A stretch of DNA of 64,000 bases from Rhodosorus marinus CCMP1338 (taxonomy: Eukaryota; Plantae; Rhodophyta), in the NCBI GenBank assembly GCA_029953675.1, contig JAMWBK010000007.1:186001-250000 (forward strand), read 5' to 3'. Positions within the stretch are counted from its first letter, which is position 1; every line of letters starts with the position of its first letter. The translations under genes were made by a program, and so were the position numbers. The notes under the pieces were generated by a model. The model ran no database searches and had not been told where the DNA came from. It saw only the letters and a program-made list of their open reading frames with translations. This document shows, piece after piece, positions 1 to 64,000 of this stretch.

Positions 1-695
1 CATGCAGGTCACTCAGCCTCGGCTGACAACTTCGGAGTTCCTCGTACAGTGACCACAAACAGTCCGTTCCTGTCTTGCCTGTTGTTTAGGCATGATCTTT
101 GAACGTCAGTGTCTGGAATCGATCAACCAGGCTCTGGCAGCCGTGGTTGAGAAATGCTCGTCATCACCAACTCCAGATCGGCCATCGTCATCGTTCCCTG
201 GTGTACCCTGGTGGAAAGCTCAGTGTTGAAAAACCACTTTGCACGAGATGGGGTTTGAAGTTGGAAGAGCGCGTAGTCCGCGTGCTCGGACGTCCTAGGT
301 TCTGGGCCGCAGGTTCAAACTGGATGGCATACTGAGAATCTGCACGGGCTAGTAGCTGCTTTGAGTTGTTTATATCCAGACATCGTCCTGACACTACTAT
401 ACCAGCGGCATAGTAAAGATCTTGCAATCAGCTCGGCGTAGTATACGCACTAGGCGTGTCTACGTTGCTCAACCAGAGCTGCTGGGCGTGATCTGAACAA
501 CCACAGGTAGAGCTGTCCTTTGGCTTTGATAAGAAGTTAGCAGTCGACTGCAAAGAAGCAGCCGTCAGTTCGAAAGCGTAGAAGTTAAACGCTGACGTGG
601 ACCGATTCAATGGAGGAGAGGACCCAAGGCCTCGAGGTGATCCAGCTGAGAAGTCTTCTGGTCGTTTTTTCTCCCATTTTTCTTCAACGTTTCCT

Positions 696-1554
696 TCACG
701 ATTTTAAGCCGGAGCTCGATGTAGCTGATGGTTCAGAAGGTGGAGCTCCCTCGCCCTTGCTCAGGTTGTCAATGAGAGCGTGAGCACTGTGAAAGCCAGG
801 TTCAACGGCAAAATCTGAGAAAAACACGCTGACCTGCTTCTTCGTGGTCAGTTTGATCATCCCAGAGTCATCTAGTCTTTGAACTTTGTCCACGTCCTCC
901 ATCTTGAGGGAAACCTGTCAAAGTTGGTAGGAACGGAGAAAGTCTCAATGAGATGCACTACCTTTCTCTCTCCGCAAAGCACCCATACGTACAGGAAATT
1001 CAGCCTTCCCGAATCCAGAATAGTCACTATGCGCACGGAACGCGACGGTTCCAACGGTGAGGAAGAGAGTTCCTCCAAATTTGAAAGTCTTCTCGGGCAG
1101 GAACGCATTGTGGTAGCACCGGAATCTTGATGCAAAGCGACAAGAAAATACATCTCGTCAGATGGTAGTTCGAAAACGAGCGTGGGGGTGGAAGCATGAT
1201 GGTATAGGAGATGTAGACATACTTCTCGACCAGCTGACATTCATACATTTCAACAACTTTCTGCTCCTTCAAGTCTGGGAACAAACTGTTAAACCGATCC
1301 TGTTTCGAGCCGCCTGAGCTGAAACCGACTGGTCCACCGCTGATCCCCAAGGCTCCGCCGAGCAACCCTCCAATCTGTTGAATACTCTGGTTAAACTCCG
1401 TCCCTACTTTTCCAAGCTCCTTCTGAATCTCTTCAGTCCCCTTCGAAATCGCTTCCTTCTCCTCTCGCGATATAATCGTCGAGAAGTTGGGGATCTGTGC
1501 AAACCAGCCACTGCCTGTGCTTCCTCCTCCGCCTCCTTCTCCATCGGCCCCCAT
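696..1554 (-). CDS. GRAM-domain protein, 3 exons
   Basis: ATG at 1554 (MGADGEGG). Two GT-AG introns join ...YECQLVEK-FRCYHNAFLPEKTFKFGGTLFLTVGTVAFRAH...LY-VSLKMEDVDKVQRL..., which fits the GRAM/PH-like pattern. Stop TGA at 696-698. Confidence 0.7.
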
Positions 1555-1962
1555 AGCCCGCACCTCGCCACTCACCTCTGGAGTCTAAAACCAAACAATC
1601 CGGGACATAGGTTCTCACCATTCAGTCTCAATTTCCAGGACGCAAAAACAAGTTCAAAAAGAGCAAGGCAATACAAAAACTGACCTCTGCGGCAATCGTC
1701 GAGGTCTTCATCTGGTCTTCTAACTCACGAAGAATGTCCTCCTCCGTGGGATCATTCTCCGGTCTCTCACCAGCTCCTTCACCAGATGCCATTGAAGGTT
1801 TTCTTCTTCAAAAAATAAAACCAAATCAAAAGAACAAAATCGGCCTCCCTTCTCATCAAACTTGCAAGCAGCTCCTTACGCTTTGCCACCATTCCAAACC
1901 CCGAATATCAGAACCAAACCAGACTCCTCTTCCGCTTTTTAAGCTCTCCGAAAAAGCTCAAA

Positions 1963-2720
1963 ATGGTATCGTTTTCGACGGGTTTTGGAGCGGTGGGAGG
2001 GGAGGGGATATGTGGCTCCTACGAGCAAGCTAGTATGGACGAAGATGTTCAGCAAAGGCTTTATAGAGTCTGTTATCTGTAATAGAACTCTTCAATGCAG
2101 GTTCTGGTCACCCGAGCTGTTCTCCACTGGTCAGACCGATATTGGTCTTTGGGCTTCGTTTGTTCCTGGGAAGTAGAGAAACGATCATGTATGATCTTCT
2201 GCAGGGAATTGATATGTCCATTTTCTCTAAGATCGATAGCTTGAAGTGGATTCCTCGTCCCAATCCTAACTGTTGCCTTCTCCAGCGGCGTTTTCCTAAA
2301 ATTCTGACCAACACAACATCGTGCTCGACGGGTTTCGGGTATCAATGTTCCTGGGAACAAGCGACGAGGATATACGATTGTTGGCCCAGATCTGACATCT
2401 ATAGTCGATGCCCCCAAGCGAATTCCATACCCCAATCCCAATCACGCCCGCCTCCAGGAGCGTTTCCTAAAACCCCTGATTGTCAATACAATATCGGCTG
2501 CCCCGTCCATATGAGGCTCCTGCTGACGGGAGCTTTTGGTCTTTTAGACAAGAGTTGCTTCTCGCTGGCTTCGTCGGGTCTTTCGTAATGACCCAGGACG
2601 TTTTAATAGCATCCTTAAGGAAGATCTCTTTGCCGAGTTGGCGCTCTTAACTGATCAGTCTAATCGGAGCCCATGCTCCCCGAACGAGGTACGCTACGAA
2701 GGGCGCGGAGAGTCTCTCCC
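1963..2720 (+). pseudogene. Decayed gene made of 3-4 degenerate ~60-aa (~180-nt) repeats
   Basis: Recurring units IVFDGFW / ILVFGLRLFLG...KWIPRPNPN / IVLDGFRVSMFLG...KRIPYPNPN are broken by stops and frameshifts. The last unit is homologous to 23349-23444. Confidence 0.35.
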
Positions 2721-3423
2721 CGCAACTCATAAGCCAGCGTTACATCGCCAGACTCGGAGAAGCATAGCCGATAAATAGCACCAGGGCGGTCACGGTAGCG
2801 CTCACGCAACTAAGTAAAACCTTCGCTATCGTCCAAAGCAACTTTCAGATCTGTACGAGATCAGATGAGGTTCACTCGCATTTCCTCCCTTTCGTTCGTG
2901 AGTTTCATGCTGCGGCGTACTAGAGCGATCTTAGTTTAGGGTTTGGGTGGTGAGACTTTATGGTTTTACAGAGCTAGGGATTGGAGATCCTAAGGGCGGT
3001 AATCCAAGCAAGTAGGTCAGATTTTTGCGGCTTATCATGTGGTTGATGCATCCTTAGCTAGCTTCGCAAATTTTCCTAATACGTCGGAACGCAGATCTCT
3101 AGCTGAGCACAGCTTTCTGGTTAACAGTTCTCTGACGTTTCCCACTCTGAATGGTCTGCTCCTCGTATCGGAATCAAGGTGCAGCCCAATCACCCTGTCC
3201 TGACCGCCAGGCTGGAACAGGCATGGAGATATCAACAATCTTCCAGATCAGGTTTGGACGTTGATGAAGCAGGTGGATCTCCCCTTCAACGTACTTGAAG
3301 AGCTTGGGTAGAACGTTGTAAAGCCCTGAAGATTCGTGCTTGTTTCTTTTCGTTTCGATTCATCTTAGTGACTCCTATGGAGTGATTTACAGTGTACAGT
3401 CCCGAGGACGATTGGTCGCATGC

Positions 3424-4867
3424 CTAGACCCAGTCTACGGGGTTTTTCATAGCCTCCAACGTCTTGGCCTCCCAGGTGCCTTCCTCGGGGTGGAAGTTGT
3501 AGAGCCAGGTCGCGGTCTCCGGAAGTGACATGAGGATCGACTCGATACGACCGCCCGTCTTCAATCCGAAGATCGTGCCTCGGTCGTAGACAAGATTGAA
3601 CTCAACGTATCTACCGCGTCTCATCTGTTGCCACTGCTTCTGTTCCTCAGTAAACGGCTCGTCCTTACGCTTGTTCACAATTGGCACGTACGCGTTCGCA
3701 ACGTTGTTTGCCAAATCCGATGAGAAAGCAAAGATGGCATCCTGATCGCCTTCGTTCAGATCATCGAAGAATATTCCTCCAAGTCCTCGTCGCTCTCCCC
3801 TGTGCTTGATGTAAAAGTACTCATCGCACCATTTCTTAAACTTGGGGTAGTAGGACTCGTCGTGTCTATCGCAAACGTCCTGCGAGTGTTGAAATCAAAA
3901 GCAGAAAGTGAGTAAGGAGACCCAGTCTAAAGCCGATTCCGGCTCATGGAAAGTTGGCAAGAGCTCTCGCTGGCTCAATGTCTTAAGCAGTGTGCCGTAT
4001 TAGGGTGCATTCATTCATACCTTCAGAGTCTGGTGGAAATACTTGGCGTCTTCTTCGTATAAGTACGACGGGGTAAGGTCAGTTCCGCCTCCGAACCAGT
4101 AAAGCCCGGAGTCTGTCTCAAAGTATCTGTAGTTGAAGTGCACAGTAGGGGCCATTGGGTTTCTCGGGTGCATGACAGAGGAGATGCCACAAGCAAAGAA
4201 GGGCACGACCTCTCCTTCCTTGTACCCAGCGTCCCTCGTCACACCTCGGTCAGAAGCAGCCTTTACTGCCTCCGGTGGCATTTCACCGTAGACAACGGAG
4301 ATGTTAATGCCAGCTTTCTCGAACACCTAAGTTGACGAATTCAGCGTTTGCGTTTAGAACCGGAGTTTCTGCAGTTGTCAATAAATCCGTCTGACAACGG
4401 TATTTCAAGACATAGGGACAATAGCGGACCAGATCCAACACATTGGACGCGATCAAAACTTGTCGTCGGGGAACCGTGGTACTCCTCACCTTTCCCTTCT
4501 GAAGGACTCTGGAAATTCCGCCACCGCCATTCTCCCGAACCCAGGCATCTTCGATGAACGTGCCTTCTCCGTCCACTTCCTCAATCGCCTTGCACAGATC
4601 ATCTTGAGCCTTCCTGATCATCCTCTCGAACCTTGCTCTCATCGAGCTGGGGTCCTTATCCCCAGAGCCGGTTACAAGAGACTCAGGCAACTCAGTAACG
4701 TACTGATGGTCCCACAAAGACCCCCTCTTGGAATCCGCATCAGACTTTGCTTGACCAGCAGCGACCATGTTCACAGGATTTCTGCTGCGAAATCCAGATC
4801 TCGACTGAACATTAGACTCCATCCTGCGCGCCGGTGAGCATCCAAAACTAACAACAAATCCAACCAT
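3424..4867 (-). CDS. hemF: Oxygen-dependent coproporphyrinogen III oxidase, probably plastid-targeted, 3 exons (4867-4490, 4326-4021, 3879-3424)
   Basis: Motifs [73 protein letters not shown]. The N-terminus MVGFVVSF is transit-peptide-like. Confidence 0.97.
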
Positions 4868-7491
4868 TCTAGTACAAGATCAAACAAACACAAAAACAAA
4901 ACCTCACCACTCCAAAAAACCTTCCTTCCCAGTCTAGAAAACTGATTACAAAATCATAAAAATCAATGCAGAAATCAACCTCCAGTCCTAACGAGCCTCT
5001 TCGATGACGACTCTCATCTATCTCCCATTCCTCTCCTCTCCTCTCCTCTCCCCCTCTATCCCCCCTACCCCCCCCCCTGCCGCCCACCTGAAAAGCTCTC
5101 AGATCATTTCATATATAATCTTACTCTAACCGCTCGGAGCCAAAAAAAAAAAAAACCAAAAAACCTATCTCCTCATTTGGAACATTAGCCTAGGGAGCAC
5201 CGTCGATGTCCAAGAGAAGAAAAAATATCATCAAACGAATCCGATCTTTCAACCCCCAAAAAAGAAATCTGCAAAGAAAAGAGAAAAACAAAAGAATTTT
5301 GTTTTTTCACATGCCATGAGATTCCTTACACAATTAAAGCAGGGGTGATATCTCCTGTTGTACTAACGATAAATTCGTTTAATATTAAAATTCGGTAGTA
5401 ACTATCAACTCTTAGAAGCTAAAGGGGGGGTAAAAGTATCTACATCAATTTTATTCGAAACTTCAGGATCGTTTAAAATTTTAGATAAAAACAATTATAC
5501 CACCCAAAGTTCTCTAAAAACAAGGATACCACATCCCCTTTTTTATTCTTTTTGGGAAGTGTGCCCCGCCTGACCCCTGGGGTCGTAATTTTAACATCGC
5601 CGAGCGGTGCAATAATCGCTCTAAATTAACCCTATTTTCAATCTTACACTGTATTTACTCATCTATTGACCCCTGATGAATGTTGTAGGACTTAGGCGAA
5701 GATCTCAATGGCCAACCACAGGAGATCGTTTTATACTGTATATTACATTATTTGAAATGTATATATGGTATTATATCGTTTACTTAGGTGTGAGCCAGTC
5801 GGCGGGGTGGGTTCCAGCATAAAAGGGGCTAGTCCGTTGACAGACATGGCGGAGACATTGAACGTAGAGTGCTGCCTACTTTGGCAATGGATTTTTTTAA
5901 TCAAGAACCAGATCATTCTATGATGAGGCTGTGACTAACGCTGACCTCCGTGCGTGTGCTTTGAAACAACACCTTCGTTCCCTGTTCTGATCGAATATCT
6001 GGGCTGGATGGATCTCTCGCAGGCGACAGTGTTGGCTGACCGCTTCCAATTTGGAAGCTCGCGGTCTGTCCAATATGCTTTTCTACACTCAGCTGTTGGG
6101 TCGTATTGGTTCTTGAAACCCGACCTTTTCGGGCGGTTTCACACTTTCCGAAGTTTACTAGATAGAAAAAAACCTCGTAGTGGGCGCTTTACAAAATGCT
6201 GTCAGTGCAGGTTGGCCAGCTGATCTGTCGTGATAGAGGTGACTTCGTGTGTTTAATCTTGTCCCTGGTTCTCCTTGGAACGCATCGCCAGGCCTGCCGA
6301 CTGTCACCTTTTTGTCTCAGACTTGTAGATGTCAGGATATCCTTGTTCATCAACTGCAAAGTCGTTTGACCAATGGTCTGATTGCGTTCTGTCCAATCAA
6401 CGCTAACACTAGTGGCTAGGGTGTATAGCCGACCGTGCCGAAACCCAACTTGTCCTTCCGCTGGTTCCCATTGTATTGAGACGACTATTGATACGGTCCT
6501 TGAACAGATTCATCCGTTTACTATAGCTGAGGAAAGTCAGTTTAGGAACACTCGTGGCGCAAAGAAGGGCTAATACAGACGAGGAAAGCCTCTGAGAAAT
6601 GCTCCGGCATTGTTCGACACTCGGCTAGAACAGCCGAGCTGTCATTGAGTTGGGGCGAGTTGAAGCTTTGGTCAAGCGTTGTCACTTGCAGGATCTATCA
6701 AAACCCAACCATTCAATAAGGAGAAGTGTACAGATGTGTTCCGGAGCGGATGTACGGACACGGAGCTCCGCATGAGAGAGCGAGCGTAGTTCTACGTATG
6801 GTCTGCTTTGGTTTCGTTCATGAAATCCGAAAAACTGGTTTAGGCTCCGGGACTGCCTGTCTTAGAGCTTTCGAGGTGGCTTCTAGACGATGCTGTATTT
6901 CTACACACCTTCCCAGTGCTGGTCACTGGGCTAGGAATAAGCAAACTGCACGAGTTTGGCTGTGTGCGGGAGTGGGATCGGCCATCGCGGTTTGATGATA
7001 TGCTGGAAACCCCAGGCAGGCTTGTACCTTTCGTTGGTGTCTAGGGTACTGTTGCGCTACAGCAGGCAGCTGCGCAGTAATGGTTACTGCTAGGTTTTTC
7101 ATCGCAGCCGGACACCGAAATTGTCGCTGCTGATCTAAGTCCAGTAAAACCCGCATCCAGGTGCTCACGCTCGTCAGTAGGACCTGAACAGCTAGACCTG
7201 CGCTCTACTTCTTGTCCGCTATTGCAAGGGTCGTAGGAGACGACAATCTGCGCCTCTTCAGGATTTCCTTTGCGATCGTTGACGACCCTCCAAGAGGTTC
7301 TTTTCAACGATCAACGCAACGGGGCGCTCACGGGCAAGCATCAAGTGGTGTAATTCAGATCGAAACGAAATCGCGATAAAACCCAAAAGTAGTATGTTCA
7401 ATAGTCTCCACTGCCCGGCCCAAAAAAAAAATAATGTCCAGATCTCGTTGCAAAATATGACGACCCAAAAGAACGCTCCCACATGTCCATC

Positions 7492-8549
7492 TCAAAGCCT
7501 TCCGGTAACTTTCTCAATGGCGTATAGTCCATAGCCGGAGAAGATGAGAACAAGGGGGTTCCAGACCATGATGAAACGGCCGATACCCACCAGAAAAGAG
7601 TACAGGAAAGAAGTAACGATCCAAGGCTTCTGTTGCAACGAAGTCATCAAGTCGACTTTCTCTCCACAGACCGGACAGATCGTTCGCTTGCCGATGATGT
7701 ACCATCCTCTGATGCAGTGGCCGTGGAAGCTATGTCTGCACGGCAAGTCTACAATCTCTCCGCTCAGAAGTACGTTTTGATTGCTGTTCGAGACTGCTTC
7801 TCCTTGCGGCTTCTGTGAGGGAGATTGTCCACCTTCCACGTCCCGCAATCTCTGCGAACAAATACCGCAGGTATTTGCGGCCACGTGCCGTGATCTCTTT
7901 TTGTCCTCACCTATCCTAATCGCGGGGCGCTGGTGAAGGGTTGACGAAGGGATCAGCTGGGGTCGTGAATCTCGGAGGACTACTTACTTTAGTTGAGAAA
8001 CATTCATTGCTCTGGCTTACCATCCTCTCTGCAGCGACAGTCCCCCCATCGCGATTTACAACCCCAAAATACATAGACAAAAGCAAAATCCTAGCGCCCA
8101 AATCTCCTCCGGAAAGCGTTCTGGAAAACAGTAGCACAAGCCCAACAATGGACATTGAATAGCATACCTATTGCGTTGTTTCCATGGCGGGTTCAGGTCA
8201 AAACTCGGTCGAAAGGAAACGGGTTTCCAAGTTGGAAACTCACCTGATGAGCACCGGTGAAGAACAAATACACTTGCTTCGGGGTCGTCTCCGTGACGGG
8301 CCTCTGAAAGGCCAGGCGCACGATATACGCTGCGCACCCCACGTACGCAATCCAGAACGAAATAAACACCCACGCCCGACCCAAAAGCGCAATTATGAAC
8401 GGAATCATTAACACACAGCTCATCTGAAACATCCTAAACGAACGTGCACCGACCTTCGACCACACAAACAACCCAATGTACATTATCAGATTCAGCAGAA
8501 GAAACACCTCAATGTCCCACGGCACCACCGTGTGCATCTTAACTGCCAT
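7492..8549 (-). CDS. RNF121: RNF121/RNF175-like membrane RING-H2 E3 ligase, 3 exons
   Basis: Several TM helices, then YFGVVNRD, CGIC...LPCRHSFHGHCIRGWYIIGKRTICPVCGEKVDL...PW and a C-terminal WNPLV, collinear with RNF121 as I recall it. Confidence 0.88.
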
Positions 8550-8778
8550 ATTTCCGTTCTATACTCTCTTTATAAAACCAGTTCTAAACTAACAAACCTC
8601 CTCCTCCCCCCCCAAACCCCGCCCGCACCAGAAAAGAAAACTCAACCAAAACGGCAGACGCCCCCTCCCCCGCGCCCCCTCTCCTCGTCCAGTCTTCCAC
8701 TGATTTTATCTACTACTTCACATTCTCGAAACAAATAAACTGTAGAGTTCTTAATCGCTCCAAAAAATCAGCAAAGAC

Positions 8779-8792
8779 CTCTCCCTCTCCCC

Positions 8793-8868
<76 letters not shown>

Positions 8869-8935
8869 TTCTCTATCTCTTTCTCTCTCTGTCTCTGTCT
8901 CTGTCTCTGTCTCTCTCTCTGTGTCTCTCTCTCTG

Positions 8936-9010
<75 letters not shown>
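8779..9010. repeat. (CT)n/(CTGT)n microsatellite, about 230 bp, upstream of RNF121
   Basis: Directly visible dinucleotide run. Confidence 0.98.
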
Positions 9011-9011
<1 letters not shown>

Positions 9012-10052
9012 CTCATCGTCCCCTTCCTCTTCCAATTCTCAAGAGGCACTTTGCCAAAGGTCCTTCCCATTCACCCCGCTGTCCTTGGGACACGTTTTGC
9101 AACCTCTGCTGTTCCCAGTTGTCCCAGGGTTGTCGGTTGTCAGGGGTAGACCTGAATGAATCGGTTAATAGAAGGCTAAGGTCCCCGAATGAGGTACTCT
9201 GGGAAGAGCGCATACAGCGCGCCTCCAAAACTAAGGCAGCATTCAAGTGCAAGAGAGTTAAAACTCGAAGAAACATACAGTCGGGAAAGAGCATCAGGGC
9301 GGTCGCGATAACGCTTGCGCAACCAAGCACTCCTAGCGCTATCTGAGAATCCAAAGACCTCGTTAACAAAGCAATAAGCAAGGCGCAATCTGCAAAGCCA
9401 GACAGCGTTGGTAAGCAAAATTTGGAACCTCTACTCTACCGTTCCCAGTTATCCTAGAGGTTAGACCTAGTGAATCAAGCCTACCTCTTGTTTTTAGTAT
9501 TTCGGTTTGTCTGCTTTGAGGTCGACTTGACAGAGTCGCCCACGGTGAAAAACAATTTGCCTAAGAGTACTAGTGATACTCTGGCTTTCAGAGAGATGCT
9601 ACTACAGTTTCGCCGTTCGCGACTTTGCCAAGGAGGTAGTGCTTTTTCTCTCTGTAGGCGTATCCTTGCACCTCCAGGCGCGCTTTGTATACCGGCTCCT
9701 TTGTGTCCCACGTTTCGTGCATCTAGTTCTCTCAAGGCTTCCACTTCTCTATTTTTTTTTAGACGCCGTTTTCCCGTACATGAAAGAAACGAATGAGCGC
9801 AAGAGTACTAGTGATGGTCTGTGCAGAGTAGCTGGAGAGAGTAGTACAAAGATTGTCGATAGTGATGTTCGAACTCTCACAGGTTGCGTCAATGGTCTTT
9901 GAGAACACGATTTTTGTTTTTTTAATGGCATTTACTGCGTATGCGATAAGGTACGATACGGGACGGAGGCTATGGCAGTTCCTTTCCAGAAACCTAAGCG
10001 TGCAGCCAAATAACAGGAAAAATAGTCTCAGAGCGACGGGACCGTTGATGAA

Positions 10053-10143
10053 ACCCGTTCAGACCAGCTTGTCGTTGCTGAGACTAAGATGTACAAGCAA
10101 AGGTCAAGTCGACCTTGAAGTAGACAAGCTGGTCTGAACGGGT
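10053..10143. repeat. Perfect 21-bp inverted repeat with a 49-nt loop
   Basis: ACCCGTTCAGACCAGCTTGTC (10053-10073) is the reverse complement of 10123-10143. Confidence 0.95.
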
Positions 10144-11346
10144 GTCGTCGTAACCGCTGTTATTAGTACTGAGAGTGAAATGGAAGAGCTCGGCGATGGT
10201 TGAGTAGTAGTATGACACGCCAGGAATAGAAGACGCCAATTGGACGGATACTGCGCAACCGGTGCAGGTTAATATTCCGATGGCCTTCCGAACCTTATGG
10301 AATACTTTCAGAGAGGACATGGCCAACAGCCCTTGCCCACTTAAACGGGTGAATGCTTACAGTATAGAGGTCAATTCTTGGGTGCACGTCGTAGCTCTGA
10401 GAGCGCTAGGAGCTACGAGTTGCTAGTGCACGCTTGTAGAAAGTAGTGACACACTTGTGGCTCGACTCTTAATATATGCACCAACCAAGATTGTTAGTTT
10501 AAACCAGAAGTAGGAAACGACAAGAGGAAACCTTCAGCGTTTTGGAGTATCGGTCTCCCTCCCAGCCAATGTGAGGGAAGTATTTACCTTTTGTGATTGG
10601 CTCTGGTTCGAGAGAGACAGCATCTTCAGCACTTGTGGCATTGAAGGGTGCGATGAAAGCCCTGAACTTTCAGGCGATGATCTGAGAAGCTCCGAAGTTC
10701 GGAGTCGGTACTCGGGCTTGGGTATACACAACTCGTAGAAACAGCGGACGCACCGTTGACGAAAGCTAAACTAGCAGAATGTGCCGAAACTATGACTCTT
10801 TGCTTTGTAAGCCTGCATATGCTCATATTGCGAGAGTATTCGATGCTTGAGATAATGTCTGAATTAGACTCAAAAGGTTTATGATACGCGAGTGCAATCC
10901 GTGAAGGCTCCCGGTGGTCGGGACGTTCGCCAATGGCGCCCTCGACAGACCTAATAAAAAGGCCGCATAACAAGCGTGCGTCAACAGTACGTGGACACTG
11001 CAAGGTTTTCTATCCAGCTGCGCAGGCTTATCATATCGTTGCAAACAATGAAGTTGGTCCTCATATCAAACGGGAGTACGCCGGGGTTGTAGACTCTACC
11101 AAGTCTTTAGAGTCGAGCTTCTCAGTGAACAAAAGCCGCCACTAAAATGAGAAGAGCGGGTGAGGTACTTCTGAGCTAATCAAGAATGCGGCGAAAGTCT
11201 AGGAAAACGCCGCCGTTTACTTTAGGCATGTGAGAAACCAACACGCATCGGGATGTTGAGCTGAGTACCGTCTAGAAACTACAGAGCAACTGCATTGGCG
11301 CATTGATGGGCAAATAATCCCCATTCCCATCACACCTAACTCTTGG

Positions 11347-11528
11347 CCCATTCCATGTCCAATCTTCGTCACTGTGCTGGAAAACACTTTCGTATGAGAA
11401 TTCTCTAGGAACAATATCCGCCGCTCCTCGCTCTTCGCCCATCCCAAGTCCAATCTTCGCCAGTATGCTGGAAAATGCTGTCGTATGGGAACATTCTCGA
11501 GGGACAATATTCAGCGCTCCTCGCTTTC
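11347..11528. repeat. Degenerate 91-bp direct tandem duplication, 2 copies
   Basis: GTCCAATCTTCG at 11357 and 11448. Downstream TGCTGGAAAA, TCGTATG, ACAATAT and CGCTCCTCGCT are shared. Confidence 0.85.
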
Positions 11529-13805
11529 TCTTTCGGTATGCTTACCTTCCGTATTCAAAAAAATTATCTATTTCAGGACAGATCGGGGCCTCCCAAACGG
11601 ATCAGGGAACTGCATCAAAATGTCGCGAGGTTGTGAGCCCTCCATGGCCCCTCATAAGTGCTAGAGCGTAGGAAAAGAGCAAGATATTTGGTTGCTTACG
11701 GCATGTCTTGATCTCCAAATCTGATCATGCATGCCATACCCCCACTCTCCTCCCATTCTTCGGAAGGAGGAATCTTAGCACATAAAGACAGTCATGCGAG
11801 GAGATAAAAATCCGTTAAAAATTTCGTCTGTCCATTGGCCAGAAAGGACACGCGCTCCTTTTTGATTAGTTTAATACGAACTCCTTAGAGAAAATTTAGT
11901 ATTATTCGATTTTCAAAAGGCGTAGATTGTTTTTACAGTTAAAAATGGGATTTCGGAGAAGAAAATATTGGAATTCTCTCCCCCATTGGAGGAAACTGAA
12001 AATGAATTGACACAGAGATGCAACTGACATTTTCTCCGCCTATCTAGAAATTCGTATGGGTTTTTATTGGGAAACGGTAAACAAGATTGCAAAAAAGGCC
12101 AACGGGCCACTACTACACATATTTCAGTAAAATCCAGTTGGCCAATCCCGACGAACTTAGTTCTTCCCTTAACCAACAAATATCCAAGAAACAAAATCTA
12201 GTATCCAATGAAAAGGCTAAAATCCCAGACATAAAATATATTTATATGATTTGATATTTAATCACCAATCAATCGCCTCGAACGAAAATATATATGTTTT
12301 TAATAACATACTTCAATCTCCAAGGTTTTTCGGGGAAGAAAAAAAAAAAGGAAGGTCCATCTGCAAAGCAACTGAAAGTTTATTTGAAGCTCGTTTTTTT
12401 TTTGGACTTCAATGGAATCAAGCGCCCCTTTCTTCTTTTTTTTCTGTTTTTTTGTGGACACTTCCTCTTTTCCAGCTTTTTGCGGTCCGAAACAAAGATT
12501 ATTCTTGCCACGAAGACCAAAGACACTGATTGGCCCCGAGCAACGGATCAATGTAATTTATTAATTATTCAAGCTCCTATGGGACACCCGAGTACAGATT
12601 GTACATTAAAAACCCCCCGAAAAGGGAGAAAACGACACCTGACAGGTTAAAATAATAAATGAATTTCGTTCAAAACACGAACATATGGCCAAGAAATAAA
12701 GAAATTACCATCCACTGAATCTCAGCTGGTTACCAACGCTCATTCACACTCAACCTAGGGGGTAGATCGCGCAAGTCGAATCTTTGTACTAAGACTTACT
12801 ACTCGCAAAAGCAAATTTAATATATTCAATCAAAAACGCTCTAGCCAATGAAAAAGAACGTATAAAGACAAATGTCAAGTAATAATTAGTTACAATACTT
12901 ATTAGTACGGGAAAGATGCGAATACACAACAATGTTGAACCCCCGTCTCCTTTGTGTACAACATCCCCAATCTTAAAAGCTCGTCCCCTGTTCGGTTCAA
13001 CATTTTCACTTCCTACAAGGGGGGGGGGAGGGGGAAAGGGTTTGGATATTCCACTAAAAGCATAAAATTGTCTATTATTTCTGTATCAGAATCTGATCCA
13101 TGGAGGGGTTTCGGAGAGGATCCTTGCGATTATATATATTTTTAATTATTTGCAGGCTTTTTGTCCTCCACGTTTTCCCTAATTTTATTAGAAGCAAAAA
13201 AGAAAATCGGTCTTCTCCGGCCACTCTCCTTATTTAGCGGAATTTTTTTTGGAGGTGGAAGAGGAGAGAGGTTTTTCGTTTTCGGATTTTATTATATAGA
13301 TATATAATATTTTTTTTTGTATTTTCTTCTCTGTCTATTTTCACCTAATGATAGAAAACGGGAAATGGAAAGGTGACGCCACCGGTGCATGTGTGATCTG
13401 TCAAAAAAAAAATTGCATAGTGAAAGGTGATGCGCCTCTCTGTCTGTCTCTCTCTCTCTCTGTGTCTGTGAGTGTCTCTCTCTTTCATGAAAAAAAATCG
13501 TATATAAGGAGGAGCCAAGAGAAGGGATGAGTAGAGCTGTGGGAGGTAGGCGCAGGGAAATACGTATTCGGATAGCAATTGAAGGAGCAAGGAAAGTTTT
13601 GGTAGGTTTACGAGTTTCGGCCCCCTTTTTTTGTTTTGGTGTTTGTGGTTTTCCTCGTTTTGAGGTTCAGATGCGGACTTGTTTCTAAAGTTTTCGTGTG
13701 TTTTCCGGTCGGCTTGTGCTGTTTTTTTATTGGTTTTGGTAGAGGAGGTTGGGAAGCTTACTGTTCTTAGGCCGTCGAGGAGGTTGGGTTTGGTTTCCGG
13801 ACGCG

Positions 13806-15713
13806 ATGGAGGAGGATCTCGAGGAGGCTAAGACGATTATTCTTATGGGTGGCGATATTGGTGGTACCAATTCGCGTTTTGCCCTTTTCAAGGTGGATGT
13901 GTCGGATGAAATCATGGCGAGAGGGCCCATGGACCACCCACCTTTTGAGATAGTGTATGCGAAGAATTATCTCAACGAGGATTATTCGATGTTCCGTGAT
14001 GTCATGACTGAGTTTTTTGCGGACGCAGAGCACCACTCGGATGTAGGTTTAGTGTTTCAAATCCCTTACATGCTGCGGAAACGACCCAAGCTTAACTTTT
14101 GCTGTGCTCTTTGCCGTAGTTTGCGCGCACCCCACACTTCCATCTGACCGCCTGCTGCTTGGCGGTTGCCGGTCCAGTCGACGACGGCCGCGCGAATTTC
14201 ACTAACCGAGGATGGGTCATCGATTCCCAAGACATAAAGGAGTGGTTTGGCTTCGAACACGTGAGTGCTCTAGCTTTCTTTTGTTTTGCACTTTCCTTCC
14301 AGGGATCTTGATTGTTGCCGTGGGGAGTCACCACCTGAAAAGCCCACTAAAGGTTCCGCTCTGTTTTTTTCCCGTAGGTGCGAGTGGTGAACGATTTCGT
14401 TGCTAGTGGCTACGGTATCCTGACGTTGATGGAAACTGAAGTCACTGTACTCCAGGAAGGGAAATACTCCCAGTCCGCACCCATTGCTGTCCTCGGTGCA
14501 GGAACAGGCCTAGGAGAGTGCTTCTTGGCACCCAACTGGTCTCCCTACGGAAGTTTTTATGACGCCTATCCGAGCGAAGGAGGGCATGTGGAGTTTGCGC
14601 CAAAGACTGATATTCAGGTATCAAAACTTTCCCCGCAGCAACCTTGGAAGAACTGGTCGCACTACCCTATGCTCAGGATGACGGATTCGCTTCACCTATG
14701 CGTAGTTCAAGTGCCTGCAGTTCCTGTCTGAGAAGTTCCAGGGACGAGTATCTGTGGAAAGGATCGTTTCCGGCAAGGGGCTCTTAAACGTGTATGAGTT
14801 TTTCAAGTCGGAATATCCGGATGAGTTCAATGAAGGACATGATCACAAGATCATCAATGCTGTGGAAGCTGGCGCAGTGATCGCTTCGCTAACATACGAC
14901 TACACACTGTGCGCGCAGACGATGGAGTTCGTTTTTGAAGTATACGGTACAGAAGCGGGCTCGGTCGCGTTGAAATTTTTGCCTTATGGTGGCCTCTACA
15001 TCGCCGGGAGCCTGGCGCCGAGGAATATCGAAAGGCTTACTGGGCAAGACTCGTCATTCATGAAGGCCGCGATCAACAAAGGGCGAGTGTCACCGGCTCT
15101 TAAAAACGTAAGCTGTCGCATATCAAATACGGTTGAGAATGTAAGCGTTCATACAAGCAAAACCTGCACTGTACTCTTGCAGCGACCGATGCCTTGTCAA
15201 GAACGAACAAACATGCGGCGTCTTTACGGGAGAACCTCCGGAGAACCGCATCTTAGATTAGCTCGTTCTCACCCAATAGCAGCGGATTCCGCAATGACGG
15301 ACTTTTACCTTGTAAGATACTGACGGCATGCTGATTTCTGTTTGTTTCTTTTGCAGATACCCATCAAGGTCGTCATGTGCGAGGACTTGGGCATGAGAGG
15401 GTCTCAACTTTTGTCGTACAGGATTTTCCTGGAATCTAAGCCACCTGCCATTCAAGCACAGTTGCCTCCAGTCACCGATACTCTGGATACAATGGCTAAT
15501 CCAGACATCCCAGCGATTAGAAAATCGGACGGGTATGCGGATGGACCGTACAAGGAGCCGCATATCGCTTTAACGTTGCCACCTAGGCATGCCATGGATA
15601 TTACCTTCGTCGCGGAGATTGCTGTTGCGAGTTCAATTGCGGCCTCCATAGCCCTAATTATTGGATTTGGAGCTCGTAGCCTCACAAGGATGGATTTGGC
15701 CAAGGGCTCATGA
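13806..15713 (+). CDS. glk: Bacterial-type (Glk family) glucokinase with a C-terminal hydrophobic tail, about 5 exons
   Basis: Motifs GGDIGGTNSRFAL, CLAVAGPV, TNRGW, VVNDFVASGYG, VLGAGTGLGE, SEGGHVEFAP, VSVERIVSGKGL, GGLYIAG. The last exon ends ITFVAEIAVASSIAASIALIIGFGA...GS*. Confidence 0.93.
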
Positions 15714-16810
15714 TTTGCTACGGTCATGTAGTTTATAACAATTTTTTTGGACCCCAAGAGCCGAGTCGTGAGCTTTGGTAGACCAAACCAACTCTTTGGG
15801 GAAGCACGAGTACTTTGCTCGGCCATATCCGGAAGCTTGCATCGATACTTGCTGCCTTCGTTGTGGACTGTGGCTTTGGGATAAGACAAAACAACTCGGC
15901 CACGGAGCGCGAATCGCTGGTTCCCCCTGATGAACAGAAAGCGGTTGTTTTGTGAGCCGGAACAGCATCAAAATTAATTTTTATTGGGAAAGAGCTTGAG
16001 ACCCGTGAATAGCGATTTGAAGGAGGAATAGATAAATGTTTTCCAAGGACCCCTTTTTGTTGAAGGATAATGTCGCAAGCTGTGGAGGTCAATTGCGGGT
16101 CCGCCGCCCACTGACCGGCCCACTCTTCAAGCCTTACAACGGCAAAGCATCTAGAGCAAGTCCTCCCCGAGCAGAAAAGCAGTGCACGGAGTTGCCCTCT
16201 ACAGAGCTATGATATCCTTTCGCATGTACATGATCTGGACCATGGATAGATCAAAATGAGAATACTTAGCGTAAAGATTTTTGAACTGCCACGAGCGTGA
16301 AAGCTACTGCGTAGTTTCCGGCCCATGTCGATGGCGGATTAGTCTTACGAAATTGACGTTGAACTTTGACAAGTTGAGAAGGAGAAGGATCCAATTATTC
16401 CATGCATGCTCGACGGCTGTTTTAGCGAATGCACTTCGCTACACACGGCGCGAGTTGCTATTGTTGGAAGGTCACTTTGGCTGAAAAACATGACAGAATG
16501 ACGTCGGTATCATCGCTTCTAGGTTGTTCTACAAATGCATTTGATTAGGGCTAGGGGGCGTCTATATTCCCGAGCGGGCGAGCTACTTGCACAGTTTCAG
16601 CTTAATTAGTGTACAGTGACAATAGCAAAAGTTTCATTGTTGCTGAATCTCAGAAGGGACGTGTGTTTCGTGTTCAACCGGGCATGCGCAGCGCGAGGAC
16701 GGGACACAAAGAATCCCATTTTTTGGCTGCCCGGCTTCGGACAGTTCACTATTTGTCATCGGGGGAGGTACTTCTTCGTCGCTTCTATCGCGAGTCTGTT
16801 GTACTCGTGG

Positions 16811-17344
16811 TCACGTAGTTTGTTCTTTCTCGCTCTGTGTGATGGCGTAAGAGGTGTGAGCGACCCGAAAGCTTTCTTCGTTAGGTTTGGGATTGTGGAG
16901 TACGTACATTCTCGAGAAGAAGTAAATACAGAAGGCAACACAGAGCACTAGAATCAGTACACAAGCTGTGATGATGCCGATTCCTGCCCCACTTAACCCG
17001 TTATCTAGGAAACGAAAGGAAAAGCACCAGGTTGAGTTGTTTCCGTACACAGCTCTAGAGCGAATACAAAAACAAGGGCTCTAGAAGGGCTTGTGTTACC
17101 ACATACATTGACAAACGCAGACATACAGAATCTCGTTCAACAGAAATTCTGTCTCATCACTCAGACAACAAGACTGCTTGGTAAACCATTCATCGCAGGA
17201 AAAAGGATCCCCCGGACCTTCCGGAACGCAGTCATTCGCGCACTGCGTGTCACCTACAACCCTTACGCATTCCTGACCCGCCCCAATCTCAACTAAACAT
17301 AAACAAATTAATATCCAAACCAGTCTCCCAGCACACCCAACCAT
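16811..17344 (-). CDS. Small Cys-rich type I membrane protein, 2 exons (17344-17127, 17054-16811)
   Basis: Signal peptide MVGCAGRLVWILICLCLVEIGAG, a Cys-rich ectodomain, a clean 72-nt GT-AG intron, and TM helix GLSGAGIGIITACVLILVLCVAFCIYFF. Confidence 0.75.
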
Positions 17345-17569
17345 TATCTTCAAGCACACATGTACAGTCCCTGTTCTTCAAAGACACAGAACCAAAGCCC
17401 TTAAAACCTGCTCACTCCTCAAATTTAATATCCTGGATCAATTAAAACACCTCAATTCCTTATGTACAGTTCTGCATCTTCCCTCCAATGCCACAGGTCA
17501 CCACTCCCAACCCTTTATAACTCCACTCGTCATCTCCCACCAAACCATTCAAACCCCGACCCAACTCAA

Positions 17570-18035
17570 AACCATAATTAAGACTTTTTCGAAACAAATG
17601 CGTAGTTTAAAGTCTATAAATATTGTATATATTAAGAAAAGGATTAAGAGGATTAGAATTAGCATTTCCACGTTTCTATTCTGGGCAATAGATGGAGCCT
17701 TACGGCTTGTTTTTTTTTTGTATTCATCGCGCTGTAACCTGATAACCATAATTACGACGATCTAAATATAGATGCGTAGTTTTAAGTATGAATATATTGT
17801 ATAAGAAAAATAAAAAGATGTTGATGATTAGAATTAGAACCAAATAGTCTCTATTCTGGGATCTTTGTGTGGCGTGTGCTTTTTTTTTTTGTATTCGTCA
17901 CGCTGTAACCTGATAACCATAATTACGACGCTCTAAAAATAGATGCGCAGTTTTAAGTATTTGTATATTGTATAAGAAAAATAAAAAGATGTTCTTGACT
18001 AGAATTAGAACTAAGTTGTCTCTATTCTGAGAAAT
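17570..18035. repeat. AT-rich tandem repeat, about 2.7 copies of a 171-174-bp unit
   Basis: CCATAATTA anchors at 17572, 17746 and 17917. ATGCG(T/C)AGTTT, TTAGAATTAG, TCTATTCTG and GCTGTAACCTGATAA recur. Confidence 0.92.
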
Positions 18036-18049
18036 CGTGTGCCTTTCCA

Positions 18050-18313
18050 CATTCACACATCGTAGTACATACGGTAAGATCGATACGCACATGGCATACG
18101 ATGGGTGGATGCGGAATCATACCGTTACGGTTTCAAATGGAGGATACAGTTTGAACAGTACAAGATATCGATCATCTTCACATTATAGTAGAGTACTTAA
18201 GCCGAACATATCGGCCCATTAGTCAGTGGAACAATAAAGGAGGCACCGAAGTTTGGAGGGTGAAATCAGTTTCACCCTGAGGTCAAGGTCAGGAATCCTT
18301 GAAAATTCCAACA
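18050..18313 (+). repeat. Upstream LTR copy (5' part missing or diverged), ending ...TTCCAACA
   Basis: Aligns with 23027-23272 (CATTCACACATCGTA...GAGGTCAAGGT) and is followed directly by the PBS. Confidence 0.88.
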
Positions 18314-18325
18314 TGGTATCATCGC
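18314..18325 (+). promoter_or_regulatory. Primer binding site TGGTATCATCGC, tRNA-iMet-like
   Basis: TGGTATCA directly after the LTR-terminal CA is the usual start of a copia PBS. A mirror copy lies on the minus strand near 18811-18821. Confidence 0.8.
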
Positions 18326-18404
18326 TTGGTGCGATTTTGTAAGAACTGCTTGGTGCGTTTTTACGGGAATAGGGATTGTGTGTGGTGTTGCCTCAGGATG
18401 GCGG

Positions 18405-18680
18405 CGAGGACGAGGGGGAGTGTTGCAGAACACTGACGGTAGCGCGAAATCCATCATGCGCCCGAGGACGAGGGGGAGTGTTGCAGAACACTGACGGTAG
18501 TGCGAAACCCTTTAAGCGCGCGAGGGCGAGGGGGAGTGTTGCAGAACACTGACGGTAGCGCGAAATCCTTCAAGCGCACGAGGACGACGGGGAGTGTTGC
18601 AGAACACTGACGGTAGCGCGAGATCCTTCAAGCGCGCGAGGACGAAGGGGAGTGTTGCAGAACACTGACGGTAGCGCGAA
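18405..18680 (+). repeat. Tandem array of five 58-bp units, each a PPT plus the start of an LTR
   Basis: TGTTGCAGAACACTGACGGTAG starts at 18421, 18479, 18537, 18595 and 18653, each preceded by GAGGGGGAG or a one-base variant. Confidence 0.97.
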
Positions 18681-18701
18681 AGGTTTCCTTCAGGCGCGTC
18701 A

Positions 18702-18886
18702 TGTTCTGCAACGGTCCCCCTCGTCCTCGCCGCCATCCTGAGGCAACACCACACACAATCCCTATTCCTGTAAAAACGCACCAAGCAGTTCTTACAAAAT
18801 CGCACCAAGCGATGAGACCATGTTGGAATTTTCAAGGATTCCTGACCGTGACCTCAGTTTCATCCTCCAAACTTCGGTACCTTCCT
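18702..18886 (-). repeat. Inverted copy of LTR end, PBS, short internal region, PPT and LTR start
   Basis: Reverse complement of about 18240-18430. The ORF track shows the same peptide (PPRPRRHPEATPHTIPIPVKTHQ) on opposite strands. Confidence 0.95.
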
Positions 18887-19117
18887 GCCGCTGCTGACTG
18901 TGTTCTGCTGTTGCCGCTAATCTCCAAATCAGTATAAAGGAAACCAGACTTTGCAACAGCTTTAATCACTTGCCTACCGTTCTTTTCTACGACTAACGTT
19001 TTTCCATCTAAAGATATCTTTATCTAATGGAGAAACCGTTTTCAATTAAACTACTAAGACTGACATTCATTTATCTAATGGAGAAACCGTTTTCCATTAA
19101 TCTACTAAGACTGGCAT

Positions 19118-20076
19118 TCAATGAGCCTTCTGGAAGATAGTGTCCTTCAGCGACAACAGATCTCCTTTTCGCGTCTTCAGCTCGACCGTACCCATCTTGT
19201 CGAGGGTCTTCGTTGTCCCGTCCCCGAATGTGACGTCAGTGTCAGCCATCCTTGTGGGGCCTGAGAATGCATTCTCCGAGGTGCACATGTCGTCCGTTGC
19301 TCCAGAGTCCAGCACGAACCTCGCTGGAGCTCTGACGGCCGTCATTTCTGCTGGAATCTTCGCTTTTCCGGCCTGTTTTCCTCCTTGTCCTGCTCCTCAG
19401 GACAGTTGGCTCGGATGTGTCCGGGTTTCTTGCACCCGTAACACAGAAATCCCACGGGGATCTTCTTCTTCTTCTTCTGCACCGTTGTGACGTGGTGCGT
19501 GCTGGAATCCGTTTTGGACTTGATTTGCTTGGACCCTCGAAGTCGGTCCAGCTCCTCGAAGTCGTTACAGAAACCTGTCCAGCCTAGAGTTTTTTTTTTT
19601 ATCCTTCGCGGCATAGAACTTGAACTCCGCATACTAGTCGCCCCTCACCTCCAAAACCTTCCGAAGGACCCGACGTTTTTCTTCATCCGTTGGCGCCACG
19701 CCCGTTATCTCCCTGATCTCCGCAAACTGGGTTTGTAGCCAGTTCACCAGAGAGCGTGGCGACTCGTTGGTGTGCATCTCGCGCCAATGCACTTTGCCTC
19801 ACACGCTGTCTGCCGTCTCGCGGGAGGAGGGCTCGTATCTAGGCCGAAGTGCCGCCCATACCTGCTCTGGCGCTGCCTCTCTCGAAGAGGCAAAGGCAGT
19901 GTCCAGCGCCGGCCCATCCAGCACTCCGGAGAACACCGTAGAGACATACTGTCTCTCCTCTTCCGTCGCGTCTATCGGGTTGTCGATCACATCCCTAAGA
20001 CCTTTGACGGTCAGGTAGCACTCTACCTGGTGTCTCCAATTCCGGAAGGATCGGAACGAATCCTGATCCCCGGTGA
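19118..20076 (-). pseudogene. Copia gag and aspartic protease, inverted relative to pol
   Basis: FTGDQDSFRSFRNWRHQVECYL (gag N-terminus), CYGCKKPGHIRANC (CCHC knuckle), FVLDSGATDDMC (protease). Frameshifted. Confidence 0.92.
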
Positions 20077-22966
20077 ACACTGACGTCACATTCGGGGACG
20101 GGACAACGAAGACCCTCGACAAGATGGGTACGGTCGAGCTCAAGACGCGAAAAGGAGATATGTTATCGCTGAAGGACACTATCTTCCAGGCGGCTCATTG
20201 AATGTAGTCAGTCTTAGTAGATTAATGGAAAACTGTTTCTCCATTAGATCTTTAGATGGAAAAAATTTGTCGTAGAAAAGAACGGTAGGCAAGTGATTAA
20301 AGCTATTGCAAAGTCTGGTCTCCTTTATACTGACTTGGAGATTAGCGGCAATAGCAGAACACAGACAGCAGCGGCAGCAGTAGTCCGTAGCAACGAAGAT
20401 ACGGATGCCATGGGATGGCACAGGAGGCTCGGACACCCTGGTGCTGGAGCTGTGAAACAACTAGAAAAGGACGGTGTTTTCCGCGTGAACGACAGAGTAC
20501 CTGACAAGTTCGAATGCTCCAGCTGCGAGAAAGCAAAGACCGCGATGGGTGGAAGTGGACCTCGCAGGAAGGCAGAGACGTTCGGCGAGTGCATACATAC
20601 TGACATCGCCGGACCGTTCCGTGCAGGAAGACATGGAGAGATTTATATGGAGGAGGAGTGTTCGTGGATGAGGCAACAGGGGTGCTGGGAGCGCATGCCC
20701 GTGAACACAGAAGTCTCATTGATGAAGGCTTTAGGGAGCATGTCCTGGTAATGAAAACGCAACATGGGGCAAATGTAGAAAGACTCAAAAGTGACAACGC
20801 ACTTGAGTATAGTAGCATGAAACCCCTACTACATGACCTGGGTATCACGTGGGACCCGAGCGCCCCGTATACTCCCTCCAGCAACGGGATAGCGGAGCGA
20901 ATGATGAGAACAGACTCAGAAAGACTGCGTGCCACCATGTTCGACAGCGGAGCGACGGACGACATGTGGCCGGAAGCACTACCGGTAGTCGTCGCCAACA
21001 TCAATCAACCCCACGAAAGTTCCTGAAAGGGAAATGTCCAGCCGACACAGATAGGGGCAGCAACATGGATCTGGGAAACGCATATCCGTTTGGGTGTGAG
21101 ATCACATACAAGCGGTACGAACCGGGGAAACAGGGTAAACTGGATAGCAGGTCCAGTACAGGAATCCTCATGTTCGTAGCGGACTCACATGTGGCGAGGA
21201 TCTGGGATCCGACAACTGATAGGTTCCTACAATCGCGATCTTGGCGCGTTTCTGAAGACGTCTTCCCGACCAAAGAAGTGAATCTCGAAAAACGAATGAC
21301 TTCAAGACCCAGAGGAAGGGAGGTTTCAGTGAACCTCCTGCGGAAGGGGGACTCCTTGTACGACGTACCGAGTCCGGAGTCTTGGAATGAAGCGTTCAAC
21401 GGCGCTTTCGCTGAAGACTGGAGACGAACTGCGGCCGAAGAGCTCGGATCGTTACGGGCGAACCGGACATGGGAACTTGTCCCTCGGAGCGAGGTTCCCA
21501 GGAAGGCGAGGATTCTTGGGTCACGACTTATCCTGAAAGTCAAGAAAAATGCAGATGGATCAATTCAACGGTTCAAGGCGCGACTCGTAGCTCGAGGATT
21601 TGCCCAGAGATATGGCAGTGACTACGAGGAGGTCTTCGCGCCAACGGTGGAGTTCGCCAGCGTTCGAGTACTCCTGACCATAGCAGCGACGGAAGATCTC
21701 GAAGTGGAGCAGGGTGATCTGAAGACTGCGTACCTGAATGCGAGCCTGCAGGAAGAGATTTACATGATGCAGCTTCGCGGCATGGAGGAACCGGGAAAGG
21801 CGGAGCACATCTGCTGCCTACGGAAGAGCTTGGAGGGCCTAAAACAAGCGGGAAGAGAGTGGCACCGGAAACTAAGCAACGATCTCCTTGCGCAAGGTTT
21901 TTAGCAGCTGCGAACAGAAAGCTGCGTGTACCGGAAGGAGAAGTGCATCATCGCGGTCTACGTAGATGATATGCTTATCGTTGGGAGCCGGGCTGACGTT
22001 GAGATAACGAAGAAGATGTTGTCAAACCTGTACGACATCAAACCTCTAGGAGCGGCACGAGATTTCCTCGGTGTGAGAATAGAGCGAGACCGGAGGAAAA
22101 GAGAAATCTACCTCTCGCAGGCAGATCATATTCGGAAACTTACCCTCGCGTACGGTTTGAAGGGATGCCGCCCCTTATCCACACCAATCTCCATCGCACC
22201 CTCTACGAAAGAGACTTCGATGGAAATGACCTCATCGCCGTTTCAGGAGCTAACTGTATCACTCCTCTACTTAAGCACTACAACGCGAGCTGATATAAGT
22301 TACGCAGTCGCCTTGATCGCGCGAAAAATGGCAGATTATCGACTCGGAGATTTCGAAAAGGCGAGGCGGATCCTGCGATATTTGGCAGGAACGCAGAGAA
22401 AAGCAATGCAATTGGGGGGTAAATAAAAGACGGATGCAGGTATGGGCAACTCCTCGGACGATGGTGAGCAGAGGCAAATCAGATATCAAGTGACCGGATA
22501 CTCTGTTGCGAGCTGGGCCAGTCACGAAGACAGTAGGAGTACTTCAGGTTTGTTGGTGACAGGCGATGGAGCGCCAGCGGCTTACCGATCATGGAAGCAA
22601 CGCTCGGTGGCTCAATCGACGGCGGAAGCGGAGTACCAGGCGCTGGGGGACATGATGACGACCCAGAGGTTGGTACACGAGTTCATCGTCGAGACTGGCA
22701 GGGACATGAGTATGCCCTTAGTCGCATACAAGGACAACATGTCGTGTCTGCGGTGGGCGACATCCGGGGATAGCAGGATGTCGCGCCACGTATCTGTCAA
22801 ACTTCAGTACGCACGCGAGAGGTGTGCGTCCGAAGAGGTACAGCTGAAGTACCTCAGCACCGACGAGATGGTGGCTGACCTGTTGACCAAGCCTCTGACG
22901 AAGGAGAGGACGGAGATATTGAGGTCCGGGCTGGGCATTGTAGATCGACTCTCTGCTGTGGTATGA
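20077..22966 (+). pseudogene. Copia pol remnant: protease tail, GAG-pre-integrase, integrase, RT, RNase H
   Basis: WHRRLGH, IHTDIAGP, SDNALEY, PSSNGIAER, RFKARLVARGF, QGDLKTAYLN, GLKQAGREW, AVYVDDML, GYSVASWA, STAEAEY, DLLTKPL. Frameshifts in the integrase. In-frame stops at 21902 and 22424. Confidence 0.95.
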
Positions 22967-22970
22967 GAGC

Positions 22971-22979
22971 GAGGGGGAG
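22971..22979 (+). promoter_or_regulatory. Polypurine tract GAGGGGGAG
   Basis: Purine run just after the RNase H stop and directly before TGTTG. Confidence 0.85.
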
Positions 22980-23466
22980 TGTTGAAACAGTCAATCGCGA
23001 CCATGCGCTCTCAACACGTAGAAGGGCATTCACACATCGTAATACATACGGTAAGACCGATACGCACATGGCATACGATGGGTGGATGCGGAATCATACC
23101 GTTACTGTTTCAAATGGAGGAAACAGTTTGAACAGTACAAGATATCGATCATCTGACTGTTATTACAGTAGAGTACTTAAGTGGAACATATCGGCCCATT
23201 AGTCAATGGAACAATAAGGAAGGTCGGTACCTTCACTTCGGTAAATTTGGAGGATGAAACGGAGGTCAAGGTACGCTGCAGCTATGTTGGACTCTACGCT
23301 CCGCGATTCGGCCTTGTCCTATCGGTTTGTTCCACTCATCATCGAGTTTGCTTTGGTTTAGTTGATTGTGTCGGCTCTCGTTGGCTTCGTGGGCTCTTTC
23401 GTAACAGCCCCAGTCGCCTTGACAGCCTCCTCACGGAGCTGTTCTTGACCTTGTGGCATTCCAACA
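22980..23466 (+). repeat. 3' LTR (TGTTG...CAACA) with about 170 bp of extra internal sequence
   Basis: Starts TGTTGAAAC after the PPT. The right end is placed at CCTTG...ATTCCAACA by similarity to the end of the upstream LTR and is less certain. Confidence 0.75.
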
Positions 23467-24326
23467 CGGCTTTCTTGTTCGCCGCGCGTCATCAGCGTCT
23501 TGTTTCTCGCTTCTCAGGGTAGTTAGGCTCTGATAAACTGATGATGAATCCTTGCGCAAATTTCCAACGCCTTTGTTTCGTTTTTCGGGATATTAAGGAT
23601 TTTTTGAGGGTCTTGGAGAGACCTTTTTTGGCGTTTTTCTTTGGCGAATGGTATTTTTTAGGGGTCCGATAAATAGTACGATAAACGTTGTAAGATCTGA
23701 ATTTAGAAATAATAAATAGCGTTTGCTGAGGACACTATCGTTCGATATAGGTCTATTAAACCTGAATAGAAAATAAATAAAAGGTTTCATCCGATAAATG
23801 GTCCGATAACCAGCGAAATTACCGTCCAATATTGTAAACTCCCTTCAGAAGTGGTTGTTTTACTCCAATTCATTTCCACCTTCCAATGTTATGACAGCCT
23901 GTCAACCTCAGAAGTATTCATTATTCATTACATGGTAGTGACAGTTTCTAATAACGAAAAGTAATTTAAATTCATAATATGAGAGAGAGCTTCACCACGG
24001 TGATGATTGATTATTAGGTTAGCGTTGATTGAATATTGGACCTCTTTATCGGACGAGAAATAGGACCTGTTTATTTAAAGAATATAAATCAGACATCCCG
24101 CAAGTTTGTATTTTTTGTAATATTGTACTGATTTGAACATTTATCGGACGCGTCAGATAAACGTTATTGGACTGTCTATGACAACCGGATTTTGAGGCTT
24201 CGTTCTTGTTGATGGAGAGAGGTGAAAGAGTAGTTTCTGGGAGAGAAGGGAAAAGAGCTTGAAGAGATTGTGTGACACTCTGCACTATGCATTTGTGAGA
24301 GCTTTGGCAGTAGGGAGCTTTTGGGT

Positions 24327-25223
24327 ATGGGGAAGGGGGAAGACAAACCGACTAGGGTTCTCGAGAATGAACGGGAACTCGAGTATGGTGTAGTTGGTGA
24401 TGCGATTGTTGAGCCGATCAAGCCCGGGAGCGAGGAGGAGAAGGATATTTCTGTCGTTGATGAGGACAAATCTGAACCCGATCATGACGGAGCTGAAGGA
24501 TCTTTGGGCAATTCGATAACACCCGTGTCAGGTGGGAGCGTTATTACCGGCGGTGATGAGGAAAAGCCGGAACACGAATATGACGTAACTGAAGAGCCGT
24601 TGTTCGAATCGATAAAGGCGCTGTTGACGTGCTGGACCGTTGAGAATAGGATGGTAAGTTTGGGGTTTGGTTGGGTCTCGTATTGGGGGTTTTGTGTAGA
24701 AGCTGTCGCTCAGTGGGCGTGGCTATTTTGTTTTTTCTGTTGTGATGATTGGTAACTACTATGTTAGGACTCGTATGATTGGGATCATTCGTCGATGTTC
24801 TACGCACGTGAAGTTTCCGAGATGCCGCTGGACGACTATCTAGATAGAATTTTCAAGCACTCGACAAAGTCCGTCAGCTGCGGTGTGGCGGCGGTTATTT
24901 ATCTGAGAAGAGCGGCAAAGATCAATCCGAACCTATGTATGAACGCTTTCAATGCACACCGTTTAATAATGATGGCGCTGACAGCCGCCGTCAAGTTCTC
25001 CGAGCATGTGGTTTGCTTGAATTCGTTCTACGCTGAAGTGGGAGGGCTTTGCTTAGAAGAGTTCAACGCTCTCGAACTAGAGTTCCTGTTGGCTGTCGAC
25101 TTTCAGTTGATCGTTTCAGAAAAAGAGTATCTGGAATGTAAGAGAATGCTTGAGGATGTGATTACTCCTTCCGAGGTTGTCGATGTCCTCACTAACGAGC
25201 TACCTCTATGTGTTGTGGGGTGA
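24327..25223 (+). CDS. PHO80/cyclin U(P)-family cyclin with an acidic N-terminal extension, 2 exons
   Basis: LDDYLDRIFKH, AVIYLRR, NAFNAHRLIMMAL, KFSEH...NSFYAEVGGL...EFNALELEFL..VDFQL. One GT-AG intron at about 24655-24766. Confidence 0.9.
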
Positions 25224-25953
25224 GCGCCCAAAACAGTCTGTAAATTATCTGTATCATACCAATCTCGCGCTGATTGTCATTAAGCGAGTTGAAAGGTTCT
25301 TGTCGAATAAATAGCAAGCACATTGCAACTTTCCGTTCAATAAGCGTCGGAAGTCGGTTTGCTGTGGGGGAAGAGAAGTCTCGGCCCTTGTCGGCTCTGC
25401 GTGGCTGTTGTCAGGACAAATTTTTGTTTTGCATGCAGCAAGATGTATAACTGTATAGATATATTACGAGATGCCTGCGCCGTTCAAGAAGCCACCTTCC
25501 CATTCCCAAACACGGACTAGTGCAATCCCTGTCCTCTGAAAGCTTCACACCACCGGGACAAAGCACAACCTGATACTCACCCACATCCATGCGTGCGCAC
25601 GTCATCGAGGGCGCTACAGCGGGATATCCAATACCACGCACTTTCGAACTGAACGCGTGCGCTGGATGCTCAGAGCTTGCAGGAGGGGATAGCTCGTGGC
25701 GACATCTATCCTTGCAGCCCCGATAAGCGGTTCAATAACCCGGTACCCTAAGCGGATGGTGAAGGCAATTCCTGATGAAACGCCCAATTCGATAATCCGC
25801 TTTCGACCGCGCATTGCTGACAGTTTGCGAGCGTTTTCGCTAGGGAAGCGTGTCAACTGCTGCACTATGATCAGGTTCAAGATACTGGATTTTGTGTTTC
25901 TCTGCAATGCTTCTTTTATAACAAACATGCGATGGGAATGAGCTAGCACCCCA

Positions 25954-28900
25954 TTACACCAGCCTAATTATGGAGCGATAGCGCTCCTCGAGGATAGGAA
26001 CCATGTCGCTATCGAGCCCGCAATGGCGGGCATCGACAAACTCTAGTCCCTCCAAGCGCTCGACCAGCGCGAGCAACGAGTCTACCGCTTCGCGGCTTCC
26101 CAGCAAAGGAAGCGGATGACGGTCCGAGTTGCCGAGGAAGCTGAGATGTCGAACGAGGGGGTACTTCGTGGATGTCTCCATACTGCTTACAAACTGTACA
26201 AGAATATTTAGAAACTCCGGGGAAAGAAAGTTCTTCTGCAAATTAACACTTAAATATTTCCGCCTTCCTCCAAGGAGGCGAGAAAGCGCAGCCGCGGTCT
26301 GCGACGGACGATTTCCTAAAGAGTTGTAGCCAACCAGCAGTTCCCTAATCAAGACCGGGTGAGAAACCAGAGGATCAGACATTCACGATCGATAAGCAAG
26401 AGAGAACGTGCGGATCTAATACCTCAGGTGAGGAAGATTAGCGGACGTAGATATGGCATCCGAGATCGCACTAAACCCTTCAGCCCCAATGTTGGTCGCG
26501 GTCATGTCCAGCCTTTTTAAATACACAAGCCTATTTCCTCCTTGAAACAACGCCTCCAACCCTCGAGCAGTAACTACTCGGTTTGCGCTCAGGTCCAATA
26601 CGGATAAATTTCCTCCATGGTTCCCAACGCTTTCAACCAGCTCCGTGACGCCCTCGTCATCCAGACCTCTCCCGAAGGCGTTTAGCACACCATCTTCGCC
26701 ATATCCGTCTCTCAGCACGCGAGCTTCCAGAAGACATTTGAGAGCGTAGGAAAATAATTCAGTTAATGATATTCGACAATTTGGTGAAACATTCCCCGAA
26801 CAGTCCCAGGAACATTGGCCGGAACATTGGCCGGAACATTGGCCGGAACATTGGCCGGAACATTGGCCGGAGCATTGGCCGTAACAGTGGCCGTAACATT
26901 GGCCGAAACATTGGCCGAAACGTTGGCCGCATCATTGGCCGGAACTTCGCTTGAACAATTTTGCTAGCGCAGGGAGGCTTTGAACAACTTACCAACAAGG
27001 CGCTTCCTGACTATTGTTTGGGGATCTTCCTCGTCCACGATCCAGTCAGTGATCAGTCCACGCGGGTGCGCAACTTCCGGGCTCTTTCTCGTGGTACTAG
27101 GGGTGAACAAGTGGCAGTTGGGGGGGTCAGTTCTAGTCGGACAAATTCTCGGTTCCACTCCGTTGAAGGGAACAAACCAACCTTGAACTCCTTCCCGATG
27201 CTGAGTGACTGGAAGACGTGCTCCTGCTTGTTTGTAGGATCGATAGCCTCCTCGTTGGAGTGGGTGACGGTGTGACCCAATCCTTACTTCCTGTTGGACG
27301 CGCAGAATCGAGCTCCGGGTACACGTTGTCTAGAGTACGTTGTCTGGAAACGTTGATCTGCCTGTGGAGTTTAATCTCCTCGTTGTCGCTGAGGTCGGAA
27401 CCAGCTGGAGGGCTTTGATTTCTTGCGGGATTCCATGGATCTTCATCGTTTTCAGCAAGCTGGAAAGGCGCAACATTCTGGGCTTCGCTCGGTGAGACAC
27501 TGCTACCCGCTTTTCTCCTCTTCCTTACAACGGGCGGGGACAGCTCGGCGTCAACCTCGTTGATGGACTCTGGTATCGAGATAACCTCTCCATCCTCTCC
27601 GCTGCTAGTGGAGCTAGATTCAACTGCTACTGGAAGTCTATCCAATAGCTCCTGATACTCGCTCGCCGGTCCACCGCCCACAACTGACTTTTGCAACTCA
27701 GTGAGCTTGGAAAGCGCCCTTCGTTGCAAACGCAAGTCGCTGGCGCGTACAGAGAGCTCGTAGCTGCTCTTAAACGCATCCAAAGCCTGTTCCACCTCCC
27801 TGAGCTCCTCGTGGACCAACCCGTACACAAAAAACGCCTCTGCAGCACCGTCCGGAGATTCACAGCGCTTCATCCGTTCAACCTATGGTCGCCAACGAAA
27901 AAAACACAGAGATTAGACAACAGCTGTCCGAGTGACCCAGCTCGCCAGCAACGGGAGCGGGAGTCTCAAAAAAAAGCTGCGAAAACAAAAGCCAAAGAGC
28001 AACTTACCCATTCAACAGCGTACGGAAGCGCAGCCTGAGTCTTGCCAGCCTCTAGAAGCGCGTTTACGAGTTCGTCCAGGGTTTCAGTGTATGCGTCCCA
28101 ACCACCGTCTTCTGTCTCCTGGATGAGTCCGAGACGGATCTGTGATTACAAAAGGCATCACCCCCAAGGATGAGTCCCTGAGTTCCAACTCGCCCGCCCG
28201 CAACTGCAGCTAGGAGAGGACTTACCCGAATGTGCTCTGCGGCGCTTTCATAGTCAGAAAGTTCCACGTACAGACGAGCAATTTGACCTCGAATTTCGGC
28301 GCTGTCGACTTCTTCGCCATTCTCCAATTTCTTGAGAATCTTCCGAAGTCGTGATTCAGTAGCGACTCGCTTCGCAGCGACCGTACATAGCTCATGGGCC
28401 TCTTCTTTCTGCTCAGGGGCACACGTTTCCTCGTACCTGTTGGCAAGGGGAAAAGCACCAACGACATTGAACACCAAGTCCGGTTTGGAGCTGAGTATCC
28501 ACTTCCTCCTACTCGTAGCATACCTCCGGTAATGTTCCGCGGATACGCAGTAACGACGCAGCTTTGCGTTAATCTCCCCGAGCTGAAAGCAGGAAATCGC
28601 TTCGTTTGCTTCGTCTCCATTCAACTTGCTGAGTTTCAGGCCCTTTTCGGCGTACTCAAGGGCCCTTTTGTAATCGTCGAGGTGTATGTATTCGATCACC
28701 ATGTTGTAAGAAACGAGGTACTTGGCAATGGAGTCTTGGCGTTTGGATGCGATCTCCATTGCATCTGCCATTAGCTCAATCGCGCGGCGAGTTTCTCCTC
28801 TGCTGCTTTTTACGAGTCCAAGATTCAGCGTCGCGTTCTGTTAAACAAAAGCACGGAAAGGCTGAGCTTCTTTCCCGGGCAGGAAACTGGTCCTGTTCCA

Positions 28901-29717
28901 GGATTGATCCCCAAAAAGAATGCGGCTAACCTGTATCATTTCTAGTCGTTCCGGATCCGACCTTGCTAGTTTCTCTGCGCATTCGATGCTCTTTCGGAGG
29001 TACCGCTCAGAGAGTTCCAATGACTCCTTCGCGTCTTCCGCGGATTCCCTTTCAGTGAATTTATCGCCTGGCAGAGACGGTGGTGTTAAAACCTTTCCTT
29101 CGGAGTATTTTCTTGCAGATTATGAAGGGCAACTGGCTCTGCGCGAGAAAGTTCTTTGAAGGATCCTCCTCACCTCGCACTCTATAGACGTCACCTAAGC
29201 CAGCATATGCCCGCTGCTCTTCGCGATTTAAGTTGTGTTTCTCGGCCGTCTCTAGTTGCTGAAAGTATGCATTGATCGCGTCAGGAAAGTTTTGAAGAGT
29301 CTTGTTCATGTCACCAACCCGTCTACAAGCCACTGCAACGTCTTCGTTGGAGCCTATTTCAACAGCGCATTGTTTAGGTCAATACAACGAAACGTGAATA
29401 CCATGCCAAGACATTTGATTCTCCTCTTTGAAGTTTACCATACTGCACAGACAGCTTGAGTTCTTCAATGTGACATTCAAGAGCAGCTTCGTACTCGCCA
29501 AGGAGGTCGTAGTATTTACCCATATTGTTATAAATCTACACGGATTCATCGAGATATAGACTTAGAACGGACAGCCGGCACAGAGTAAAAACTTCTGGAA
29601 CAGCTCATGGAAAATCAGCGATGGCACCTTATTCATCTCAACGAAGTTTCCATCGAGTTTCGCCTCCCTTAGGGCCCTCTTCCACACATCAAGCTTCACG
29701 CGATGGTCCTTCGCCAT
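25954..29717 (-). CDS. TONSOKU/TONSL-like protein (N-terminal TPR/LGN repeats, acidic linker, C-terminal LRRs), multi-exon
   Basis: TPR-like EQRAYAGLGDVY, AISCFQLGEI, VYGLVHEEL. RI-like LRRs LSVLDLSANRV, LKRLDMTATNIG, LRELLVGYNSLG. No ankyrin repeats seen. Splicing around 26.7-27.2 kb is unresolved. Confidence 0.75.
26809..26945. repeat. 12-bp minisatellite (GGAACATTGGCC) x about 11 inside the TONSOKU-like gene
   Basis: Directly visible, homogeneous on the left and degenerate on the right. Confidence 0.97.
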
Positions 29718-31875
29718 TGCGATTATCACTAAATACCAATGCAAAACGTTCCTCCTTCCCCCCCAAATTTCTGTCAATTATCTCAAGGGATCCTCAGACC
29801 CCCCTCTCAGCTATCTAACATGAAGATTCCCCAATAAGCCTCCGCTCGCTGCACCCCAACCCAACCCATCTTGCGGGGTAAACCACCACAAACCCCTCCA
29901 AAAAAAACAAAAAAGAAGTCGAGAAAACTATCTACCTGTCTTACGGAAAGTGCAGATCAACACTGGCGCCAGCAAAGCCACAAAATAAGAAGAAAAGAAG
30001 ACCCAGAACTATAACAAACCCACCTTGCCTCAGCTCCTACCACATCCTTCACCCTCTTTGCCCCTAAGCCATTCCTCATCAAATTCCCGTTCCCTCCCTT
30101 TACCTGTCCCATTGACGCTGTCCCACTGAATCGAATGTGCGACGTGGCATATTGTTTCATAAAACAAAGTAATGTCAATCAACATTGTATCACTTTGACC
30201 AATAGAAGAACACAGGGGAAATAGATCAATCATTACAAGGATTTAGTTTTTTTTTGCTTTGGAGAGAAGTGAGGAGCGAGGAAGGGGAGGATTGGGGATG
30301 CCAGAGAGGGACTGTCGAGAGGGCGGTTTAGAGTTCACGTGGGAGGTATGAAGACAGAAGAACATGGAAGGAATTACAAGCACAGACGATTCTCTTTTGT
30401 GTTATATCGGGGTGCTATCTTTGCGGTTTGATTGCTGCATTTTAGCAAAAAAAAGAAAAGAGGCTTGGCGGGTTTTCATGGACGCGATCTGTTGCCGTCG
30501 TTGGAGGGCCTGTGGAGTGGTTTCATCGCGCTCCAGCTCAAGTTATTTGCTTGGAGTCTTCTACGCAGTGAGTTTAAGAAAATCTGAGAGGCGCTGATTC
30601 AAAGGGCGTCGACTCTCCGTCAGATCGCGATGACCTGGACGTGGTCTTGGTCCCGTTTGCTCTCTGAGCAGCAACTACCCACCTTCACAATCGCGAGGAC
30701 CGTATTCATAGTGCGATAGCGGAGTTGAACAAGATTCTCTGGCAAGCAAATGCTCAACTCATTCTGCATGGAAAGGATCGGGCTGATCCTCCTGATTTTT
30801 CGCAACGCTATAGTAGAATGACCACTCTGATGCTCTTTCTAGACTGTAGTCTTCTTTGCTTTTGAACCTATCGCGATGTAACGGTGCCTTAGCTCTGGAG
30901 CTGTGCGCCTTCCTAGCGTATCTCATTTGGGGACCTTAGCCTCCGATTGAACTGATCTGGCAGTAGAATGAGACCCCAGGACATACGGTTTTGGGTTTAT
31001 TAAGAGCGCTTTGAGAGTCGTTGCGTTCCGCTGCGGTATGTAGGCACCAATCAAAGGCTACTAGGGCAAAAATGGATTGACAATTACGCCAGGACTCCGC
31101 CGTGAATGTCCCATTTTAGAGCAGCGCGAAAACGTCCCAGCTCAATCAACAACTATCCTGTTGGCCAATAGTACGTGGAAATTCTTACTTATCAATCATT
31201 ATCACGGCGATACCCCTCAGTAGTTGTCCCGATTCGTGTGGGACATGAATTCGAAAAGTGAAAAAGATACTACATCAATCAATGAACGAGAAAATGGCCA
31301 ATAGAAGACCAAATGGAGATTGATCAATCATTATATATATGTCCTCATTAAGTATCATCGGCTGTAATATGGGTTTTGGGTTTTGGCCATGTGGATTTAT
31401 TGAGCAAATGTGAAAAGGACCCGTTCGGGATATTTTTGAAAGTTGTGTGTGTTTTAGAAGGCGTTATTTAGTAAGTGCTGGGTGGGCCTGCGAGTTCGGA
31501 ATGGGGTGGGTAGGAAGGTTTACGGGTGAAGGAAGAGGAGTGATTATGAAACAGATGAGAGAGTAAAATTTCCTTGTTGACTGGGATTTTGAGAAGGAGG
31601 ATATTTGGAAGGCTGAAGGGTCTTAGTGAGGTTGGATAGAGGAGGAAAACGTCGGTGTGGTTTGGTAGAGGCAAGTTCATTTGGGTTTGGAAGCGGTGGG
31701 GGAGCGGAAACGACCGATTTTGTTCTATAGTTATGGCTGTTGTCTGGAGTGGTGGGTAGGATTGTGTGGTAGGTTTTAAGGTGTTTGTCTTTTGATCCCT
31801 GCGGTTTGTCTCTGGTGGGTGAGCAGGTGGAACGAACCAGTTTGACTGGATGTCTGGTCAGGTTCGGTGGTGTAG

Positions 31876-34800
31876 ATGAAATCGTTTTGGAAGAAGAATT
31901 TCCACACGCCGTCTAAGAAGAAGACGTGCGTAGTCGAAATCTCCAGCCATGTGCTTGTTGGCAACTATGTCGAGGGCCATTTCGATGAGGACTTACAGGA
32001 CTTCCTGGAAAGGCGGAGGAGAAAGACGGGTAGCACAGTAAATAAAGTGCTTATAATTGATGTGGGACCCGATCCGTGGATGTACGAGGTTGCTCCCGGA
32101 GTTGTGGTCTCTGAGCCCTGCCATGTCGGACCGTTCCTTATGCTGCCAGGTTTGAATTCAGTTTTCGAGACTTGCGCAGATATCGTTGACTGGTTCAAAA
32201 CGAACGCTTTTGACGGCTGCGGAGTAGTTTTGATAGTCGCGTCATCTTCCTTCCCCAACTTCAATCGGCTGGCGCCTGTTGCATTGGTCCGCATCGCCCT
32301 CCTCCCAATGCCAACCTAAATTCCCGAATACCACGCATGTTAGTTACAAACTGACGATCATACATTTTGGTGGTTTTTCGACGGTTTTTCCCAGGTCGCG
32401 TCTTCACTGCTGATGTACATTAATAGAGCTGATAGCGCACTAGACGCGCTTGAAACGTTCCTCTCGAAATCGCGAGAAGCTCACCTGGTTGGCGCTGACA
32501 AACTTGGGGACCCGACAGTAAAACTTCCCAACTTGTGCAAGTATCTCAAGCTCTTCTCAAAGTTATGCCTGAAGCCCCACTTCCCCGTAGTGATTCCCCT
32601 GGAGATAATGAAGATTATGTTCCAGGGCAAGCTCAAGCTATCGAAGAAGCAAAGGTGGAACCCGATTATTAGATTTTACGTGTTTGCCAAAGGGCAAGGC
32701 GAAGGAGAATGGTACGTTGCTGCTGCGTCAATCAAGTGGGCGCTCTAGCACGGAAGCTTGAGCTTGTGCCCAGTGTACTACGGGAATAGGCTTCCTGTTA
32801 CTGCTGTTCATGGCTCCATCGCTGAACCAACTGTGATTTGGTTCTACCATCTTTTGCAGTATGGTTATTGGACAGAGTGACTACCGCGGAGACGTGATTT
32901 ATGGGGATGAGTTTGCGTCTTTCCAAGTTAACACGCTGGCGTTTGGAGACTTTGTCCTCAGCTTTGAGCACCACTACCCAAAGGAGAATCGGACGAAACC
33001 TCTGTTTTCTATAGCTCAGCATACGAGCTTCCTGAGCGCTCCGTACACTCGTTTCAGAGCTTCCGACCTGGAGGTCTACCCGGACGCGAAGGACATCGTG
33101 ACCATTGACAAGGACTTCACAGTAGACGTTTTTCTACGTACAATGCCCGCTGTTACCGGTAATGCCCAGCTTCTCCTTCCTTTGCTTTCCAGTCTCCGCA
33201 AGTTCCAAGTTCACCCGCCCCGCTAACGATCGCTCTCATGCTTCATCATCATCTCGTTCAGAGGCCTACGTAAAAAGTGCCGCTGCTATGGCAGAAGAGT
33301 ATGGGAAGGTAACAGTCGGGATGCTGGACCTAGTGACGAGCCAAATGTTGTCGGTCGAGGAGATCGTGAGCTTGAGACCTTCTGATGATCCTCTCGTTCC
33401 CAAAATATCCCCCAAGGAGATGCAGAGCACACTCCAGGCGCAGTCCGAAGCGCTCCACAAAATGCTTGACAACGTACCCGATGACATGATCGCAGACGTC
33501 TTGACCACTTTCGATCAATACCAAGATGCTGGACAGGTATGATGCATGCATCCCGTGTGCTAATGGAGCCGATAGGTAGAGCCAACTTTGCTGCTCGGAC
33601 GTGCTGAAACTAAACTTGAAATTGTGAACAGAGGGCGACGGGTAGTGAGCGAACAAGCGGAGAGGACAGAACTCGTGAGTACCTGAACGCCGAGGACGAG
33701 GACGAGCTGGACCAAATCTTGCAGGAGGACTTCGGAGGCGATTTTCACATTATCGAGAATGACGAAGAAGCCTGGAACTCTGATGCCGAATTGGACTCGC
33801 CAACAGAAAGCGGTCAAGCCATCCCAATAGTTATAGAAGGTAAATCATATGCCAAGCCTTGAGTCTTTTGCAGGGTCCGTTGACTCTTGAACGTACTCAT
33901 TGGGCTGTGTTTTTCTAACGAATAATTCTAGACGATCTAGATTCTTCGTCTGAAGAAACGAGATCAAAGAAGAAGAAAAAGCGGAAAAGAAAGGCAAGAG
34001 AAAGCGTGGAAGAAGATCCTTCCATCGAGCAGATCGAAGACGAGCAAGATGGTAAAAAGTAGCAAAACCTCAGCGCAATGAATTCCTCAGCCGATTGTCT
34101 TAGAACAACACCAACTCTGCTGTTTTACAGATCATCTGGAGCTCACAGCCATCGATGCGTCAAACCTGATCTTGGAGGTGAGTCTCTGGAAGCAAAAGTC
34201 ACGACATACTTTTCGCAGTTTTTAAGCTAGTCTCCCAATTTTTCTAGGTCGATGAAGTCGTCCCTCCCCCGGCCATGCCGCTGCCAGACTTTGATGAACA
34301 CAGGCGTGTAGCAGCTGGAGGTGATACCAACCTGGAGGAATTGATGCCAAATTTCTTGCAAGGTGAGGATTTGGCACCTTCAGAACACATTTCATTTGGC
34401 CTCAAAGTCGCGTGCTCACGATTGAAATCTTTTTTGGCATGTGTCATTGTAGTCGGGGACGACGGAGAGTTCGTGCCAGCCGAAGAAGGCGAATCTGGAG
34501 ATGGGGAGGAGCAGGAGAACGTACCCATATGGATGATGGCTCAGTTTGAATCGGTGCCAAGCCCTACCGAACCTCCGGGCGCTGAAGCCTACGGTAGCGC
34601 CGCTGGTGTTACGCTTGCTGCAGCTGGAGCGCCTCCACCACCACCACCACCACCACCACCACCGCCACCGCCTAAGGCTACCGTGTCGGGTGCGAGTGAG
34701 GACTCAAAGCCCGTAGCTACACCACCGAGACCGGCGGTGACGGCAGTCGAAGAGTCAACTGCGAGTCCAGTGCTACCTCCCCCACCTCCCGCTTTGAGCA

Positions 34801-37800
34801 ATAGGGCGAAAAGCTCAACGCCAACAGATGCCCCAGCTCCGCCTCCACCACCCCCACCGAGGGCAGAAGCGCCATCTGATGGAACCGTTGCGCCGCCTCC
34901 ACCACTGCCGCCGCCTCCGCCTCCTCCGAGAGCCAGGACTTCAAGCTCTTCGACTGGAGAGAACGCTGCACCCCCACCGCCGCCTCCGCCTCCTCCGAGA
35001 GCCAGCACTCCAAGCGTTTCGACTGGAGAGAACGCTGCACCCCCACCGCCGCCACCGCCGGTGCAGAGGGCGAGCGGGTCATCCGAGGGAACGGCCCCTC
35101 CGCCACCGCCGCGGGCACCTCCCGGGGTAGGAGGAAGCGGAGAAGGGACATCCCAACCGGCCCCTCTGCCTCCGCCCCCGCCACCTCCCGCGGGAGCAAG
35201 TGCCTCCACGACGGACCCGGTAGCAGTGCCACCCCCACCTCCTCCGCCACCGCCCAGGGGAGCAAGTGTCTCCGCGACGGGACTGGTAGCAGTGCCACCC
35301 CCACCTCCTCCGCCACCGCCCAGGGCCTCCGAGACAGAACCGGCGGCAGTGCCACCCCCACCTCCTCCGCCGCTGCCGAGGAAAACCGATGCGAACGCAG
35401 ACTCTGTTACTGCACCACCTCCTCCAATGAGTTCGTTTGGTACGCCGGCGCTGCCTAAGGCAGATCCAAGTGCACCAGTCTCCGGACCGCCGGAACCCCC
35501 TGGAGTCCCCGCACCACCACCTCTCGCGGCCGGAGGAATAGCTCTACGAAAAGCTGCTCCGATGCAAAAAAAGCGAAAGGACGTGAAGGCTCTCCATTGG
35601 CAGACGATTCCGTCGCATCAAATTCAGAACACTATATTTACGTACGCAAAACGCCAACCCAGAACGCTCTCACAGCGCCGCCGATGCATAGTGTTTTGGT
35701 AAGGACGCTTCTGACACGAAAAGGGATTTTCTCCGCCGACTGCAAACCAGGACTGTTCAGACGGACTCTGCTGAGAAGGAGCTGGCGAAGAGAACCAAAG
35801 AGTTGGAAGAGCTTTTTAGCAATGCCGCGAGCAGACCACAGCCGACGCAAGCGGTTGCATCGAACCCGACTGGTATGCAGCAAACTGCGTCCGCTGGTGT
35901 ACTTGAACCGAAACGCGTAATGATCTTCGAAATTGCGCTGAAGAAGTTTGAGGTAGGTGGTAAAAAGGAATTGATGTCACGGGCTTATTTGATAGCTTTG
36001 AAAGTAGCGGCTACTCACGGCGATGTTGCTTGCGCTCTATCTGCTCTGATTTTCTCAAGGTTGAACCGGAGCAGATTGTCCGAGCCGTGAGCATGTTGGA
36101 TCCGGAAGGAGACTACTTGTCCGAGGATAATGTCAGTGTTCTGCAGACACTCAAAGCAGCCGAAGACGAAACCACCAGGGCAATGGCTTACGGCGGCGCT
36201 GATGCTCAAATCGCGAAGCTCAGTAAGAGCGAGCAGTTTATTATCTATATGTCGCGCGAGCTGCGCTGGACAACTAAGTTGAAGGCCATTCAAGCTATTC
36301 GCAACTATCGACAGTATGCGGATCGCCTTTACGAGATGATGGACAGTGTCATGAAGGCCTCCGCGGAGGTTCGTGAAAGCGACAAGTTCCGAACCGTTTT
36401 AGGAAGTATACGCTGCACGCCACCGCATATAGCCGTCAGCAACGGAAGAAACTGAAACTAGCTCTGCTGTAACGCCCGCCAAAAAACAGTCGTTTTATGG
36501 TTTGGCAACTACTTGAACCAGGGCACTCGGCGAGGAAAAGCTAAAGGCTTTAGATTGAGCGCTCTGCCCAAGCTCGCTGAGGTACGCTCCAAGGAGAAAG
36601 GAACAACTCTACTCCAGTATATGGTGGCAACAACTGCGAAAAAGGAGCCAGAACTCCTCAGCTTCCCGGAGGAGTTCGTTAGGGTGAAGGGCGCGTCGAG
36701 GATAAAGAAGGAAGACATCAGCATGGAGCTCTCCGAGTTTGACGTCTACATGAGGCATCTGACGTCCGAAACGAAGGCAATTGTCAAGGAGCACAACCTG
36801 CCGGAGCAGCTGTTGGATGGTCCGCGACGTACGTTCCACTCTCAAAAATGACCCTCTGCCTTGGAAATCGTCCGATTACCTCTGACTTTGTACCGCCCTG
36901 TACCGACGTTTTCCAAGAACAGCCAACGCTGCTCCCGTAGACATTCAGAAGATATTGGATCGATACTTTGTTGCGGAGAAGTCGCTTTCGGAGCTCAAAG
37001 GAATGTACGACGAGATGGTTGCTGAGGTTAAAGAGCTTGCGCTTTACCTCGGGGAGGAAAGCAGGAACCCGCGCTCGGAGGAGATTTTCGGAACTCTGAG
37101 TGCCTTCATGGAATCCTTTGTCCAATGCCGAACAATCGTTTTGGAGCAGGAGGAGAGGGCTAAGAAAGCAGCGAAGAAGGCCCAAAAAAGCAAAGGCACC
37201 CCTCTCGAGACCGGTGAGAGCCTTGAAAACAAAGGGAAGGAAGCGGCAGGCAATGCTGAGGCTACGGCCAATGTTGTAGCTCGCACTGGTTCTTCCGCCG
37301 ATGGAGCTGCAGAACCTGTGGCCGAGATAGGCTCTGAAAATCAGCGCGATACGGGGGTCCCTGTCAATGGCAAGAGCAACGTAAACACTGTTGTGGATTC
37401 TGCGGACGTGGTCGCGGATAGCGTTGGGAAGCTCACAACAGAAGATTTTGTTGAAGACTCCGACTTGCATTTCGCTGCTGAGAAACTGAGTATCGAGCAA
37501 GCTTCACCTCCCGTCGCCGTGGAGGAAACAGCTGTGCAGATAAAGCTAGAGCAAAACACGGTTGAACAGGGAAACCGTGAGAACCAGACGTCTGTGGGTG
37601 AGGAGCAAGGAGAAGAGAACATGCCACCTGGTTCGTCTGCTAACGTGGATGTCCAGCGATTGGAGACCGAGGAAACTCCTGAATTTTTGAGCCCGGAAAA
37701 TCCTAAACAAGCAATACCAGAGACAAGTCCGGTCCCGGAATCTGGGCTCGATGTTAAGCCAGCGCCTCAGGGTAGCGCAGGAGTCGCAAGCGGCATGCCA

Positions 37801-38016
37801 GCGGAGGGTTCCAACCTTAATAGCCTTCAAGGTGACGGGTCATCACACGTTGACCCTCAGCAAATGCCAGAAACCACAATGCATTCAGTCGAACTTGGTC
37901 AAGTGAGGTCAGAATCACCAGACATCGACTCTGAAGTCGAACTGGCGGAGACTGATGACGATTTCTTTGAGGAGGATGACGCCGAAGTCTGGAATCGACT
38001 GAACAGCGATAATTGA
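31876..38016 (+). CDS. Formin with PTEN-like pseudophosphatase and C2 N-terminus, polyproline FH1, FH2 and an acidic C-tail, multi-exon
   Basis: PTEN-C2-like exons (NPIIRFYVF, LFSIAQHTSFL, DFTVDVFL), FH1 polyproline at about 34630-35525, FH2 motifs KALHWQTIP, ELEELFS, IFEIALKK, GNYLNQGTRRGKAKGFRLSALPKL, TLLQYMV, LYLGEE...EEIFGTLSAF. Confidence 0.93.
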
Positions 38017-38392
38017 GGTTGCGGAAAATGCACAACAAAATCTGAGCAGTTTCGAATCGTCCCCGTGAAAAGCGTCACCTTCATGCAAGGAGTCTTCGCC
38101 AGCACAATACAGAAGAAAAGTCAACAATTTTGTGCCCTTTCGGGCTTTTTCGCTGGTCCCGATTCCTTTTTATGCCTCCGAACATGCTAGCACCAGCTCT
38201 ACCGCACAGGATTGGTTTCTCTATTTGGAAGAAGACTTTGTTTTGAGAAGTTTGATGCTACTGATCACAGTCTATGTGTACATATATATAAAACTGAAGG
38301 ATTTTCTGTAGTTAGATTTTTTGGAATCGTATTGGAACCAGTGTTCCAGAGGCAGAGTTGATGCCACAGCCAGTCAGGTAAGACTGTCTAGC

Positions 38393-39928
38393 TTAGAACG
38401 GGCTGATGCATGGATCAAGGAGAGGTTCAGCGAGGGCCGTTCGAAGCCAGCGCGATTGGCGATTTCGGAAGAGCAGAAAGACCTGACGCGTGCCTCTTCG
38501 CTTCCTCGTCCCGGCGGTGCCGCGAAAGAGATCACGAGCGCGGATTGCGTAGAGCCAAGCCGATGAAGCAAACCCGCGCCCGCGCAGCAGGGAATGCGCT
38601 CCAGTGGTAATTGTTCCAACGTGCTTGTCCTCATCCGTAGCGAACCGGCCATTGTACGACGCCCCATACCGCGTCCATTCATCCACGTCATCAGCATTCG
38701 GAGCGAAGATCAGTCCACCATCCCTGGGAATCCCTTTCGCGCCCGCCTTGAGCCGAACCAGAACAATATCCGAGTCCCCAAGTCTCGACGCTGGAGAACG
38801 ATCCACCTTTACCCACCTGTTTTCCAAACCAGGCCGATGTCTCTGCTCATCACCAATATCCAGACGGAACATTTCGTTTATCATATCTCGATCCAGAAGA
38901 AGTCGCTTCCCCTCCCGTCTCCGCTTCTTAACTCTTGACGTGCCAGTCTTCCCTCTGCCCCGAAAGATCCGACTAACATCCCGAGGACAATCATGTGGAT
39001 ACTGCACGCATCCACCTTCGAAGCCAATAGACCTAAGCTCTTCTGCACCGACAGCTACCGCTCCAGAGTAGACCAGCTTGATCCATAAATGCATTGCCCA
39101 TCCGGAAGGAAGCAGCAGATCTAGCCCAGCGCCGAAGCCTCCAGAGAGCAATGGGGTGGTCGGCAGGATCACGACGTAACACGAGCGTTGCGTGATATCG
39201 TCAAGGGCTTCAATGGACGAGGTGCTCGTGAGGTAGCTGTGGTCGCTGTCACGGAAGATCTTCGCCGCAGAGGGCTGGAAGCTTTGACTGAGTTGGATGC
39301 CAAGGGATCGGTTGAGGCAGCGCCTGGCCTCAGGGCCGATCAGTCTAAGGCGAACCAGACGGTGCGTGATGTCCTTTCCAGCTCGTCGTAGGGCACCCAG
39401 CTGAGGGCTTTCTGGATGGGCAAAGACCCAGGGTTGACGGTCTTCTGGACCGGGTTGCTTCATCATCACGCTGCCGAAGCCCGGCTCGGCGCGGATTTTC
39501 GAGTCTGAACTGGGACGAAGCTCAAAGCAGCGAACGAACGAGATGTCCGCGACTACAACACCATGCTCCGCAGCACGAACCGCCGAGCGAGTTCCCCGAT
39601 CGACCGCCCGAAGTGGGATCACCGTCCCACACACTCGCCCCAAATGAAACCTCTTCGCGAACCACACGTGGGTCTCCAAACTCAGGCCTTTCCTCGCTCT
39701 AGCCATCCAAAACGAGCACTTTCCTCGTTTCGCCCTTCTCGAACCTCCATTCCCGTTCACACCCCCGCGCACCCTCCTCCTTCCACCCACCAAATGACTC
39801 TTACTCCGACGACGATGACGCCACTCAATCGACCTCACCCTCACTCCATCGCCAACTAAAACCTCAACTTCTCCAAGTCTGGACCTTCCAATCTCCCAGC
39901 TCCGTATCGTCCCACTACTCAACTTCAT
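38393..39928 (-). CDS. POP1: RNase P/MRP subunit POP1
   Basis: LETHVWFAKRFHL, DRGTRS, DISF, LLLPSGWAMHLWIKLVYSGAVAVG, YPHDCP (POP1 and POPLD motifs). The start codon is uncertain. Confidence 0.88.
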   Translation of the reverse strand: MKLSSGTIRSWEIGRSRLGEVEVLVGDGVRVRSIEWRHRRRSKSHLVGGRRRVRGGVNGNGGSRRAKRGKCSFWMARARKGLSLETHVWFAKRFHLGRVCGTVIPLRAVDRGTRSAVRAAEHGVVVADISFVRCFELRPSSDSKIRAEPGFGSVMMKQPGPEDRQPWVFAHPESPQLGALRRAGKDITHRLVRLRLIGPEARRCLNRSLGIQLSQSFQPSAAKIFRDSDHSYLTSTSSIEALDDITQRSCYVVILPTTPLLSGGFGAGLDLLLPSGWAMHLWIKLVYSGAVAVGAEELRSIGFEGGCVQYPHDCPRDVSRIFRGRGKTGTSRVKKRRREGKRLLLDRDMINEMFRLDIGDEQRHRPGLENRWVKVDRSPASRLGDSDIVLVRLKAGAKGIPRDGGLIFAPNADDVDEWTRYGASYNGRFATDEDKHVGTITTGAHSLLRGRGFASSAWLYAIRARDLFRGTAGTRKRRGTRQVFLLFRNRQSRWLRTALAEPLLDPCISPF

Positions 39929-41668
39929 CCTTCAAACAGATGTGCACAAGCGAACAACCCTACCAGAAATTCATCGGCGCAGCCGATACCATGAAACGAA
40001 GCACCTTCATCACATGCATCCGCGATGCCGATGCCATTCAACATGTCAACCTCAACAAGCAAATCCACAGCTCCTGAGCTTTACTTACAAAAAGTCAGTG
40101 AGCGACTGGGTGCGATAGGGGGTCTAGTTCATCGTATCGTTTACAAGATGACTATTGGAAAAACGTCCGAGTGAGACGATTGGGATCTTGAAAGAGGAGG
40201 CCTAGCAGAGATGCTGCTGCTGCTCGGGCAACCAGCCACGCCTTTGCTTCGGGTGGAGATCGAAAACCGGTGAAGACAGAATGGGGTCTTTCGTAAAAGC
40301 ACCAAAATTAGAAATGTGACTGCTGGAAGTTTCAGAGTGAGTGGTTAACTCTAGGCTAAGTAGCTGGATAGAATAGTGAAGCAAGTAAAAAGAGTGAACA
40401 GGATAGGAACTTTGTGATTCGCCAACTAACAAAGCGAAAAACGACAGTTACAAGGAACCGACGCACGGGTCAAGTCCCAATATTCCTCATCTGGCCAGTT
40501 CTTGAGGATGAAACTCGAGAACGTGGCTTCTAGAATCTATTAGGAAGGTGTCATTAGCTTCGAAGAATGCTTCCGACGACGGCTCAAAAGTAGGTCCTTC
40601 GGGAACACGTCCTTATCAACCGGCCACTGAAGCCATCCCCGCATTAGACGACAGACTGTCCCTAAAACGCGGACAGTCTGTCCTTTTTGGTATGTTTTTT
40701 TCTTTAAATAGGTAAATGGAAAACGTTGAACTTTCGATGACATATTTTAGGGCTGTCGTAAAACGTCCAATTAAATATTGAATATATGAATAAAATACCA
40801 AAATACTCGAGTAGAACTCTTCAAAAAATCTCTCTAATTTAAAGTTTGTCTATCAGACACCTTTTTTTCAATTTTCGTCCGAGACAAGTATTAGTACAGA
40901 AAATAGTACTCTTTAATATTTGATAAACGAAAACATTTTCTTGGTGGTCGTGGTATACCGTCAAAATAGTTTTAAAATAATACTTGTCAGTTCATCGGAC
41001 ATATATTCGACGTTCAATATATGTATATATTGTTCTTTTATTCAATAATTATTATGTACTATTACATGTACTAATGTTTTTATCGGACGAAATGTGACAA
41101 TCTGACTTATTTACTTGTTGGACTTTTGTTGGTGGCGTTGGTAGCGCCATATGAGACAACTTCGAGGAGGAGGTGGGGAGGAAGACATATGGTGTGTGGA
41201 CTATATCTTCGAAAGTTTTCAATAGTTGGATTTGGAGATTCAAAAGCATTCCAGTTCACTAGAATCTTTCCACATATCCAGACGTGTTTGGGTTATGGTT
41301 TAATTGTTTTGGCAGTGAGTACAGAGTGAAGGGGGTTGGCGGAGGTAGTTTCGTTTCGGTAAAGAGGTGAGGAGCCTGGTGGATGGTTTGTACTTAGAAA
41401 GAGCGCCGCTGTTTCCTCCTTTTTTTTGCTTTTTGGATTCGTCCCTGATGATCATAAGCTTTCCAGTCACTTGCTTTTTTACAGATCTAAGCAGTTTTGC
41501 ATCCGGTTATACTCCTGGTTGGGAGGCAAGGAGGCAGAGGAACACTTGGGATCGTTTGCTTTGGTGACGAGATGGATTAACGCCAGAGGAAGAGGATTTA
41601 GCAGGTTGTAGAAGAAATTTTTGGTTAGAGATCTGTTTATAGTTTGCCAGGAATTTTGGAGCCGAAGA

Positions 41669-44524
41669 ATGGCGTACCGTCGAGGAGGAGGTAGCGGTGA
41701 GGATGATGAAGTTGAGCAGATGCTAAGTGGATCCGTACGCGGGGAGAACGTTGTAACTGGCGATGTTGGTGAGGCTGTTGAGATTAGTATGGTGGGAGAG
41801 GGTAGTTTAGGGGGCTCGAAGCGCGGGAAGGGAGGCGTTAGGGAGTTCATGAGGAGGAGCTGGACGGTTTTTGCTGAGAAAGTAGGAGCAGAACCCAACG
41901 CTGACGTCGCAATTAGGAGCTGTAATCAGCTGATGTTTTTATCGGTCATCGCGTTCTGTGTTATCGTACTCCCGATCCTTCTAGCTGACGATCGCGATGT
42001 TGTGAGCAGTGGAATGAGCCCCGGAGATGGTATGAAAACAAGCACGTCGTCGAATCGCATGTAGAACTCGTGGGATTTTTCTCTGATTTCTTTCTGCTCG
42101 TATTCGGGAGCCCTCCGTTGCACAAAGGTCAACTTGTGCAAGCGCAAGAGGGCAACAAAAACGAGCAGAGCGGGAGCTACGCGGCGATCGCCTGCGACGA
42201 TGTCATCTGTGCGAACATGGCGAAAACAGTTCTGCAGGAGATGAAGGGCAATGCTGTTGATGCCGCCGTCGCGGCGAGTCTCTGTCAGGGTGTCGTTGCC
42301 CCGCACGCTTCCGGACTTGGTGGAGGCTCAGTGATCACTTACTTCATGGCGAGCACGGAAGACGCGGGCTCCATTGATGCACGAGAAACGGCACCGAATC
42401 TGGCAGGCACGGAATCCACCGGCTCAGATGCAGTGTTAAAACCCACCTCGATCGGAATTCCCGGCCAGCTCCGTGGCCTCTACTCGCTCCACCTCCAAAA
42501 GGGTGTTATTGATTGGTACAAGCTGGTCCAGTTATCAGTTTCTCTTGCGAACTCGTCTACGGTATCAAGTGGGCTATCAAGATTCCTGAAGGAAGCTGAA
42601 TCCAGCATCCTCTCTAGCTCAACGCTCCGCAAGGTGTTTGCAAAGCCTAAGATGGAGGAAGAAAACGATTTAAATGAGGATGATGGGTATCTATTTAGTG
42701 GCGGGGATCAAGTAAGCTGGAGCCTCCAAAGTCAACGGATCCAAGAAATGAAACGAAAAGGCTCCCCAGACCAAACGCAGGCGCTCCTCATTGTTTGTTT
42801 TTACTGAAAAGGCGTTTCAGGTACTGGAGGAAGGCGACACGATTTCCAACCCAACACTCGCGACGACTCTTGAACGGATCATGGACGAACCACTGGCCTT
42901 GTATGGATCCCTGGCTGAAAACCTTTCCCACGACATTCACGCGGTTGGCGGTTTCGTCACGAAGGCAGATCTCTTGAAGTATAGACCCGTCCATACGCAG
43001 CCGATCAAGGCGTTCTACCAGGGCCTCCAGGTGCTCACATCGCAGCTCCCAGCTGGTGGGCCGCTCCTCGCCTTTGCTTTGAATTTGCTCGAGGGATTTC
43101 ACCTGGGGAAGAGAGGTAGAAACGGCGATACCTTCCACCTGTGAGCGATCGCGTCAACGAGACCCACGAAAACCATGACCGAGTGGAAGAGCTAACCCCT
43201 TTGTCTCGACTTTTTCATCAACTAGGATCGCTGAAGGACTTAAGCACACGTTCGGTTGGAGGTCGGTTCTGGGAGATCCTGCGTTTGATGAATCCCTCAA
43301 CGAGCTGGTTAGCAATACAATGCTGGGCAAGGAGTATGCGATGCAGTTGAGGTCAACGATCCATTTAGACTCCGTGAAGAACTCTTCTGAATATACTTAT
43401 GGACGAGCTGAACCGAATACGATGAGAGTAAGCCCGATGGAGCTATAGCCGTCCCTCGTTTCCTCAAAGCTACTGCTGATATCTCTATTCTGGACTTGGG
43501 TTATCTCCCAACTAGGATCGAGGAACATCTCACGTGTCCGTGATCGACGAGGAGGGCAACGCCGCTTCGATCAGTTCCTCTTTAAACTACGCATTGGGTT
43601 CCAGGTTCATGTCAGAGTCGACGGGGCTCGTCATGAATAACGCCCTTGTAGGGTTTTCTCCTACCCAATTGGATGCTGGCCACGCTGTCCAGGACTCCTC
43701 AAGGAACCGGATAATGCCCGGCAAGCGCGCCTTGTCCTCCCTGTGCCCGACGATAGTTTTGCGGAATTCAAGACCGTACATCGTCACTGGTGGAGAGGGT
43801 GGACCCAACGGCATCTCTGCGGTGCTCCAGGTGTTAATCGGCATACTGGAGTTTGGTCTCAGCGCTGGGCAGGCAGTATCGGAGCCGAGAATCCATCATC
43901 AGCTTTTTCCGGACAACTTGAGAATGGAAGCTATTGACCCGGACACATGCGGCATCGTCAAATCCTACACGAGAACAGATAAATTGGTGAGGTTCTCCTA
44001 AACGGAAATCAATTCACTTGCATCAATCATCTCGGAAAGCCGCGACAGAGTTTTGCGTGGGGATAACCACGCAGATGCTGTGATCGTCCCGTGGACGCAT
44101 TTGCTTGGCCCTCGTAGTGATATTGATGAGCTGGCTACGCGTTTGTCTGGACATCAGGGTCTCGGTTTTAAAGTACAAGCAAAGTCTTGACAGCAGTCAC
44201 CTCTCTTGTCGTGTTCTCTTCTAGGGGACGCCGTCTTTCTGGTCAGACGTGTGCTTGGCGCTGAAGGCTAAGGGCCACAACACCACGGTAGGCAATCATC
44301 CGCCTGAGGAAAGTGTTCTTTATTTGCGCTTTTGGCTCGATATCTGAATGCTACTGTATTGGTCACCGTTCTCATAGTTCACATCGTCTATCGGTTCCGT
44401 AAATACGGTGGTCCGTGTTGGCTCCAAGGCTCTGTCATCCGAACAGAACAACACAGAGACCTCACAGGCGCTGTTGTTCGCTACCGCAGATGCGAGGAAG
44501 ATCGGTGGAGCAGCAGCGTACTAG
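41669..44524 (+). CDS. GGT: Gamma-glutamyltranspeptidase (type II membrane), multi-exon
   Basis: N-terminal TM, GNAVDAAVA, PHASGLGGG, IDARETAP, IGIPGQLRGL, autoprocessing GTSH-VSVIDEEGNA, PGKRALSSLCPT, EPRIHHQLFP, terminal ADARKIGGAAAY*. Confidence 0.93.
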
Positions 44525-46872
44525 CGGAAACGGAGAAAAGCATGTACCCGGCACGTGCTTCACCCGGGTTTGCTGTGCGGGACTGCGATCTTCCAGATCA
44601 TCATTCCTGGGTACTGTTGTAAAGATGGCCTGACAATGATACCTCATACGTACATGTACTGGACGTATGCTCATCATTGTGAACAGCGAGCCATCGCAAT
44701 GTAATTTTCAGAATATCATACACCCTGCCAGGTGGAAATGGCAAATGAGTTCTAAACAAAGAATTATTTGATAATACGAATTCTTTTTTATTCAAATAAT
44801 ATTATTTTAAGAGCTATTTGTTTCTTTTTACTAATTTATCAGTAAATATCATGCTTTGTAAGAATAAATAATCACCCTCTTTGTTTTCTTTCAAAATATG
44901 TATATGTGCTGTCCGCTGGCTCTTTTCCCCATAGTGAGGTTCCCCACTCCTACTTCCGGCTACCCTTCTACTACGAAGTGCAACTCCGACTTAAGTACCG
45001 AATCTAGTTCTCGACTCCTAAGCCTGAATCTAAGCATCTAAACCCTTCAGTATCTCATTATCTAGAAGGTACACAAGATTAGCATCTGCCGGATGCCGTC
45101 CAAACTAATCTTCAGATTGCAAGTCCATGAAGAAAACTTGCTACCTCTGATAATACTAGATCAGGTCTGAAAAACTCTAGCTGAGCCTTCTGTGTTCAAT
45201 TCCAATTCGTTTGCTTCCCTCTCGGGACCATTCGACCTCCGGGTTTGGCACCTGCTTCTCAATTCAGTTGCCTTCGATTCCATTGAGGATGACTCCTCAA
45301 CATCTATTTGAAATCCCTTCTTCATAGGGATGTGCGAGGGTCGAACGGGGGAACTTCCTTAGCGTCGGTAGGAGCTTCAGCGCAGACGTTCTGCTCATAT
45401 CGGAGCCTCGCCGTCGCGTGCCAAAATCATGCGCCGCCGTAACCAAAACCCCTAAGCTGAAGCGCTTACTGATGCTAGGGTACTTCGATCGGCCCAGTGC
45501 AATCCGTTGTACTCCTCGTCGTTGAAGTTTTTGGGTGTATGGACAGTGCTGGCGTCCTCTGCATGCATGAGCACGGGAGGGGGCAACTTAATGTTCGGTA
45601 GCGGTTCCAATCTCTTCTTAGATTTGTCCCTTTGGCAGAATTCAGCGGCCGCCCTACTTCTTGAGGCTCAGTCCTTGCGCCGAGTGTTTTTCTCCCTTCT
45701 CGAGGGGTGCTAGCCCTTAAATAAAGTCCTCGGATTCAACGCGCCATTGAGTATGGTGTGCACTAGCAAACCATCTCATGTTCAGTTCAAGCTGGATATC
45801 AGCAAGCAACCAGAGGAAGAAAACATAAGATGATGAAGAAACCCAACTTGCAATAGCGCATGATCCGAACAGCTGCACCTCGCTCTCGATTAAACCCAAC
45901 TGTCTGCAGTCGCAGAGAACAACTAACGCGAGGATAAGGGGGCAGAGTCAGATCAACACGCGTACGACGGAGACTGTCCGCGCTCTCCATGCCAAGATCA
46001 GCTTCGTGTACGGACGGGGACTTCAGAATCATCGGCTCGGTTGCCGATGCTGGACAGCGGAGTTCGCCCGGGAGAGTGAGGAGGATGCCCTTGGGGGTGG
46101 TTGTAGTGGCGGTGAGGAGGCCAATAGCGGAGGGACACTCGAGGGCGCAAAACCCGCTATGAGACCAATATGGGTTTCTACAATTGGAACCTAAAGCGGT
46201 TTCAAACGCGGTCAATATTCCTAAAAGACTGATTTAGTCAGTGAGGAGTAGCGGCTAAAGCTGGAGTATAAGAGGACGTATGTTAAAGCGTCACCATGAA
46301 ATTCTGAGTTAAATCGCTGGATACCATCGACTACCTGGATACCATCGACTAGTTCTTTTGATGGAGATTGAAAAGCCCCTTTTCGAGTCCGAGATTCAAT
46401 GGCAGGTGACACTTATATGATTTTTTGGAGTTCATTAAGTAAAATAAAAGCAAGTAAAAGCCCCGATTTATGCAAAATTTGAAGATTGTCGGAATTGGTA
46501 CAGTACAGGTAACTATTTTCGTGCACTCTGTATGTAATTATTAAATAAATAACTATTATTTGTACACTGGCCAATATTGACATATGGAACATGGGTCGGT
46601 CGGACCAGGTGGGGAACTGTGAGTTTGAAGCGAGGGCGAAAGGACACTACTATTCCGCTGGCGCGAACCCTCCGGTAAAATACGCCAGGAATATTCTTCT
46701 CGAACGGGAACTCGCAAGTGATGCTCTGGATATCTGCACCCACGAGCGAGCTCGTTTAAGCCGTTCGTTCTCCAAGCTCGCCAGGGTAATCCTACCTGCC
46801 GTTGATTGATATGAGACGTCCCTGGAGATGGAATCGATGAAATTTGCAGACTGCTTAATACAATTTACAGCT

Positions 46873-47136
46873 TCACTTCGGCAAACCAGCGAGGGGTAAA
46901 CCGCAAGCCTTTAGAATTCGGATTAGAAGTTTGAACCGTGCTCCTTGAGTCAAAGGAGATTGAGAGAGAAGAGGCACATAAAACTGGCGAAACAGTACAC
47001 CATACCAATATGAAGCGATACGAATCATCAACGCTGAGTCCAATGCCGCGTCCAAGCACTCTCCGGTCAACTCAATCAGGTCCTCTACCCTCAACCGCGG
47101 CACCCTCAAAATATTAACATAAGACCATACATTCAT
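46873..47136 (-). CDS. Hypothetical protein (first exon or whole 87-aa ORF)
   Basis: ATG ORF MNVWSYVNILRVPRLRVEDLIELTGECLD... preceded by a G/T-rich leader like those of real genes here, divergent from the cullin. No homology recognised. Confidence 0.3.
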   Translation of the reverse strand: MNVWSYVNILRVPRLRVEDLIELTGECLDAALDSALMIRIASYWYGVLFRQFYVPLLSQSPLTQGARFKLLIRILKACGLPLAGLPK

Positions 47137-47866
47137 CCCATTCACACCAATTTCCCATTATATGTACACATCATCAATGCACATTTATTACAAAAATCTT
47201 ATACAAAAACACCTCACCCCCCTAAGCAGAACTCCCCCATTCACACTAATCCTATAATAACTTAATTTTAGAACCATATATTTCTAATAAACCCAACCAA
47301 AAAAAGCAAAATCCGGACATTCTCTCTAGATTATCCTTAACTTAAGAAATAGTACTTTTATTTTAGTAGATTAATGTTGAGTCCAGATGGGGCCCAGATC
47401 TTTTTTGCTTGGTTTTTTGGGGGGTGTTCGTGGTTTTCCTGAAATTTTTTGTTGGCCAAATGTCAAGGAGCTTATATTGGGAGAATGTTCCTTTCGCTAT
47501 AGTTGTGAGGGTTGGAGATTGAAGAGGAAGGTGTCAATGGAAGCGAGAGGGTATTTGGGGCGGGTGCTTGGTGAAGGGCTTTGAGGGGGTAGAGGGGGTG
47601 GGAGGAAGGCAGGGTGGGGGGGACGTAAGTAGTTTGGGTTTGTGGGACTGTTGTGTAGTTTTTTGAGGATTAGGGTTGGGAGTCTATGGAGTCTTTTTTT
47701 CCCTCCCTTTTTCACGTGTTCGGAAGGCGTCAAGTTTTCGTTTTCGTTGGTTGAGGGTTGTGGGAGTAGATTTTCTTGTTTTTGAAAGGGTATTTAAGAA
47801 CCTCCTTTTACTCGTTCTATTTCTGGTCGGGAGGTGGGTGTGCGTGTTGTTTGGGTTTGAGGAGGA

Positions 47867-50800
47867 ATGGCGACGCCACCTGAACCGATTGATTTTAAGG
47901 ACGGGTGGGAGTTTCTGGAGCAGAATGGATTCTCACCTCTATTGGATACCTTGGAGGAGTTTGGGGATGCCAAGTTGACGTTCAAGGCTGGACAGTTGGT
48001 GGAGTTGAGTCTGATGGTTTATCGGGTGTGTTCGAGTAAGCAGAGCGCCCCACCGCCCCCCCCGCAACGAGAAGATCTGTACCGGAGGGTGGAGAAGCGG
48101 ATCAACCAGTACCTCGAGGAGAAGGTGTTAAAGGCAGTGACAGAGAAAGAACTCCACGGCGAGTTTCTGCTCAAGGAGCTAGTGAAACGGTGGAATAATC
48201 ACTGCATCCTCGTGGGATGGGTCAGCAATCGTTTCAGATTCCTCGACTTGTACTATGTCAAAGAAGCAGTTGTCCCAAAGCTTGCCGTCATGGGTTTTAG
48301 ATGCTTCAAGGAAACTGTCTTCTCCCAGATCAACAATGACGTGCGCCATGCCGTCCTCCAACTCGTTCAGCAGGAGCGTAGTGGTAAGCCTCTTCCTTTC
48401 CTAGACCAGATATACATCGCTTCCGTCACGAGGGCACCGGCAACATGGGGCCTAATTCAGTTTCCCACAACCCCTTCAGGCCAAGTGGTCGATACTTACT
48501 TGCTTAGATGTATCAAGGATATCTTCGTGGAGATGGGAATGAACATCCTCCCGTCGCAGACCCACGAGAGCGAAGCCACTGGACTACAGGTTTACGAGCA
48601 GGAGCTGGAGGAACCATTCCTGAACAGCACAAAGGACTTTTACAGAGCTGAGACCGCTAAATGGGCTACAGAGCTCTCATTTCACGACTTCATGGTCAAG
48701 GCTGAGCAGTCGATTGAGGCCGAACTGACAAGGTAGGATGAAACTGAACTAACAGCATCATCACACTGCATCTTAGAGCACCATTCGATCCAGACTGGCT
48801 AGCAGCGGCTAATCGCCCAACCTATCCGTCTCCAATCCCGTCCTTCAGAACAAGAGCGTATTTGCACCAAAAAACGAAAAATTTGGTCCGAAAATGTTGC
48901 GAGGAGGAGATTCTCAAGCACCATCAGGAGCACGTTCTGACAAAGGAGAGCAGTGGACTGGTTTTCATGCTTGTAGAGAATCAAAAGGATGACTTGGAGC
49001 GGCTCTTCCGCCTATTCTCTCCCATGGGAGAATACGGCCTGAGTATGATCGCGAAGATCTACAGAGAGCATATTGAAGCCGAAGGCAATGCCTTGGTCGA
49101 GGCGGAGAAGAGTAAGATGGAGGCGCAAAGGGAAGAAGGTGGCAAGGGCAAAGGTGGGGCATCAAAGCCAGAGTTTGACTGTATTGAGAGCCTGCTTGCC
49201 CTGCACGATCGATATCTCAGTCTCGTGAAGGAATGTTTCGCCGAAAGCACGATTTTCAAGGATGCAACAAAGGAGGCCTTCGAAGCCTTTGTTAACGAAG
49301 ACTTCGGCCCTATCTCCACGGCCGAATTGTGCGCCAACTACAGCGATTCACTGCTTAGCCAGAACGGCATGGGCGCCAAGATGGACGAGGATAAGATCGA
49401 GAGTCTCCTTGACAAACTGGTCCTGCTCCTCGACTACCTCTCGCAGAAGGACTTGTTCATGGAGTTTGCCCAGAAACAACTCGCCAAGCGGCTTTTAATG
49501 GAACGTTCCGTGAGCCAGGAATTGGAACGGTACGCTTGTTTGTGGAGAAGGAAACGGTTTCCCCCACCTTTGTGCGCGAGACCACGGAACCGATGTCTTT
49601 GCTAAACCCGTTACACCCGCCGGTTTTGTTCATTCAGATCCTTCATTCAGAAACTGAAATTGAAATGCGGACCGCCCTACACGATGAAACTGGAGGGAAT
49701 GATCACAGACATTAACATTAGCGACGAGCACAGAAAAACATTTAGGGAATGGTGTAACGAGAACCAGGATGTTGCGCCGATGGATACTGGAGACAACGCT
49801 ACTACTACTACTAATAGCTTCAAGGTCAACGGAATCGTTTTCAATGCTCACGTTCTCAAGAGCGGGTAAGTTTCAAGTGTCTGCCTGCCTCGACTACACC
49901 CAAGATAGAATGTCGCGTTCTCATCGACCGGCCTGTTGGTTTTTCAATTCAGGCATTGGCCGCACTATGAGAAGGAAACGGTTAAGTTACCGTCGCCATT
50001 ATATGATTGCATCGAGCTATTTCAAAAGTACTACTGCGCAAGAACCGAGGCGCGGGTTTTGAGGTGAATCCGTCGATTCCATGATCTTGTCTCGTGCTGT
50101 CGTGTGTTTTTGAATCATCCGGTCTGACCATTTCCGTTAACTCTTGCACAGATGGGCACCAACACTCGGGAAGGGAGTGCTGGAGAGCACTGCATTTATT
50201 GGAAACCCAAAAATTGGAACCGTCGAGCTGACTGTTAATACTTACCAGATATGTATACTCCTGATGTACAACGAAAAGGATGAGATTCCCTACCAAGAAA
50301 TCTACGACGGACTTAGAGATCAAGCAGCACCGGAAGGTACTATGTACCTTGATGATGACAGTATGAAGCAGCTCCTCCTAACTCTATGTACGAAGAGATA
50401 CCCGTTGTTGACGAAAAAGTCAGGAGAGGTATGTTGTAGATTCGTTTCGATGATCTAACGTAACCCCAAAGCACAATTCGATGTCCGTTGCTTAACTGTT
50501 GATTCGATTTTTTTTTTACCGTTAAGAATGGGGACGTTTACGCGCTCAATGTGAACTGGGCACCCAACAAGCGTCAGAAAACGCTCCCTCTACCGAGTGC
50601 GAAGATCACCGCAAAGGAAACCCGGGGGGCTGTACATAAGGCCGTTGAGGAGGATAGGAAGCATGCAATCGAGGTTTGCCACGCTTCAACGCTGAAAATT
50701 TGCCGAGAACAGTGCGTCCCACCGAACCTAACTCCAAGATTGTGCTCTACTTTAGTCTGCGATTGTTAGGGTCATGAAGCACCACCGGACACTCTCGCAT

Positions 50801-51033
50801 CAGCATCTCGTTGTAGAAGTCACTGATAAGCTGATGCAGCTGTTTACACCTGAGCCACGGGCAATCAAAAACCGCATAGAAGAACTGATCCAGAGAGTAA
50901 GGCCCGGCACCGGAAAGACGCCGCTTGCCGTTGCCGACAAAGACCACTAGCTGAAAAAGAATTTTCTCTCCGGGCGTAGGAATTCCTGAGACGGGACGCT
51001 GAGGACCAATCACTCTATCACTACATTGCCTAA
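47867..51033 (+). CDS. CUL1: Cullin, most like plant-type CUL1, multi-exon
   Basis: IDFKDGWEF, EFLLKELVKRWNNH, DDLERLFRLF, QKDLFMEF..KQLAKRLL, MKLEGMITDI, EEDRKHAIE-AIVRVMK (neddylation Lys), EFLRRD...YHYIA*. Confidence 0.92.
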
Positions 51034-51680
51034 CTTGCCCGCAACCAAAAAGCAACCCGAGAGCGAGGTCAAGGAACGTAGGTGTAGCAAAAAAAGTGGT
51101 TCTGCTGACGACTTGGAATGTTTACATTTTTGGTGATTGCCGCGCCCAAACCACATGAGAGAAGGTTTGAGCCTGTAAAGAATCAAAACGAAACGGTAGG
51201 GCTGCATCAAACCGGTGGCGCCAGTTGGCTGTTTTGTGGAGAGAAGGAAGCCTTGCGTAGCAAATGGATCTACAGCCTTGGTTTCTTGAACGGGGGTAAC
51301 CGCCCCTCGCTTATCGATTGGCCCGGTGGTGGGTGAGAAGACACCACTTAGTATTGTTGTACAAGGAAGAGAACTGGAACATAGTCTCGTTGTTTATGAA
51401 GAAAAACAACTTTTTGCTGTTTTTTCCCGCACCCGCGCGTTTCCGTCGGTGGCTGGGCTCGCCATTCTAGCCAAGCAACCCGTGGCTCCATGAGCTTCAG
51501 CCGTCTGAAAACCGCTGAAACCAAATAAGAAGATGGGAATATACCATCGGAAACCGTCCATAGAAACAACAGATAGGTGCGTCTTATGTACAAAAATAGA
51601 GACGCTCACGACCCACATCATCATCGCGAATGTCACGATATAGGTTCCAATAACGTTCCTAGACGTTTTGCAAAGGCTTC

Positions 51681-52685
51681 CTAGTAGACGTTTCTCGTTC
51701 TTGCGGCACTGCTCCGTTGGTGAAACGCGGAGAGGGGCAGAGGTTGCTCGGGGGCAGATGGCCCCCCTTGCTGTCCGGAGGAAGGAGCAGCGTGCATGTT
51801 TGGTTCCAGAAACGGAACAGTGCCCGGTTTTTTGGTGTCATTGAGAAGGATGCCCATGCCTGGGAGGCCGGATCCGTGGCGGTCTACTATCTGAGCACTG
51901 TTTCCAAAGGCCAGGAATTCTTCTAGCGCAGCAAGAAAAGGCGGAGTGGGATGGGATAGCCAGAATCCGCAGCTTTTAGAGGCGTCTCTCGGGCTTTTGG
52001 AGCGGAACGAGCAGGCCTACCTGATTCAAACAGCTCACCCTCTACTGAGGACGTTTCTTTTTCGTTCACAGGAATTACGCCGCGTTCGACGTGGACAATA
52101 CTTCTTTCGTCAATGCTTGACATGCTGTCAAAATTTGCTCTGTTGAGCCGCTGCTCGGCCTCTCGCAGGAGAGCGCTATCCCCGATTGGAGTTCGATCGC
52201 GCTGTTGGAGAGCAAATGGTTAAGAAGACGGGACCATGTCGGGTGAAAGAGTTTGACATATGATTACCTTGTTCAAGTTGTGCGTCTCCGCAGTCACATT
52301 GGTCCGGTTCTGTGCCTCCTCCCAGGCCTCCCAAAGGTGCTTTTCGTTCTCCAATTCCTGAACAACCGACGCAAGTTTCCTGTTCTCATCGGCTAAGACA
52401 GCTGCTCGATCTGAATGTCGAATCGAGCCCTAGGACAACAAAAAGAAATATCAGAGCTGGCCGTTTTGCTAAGAATTCATAATCATCCCAGCTCGAAAAG
52501 CCCCAACTCACCTGCTCTGCCGCAGTTAAGCGATTTGACAACGCTCGGGCTTCAGCCTCAAGAATCTCAACCTTCCATCGCAGAGACCGCCTTGCTCTCA
52601 ATGCTACAAAAACCACAGTGCAGAAAACAATCGCCAGGAAGACGTCTACAACCCCAAAACCGATCAGACCTTCATAAACACTCAT
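51681..52685 (-). CDS. Hypothetical single-pass membrane coiled-coil protein, 4 exons
   Basis: TM FGVVDVFLAIVFCTVVFVAL followed by a coiled coil. Three phase-compatible GT-AG introns give a continuous frame ending ...RTRNVY*. Confidence 0.7.
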
Positions 52686-54741
52686 TGCTCTCCCCCTTTC
52701 CCCTCCCACCGGACATCCAAACGAGAAAAAGAGAACAAAACGCAATAACCGGAATATCAACGACAGCAAGCCAAACAACAGCCTCAAAAAAAGCCAACCA
52801 TAACCACAAAGAAGATATTAATAAAGTCTTAACGACAAAACCAGAAATCAGTCCAACCCCGCAAATGAAAGCAATACCCGATGCTCTCCCTCTCTCAACC
52901 CCCCCCCAACTCAAGCACGTCAAAAACCCTACCAGAAAGCTATCCTCGGCACAACAATCCTAAATGACCCTTAAAAACAACATAGTAGTCCTTGATATTC
53001 CCAGTGGAATAGAATATCCTCTATTATTCAAAACAATTAGGGAATATGAGGACAGCTGTCATCAGTTTTGGGGAGAACTGCAATAATCATGAGAATATAT
53101 GGATTGTTCTACCCATACATGTTTGAATTTTAAATTTTTGGGGTTTGGCACGAATGGGCTGGAATTTTAGTCTGGAGTGGTTTTATGAGTTTTAGAAGTA
53201 ATACAGGGTATGGGGTGTGTGAGGCGTTTTGGACAGGATGGACTGTGTGAAGTGCTAGGGATGAGGGTCTCTTCGCGCTGTGGCATGGAGTAGGGCAAGG
53301 GCTTGTTCCCTGACGCACGTGTTTTGCACAGAAAGTGTTGATTCTTGTTTTTGGTCTGAATGGTTGTGGTGTCACCATCTAGTGGGACGGAAAAGACTGT
53401 GTTGCAGGAACGCGTACGTATCTGGATAAATGGCGGGCAGGAGAATCTTGGACTCCGGATGTGTATTGGCATGGACGAGCGTTTTAATTTATGTTGTTCG
53501 GTGACGTAAGATTTTCTCAGAATATTTTGCTTCGAGTCGTACTGTATTCTGATCCTCAGCAAGATCGGACAGCACGAGCGCGTGCACCCGGAGAAATCTC
53601 TTGCGGGCGAATTTTTAATGCTTGGCTGGATAGTGGGGCATGGGGCAGATGCTGTTTGGAAGCTCCTCTCCTCCGACCTGGAGCTTTTACGACTCTCGCC
53701 GATTCCAGAAAAGCCTCTGGGGTGCAAAAAGCCAAGCAAGCCATTGGGTGGTGCTCTGTTTTTTATTCTGAACCAGCCAAAACGGAGAAGTGCAATCGAT
53801 TTTCCGTTCAGCACATCTCACAGAACGAATCGCCCTCCGCAACCCTGTAATTGTCTCCAAAAAAAAAGTTCAGAAAAACCTGAAAGATTTATCACTCAAG
53901 CAGCACTCGTCACCCCAAAAACGTACGTCTGACACGAGACCCGATCCCTGCTCTCGGGCAGCAATCGTCCCTGACATCCAGAAGACTCCCCTCGCCCAAC
54001 ACCACTGGTCGTCCAGCACGACCAAAGCCAAACGTCACTAGCCAGAACAAAAACCCAGAAAACAAAACGCCATAGAAATATCGTCCCTTTTGACTCCCAC
54101 CCCGCACAACAAAAGAAGAGTCTTTTATCTTCTTCCGCCAGCTTACATTGGGTCCTCGTGATTCTCAGCGCAGGTCCCGAACCCCCGTGTCCCAAATCGT
54201 TAAAAAAAAACCCTCCCTCAAGAATCATCTCGACTGACATTGATTGTTTTTTAATGTAAAAAAAGATACTCAATAAGCAATAAAGCTCTACTACCATTCC
54301 CACTCACCACCTCCCCCCCCAAAAAAAAAAGGAAGCAAAACCGATCGGCATGATCGGCATCACGTCCAGCGGAAAAAAATCCGTTTCGATCAACAACAGT
54401 AAGAAAACAGCCAGAGTGCCCCAAATACTGTGTTTTTTACTATGTTGGCGCCCCTCCAGCAAGCTTTCTTCTGATTGGTACCGATGCAAAAACGCTCTCT
54501 TTCAAAAGTTCATAAAATATAAAATTACTCTTTCCATCCAATCATCCCATGAATCCGTGTCCTCTTCTAGAATTACAAAACAAAACAAAAGCATTACACA
54601 GATACAGAGAAATAATTATCGAAAGTTAAACCTTTAAAATTTGATTCCTCGAAATTTAAACACCCACACTCAATATTTGTTCATTTATTCAACCTATCTT
54701 TCAGTCGGGTGAATTTGTTTCAATTTTCATGAACAAAAGAC

Positions 54742-54782
54742 TTTTCATGACAGCTGTCCTTAAAGGACAGCTGTCATGAAAA
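54742..54782. repeat. Perfect 20-bp-arm palindrome with a 1-nt spacer
   Basis: TTTTCATGACAGCTGTCCTT-A-AAGGACAGCTGTCATGAAAA. Confidence 0.97.
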
Positions 54783-55723
54783 TTCGATCAACTTCCACTA
54801 CAATAAATAGAAATAGGTCAGTTTCTTGTTCACATACGTTCGGCGGGCTGTCCAAATCGAATATCCTTTTTATATATTATTTGGAAAGAAGTGATTTGTC
54901 ACTTTTGCTGTTTTTCCCGTTGCGGGAGCCCAACGTCAACGGGGACAGGACCGGCAACTCCCACGAGAACCGTTTTTCTAGAAAATCAAAAATATTAATA
55001 TACTGAAATATTAATAAAATATGGAAGAAACGGTGGGAACATTGATCCAAATACTTTCCAAATAGTTTTATAGGGGGTAATTTATTTCATATATCAACTG
55101 GTATTTTCAATATTTATATAATATTGTAGCCTATCTTTAAATTTTGATGAGAGTTTTAAGGAGGGGTTGCTTTAATCTTCACTTACCCCTCCAATCTTCA
55201 TCGGGTAATGCGGAAATGTTTTTACCAAAAATCCCCCAAGACGATCTCATTTAATTTAAACTTTTTGGCCATAGACCGGTGAAGAGGTATCAGTAGCCCC
55301 CTTCAAGATTTGGCCAAGTAAAAGTTTCTTTGTATTTTAGCCACAAGCAGATTTTCGTTGAAAATGATGCCAAAATCGTACACTCTCCGGTCATCCTCCC
55401 TATTACAAATCAGTCATTATCCAAGGACTATTCTTTTTTTTAGAATAATACTAAGTTTTAAGAGATTGATATTAGTCATTATCGCTCTTCCGTTTTGGCG
55501 TGTTGGTTGGGGAATGGATGGGAACACAAGGAGGGCTTGGCAAATCTATATATAGATGGCTTGGCTTGGGAGGTAGGAGGTGGGAAGGGTAGGATGGTTG
55601 GATGGGATGGAAGAGAAGATGTGGATGTGCTGGCGGACTTTGTAGTTTGTTTGAATAGTTTATGGTTGTTGGGTTCGGTAGGGTTTTTTTGGTTTTTTGG
55701 GGGGAGTGGGGGGAGGTGGATGT

Positions 55724-57292
55724 ATGATGTGTTTGGAGGTGGAAAAGCGACCAGTGGTGGAGGAGATGGACAGTCCAGCTTTGGTGAGGTTACGTAGCGG
55801 ATGGGGGTATTTGAGATCGTACGTGGGCAGCGAAAACTCCCTGGTGGAGTCGAGCAGTCGCGTCCTGCTTGAGGAGACTGATCGTCTGCGGAACGGAAGA
55901 AAATGGAGTTTCGTGTTCGAGCCGGTGGTGGATAAGATGATCCTTTTAGTTGAGAGGGACTATCAGGCGAGTGCTCGTATGAGAGAGGAGGATGAGCTCC
56001 TGAAGAGGTACTACGAGCTCTACGAGGATCTGCTTCTAAAAGACGCACCCCAAACGCTTCACGGACGGGCACATGTTGAGTCTCAAGAGCCCGCGGAGAG
56101 TAACTCCTTTATGAGCACTCGCGTCGCGGAAGTCGATGTAGACAACAAGCGGGAGGAACACCCCGTAATGGGTGGTTTGGACTTCTGGTTGCAGGGAACG
56201 ACGGATCCGCTGCGCGATGGAGGTTGCTTCAACAAGCAGGATTTTGTCATCACCGACTTTTATGCCCTGAATGATTTGGAGCAGTGCTTCCGTCGCTGGA
56301 TTCAGGTGCTTGTAGAAAACCACGGCAACACACGCGGATTGTTCCAGTCGTTCCTACAGTCCTTCCCACATTTAAGCCCCTTTCTGGGGAAAGTCTTCGC
56401 CATGGAATCCAGAAAGCTGAGAGCATACGCAGCGGAACCTAGTTCGTACGGTTTGACGGGGAAGCCCAGAAGAGGTAGAAATTATGTGCCAGTGGACATA
56501 GTATTGCCGTTCAATCACAAGTCCCTGAAGGAGAACTATCCATCGGCGATGAAGGGTTTGGAGAGCGGTGAAGTGGACATGCGTTTCACCAACGAGGCCG
56601 AGGACAAGGTTGCAATGGAAATACAGATAAACCGAGAGCACATTCGTATCCGGATGAACGTTGTCGATGACGTGATCGTGTGGAGCGAAATCAAGGGGTC
56701 CGAGTTGGTTGCGGTGGAGAACGCCGATGGATCGCTCGATCGGGTTGATTTTAACTCGGAACTGATGAATGGAGCCTGCCATCTGGTTATTACTCCTAGC
56801 GTTCGCCTGCCACTGAAAGTCAAGCTCAATCTTCCAGCGTTCCATATAGAAATAAAGGGCCGTATGGATTCTGCCACGGGAGAGCGACTTGTAGAGGGTA
56901 GAATCTGCAAGATGGAGAAGCGATTTATTGGTAAAACCATTCAGATGCTGCTCCCGGACCTCAATAGGATTTTGCAGAGGATCATGGACACTTACCGAAT
57001 CGAGTGGCGTTTCACACCGAACGAATCTACGTCTCTCACAACGTTCACTGTGACGAGATCTTTTGAGACGCCAGCGATGAGGAAGATGATGAAGCAGACT
57101 TACAAGAAGATGGTAAAGGAGGCGATGGAAGAGGAGAAGAATCCGAAGAAGAACAAGACTGGCAAAGTGGAAGAGGATGACCCTCGCATGCACTACGTCG
57201 CTGGCCTTCTTCAGGACCTTCGAATCGTAGCAACTGAACTGAAAGAAGAACAACCAGCGCAGCCGATGTTGTTAGAATTCAGCTTACGCTAA
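55724..57292 (+). CDS. Intronless hypothetical protein, about 522 aa
   Basis: Long uninterrupted ORF with coding-like composition and a G/T-rich leader. Family not recognised. Confidence 0.85.
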   Translation: MMCLEVEKRPVVEEMDSPALVRLRSGWGYLRSYVGSENSLVESSSRVLLEETDRLRNGRKWSFVFEPVVDKMILLVERDYQASARMREEDELLKRYYELYEDLLLKDAPQTLHGRAHVESQEPAESNSFMSTRVAEVDVDNKREEHPVMGGLDFWLQGTTDPLRDGGCFNKQDFVITDFYALNDLEQCFRRWIQVLVENHGNTRGLFQSFLQSFPHLSPFLGKVFAMESRKLRAYAAEPSSYGLTGKPRRGRNYVPVDIVLPFNHKSLKENYPSAMKGLESGEVDMRFTNEAEDKVAMEIQINREHIRIRMNVVDDVIVWSEIKGSELVAVENADGSLDRVDFNSELMNGACHLVITPSVRLPLKVKLNLPAFHIEIKGRMDSATGERLVEGRICKMEKRFIGKTIQMLLPDLNRILQRIMDTYRIEWRFTPNESTSLTTFTVTRSFETPAMRKMMKQTYKKMVKEAMEEEKNPKKNKTGKVEEDDPRMHYVAGLLQDLRIVATELKEEQPAQPMLLEFSLR

Positions 57293-57729
57293 GGCCGTTG
57301 ATAATTCTCCGCGCACCGACAGACACTTTAATTCTCCAAGCCAGCCGCTGCGGCGCACAAGATCGTGTTCATATTATGTACAGGCGTCTAATATGCAGCA
57401 AGCGCAGAAAAGCGTTCAGATCGGTGTTGATATAATTATAAAACTGTTTTTTAAAATGTATCGATATTGAAAGTCAAAACTACCTCACACCATCCGCCGC
57501 GGGTTTGGATAAAATAACAACACACCAGGGTTAACCTTCCAACTCGTTTTCACTCAAAAGTTAATGTGTGACGTTTCCATCGTCAAATTCCGGATTGATC
57601 AATAAGGACGTAGTCTCGAGCTTCAAGAGTGGTAGAAGAAGTGGCGGGTGTCGAGGTCTTTGTTTAGTTGTTTTAACAATCGTCGTCCTCATTCCCCTCA
57701 AACCCCCGAGGGCTCCATGGACGAGATCT

Positions 57730-57933
57730 TTAGCGCTTCCATTCCTCGTTGACCCACTTTGGAGTAGCAAACTTAAGAAAGACCGCGACGAGAAAAAGAA
57801 CCAGGGCCACCGCGGCAACACAGATCCCGGTCAGAGCGCCCTCGCTCAAACTCGTTTCATCAGAAGCTAGCGATCCGAACGGAAATAGCAACAAGCTCAC
57901 CACAGCCCAATTCGTCTTCGTTTTAGCCCCCAT
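57730..57933 (-). CDS. Small (67 aa) membrane protein with a signal-like N-terminus and one TM helix
   Basis: MGAKTKTNWAVVSLLLFPFGSLA...LSEGALTGICVAAVALVLFLVAVFLKF with a G/T-rich leader. Confidence 0.55.
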   Translation of the reverse strand: MGAKTKTNWAVVSLLLFPFGSLASDETSLSEGALTGICVAAVALVLFLVAVFLKFATPKWVNEEWKR

Positions 57934-58911
57934 CGCCCGGCTTACAACAACAAAACTAAACGCCTTTACCACCAAAAAAAAAAAGCCGACTCTTCTCTCA
58001 CACTCCCTCTCACGTTCTTCGAAACCTTCGTATGTAAAACGCGAAACGTTCACGGCGCATTGCTTCCCTCATTCACTACATAACGAGGAGATTCACGCTC
58101 CGCAAACCATCTGCTCAGAGCTTCGCCACGACGGTTTCCAACTGTTAGCTGAGTCTGCTGCTTGGCATTTAGCAACAGCCATCTCAGAAACGAAGACCTG
58201 CTGTTCGGCAAACAGTGTGGACTGCGAATGAGTGACATCTGTCTTCTCGTCTGAGATTGCGATGTCTCCAGCTCCCCAGTGGCTTTGCTCCATAAGAGTG
58301 GGAGCGAGGGCTTCCTCGGACTCGCGTTCTTCAAAAACGACAAGCGAGGGCTTGTGGCATGTCCCCTAGTTTCTAAAGTGGCCTTCAGCTGGCAGAAGAG
58401 TTTCAGTAACCTTTTTGTGCTGTTCTTGTGCTTGGAAACGTCGACATGAGCGAGCGCGGTGTAGTTCGACTTGGAAATCTTTCGTCACAATGGTACGGTT
58501 AGGTTCCTGTGAATCAAGCGCGTGGTCGATGGGGGCGACTCATCTGTCTATGGCACGGCGCCGAAATCAAAACTCTCGTTTTCCTTGGGAGCGAATGATC
58601 ATGCGGGTGTCTCTCCTGGAGACTACCTCGACTCTATCACGACAAATCTTTTCCTTGCAAGTGCTTTAATTCAGTCTTTGGTCCTTGCGGAGTCCCAAAG
58701 AGTAGGGACAGCAGCGGGCCTGTTTAGCTGCTGCTGCTGTATTCTCCCTTCTAAAAGCCGACTGCACGACAACGGATCATCTGAACGAAGACGCGCGATT
58801 TGTGGCAAGATACCAAGTCAGTATGTTTGAACAACAACATGGGAGTAGTCAGTAGTACAGAGAAGCGTGCGGGTTCGGAGGGTAAATCTCATCCTCCCCG
58901 GCGGCATATTA

Positions 58912-61394
58912 TCACATGACCGGGTCAGTTAGGTCGCTGAGCGCGAGAGTCTTGAGTGGTTGGATTGTTTCCCGGAACTTCACATCGACCGGTCCAGACT
59001 GAAGGAATTCATCAAAATCGCCTATGTTGGCCTCAACAACGCTCGTGTTCTTGCGGATAACCTCCTTGCAAAACCCTAACACTCGCCATTCCCAAACGGG
59101 TATCTTCTTCTCCTCTGCACCGTTCTCCGCCTCTTCCATGGAATCTTCGACTCCCTCAGATAGTGTCGTATGGACGACGTTAAGACCTCCGACAGTATTC
59201 CAAATCATCTTCCTTGTCGCCTCCAGTACGGTCTCTACCCCCAACTTGGCCTCTTCCAGTTTCTCCGAAGCCATATCGGCTTCCGCCTCAGTTGCAGACG
59301 CTGCAAATCGCGCCGCATTCGACGCTTCCGTCTTTGCGGATTGTACTCTGCAAAGCACAAGATGAGAAGAAAAAAGCATGTTAAGGACAGATCTTTGGAT
59401 ACCAGCAGGTCAAACCGAAGACGAGAATGCTTGCTCTGATTCTTCGAAACCTACCTCGACTTTTGCCTGCTAATCAACAGACGCATGAGCTCCCATACGC
59501 TTGACGTCTCCATCTTGTCGATCAACTCTTCCTTTGACAGTCCATCGATGCTGAGGAGATAGTTGATGACGTCGAGGGGGTTCAGCACCTGATACGTACA
59601 CAGTTTATCAACGTAGGTAACACAACGAAGTGGGAGGGCTGGCCACAGTCTCCAGAGTTCGTCCATTATCACCCTGGTGGCTTTCTCCGGTCCCGTCAGA
59701 GCGATCAACTCGTTGACAACGGATATGTAGCGCTCCATCATCGCGTCGAAGTGGCTCAGAATCGCCTGAACTGCTCTCAGAATTGCCGCGAAGAGGCCCC
59801 TCAGGATTTGCTCATACTGGTCATCGCCGTAAATGCCCATAAGCCTGGCCTTGAGCTCCGGGGGAGCTTTGCGATCTGAGCCAGAAATCAGCTCCATGAC
59901 TTTCAGCTCATCCTCGTCTGTACTTCTCGCTGGAAGTGACTCAACTTCAGGGGGGATGAGGGAATGGAGTTTATCGGGAACTATGCCAATGATCTTGTCC
60001 CTGTAGCTCAACCGGCACACGTGATCAAGCACGTCACGACAAAATATTCTCTTGTACGGGATCCTATCCCGTGCTTGTGCAGTCCCACACGCCGCCCAGG
60101 TCGCCCAGTTCCAGTTGTAGCTGAAGTTGGACAGATGAAAGGCCAGCCAGTCACTAAGCCGGTCGAAAACCTCCGGGTCAAAATATCCGAGCTTATCGTA
60201 GACCAGCTGCACGGCTTTCAGCAGCCTGATCGACAGCCGTGAGTTCGGCACTCGGCACAAGTCCATAAAGATCGCCCCGTAAAACACCTGCCCTTGGTAG
60301 GCGCTGGGTAGGGCGCACATCTCAGTGAAAGTTGCCTCCACGACCTCCTGGTTTGCGTCCATTGGAATAGGAAGGGAGAGCATCTTTATGGCGCCTTCCA
60401 GGTGCTTTTGCAGGAAGTTATCAAGGATATTCGTCGCAGTGTCCCTCAACAGAAGCTGTTCTATCGGACCTTTACGCTTTCGATCATTTTCTCCACTCCC
60501 CTCAGGTTTTTCAGTCGAAAGGGTGCACACGTAACTCGGTGCGGAATAGCGTGAAACTTTCGAATGTGAAGGAATCTGAACCGTTCGAAGGGTAAGCTCT
60601 GGTCCCGATTCCAATCGCGAGCTTAGGGATCCGTCATCCCAGCGGGGCATTGCGCCTGAGTTCCAACCTCGTGCTGCCAGATCGTCCAGTGCGGCCCGGA
60701 GGATTCTAGGGCGAAAGGCAAAGAGTGTGCCTCCAGATGGTAGCAACCCCGAAGACCATGCAGATTCGTCCTCGAGCTGCTGATCGAGGCAGCCGAGGAG
60801 CTCGGCGACAAAGGAGTCAAACTCATCGGTATCGCCCCTCTTCAGTCCTCGCGCTCCCCATGGCAAGGCGGACGCTATCAAGTCTACGAGCATTTGAGAC
60901 CTCGCATGGAGCTGAAACGGCCGGCGATCAGCCACGGCAGCCTCCAAAAGTGATCGCAGAGTCTCCATAAGCCACTCCCAAGAAACCACCCATACGTTAC
61001 AGAGTTCGCACAAGAACTTGAGCGCCTGCAGCGCCTTGTTCAGCTGTCCGTCCCTAATTGCCGTGACCATCAATCCGCTAGTTCCATTGGCCACTCTCTC
61101 GGCAGTCATCTTCCCTTCCTCCGAAGCCCCAGCAATGAGCGCGACAACGGTACTGTACATCCCAACCTTGTGCGCGAGATCATTTCCACACAATATCAAA
61201 GCCCTCCTGACCACCTCCCAGTACTGTGCCGTACCACCATACCTTGAAGCATCATCAACCAACCTCCCAGATACGTACTCAAGCTGCTCTTCAACTGATG
61301 ATCGGCCCTCAGCGTCATCACCAACACGAGCTAACATTGACGTCACCTCAAGACGCATCCGGTCGTCATCCCCACGACCTCCAGATATCTCCAT
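58912..61394 (-). CDS. NCBP1: Nuclear cap-binding protein subunit 1 (CBP80), 2 exons
   Basis: HKVGMYSTVVALI, FYGAIFMDLCR, FDRLSDWLAFHLSNFSYNWNW, RLSYRDKI, LSHFDAMMERY. An intron at about 59358-59453 joins it to the 58912-59357 ORF. Confidence 0.93.
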
Positions 61395-62892
61395 CTTCCT
61401 TCAAAACTACCAAAACCACTTCAACAAAACAACACTCTCTCAATGAACTACATCAAAAGCGATAGCGCTATCGGCGATCGCCTTTCACCTCGATGATAAT
61501 ATCGATCTCCTTCCTCAGCAAAAATTTCTTGTTCCTCTAAAAACCATTCTAAAGCTAATACAAACCACCCCCAAACTCAAACCTCCACCGCCACTGTTTT
61601 TCCCACCATCGATCTGCTTTCCTTCACCCCGGCAACCCTCTCGTGGCGACTAACTACCAACAAAAACCGCCTTTGAAGAAAATTTGAAGAGGGAAAACCT
61701 CTCTTCCTCTCTGCAGATCTCCTTGCTCTATGATCGATCTCCTTCCTCCCCAAAGCCAATGCCTGCTCCTCTGAGAATCGACCTTTCACCCCTCCCAATC
61801 CCACACTTTTCCACGCCACCTCCCTCCTTCCCGAAGTCCGCATCGGAAGGAACCCAACCCGGGGTGGGGTTTCCTTATACCTTTCGATCTGATTCCTTTG
61901 CTATCTCCTTAAAGATTTCCATTGTGGAGCGCGCTCTCTCTTTCTCTCTCTCTCTCTCTCTGGTGAAAAAGTCCTTCGCGCTTACGTTTAGATCGGACCC
62001 TCTTCCCCGCCCTCTCAAAAGATCCCCCACAAACAAAGGGAATGGTTGCGTCCACATCAAGAAAAAAAACTAAAAAACGAACAAAAGAGTTTTTACCATT
62101 TTCCCACTAGTAAATCCGCCCTTAGAGCCCCAGTAGGGATATCAATCCATATATCAGTCAATATAAGATATACTAATTATTTCTATCCACGTGTCTTGAT
62201 TGTAAGAGAGAAATGTCGGGTATTCATCAATCAAGATATTAGTCAATAAATACTGTATACTAATTATATGATTGCACGTTGTGTTTATTTTCCAATGAAC
62301 GATCTGAACGCTATATTTATTGACTGAGGATGATACTTTTAAGCGAATAGAGAAGTGACAGCTGTAACTGTTGAAAGATCTTGGATGGTGTCAGTATGGA
62401 CTGTCCGCTGGTTTACGGGCACAAGCTCATTCACATTGGGGAGTAGTTGGGGTCTTAAGCTGCTCGAACGGGTTAGTTTGAAGGCGCTATTGATCAGAAG
62501 AATGAATTTTTTGTTCCTCGAGCTGATTCACAAGAGCCGAGGCTCGAGAGTTGGACGTTGCAAGGGTGCAGGTTCGCGTCCACCTGGTGCAGTACAAAAC
62601 GGTTCGGTTCAAGCTGAAGCAGAGGAAGTTGTGTCCTGAGCTCGTGCTACGGGGAGTGAGTTCCTGAGCGAATACTCGACGCGGCTATAGGCGAAGAGTA
62701 TCCCTGCAAAGCGGAGTTACCTCAGCGTCCACAAACGCGAGTGGCAAATACGAAACCTTGCTACATATACACTTCTTTTTTATATACATTATTATACTTT
62801 CACAAGTTCATACTCGCCTTCTTCCACGAGCATACAGCTATGTTCTCGCGAATTACTCTACACATTCTGGGAGTCTGTTCAGGTCATCTTCC

Positions 62893-63366
62893 TTACGCGG
62901 CGTGTGCTTTCAAGTCGTCTCTCAACGTCCTCGCTCGGCTCATCCTATATCTCTTGTCTTCAATAGCCTGGCCTCGTGAGAAGATCATGAGCCTCGGAGC
63001 TCTTGTTCGTCCAGCAAACTCGGAAGGTACGTTCTCCTCGTCCACTGCATAGAACGACAAATTTGCGAACTCCTTTGCATGATTCTTCAGCTGAGACTCC
63101 ACGATATCGGAACTCGCATCTCCGCGTTTCAACACCGCCACCACAACTTTATCCTCAACCTTGGAAGAATCCACCACGGCATGGAAGTCCTCCTCGGTTT
63201 TCAGTGGAAACAACGGTTCCTCCGATCTCCTCCAGACCCTATCCTCTGTCGATGGAACCGCAATAACAGCTCTCACAACCTCCCTTCGACTCCTAGAAGA
63301 CACAGCCCTCTCTCCACGTCTCGAACCATTCCCCACGAACCGAATGCTGCTCACAAAACCGCTCAT
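62893..63366 (-). CDS. Atypical thioredoxin-fold protein without CxxC, probably plastid-targeted
   Basis: MSGFVSS transit-like N-terminus, then LKTEEDFHAVV...KVVVAVL...AKEFANLSFYAVD...RAPRLMIFSRGQAIE, which follows thioredoxin secondary-structure order. Confidence 0.75.
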   Translation of the reverse strand: MSGFVSSIRFVGNGSRRGERAVSSRSRREVVRAVIAVPSTEDRVWRRSEEPLFPLKTEEDFHAVVDSSKVEDKVVVAVLKRGDASSDIVESQLKNHAKEFANLSFYAVDEENVPSEFAGRTRAPRLMIFSRGQAIEDKRYRMSRARTLRDDLKAHAA

Positions 63367-64000
63367 CCTAGGTCCCAATAAAACTTAAAACAAAACAATA
63401 AATCAAAACTTGCTCAATCGCACAAACCTTGCTCCTACTCTACTCAATCCCCGGCAACGCTCCTCCACTACTTTCACATTCTTCATCCAGCTTATATGCA
63501 CCTCCAAAGATCCCCTACCTGCCCCTACCACCCTCCTCCATCTAGCAACGTCTACCAACCTGGTGGGGATAACAAGGAGCCATCCCAGAAGTCAGGCGAG
63601 AAAATGTGTTCAAAAAAAAACAGCCCCTCCGGAAACCGAAACCGGTTAAGAATATACATAAAAACATTATTAAGCGGACGACAAAACCCCTACAAAAATC
63701 GTTCAAACACTAATTATTTCTAAAAACAATAATTTAGATATAGAAAAATAGAATGTAAGGAAAATTATTCCATAAAAATTGGTTGAGGGGGTTTTCTCCC
63801 GCCGCTTGGATGCAGCTAGAATATTCCTCGGATCCAATTGGAAAGAGTTTAGGGGGACGGGACGGGCTAAATTTTTGGAGGTGCAGGTCTTTGATTTTGA
63901 GGGGAGGATGAGGAGGAAGTTGAGTTGAATAGTAGTTTGACTGTCTCCTCGTACATGACCGTCTTATTCGTTTTATAAGAGTAATTTAGTTGTTTTTGCC

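Follow-up and report, generated by a model that had tools for sequence, protein, structure and literature searches.

Positions 18050-23270 of the window, the whole 64,000-nucleotide stretch of DNA analysed here, hold a single degenerate Ty1/copia element of the red alga Rhodosorus marinus CCMP1338. An R. marinus protein at NCBI is 100% identical to its match in the window. Our main reading, to which we give a probability of roughly 65%, is that the locus is a dead element in which a complex rearrangement, probably polymerase template switching, rebuilt the 5' third, and any hairpin RNA from it would be a possible by-product. An earlier note on this DNA had recognized a copia relic, and the Pfam matches bear this out (Pol_BBD, zf-CCHC, gag_pre-integrs, rve and RVT_2, together with SH3_retrovirus). 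Gag with a zinc knuckle, protease (PR), integrase (IN), an RVT_2 reverse transcriptase (RT) and RNase H (RH) are all present, and their order is normal once the 5' block is re-inverted. The copy is neither live nor autonomous, with stops and frameshifts across gag, PR, IN and RT/RH. In the decayed IN, RT and RNase H part (20378-22966, forward strand, from ORFs and Pfam matches), the frame changes near 20650 and at 21030-21056, and the ORFs ending at 21904 and 22426 are followed by in-frame stops.

Two direct repeats of the TG...CA type flank the element, the 3' LTR starting with TGTTG and the 5' LTR ending in CAACA, and both are truncated at their outer ends. The 5' LTR (18050-18313, forward strand, delimited by alignment with the 3' LTR) ends in TTCCAACA and matches its partner only from 18050 on, so that its initial 47 nt are gone. 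The upstream LTR named in the earlier note is thus present but not complete, and no second copy of the 3' LTR start sequence was found within the window. A TATA-like TTATAG (18183-18188) and an AATAAA (18233-18238) are retained. Between 18050-18243 and 23027-23223 the LTRs are 94.3% identical, with 11 substitutions at 193 sites (5.7%). Directly 3' of the LTR end is a PBS-like sequence read as TGGTATCATCGCTTGGTG (18314-18331, forward strand), which begins at 18314 with TGGTATCATCGC; its TGGTATC start is typical of copia PBSs for initiator tRNA-Met. A tRNA scan of the window returned zero tRNA genes, hence no host tRNA to match against the PBS. At the other end, the PPT and 3' LTR occupy 22966-23270 on the forward strand (from the LTR alignment), the real PPT being a purine run that ends in GCGAGGGGGAG at 22979, immediately upstream of the TGTTG at 22980. 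Past ~23270 the match to the 5' LTR weakens, the final ~25 nt being missing or replaced. With the outer end of each LTR lost, the element lacks flanks in which a target-site duplication could be sought. The locus resembles ordinary degenerate Ty1/copia elements in its domains, domain order, LTRs, PBS-like sequence, PPT and decay through stops and frameshifts; what sets it apart is the inversion of a 5' block together with two inverted duplications, a tandem array in the 5' UTR whose units repeat a PPT/LTR-start junction copy, and outer LTR ends truncated on both sides.

Repeat comparison confirmed the earlier claim that one block is inverted and that sequence is duplicated at its borders. If the normal order is written as a (LTR end, PBS and UTR), e (gag and the first half of protease), d (the second half of protease to the pre-integrase domain) and f (the rest of pol), the order at the locus is a, array, a-inverted, d-inverted, e-inverted, d, f, and three new junctions are therefore needed. 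We infer the family's normal PBS-to-gag layout, including whether the array is part of it, from a copy that is not itself intact; the sole close relative (L001) spans RT to the LTR start, and the 5' end lies outside its coverage.

The first inverted repeat (IR1) pairs 18241-18438 with 18697-18882, a slight adjustment of the coordinates first proposed. Without gaps, the best block covers 156 nt at 97%, and the whole arms differ by 7 substitutions at 183 sites (3.8%) and 2 indels. The left arm (forward strand) runs from the final 73 nt of the LTR through the PBS and 5' UTR to the first PPT-like/TGTTG motif, and carries a private 12-nt palindromic insertion (GGGTGAAATCAGTTTCACCC, 18258-18277); the right arm is an inverted copy (reverse strand) of UTR, PBS and LTR end. 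IR1 was said to cover the LTR end, PBS and PPT, and the first two stand, but the 'PPT' there duplicates the PPT/LTR-start junction at an internal position, as GAGGGGGAGTGTTG. The arms enclose, as had been noted, a 58-bp tandem array (18404-18696, forward strand) of five units, the last one partial, which makes up most of the loop of hairpin 1; TRF called 4.8 copies at 91% over 18404-18681, and the partial fifth unit extends to 18696. Each unit contains GAGGGGGAGTGTTG followed by GCAGAACACTGACGGTAGCG. We rejected the possibility that the unit is a diverged PPT plus U3 start: only a 14-20-nt PPT/TGTTG core is common to both, and the remainder aligns no better than shuffled sequence (195 of 2000 shuffles scored equally well).

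The second inverted repeat (IR2) pairs 18885-19242 with 20077-20377 in three blocks at 93-98%, with 15 substitutions at 298 sites (5.0%) and 4 indels overall. Consistent with the earlier description, its arms cover the C-terminal half of protease to the pre-integrase domain and enclose gag. The left arm, an inverted copy (reverse strand) reaching the start of the pre-integrase domain, is 57 nt longer than the right, mainly through a 51-bp tandem duplication at 19019-19120, and at 19242/19243 it runs without a break into inverted gag/PR. This loop of hairpin 2 (19243-20076, reverse strand) holds gag with its zinc knuckle and the N-terminal half of protease with a DSGA motif; the initial codons of gag are absent, two in-frame stops interrupt the block (19799-19801 and 19634-19636), and a frameshift lies near a T run at ~19583-19593. 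In the right arm, protease sequence from the C-terminal half onward is copied in forward orientation as far as the pre-integrase domain, with a private 1-nt deletion near 20262-20266. One protease frameshift falls at the same place in both arms, and joining the two frames extends the Pfam Pol_BBD match, which scores 37.8 bits over profile positions 1-61, to positions 1-79 of 81 with 43.9 bits. Since this frameshift is common to both arms, the copy was already defective when it was duplicated.

Of the three junctions, J1 lies at 18696/18697 with microhomology of at most 2 nt, J2 at 18883-18886 with ~2 nt, and J3 at 20076/20077 on the 9-nt ACACTGACG (20077-20085), which has an inverted twin at 19234-19242. 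The observation that the last of these breakpoints sits on an 11-mer shared with the array held up: GAACACTGACG spans it at 20075-20085, and each of the five array units holds one copy, giving 6 matches against 0.02 expected by chance. A further copy of the motif, GCAGAACACAGACAGCAGCG (20354-20373, forward strand), agrees with an array 20-mer at 17 of 20 positions and lies 4 nt from the outer end of IR2, with an inverted twin at 18889-18908. Apart from the array, the sole places in the element where the motif occurs are the two ends of the segment duplicated in IR2, in both arms, which points to motif-guided template switching. The microhomology-driven switching put forward earlier fits these data and is strengthened by them, since the duplicated segment has the motif at either end.

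Judging from the sequence features described here, namely multiple junctions with microhomology, templated inverted segments and motif copies that bound the duplicated segment, template switching by a polymerase is the most likely origin of the rearranged order. On an already defective template, the polymerase would have copied forward as far as the array, reversed along a, jumped through ~2 nt of microhomology to the end of d, copied backward across d and e, and finally used the 9-nt ACACTGACG to switch to the start of d, where forward synthesis resumed. We infer both this path and the identity of the polymerase, which could be reverse transcriptase, acting before integration, or a DNA polymerase acting after it; end-joining may account for J1 and J2 (at most 2 nt of microhomology each). 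Microhomology-mediated template-switching rearrangements include those of the FoSTeS/MMBIR type and those made by retroviral reverse transcriptase. The locus resembles both in having several junctions within a small region, inverted templated segments, junction microhomology (9 nt at J3, ~2 nt at J2, at most 2 nt at J1) and breakpoints clustered on a repeated motif. It differs in that the event is read from sequence alone, which cannot assign a polymerase. As it stands, the locus is of value mainly as a compact, clear case of a multi-junction rearrangement inside a retrotransposon, with breakpoints that track a repeated motif.

Arm divergence (3.8% in IR1, 5.0% in IR2) does not differ significantly from that of the LTR pair (5.7%; Fisher p = 0.56), and the idea that the arms are younger than the LTRs is unsupported. 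The ages being statistically equal, RT and DNA polymerase both fit. After duplication the arms decayed independently, acquiring the 51-bp tandem duplication, the 12-nt palindromic insertion and the 1-nt deletion as private lesions. There is no sign of constraint on the arms, because their divergence is close to that of the LTR pair and is accompanied by private indels; following the rearrangement, the locus has decayed like neutral DNA.

Fold-back chimeras occur in long-read data, and a Nanopore read of this kind, or the erroneous joining of several copies of the family, could in principle give an inverted structure by assembly error. The CCMP1338 genome was indeed built from Nanopore reads (assembled with NextDenovo, polished with Pilon), but the library was size-selected at 6 kb (PMC10250338), and the rearranged part, at 2.1 kb, fits well within single reads. 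A fold-back also predicts near-identical arms, whereas we observed 3.8-5.0% divergence and indels of 1, 3, 8, 12 and 51 nt; arms that have diverged about as much as the LTR pair, each with private indels, argue against a simple fold-back. ORFs cross the boundary between the IR2 left arm and inverted gag/PR as expected for one continuous inverted piece, and we consider an artefact highly improbable. Exact-protein look-ups in public assemblies gave no record for six ORFs of the element, some of which span J2 or J3, and none for four neighbouring ORFs.

Insertion of a second, reverse-oriented copy of the family into the first, with later deletions leaving the present pieces, would also produce arms diverged by 4-5%, as expected between two separate copies of one family. 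However, a reversed copy would read d-inverted, e-inverted, a-inverted, and the observed a-inverted, d-inverted, e-inverted still requires an extra rearrangement; we rejected nested insertion on this segment order. The identical protease frameshift in both IR2 arms also speaks against it, as does the array motif on both sides of the duplicated segment, which is unexpected for a random insertion, and no extra LTR ends or target-site duplications were found inside the element. Overall we regard this origin as very unlikely. An inverted block with duplicated edges is what a simple inversion from two pairs of staggered single-strand breaks leaves behind, with inverted duplications at the inversion ends. 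That model gives the order A, D-inverted, middle-inverted, A-inverted, D, whereas we observed A, A-inverted, D-inverted, middle-inverted, D: the duplicates adjoin their own originals and not the opposite ends of the inversion. We rejected staggered breaks on these grounds and hold them to be extremely unlikely as the source.

Folded as a single RNA, the region gives the two adjacent long hairpins that had been proposed, with 183 and 286 arm-to-arm pairs and longest helices of 101 and 64 bp; the fold of 18230-18895 has z = -28 against shuffles. In an Rfam scan, long-hairpin microRNA models matched only below threshold, and we dismissed the MIR1437 precursor (RF04159; 88.1 bits against a gathering threshold of 168) as generic long-hairpin likeness. 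An RNA polymerase crossing the locus on either strand would make an RNA with two long near-perfect hairpins, and given Dicer and Argonaute in the cell, these would be cut into small RNAs against the R. marinus copia family. The relic is a possible, unproven source of hairpin RNA in this model, and any small-RNA output would be a possible by-product and not a selected role.

A stronger proposal is that this is a Mu killer-type hairpin-RNA locus, in which a transcript from the LTR or by read-through from a neighbouring gene forms two hairpins, and their Dicer products silence intact copies of the copia family in trans. The locus has the corresponding structure, in that part of a transposon is duplicated in inverted orientation and is able to fold into a long hairpin, and the arms cover cis elements (U5, PBS and UTR) as well as coding sequence. 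The 5' LTR keeps a TATA-like element and its PBS-proximal part; it has, however, lost its first 47 nt. Arm divergence matching the LTR pair, with private indels, also weighs against a silencing role, although such neutral-looking decay is compatible with small-RNA production because long hairpin RNAs tolerate bulges. Nor was a close RT or gag-PR relative found in protein and metagenome searches, which covered sequences outside the unannotated R. marinus genome assembly: the closest RT match was 77% (P0001, a 1568-bp Logan contig) and all other protein matches were at most 51%, a metagenome scan reached at most 49%, a gag-PR protein search returned zero matches, and no R. marinus protein was among the RT or gag-PR matches. 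To our knowledge, RNAi is altogether absent in some red algae, such as Cyanidioschyzon merolae, and our literature search found no paper that connects Argonaute or Dicer to Rhodosorus. Among mesophilic red algae, at least Chondrus crispus encodes one DCL and one AGO (PMC12026948), and maize Mu killer itself, a partial inverted duplication of a transposon, provides a precedent (PMC3440606). On balance we think a silencing locus unlikely.

More doubtful still is the full form of this proposal: in a unicellular red alga, the relic would be a naturally occurring 'killer' that is transcribed into a double hairpin and acts against its own copia family, having arisen through a single event of template switching on a motif present in the UTR array and twice in pol. 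If true, it would be the first transposon-derived trans-silencing locus described in Rhodophyta, and would illustrate how a motif repeated within a retroelement predisposes that element to produce its own silencer. Little is known of RNAi and transposon control in red algae, and if the locus is transcribed and diced, Mu killer-like taming of transposons by hairpins would arise in these algae too. The locus is a concrete target for existing CCMP1338 RNA-seq and future small-RNA data.

Endogenous hairpin-RNA and inverted-repeat siRNA loci, such as the Drosophila hpRNA genes and Arabidopsis IR71-type loci, have long genomic inverted repeats with a short spacer, as here, and are Dicer substrates if transcribed. 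Those loci are defined by sequenced small RNAs, and Mu killer (Muk) is known for its transcription, its small RNAs and its heritable silencing of MuDR, its hairpin RNA being thought to arise by read-through from a flanking gene (PMC3440606), whereas the R. marinus locus is defined by its DNA sequence only. Like Muk, it is a partial inverted duplication with terminal cis and coding sequence from which a long hairpin RNA is possible. Muk derives from the DNA transposon MuDR and forms one hairpin, whereas the R. marinus locus derives from an LTR retrotransposon and has two separate hairpins.

Pfam searches of the element at 18050-23270 place a zinc knuckle and a protease beta-barrel on the minus strand (19118-19632), and a pre-integrase domain, integrase core, SH3-like domain and RVT_2 on the plus strand (20293-22426). 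Its LTRs are detected as direct repeats at 18050-18243 and 23027-23223. The 3' LTR starts with TGTTG at 22980, directly after a purine run ending GCGAGGGGGAG, and the 5' LTR ends with CAACA at 18313, followed by TGGTATCATCGC. The initial 47 nt of the 3' LTR have no counterpart in the 5' LTR or anywhere else in the window; the 5' LTR keeps a TATA-like TTATAG (18183-18188). At its other end, the 3' LTR ceases to resemble the 5' LTR about 25 nt before it would be expected to stop. Because the frames are broken in gag (two in-frame stops and one frameshift), protease (frameshifts), integrase (two frame changes) and RT/RNase H (two in-frame stops), the element is, judged from its sequence, a dead Ty1/copia relic. 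Domains, LTR pair and broken frames thus agree with the earlier note, which had called it a copia relic. Frames were read piecewise, with no repaired or consensus element built. In gag, the frameshift coincides with, or is close to, a stretch of about 11 T (19583-19593) and could be a homopolymer length error, the assembly being Nanopore-based. A 171-bp AT-rich tandem repeat at 17565-18035, present in about 2.7 copies of which the best two are 90% identical, stops no more than about 15 nt from where the truncated 5' LTR starts (18050), and may be part of the event that deleted the LTR start or an unrelated minisatellite.

A repeat finder, BLAST and global alignments all recovered the same structure within the relic, namely the inverted block with duplicated edges that had been proposed from the sequence. 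The arms of the first inverted repeat, IR1, lie at 18241-18438 and 18697-18882 with a 58-bp array between them (18404-18696), and those of the second, IR2, at 18885-19242 and 20077-20377. If a denotes the LTR end, PBS and UTR, e gag and the first half of protease, d the second protease half up to the pre-integrase, and f the remaining pol, then a normal element reads a-e-d-f and the locus reads a, array, a-inverted, d-inverted, e-inverted, d, f. The boundary between d-inverted and e-inverted (19242/19243) is normal protease read backwards, crossed by an ORF that matches Pol_BBD. The novel junctions are J1 (18696/18697), with microhomology of at most 2 nt, J2 (18883-18886), with about 2 nt, and J3 (20076/20077). 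A reversed nested copy predicts the order d-inverted, e-inverted, a-inverted, and a staggered-break inversion predicts that each duplicate lies across the inverted block from its original; both models were rejected because neither yields the observed order.

The array unit contains the 20-mer GCAGAACACTGACGGTAGCG, and a scan of the element found this motif in only two places outside the array. The exact 9-mer core ACACTGACG at 20077-20085 (inverted twin 19234-19242) terminates the IR2 arms on their inner side, at J3, where microhomology is therefore 9 nt, and a 17/20 copy at 20354-20373 (inverted twin 18889-18908) lies 4 nt from their outer end, at J2. Segment d, the one duplicated, is therefore bounded by two successive motif copies. 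On its inner side IR1 stops (18438) at the final base of the 11-mer GAACACTGACG in the first array unit. As the earlier note had observed, this 11-mer sits on the 20076/20077 breakpoint (20075-20085) and recurs once in every array unit, giving six matches against 0.02 expected. Given a 5-kb element with two non-array motif sites, such a coincidence of breakpoints and motif would be very unlikely to arise by chance. We read the rearrangement as template switching guided by the repeated motif, possibly aided by pairing between motif copies; the copies flanking d and the 9 nt at J3 favor the switching mechanism suggested previously. From the observed segment order and junction sequences we infer a path in which copying would have run forward up to the array, reversed back along a, jumped to the end of d, continued back through d and e, and made a motif-borne jump to the start of d before going forward again. 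The array units begin with GAGGGGGAGTGTTG, in two cases with a single mismatch; it is the 14-mer of the true PPT/LTR-start junction at 22971-22984. Outside this core, the unit resembles the LTR start no better than shuffled sequence does. What had been taken for a PPT within IR1 is an internal mimic of that junction; the functional PPT is the one directly before the 3' LTR.

The protease frame is broken at the identical spot in both IR2 arms, between ...LSLKD and YLP.GSLN..., indicating that the template was already defective when it was duplicated. Joining the two protease frames with a single X, the sole join made and for one Pfam scan, extends the Pol_BBD profile match from 1-61 to 1-79 of 81 and raises it from 37.8 to 43.9 bits. 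Further lesions are private to one arm and arose after the duplication. The left IR2 arm has gained a 51-bp tandem duplication (19019-19120) and a stop; the right one has lost 1 nt near 20262-20266, at a place where its partner stays in frame; and in IR1 the left arm has received a 12-nt palindromic insertion (18258-18277). The IR1 arms differ from each other by substitutions at 3.8% of sites, the IR2 arms at 5.0% and the two LTRs at 5.7%, values that are statistically indistinguishable (Fisher p = 0.56), so that rearrangement and insertion are of about the same age. The event may date from reverse transcription, with a defective RNA as template, or have followed soon after in chromosomal DNA. 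The divergence of the arms also speaks strongly against a fold-back read artefact as the source of the structure, which at 2.1 kb is small enough for single Nanopore reads. The CCMP1338 assembly (GCA_029953675.1; 31.2 Mb, 15% repeats, 8392 proteins) was built with NextDenovo from Nanopore reads size-selected at 6 kb, with three Pilon rounds, and Illumina RNA-seq exists for it (PMC10250338; BioProject PRJNA778797). The 12-nt insertion creates a perfect small palindrome, GGGTGAAA-TCAG-TTTCACCC, and neither the inverted copy nor the 3' LTR contains it. The matching 3' LTR stretch (23224-23245) has a different small local rearrangement around GGTACC, and the LTR seems liable here to fold-back changes on a small scale.

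Folded as a single RNA, 18200-20420 forms two neighboring hairpins, as the earlier note had anticipated. Hairpin 1, from the IR1 arms, has 183 arm-to-arm pairs, a longest unbroken helix of 101 bp and its loop at 18439-18696; hairpin 2, from the IR2 arms, has 286 pairs between its arms, a longest unbroken helix of 64 bp and its loop at 19243-20076. Taken by itself, hairpin 1 exceeds shuffled sequence in folding stability by 28 standard deviations. The physical premise of the earlier silencing proposal is sound: any RNA transcribed across this stretch, from either strand, would contain two long hairpins, about 95% paired. The Rfam family MIR1437, a long-hairpin plant microRNA precursor, aligns to hairpin 1 (18358-18776) at 88 bits, below its gathering score of 168, and is a structural look-alike only.

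Mu killer, the maize silencer of MuDR, is a fair analogy, being a transposon-derived partial inverted duplication capable of forming a hairpin; its hairpin RNA is thought to come from read-through from a neighboring gene (PMC3440606). We nevertheless consider it improbable that the locus is a working silencer of its own copia family. The hairpins and the retained TTATAG would favor such a role, but the 5' LTR lacks its first 47 nt, there is no sign of the arms being kept similar, and searches with RT and gag-PR yielded only a single close relative. This relative, a 1568-bp Logan contig (SRR32518362) with an intact 479-aa RT/RNase H ORF, aligns with 21482-23009 at 75% DNA and 77% protein identity; its PPT and TGTTG LTR start match those of the element, at the same PPT/LTR junction. 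No R. marinus proteins were among the RT and gag-PR matches, which is weak evidence because the gene set may omit transposons and genomic DNA lay outside these searches. Some red algae, for example Cyanidioschyzon, are not known to have RNAi, and our literature search found no paper linking Rhodosorus to Argonaute or Dicer. A single DCL and a single AGO have been reported from Chondrus crispus (PMC12026948). Our preferred reading, at a probability of roughly 65%, is that template switching guided by the motif rearranged a copia element that is now dead and decaying neutrally, a potential source of hairpin RNA. The locus is a further example of transposon-derived inverted-repeat loci and microhomology-mediated complex rearrangements, both known, and its significance is modest unless expression and small-RNA data indicate otherwise.

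Ordinary host genes lie on both sides, placing the relic in gene-rich DNA rather than a repeat island: a glucokinase-like gene (13749-15323, recognized by eye only) and genes for a PHO80-type cyclin (24321-25223), the RNase P/MRP subunit POP1 (38393-39928), a cullin (47867-48736) and the nuclear cap-binding protein subunit NCBP1 (59451-61394, minus strand, a 647-aa ORF). The sole database relative of the NCBP1 ORF is a Rhodosorus marinus cluster. KAJ8903174.1 (NCBI, 2.2-Mb contig) matches it at 100% over both exons, and the MMETSP R. marinus strain at 94% in protein and about 89% in DNA. Across 55708-61788, the MMETSP transcript assembly is 85-89% identical to the window in coding DNA; since identity is only this high, the two strains named R. 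marinus appear deeply diverged and are possibly separate species. A 475-aa ORF at 34275-35702, with no Pfam match, contains 57-69-bp proline/alanine-rich repeats and sits where the GC content of the window is highest (58.6%). Other repeats are a 12-bp minisatellite, AACATTGGCCGG, in about 16 copies (26775-26969), and a dense array of 8-12-bp repeats over about 320 bp (8743-9060), where GC skew is strongly negative.

What the first reader, a model, noticed from the sequence alone, without database searches (positions are those of the whole stretch)
23273..23446. 3' LTR contains a protein-coding fragment homologous to the decayed gene at 2.5 kb
Seen: about 170 bp are present in the 3' LTR but absent from the upstream LTR. 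They encode FGLVDC-VGSRWLRGLFRNSPSRLDSLLTE-LF, which aligns with FGLLDK-VASRWLRRVFRNDPGRFNSILKEDLF at 2532-2631 (one frameshift there). By hand, over 23 codons, 14 residues and 49 of 69 nt are identical, and 7 of the identical residues differ at the third codon position. That pattern indicates divergence under coding constraint. Inference: the LTR captured a host gene-family fragment, or the family carries an unrecognised accessory ORF in its LTR.
Basis: partly seen in the sequence, partly recalled or inferred. Interest (0 to 1): 0.7.

Follow-up and report, generated by a model that had tools for sequence, protein, structure and literature searches.

The report
LINE tail fragment nested in copia LTR
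The extra, coding-looking DNA in one LTR of a decayed copia-type retrotransposon of the red alga Rhodosorus marinus is the cut-off tail of a different mobile element (a LINE), and the look-alike at 2.5 kb is an older scrap of the same LINE family, so this is one transposon landing in another.

Summary
It spans about 23271-23547 (273-277 bp), not 23273-23446. It is absent from both other copies of this LTR end in the element. Its match to 2531-2654 is significant.

The interpretation changes. The block is neither a host-gene fragment nor an LTR accessory ORF. It is the 3' end of a non-LTR retrotransposon (LINE) that is abundant in this genome, Rhodosorus marinus GCA_029953675.1. In locus L007, two diverged copies show a non-LTR reverse transcriptase followed by an R2-like CCHC knuckle. 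After that comes a C-terminal domain whose last ~90 codons, stop codon and short tail make up the block.

Copies share the 3' end and differ in how far they extend 5'. Across copies, dN/dS is 0.25 in the ORF frame and 0.95-1.43 in four of the other five frames (0.36 in the antisense frame that shares third positions).

[quoted passage not shown] There is no target duplication and about 3 bp of target is lost. The window holds at least three further scraps.

This is ordinary nested-transposon biology. The LINE family itself appears undescribed.

The parts
23271..23547 (+). 5'-truncated 3' end of a non-LTR (LINE) retrotransposon inserted in the 3' LTR. It carries the last ~85 codons of the LINE's C-terminal domain, the stop codon and a ~25-nt tail ending in TGA repeats. 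The strictly non-LTR part is 23273-23545, because 2 nt at each junction could belong to either partner. It has one frameshift relative to the open frame of copy L001.
   Evidence: It is 91% identical over 272 nt to L001 325-594, which has unrelated flanks. It is 71-75% identical to L003, L004, L005, L006 and three L007 copies. The external profile hits it with E=1e-72. tblastn with P0111/P0001 gives E=3e-16 and 2e-35. It ends where other genomic copies end.
22980..23569 (+). 3' LTR of a decayed Ty1/copia-type element, 589 bp including the LINE insert and about 312 bp without it. It starts TGTTG directly after a purine tract and ends ...TTTCCAACG.
   Evidence: Direct repeat with 18050-18243 at 92%. 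The similarity continues with indels to 23272, then resumes at 23546-23569 against 18291-18313. The purine tract is at 22970-22979.
18050..18313 (+). Upstream (5') LTR remnant. It lacks about the first 47 nt, ends ...ATTCCAACA, and shows the empty site for the LINE insert.
18314..18325 (+). Primer-binding-site-like sequence (TGGTATCATCGC) directly after the 5' LTR.
   Evidence: Read directly from the sequence. From general knowledge, the match of its first 8 nt to the usual copia primer site for initiator tRNA-Met is recalled, not tested here.
18697..18882 (-). Inverted second copy of LTR end + PBS-like + leader. It gives a second empty-site reference for the LINE insert.
   Evidence: Inverted repeat with 18241-18438 at 90-97%. 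The junction was read.
18885..20076 (-). gag-protease part of the copia element, lying inverted relative to pol. It is broken by at least two frameshifts.
   Evidence: zf-CCHC (E=3e-4) and a weak DUF4219 match on minus-strand ORFs. A protease-like DSGA motif is on a minus-strand ORF. Inverted repeats 18885-19242 / 20077-20377.
20077..22966 (+). pol of the copia element (end of protease, integrase, reverse transcriptase, RNase H). It is broken by at least two frameshifts and two in-frame stops, and its 5' part is missing on this strand.
   Evidence: gag_pre-integrs 1.6e-12, SH3_retrovirus 7e-9, RVT_2 1.7e-35 and 3.9e-12. ORF layout.
2531..2654 (+). The 'decayed gene at 2.5 kb'. It is an old internal scrap of the same LINE C-terminal region, truncated or decayed on both sides, with one frameshift and stops.
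   Evidence: External profile E=9.5e-16, profile positions 121-242. Score 31 vs shuffles 9.6 +/- 1.3. pS 0.58 and pN 0.24 against the family.
2729..2840 (-). Probable LINE scrap of a second subfamily, in inverted orientation next to the 2.5-kb scrap.
   Evidence: Profile E=0.023. It is clearly related to the 9.2-kb scrap: score 35 vs shuffles 9.4 +/- 1.3.
9202..9370 (-). LINE C-terminal scrap of a divergent subfamily, with at least one frameshift.
   Evidence: tblastn with P0111 E=2e-7. Profile E=6.6e-4. The family motifs are visible in minus-strand ORFs.
45456..45725 (+). Probable old LINE 3' scrap reaching the family's 3' end.
   Evidence: Profile E=3.5e-6, profile positions 49-310. An ORF tail resembles the family C-terminus.
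23181..23522 (+). It is a chance fusion of LTR sequence, an out-of-frame LINE stretch and the in-frame LINE C-terminus, and probably not a gene.
   Evidence: Only residues 57-113 match relatives. The stretch before that matches relatives in another frame. No Pfam family was found.

Best explanation
A LINE resident in the Rhodosorus marinus genome inserted a 5'-truncated copy of itself into the last ~25 nt of the 3' LTR of an already integrated copia-type element. This LINE carries a reverse transcriptase followed by an R2-like CCHC knuckle and a restriction-enzyme-like endonuclease (RLE)-type C-terminal domain.

The likely mechanism is target-primed reverse transcription. The element's endonuclease nicks the target, reverse transcription starts at the 3' end of the LINE RNA, and it aborts early. 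Only the last ~275 nt were copied: the end of the ORF, the stop codon and the short tail. The 5' end was then joined with 2 nt of exact overlap, with no target duplication and with loss of about 3 target bases.

The fragment was dead on arrival. It lacks the catalytic part of the endonuclease and has one frameshift. The locus at 2.5 kb is an older, more decayed scrap of the same family. The codon-like divergence between the two reflects purifying selection on the LINE's ORF in the active source lineages, not a host gene.

Shown: the identity of the block, its limits, its absence from the other LTR ends, the domain order of the LINE, and the family-level constraint. Inferred: the insertion mechanism and its timing after copia integration.
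For: 1. Source genome. The window is 100% identical to R. marinus GCA_029953675.1 contig JAMWBK010000007.1 over 3536 bp.

2. Independent copies. The block is 91% identical to L001 and 71-75% identical to six further copies. Their flanks are unrelated on both sides.

3. Link to a LINE. In L007, from the same genome, a 312-codon ORF ends with this block. It lies just downstream of an ORF that matches RVT_1 (2e-11) and matches LINE-1 ORF2p and R2 reverse transcriptases in the PDB (4e-10 to 6e-9). A second copy, only 36-47% identical in protein, has the same order on the other strand.

4. R2-like knuckle. The ORF's Cys/His knuckle aligns to residues 944-983 of an R2 protein (9nl2_A, E=7e-4).

5. 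Motif order. After the knuckle come RH, a D, a second D, K..KY and a G.RW-type motif, read from the translation (one search aligns only the C-terminal part). This is the order described for the R2 endonuclease (PMC4838377).

6. LINE-like copy pattern. L007 holds 11 or more pieces in 22.6 kb. Five reach the same 3' end, and the 5' ends differ. The window insert ends at that same 3' end.

7. Coding constraint. Pooled dN/dS is 0.25 in the ORF frame. Four other frames give 0.95-1.43, and the antisense frame that shares third positions gives 0.36.

8. Empty site. It is preserved in two other copies of the LTR end.
Against: - No full-length LINE copy was seen, so the N-terminal part and the clade are unknown.
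- The endonuclease assignment rests on motif order and one modest sequence hit. Pfam found nothing. A profile against the PDB found nothing. The AlphaFold model was poor (pLDDT 57, pTM 0.27) and Foldseek gave nothing.
- There is no target-site duplication to prove transposition.
- The LTR side of the 5' junction resembles the LINE sequence just upstream of the truncation point (20 of 30 nt against L001, 3 of 1000 shuffles as good; not significant against L005 or L003). A template switch could also produce that.
- The copia element is heavily rearranged, so the 'upstream LTR' might not be the true partner of the 3' LTR.
- Other genomic copies of this copia family could not be fetched to check presence or absence.
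Confidence: 0.88

Rival explanations
1. Capture rather than insertion. During reverse transcription of the copia RNA, the polymerase switched template to a co-packaged LINE transcript and back, so a new copia copy was born with a LINE piece in its LTR.
For: There is no target-site duplication. There is short overlap at both junctions, plus an extended imperfect similarity between the LTR and the LINE just upstream of the 5' junction (20 of 30 nt against L001, 3 of 1000 shuffles).
Against: The piece ends exactly at the LINE's own 3' terminus, as other copies do. Target-primed reverse transcription predicts this, and a random template switch does not. The block is missing from the other two copies of the LTR end, whereas this end of the LTR is normally copied into both LTRs of a new insertion (general knowledge of LTR-element replication). 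The junction similarity is not significant against L005 or L003.
Confidence: 0.07
2. One reading: the LTR captured a fragment of a host gene family, and the 2.5-kb locus is a decayed member of that family.
For: The fragment is coding-derived and the family shows purifying selection. One member is annotated as a hypothetical protein gene in the NCBI record (P0111).
Against: That annotated 'gene' sits inside a LINE copy directly after its reverse transcriptase. The family occurs as 11 or more nested pieces on both strands in 22.6 kb. Copies share a 3' end and vary at the 5' end. Many carry frameshifts.
Confidence: 0.03
3. One reading: this copia family carries an unrecognised accessory ORF in its LTR.
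For: A 113-codon ORF spans LTR and insert.
Against: The upstream LTR end and its inverted duplicate both lack the block. Only the last 57 residues of the ORF match anything, and the stretch before them matches relatives in a different frame. All relatives lie outside LTRs.
Confidence: 0.01
4. Chance similarity between two unrelated low-information stretches.
For: The pair alone is short (87 nt, 69% identity) and its codon-position bias is only borderline.
Against: E=3e-7 in the window. About 16 standard deviations above shuffles. A profile built without any window sequence finds both loci (1e-72 and 9.5e-16).
Confidence: 0.01

Closest known systems
Non-LTR retrotransposons with a C-terminal restriction-enzyme-like endonuclease (R2, R4, CRE, NeSL/Utopia, Hero, Dualen groups)
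   Same: The order is RT, then a CCHC knuckle, then a C-terminal domain with RH, D, D, K..KY and G.RW-type motifs (motif list from PMC4838377). Copies share a 3' end, vary at the 5' end, and pile into repeats of themselves. RLE-type LINEs are known to favour repetitive targets (abstract of PMC4640811).
   Different: Sequence similarity to R2 is confined to the RT and about 40 residues around the knuckle. No Pfam, PDB-profile or fold match was found for the endonuclease part. The copies seen here are dispersed, in an LTR, in intergenic DNA and in transcript contigs, rather than in one specific target such as 28S rDNA. The N-terminal half is unknown.
Nested transposon insertions (a LINE or another element landing inside an LTR retrotransposon), as catalogued in most eukaryotic genomes
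   Same: A foreign, truncated element interrupts one LTR only, and the partner LTR preserves the empty site.
   Different: Nothing essential differs. The only unusual points are the absence of a target duplication and the scrambled state of the host element.
LTR retrotransposons that transduced host gene fragments (for example maize Bs1), and retroviral LTRs that encode a protein (for example the superantigen ORF of mouse mammary tumour virus); both named from memory
   Different: Here the sequence comes from another transposon. It is present in one LTR only, it is frameshifted, and it lacks a start of its own. There is no evidence that it is a functional part of the copia family.

Membership tests
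Non-LTR retrotransposon (LINE), RLE-bearing type | Reverse transcriptase of the non-LTR type in the same element as the fragment | tested here: met
   The L007 ORF upstream of the C-terminal domain matches RVT_1 at 2e-11. Its best PDB matches are LINE-1 ORF2p and R2 proteins. A second, diverged copy shows the same order.
Non-LTR retrotransposon (LINE), RLE-bearing type | Cys/His (CCHC) knuckle downstream of the RT, similar to that of R2 | tested here: met
   L007 C-terminal ORF residues 117-159 align to 9nl2_A (R2 protein) residues 944-983, E=7e-4. Weaker matches go to two other R2 proteins at the same relative place.
Non-LTR retrotransposon (LINE), RLE-bearing type | PD-(D/E)XK-type endonuclease fold and motifs after the knuckle (RH, D, D/E, K..KY, RG.W) | tested here: inconclusive
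   The motifs are present in that order by inspection of the translation (the alignment covers only the later motifs), compared with PMC4838377. No statistical support was found: Pfam none, PDB profile none, model pLDDT 57, Foldseek none.
Non-LTR retrotransposon (LINE), RLE-bearing type | Copies share the 3' end, have variable 5' truncation, and lack terminal repeats | tested here: met
   Eleven pieces in L007 have different 5' limits, and five reach one 3' end. The flanks of transcript copies are unrelated on both sides. The window insert ends at the same 3' end.
Non-LTR retrotransposon (LINE), RLE-bearing type | N-terminal DNA-binding domains and target-site specificity | not testable with these tools
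Ty1/copia LTR retrotransposon (the host element) | Integrase upstream of an RVT_2-type reverse transcriptase, with a gag zinc knuckle | tested here: met
   gag_pre-integrs, SH3_retrovirus, RVT_2 and zf-CCHC were found. The genes are broken and gag-protease is inverted.
Ty1/copia LTR retrotransposon (the host element) | Direct LTRs with TG...CA ends, a primer-binding site after the 5' LTR and a purine tract before the 3' LTR | tested here: met
   Direct repeat at 92%. TGTTG follows GAGGGGGAG at 22970-22984. The 5' LTR ends CCAACA and is followed by TGGTATCA. The 5' LTR lacks its first ~47 nt and the 3' LTR ends CG, not CA.
   It is absent from two other copies of the LTR end. All relatives are LINE pieces. 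Other genomic copies of the copia family could not be examined.

The most novel reading that the evidence does not exclude
The LINE is a so far undescribed red-algal lineage of RLE-type non-LTR retrotransposons. It is still transcribed, since copies appear in JGI contigs that look like transcripts. Its ORF is kept under purifying selection. It inserts both dispersedly (LTR, intergenic DNA) and into its own copies. That would contrast with the strict site specificity usual for RLE-type LINEs.
Probability: 0.3. Interest if true: 0.3.

Novelty: new member of a known kind. Interest (0 to 1): 0.14.

Why it matters
It matters mainly for annotation. It removes a false lead (a captured host gene or an LTR accessory ORF). 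It also shows that at least one annotated R. marinus 'hypothetical protein' (NDN08_000224) is a LINE fragment. It gives a handle (RT, then CCHC, then the C-terminal domain) for masking an abundant, apparently uncatalogued LINE family in a red-algal genome whose transposons have not been described in the genome paper (PMC10250338). For transposon biology it adds one more RLE-type LINE from a poorly sampled lineage. Nothing here changes current understanding.

Tried and rejected
- Pfam on the LTR ORF, the 2.5-kb pieces, P0001, P0003-P0006, P0111, P0112 and the 312-codon LINE C-terminal ORF gave no family for this domain.
- A profile of the domain against PDB sequences gave only insignificant ribosomal-protein matches.
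- AlphaFold2 on P0111 with a 9-row alignment gave pLDDT 57 and pTM 0.27. Foldseek against the PDB then gave only meaningless vimentin matches with E above 7. I draw nothing from them.
- The metagenome-contig scan with the peptide alignment gave one weak hit (28% identity, L002), which I did not use.
- The phmmer hit to an 861-residue scavenger-receptor-like repeat protein (P0002) covers only the LTR and out-of-frame part of the ORF, and its score is inflated by eight repeats. I judged it spurious.
- Rfam on 22900-23700 and a tRNA scan of the window found nothing, so a SINE or tRNA-derived origin has no support.
- I first suspected a MITE-like element, because L003 has inverted copies of the block's 3' end just upstream. 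I dropped this when the RT-linked copies appeared.
- I first guessed a diatom host. The exact match to R. marinus corrected this.
- A search for close relatives of the copia RT found none from this genome (best 77% identity on a 1.6-kb contig).
I then repeated that test on real copies only, and the report rests on that.

Full report
**Origin of the window.** A 511-codon ORF of the window (38393-39928, minus strand; POP1 domains) is encoded exactly in Rhodosorus marinus assembly GCA_029953675.1, contig JAMWBK010000007.1. The fetched 3536 bp are 100% identical to window 37393-40928. By offset, the window is bases 186001-250000 of that contig. This offset is an inference from the single anchor. 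R. marinus is a unicellular red alga, and the genome paper (PMC10250338) says nothing about nuclear transposons.

**The host element.**
- A 194/197-nt direct repeat (18050-18243 vs 23027-23223, 92%) brackets about 5 kb.
- Between the repeats lie gag_pre-integrs, SH3_retrovirus, two RVT_2 pieces and an RNase H-like tail on the plus strand. A zf-CCHC gag piece and a protease piece lie on the minus strand. This is a Ty1/copia-type element.
- The 3' LTR starts TGTTG at 22980, right after the purine run GAGGGGGAG, and ends ...TTTCCAACG at 23569.
- The upstream LTR lacks about its first 47 nt. It ends ...ATTCCAACA at 18313 and is followed by TGGTATCA..., which resembles the usual copia primer-binding site (the resemblance is from general knowledge).
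- The element is badly damaged. The plus-strand pol part has at least two frameshifts and two in-frame stops. The gag-protease part has at least two frameshifts and lies inverted between inverted repeats.
- A second, inverted copy of the LTR end plus leader sits at 18697-18882.

**The observation.**
- The match is well above chance: E=3e-7 in the window, and score 31 vs 9.6 +/- 1.3 for shuffles.
- The extent is wrong at the right end. LTR similarity stops at 23272. It resumes at 23546 with GAATCCTTG...TTTCCAACG, against GGAATCCTTGAAAATTCCAACA in the two other LTR ends.
- The foreign block is therefore 23273-23545, with two ambiguous bases at each side, or about 275 bp.
- Both other LTR ends read straight through the site (...GGTCAGGAATCC...), so they act as the empty site. 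Three target bases (CAG) are missing in the filled site, and there is no target duplication.
- For the pair alone, the codon-position argument is only borderline, with P around 0.05.

**Relatives.**
- A word-index search with the 113-codon ORF found one protein (P0001, 88% identity over the last 57 residues).
- An exhaustive phmmer search found four more short proteins (P0003-P0006).
- Their contigs (L001, L003-L006; JGI samples 3300016967 and 3300017118; 1.3-3.5 kb, probably transcripts) share only a ~315-nt unit with each other and with the window. Their flanks are unrelated on both sides.
- L001 matches window 23271-23541 at 91%.
- A profile search then returned P0111, an R. marinus 'hypothetical protein' (NDN08_000224) that is 57% identical to P0001 over 91% of its length.

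**Coding constraint.** I read codon columns from the open frame of L001 over the nucleotide alignment of six copies. No sequence was altered, and only ungapped codon columns were counted.
- Pooled pS is 0.50 and pN is 0.19, giving dN/dS of 0.25.
- Four of the other five frames give 0.95-1.43. The antisense frame that shares third positions gives 0.36.
- Every one of the 15 pairs has dN/dS of 0.55 or less.
- The 2.5-kb piece against the six copies gives pS 0.58 and pN 0.24.

**What the unit is.**
- The locus of P0111 (L007, contig JAMWBK010000013.1) holds 11 or more pieces of the unit on both strands in 22.6 kb.
- One copy has a 441-codon ORF matching RVT_1 (2e-11). That ORF also matches LINE-1 ORF2p and R2 reverse transcriptases in the PDB (4e-10 to 6e-9).
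- It is followed, through two frame changes, by a 312-codon ORF whose last ~90 codons are the unit.
- A second copy on the other strand is only 36-47% identical in protein. It has RT pieces followed by the same C-terminal ORF, and another copy has inserted into it.
- Residues 117-159 of the C-terminal ORF (a Cys/His knuckle followed by R..RH) align with residues 944-983 of an R2 protein (9nl2_A, E=7e-4).
- Downstream, the family shows a first Asp (..ADL..), a second Asp (Y.DL..), K..KY, a hydrophobic strand ending in E.FG, and an invariant G..W.R motif (for the whole order; for the conservation of the later motifs across copies).
- This is the order CCHC, RH, D, D/E, K..KY, RG.W described for the R2 restriction-enzyme-like endonuclease (PMC4838377).
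- Five L007 copies end at one 3' terminus (...CTCTGAATAAA plus a few bases), and 5' limits vary. The window block ends at that same terminus.
- Together these are the marks of a non-LTR retrotransposon with an R2-like C-terminal architecture. The window fragment begins just after the K..(K/Q)Y motif, so it lacks the catalytic residues.

- The 3' boundary coincides with the LINE's own 3' end.
- The 5' boundary is arbitrary.
- Two other LTR ends keep the empty site.
- The junctions show 2 nt of overlap and no duplication.
- The LTR side of the 5' junction also resembles the LINE just upstream of the truncation point: 20 of 30 nt against L001, with 3 of 1000 shuffles as good, but not significant against L005 or L003. 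This fits microhomology-assisted 5' joining. It also leaves some room for a template-switch origin, which I rate at 0.07.

**The 2.5-kb locus and other scraps.** A profile built only from the five external copies hits the following places in the window.

| Window coordinates | Strand | E-value |
|---|---|---|
| 23238-23547 | + | 1e-72 |
| 2531-2654 | + | 9.5e-16 |
| 45456-45725 | + | 3.5e-6 |
| 9214-9366 | - | 6.6e-4 |
| 2729-2840 | - | 0.023 |

- The 9.2-kb scrap is confirmed by tblastn (2e-7) and by visible family motifs.
- It is clearly related to 2729-2840 (score 35 vs 9.4 +/- 1.3).
- The 'decayed gene at 2.5 kb' is thus one of several old LINE scraps. It lies in intergenic DNA next to a coproporphyrinogen-oxidase-like gene, and a scrap of a second subfamily sits beside it in inverted orientation.
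- No RT of this LINE is present in the window.

**The 113-codon ORF.** Only its last 57 residues are LINE-derived in frame. The preceding LINE stretch matches relatives in another frame (one frameshift), and the first third is LTR sequence. It is a chance ORF.

**What did not work.**
- Pfam, the PDB profile search, AlphaFold and Foldseek gave no independent support for the endonuclease fold.
- Rfam and the tRNA scan were negative.
- The metagenome scan was uninformative.
- No close copia relatives from this genome could be fetched, so the LTR-family census remains to be done.
- My nhmmer run printed a profile consensus line by itself. I glanced at it for the junction, then redid that test on real copies.

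**Verdict.** The LINE family seems uncatalogued, so I rate it a new member of a known kind, with low interest.

Noticed in passing
window 18885-20377: The gag-protease part of the copia element lies inverted relative to pol. It is bounded by inverted repeats 18885-19242 / 20077-20377 (80% over 358 nt). The element is scrambled, not merely mutated.
   Followed up: partly
window 18241-18882: There is a palindromic structure here. LTR end + PBS-like + leader (18241-18438) and its inverted copy (18697-18882, 90-97%) flank five 58-bp tandem units (18404-18697). Each unit carries a 20-nt match (85-95%) to the purine-tract/LTR-start junction at 22965-22984. Its origin is unexplained.
   Followed up: partly
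window 17570-18032: An AT-rich tandem repeat with a period of about 171-174 nt (79-90% between copies) abuts the truncated start of the upstream LTR.
   Followed up: no
window 9202-9370 (-), 2729-2840 (-), 45456-45725 (+): These are further decayed 3' scraps of the same LINE superfamily. The first two belong to a second subfamily. That makes at least five LINE scraps in 64 kb and no RT.
   Followed up: partly
L007 1-22636 (R. marinus JAMWBK010000013.1: 827723-850358): This locus is a LINE graveyard, with 11 or more 3' pieces on both strands and copies inserted into one another. The annotated gene NDN08_000224 (P0111) is a LINE fragment joined by a 2.6-kb 'intron' to an upstream scrap. A long perfect 27-nt/9-residue tandem repeat ORF also lies at 8118-8935.
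   Followed up: partly
L003 345-453 and 775-816: In one transcript-like contig, the LINE unit is preceded by two inverted copies of its own 3' ~50 nt and followed by an inverted copy of an internal ~40 nt. This looks like a local rearrangement or hairpin-like structure.
   Followed up: no
window 8743-9060: A long run of 8-12-nt units reads as (LS)n in one frame. It lies directly beside the 9.2-kb LINE scrap.
   Followed up: no
window 9160-9304 and 30820-30956: A pair of 146-nt stretches is 74% identical in inverted orientation (E=8e-15). This may be another dispersed repeat, possibly part of the second LINE subfamily.
   Followed up: no
window 34275-35702: A 475-codon ORF contains proline-rich 57-69-nt tandem repeats (34897-35381).
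   Followed up: no
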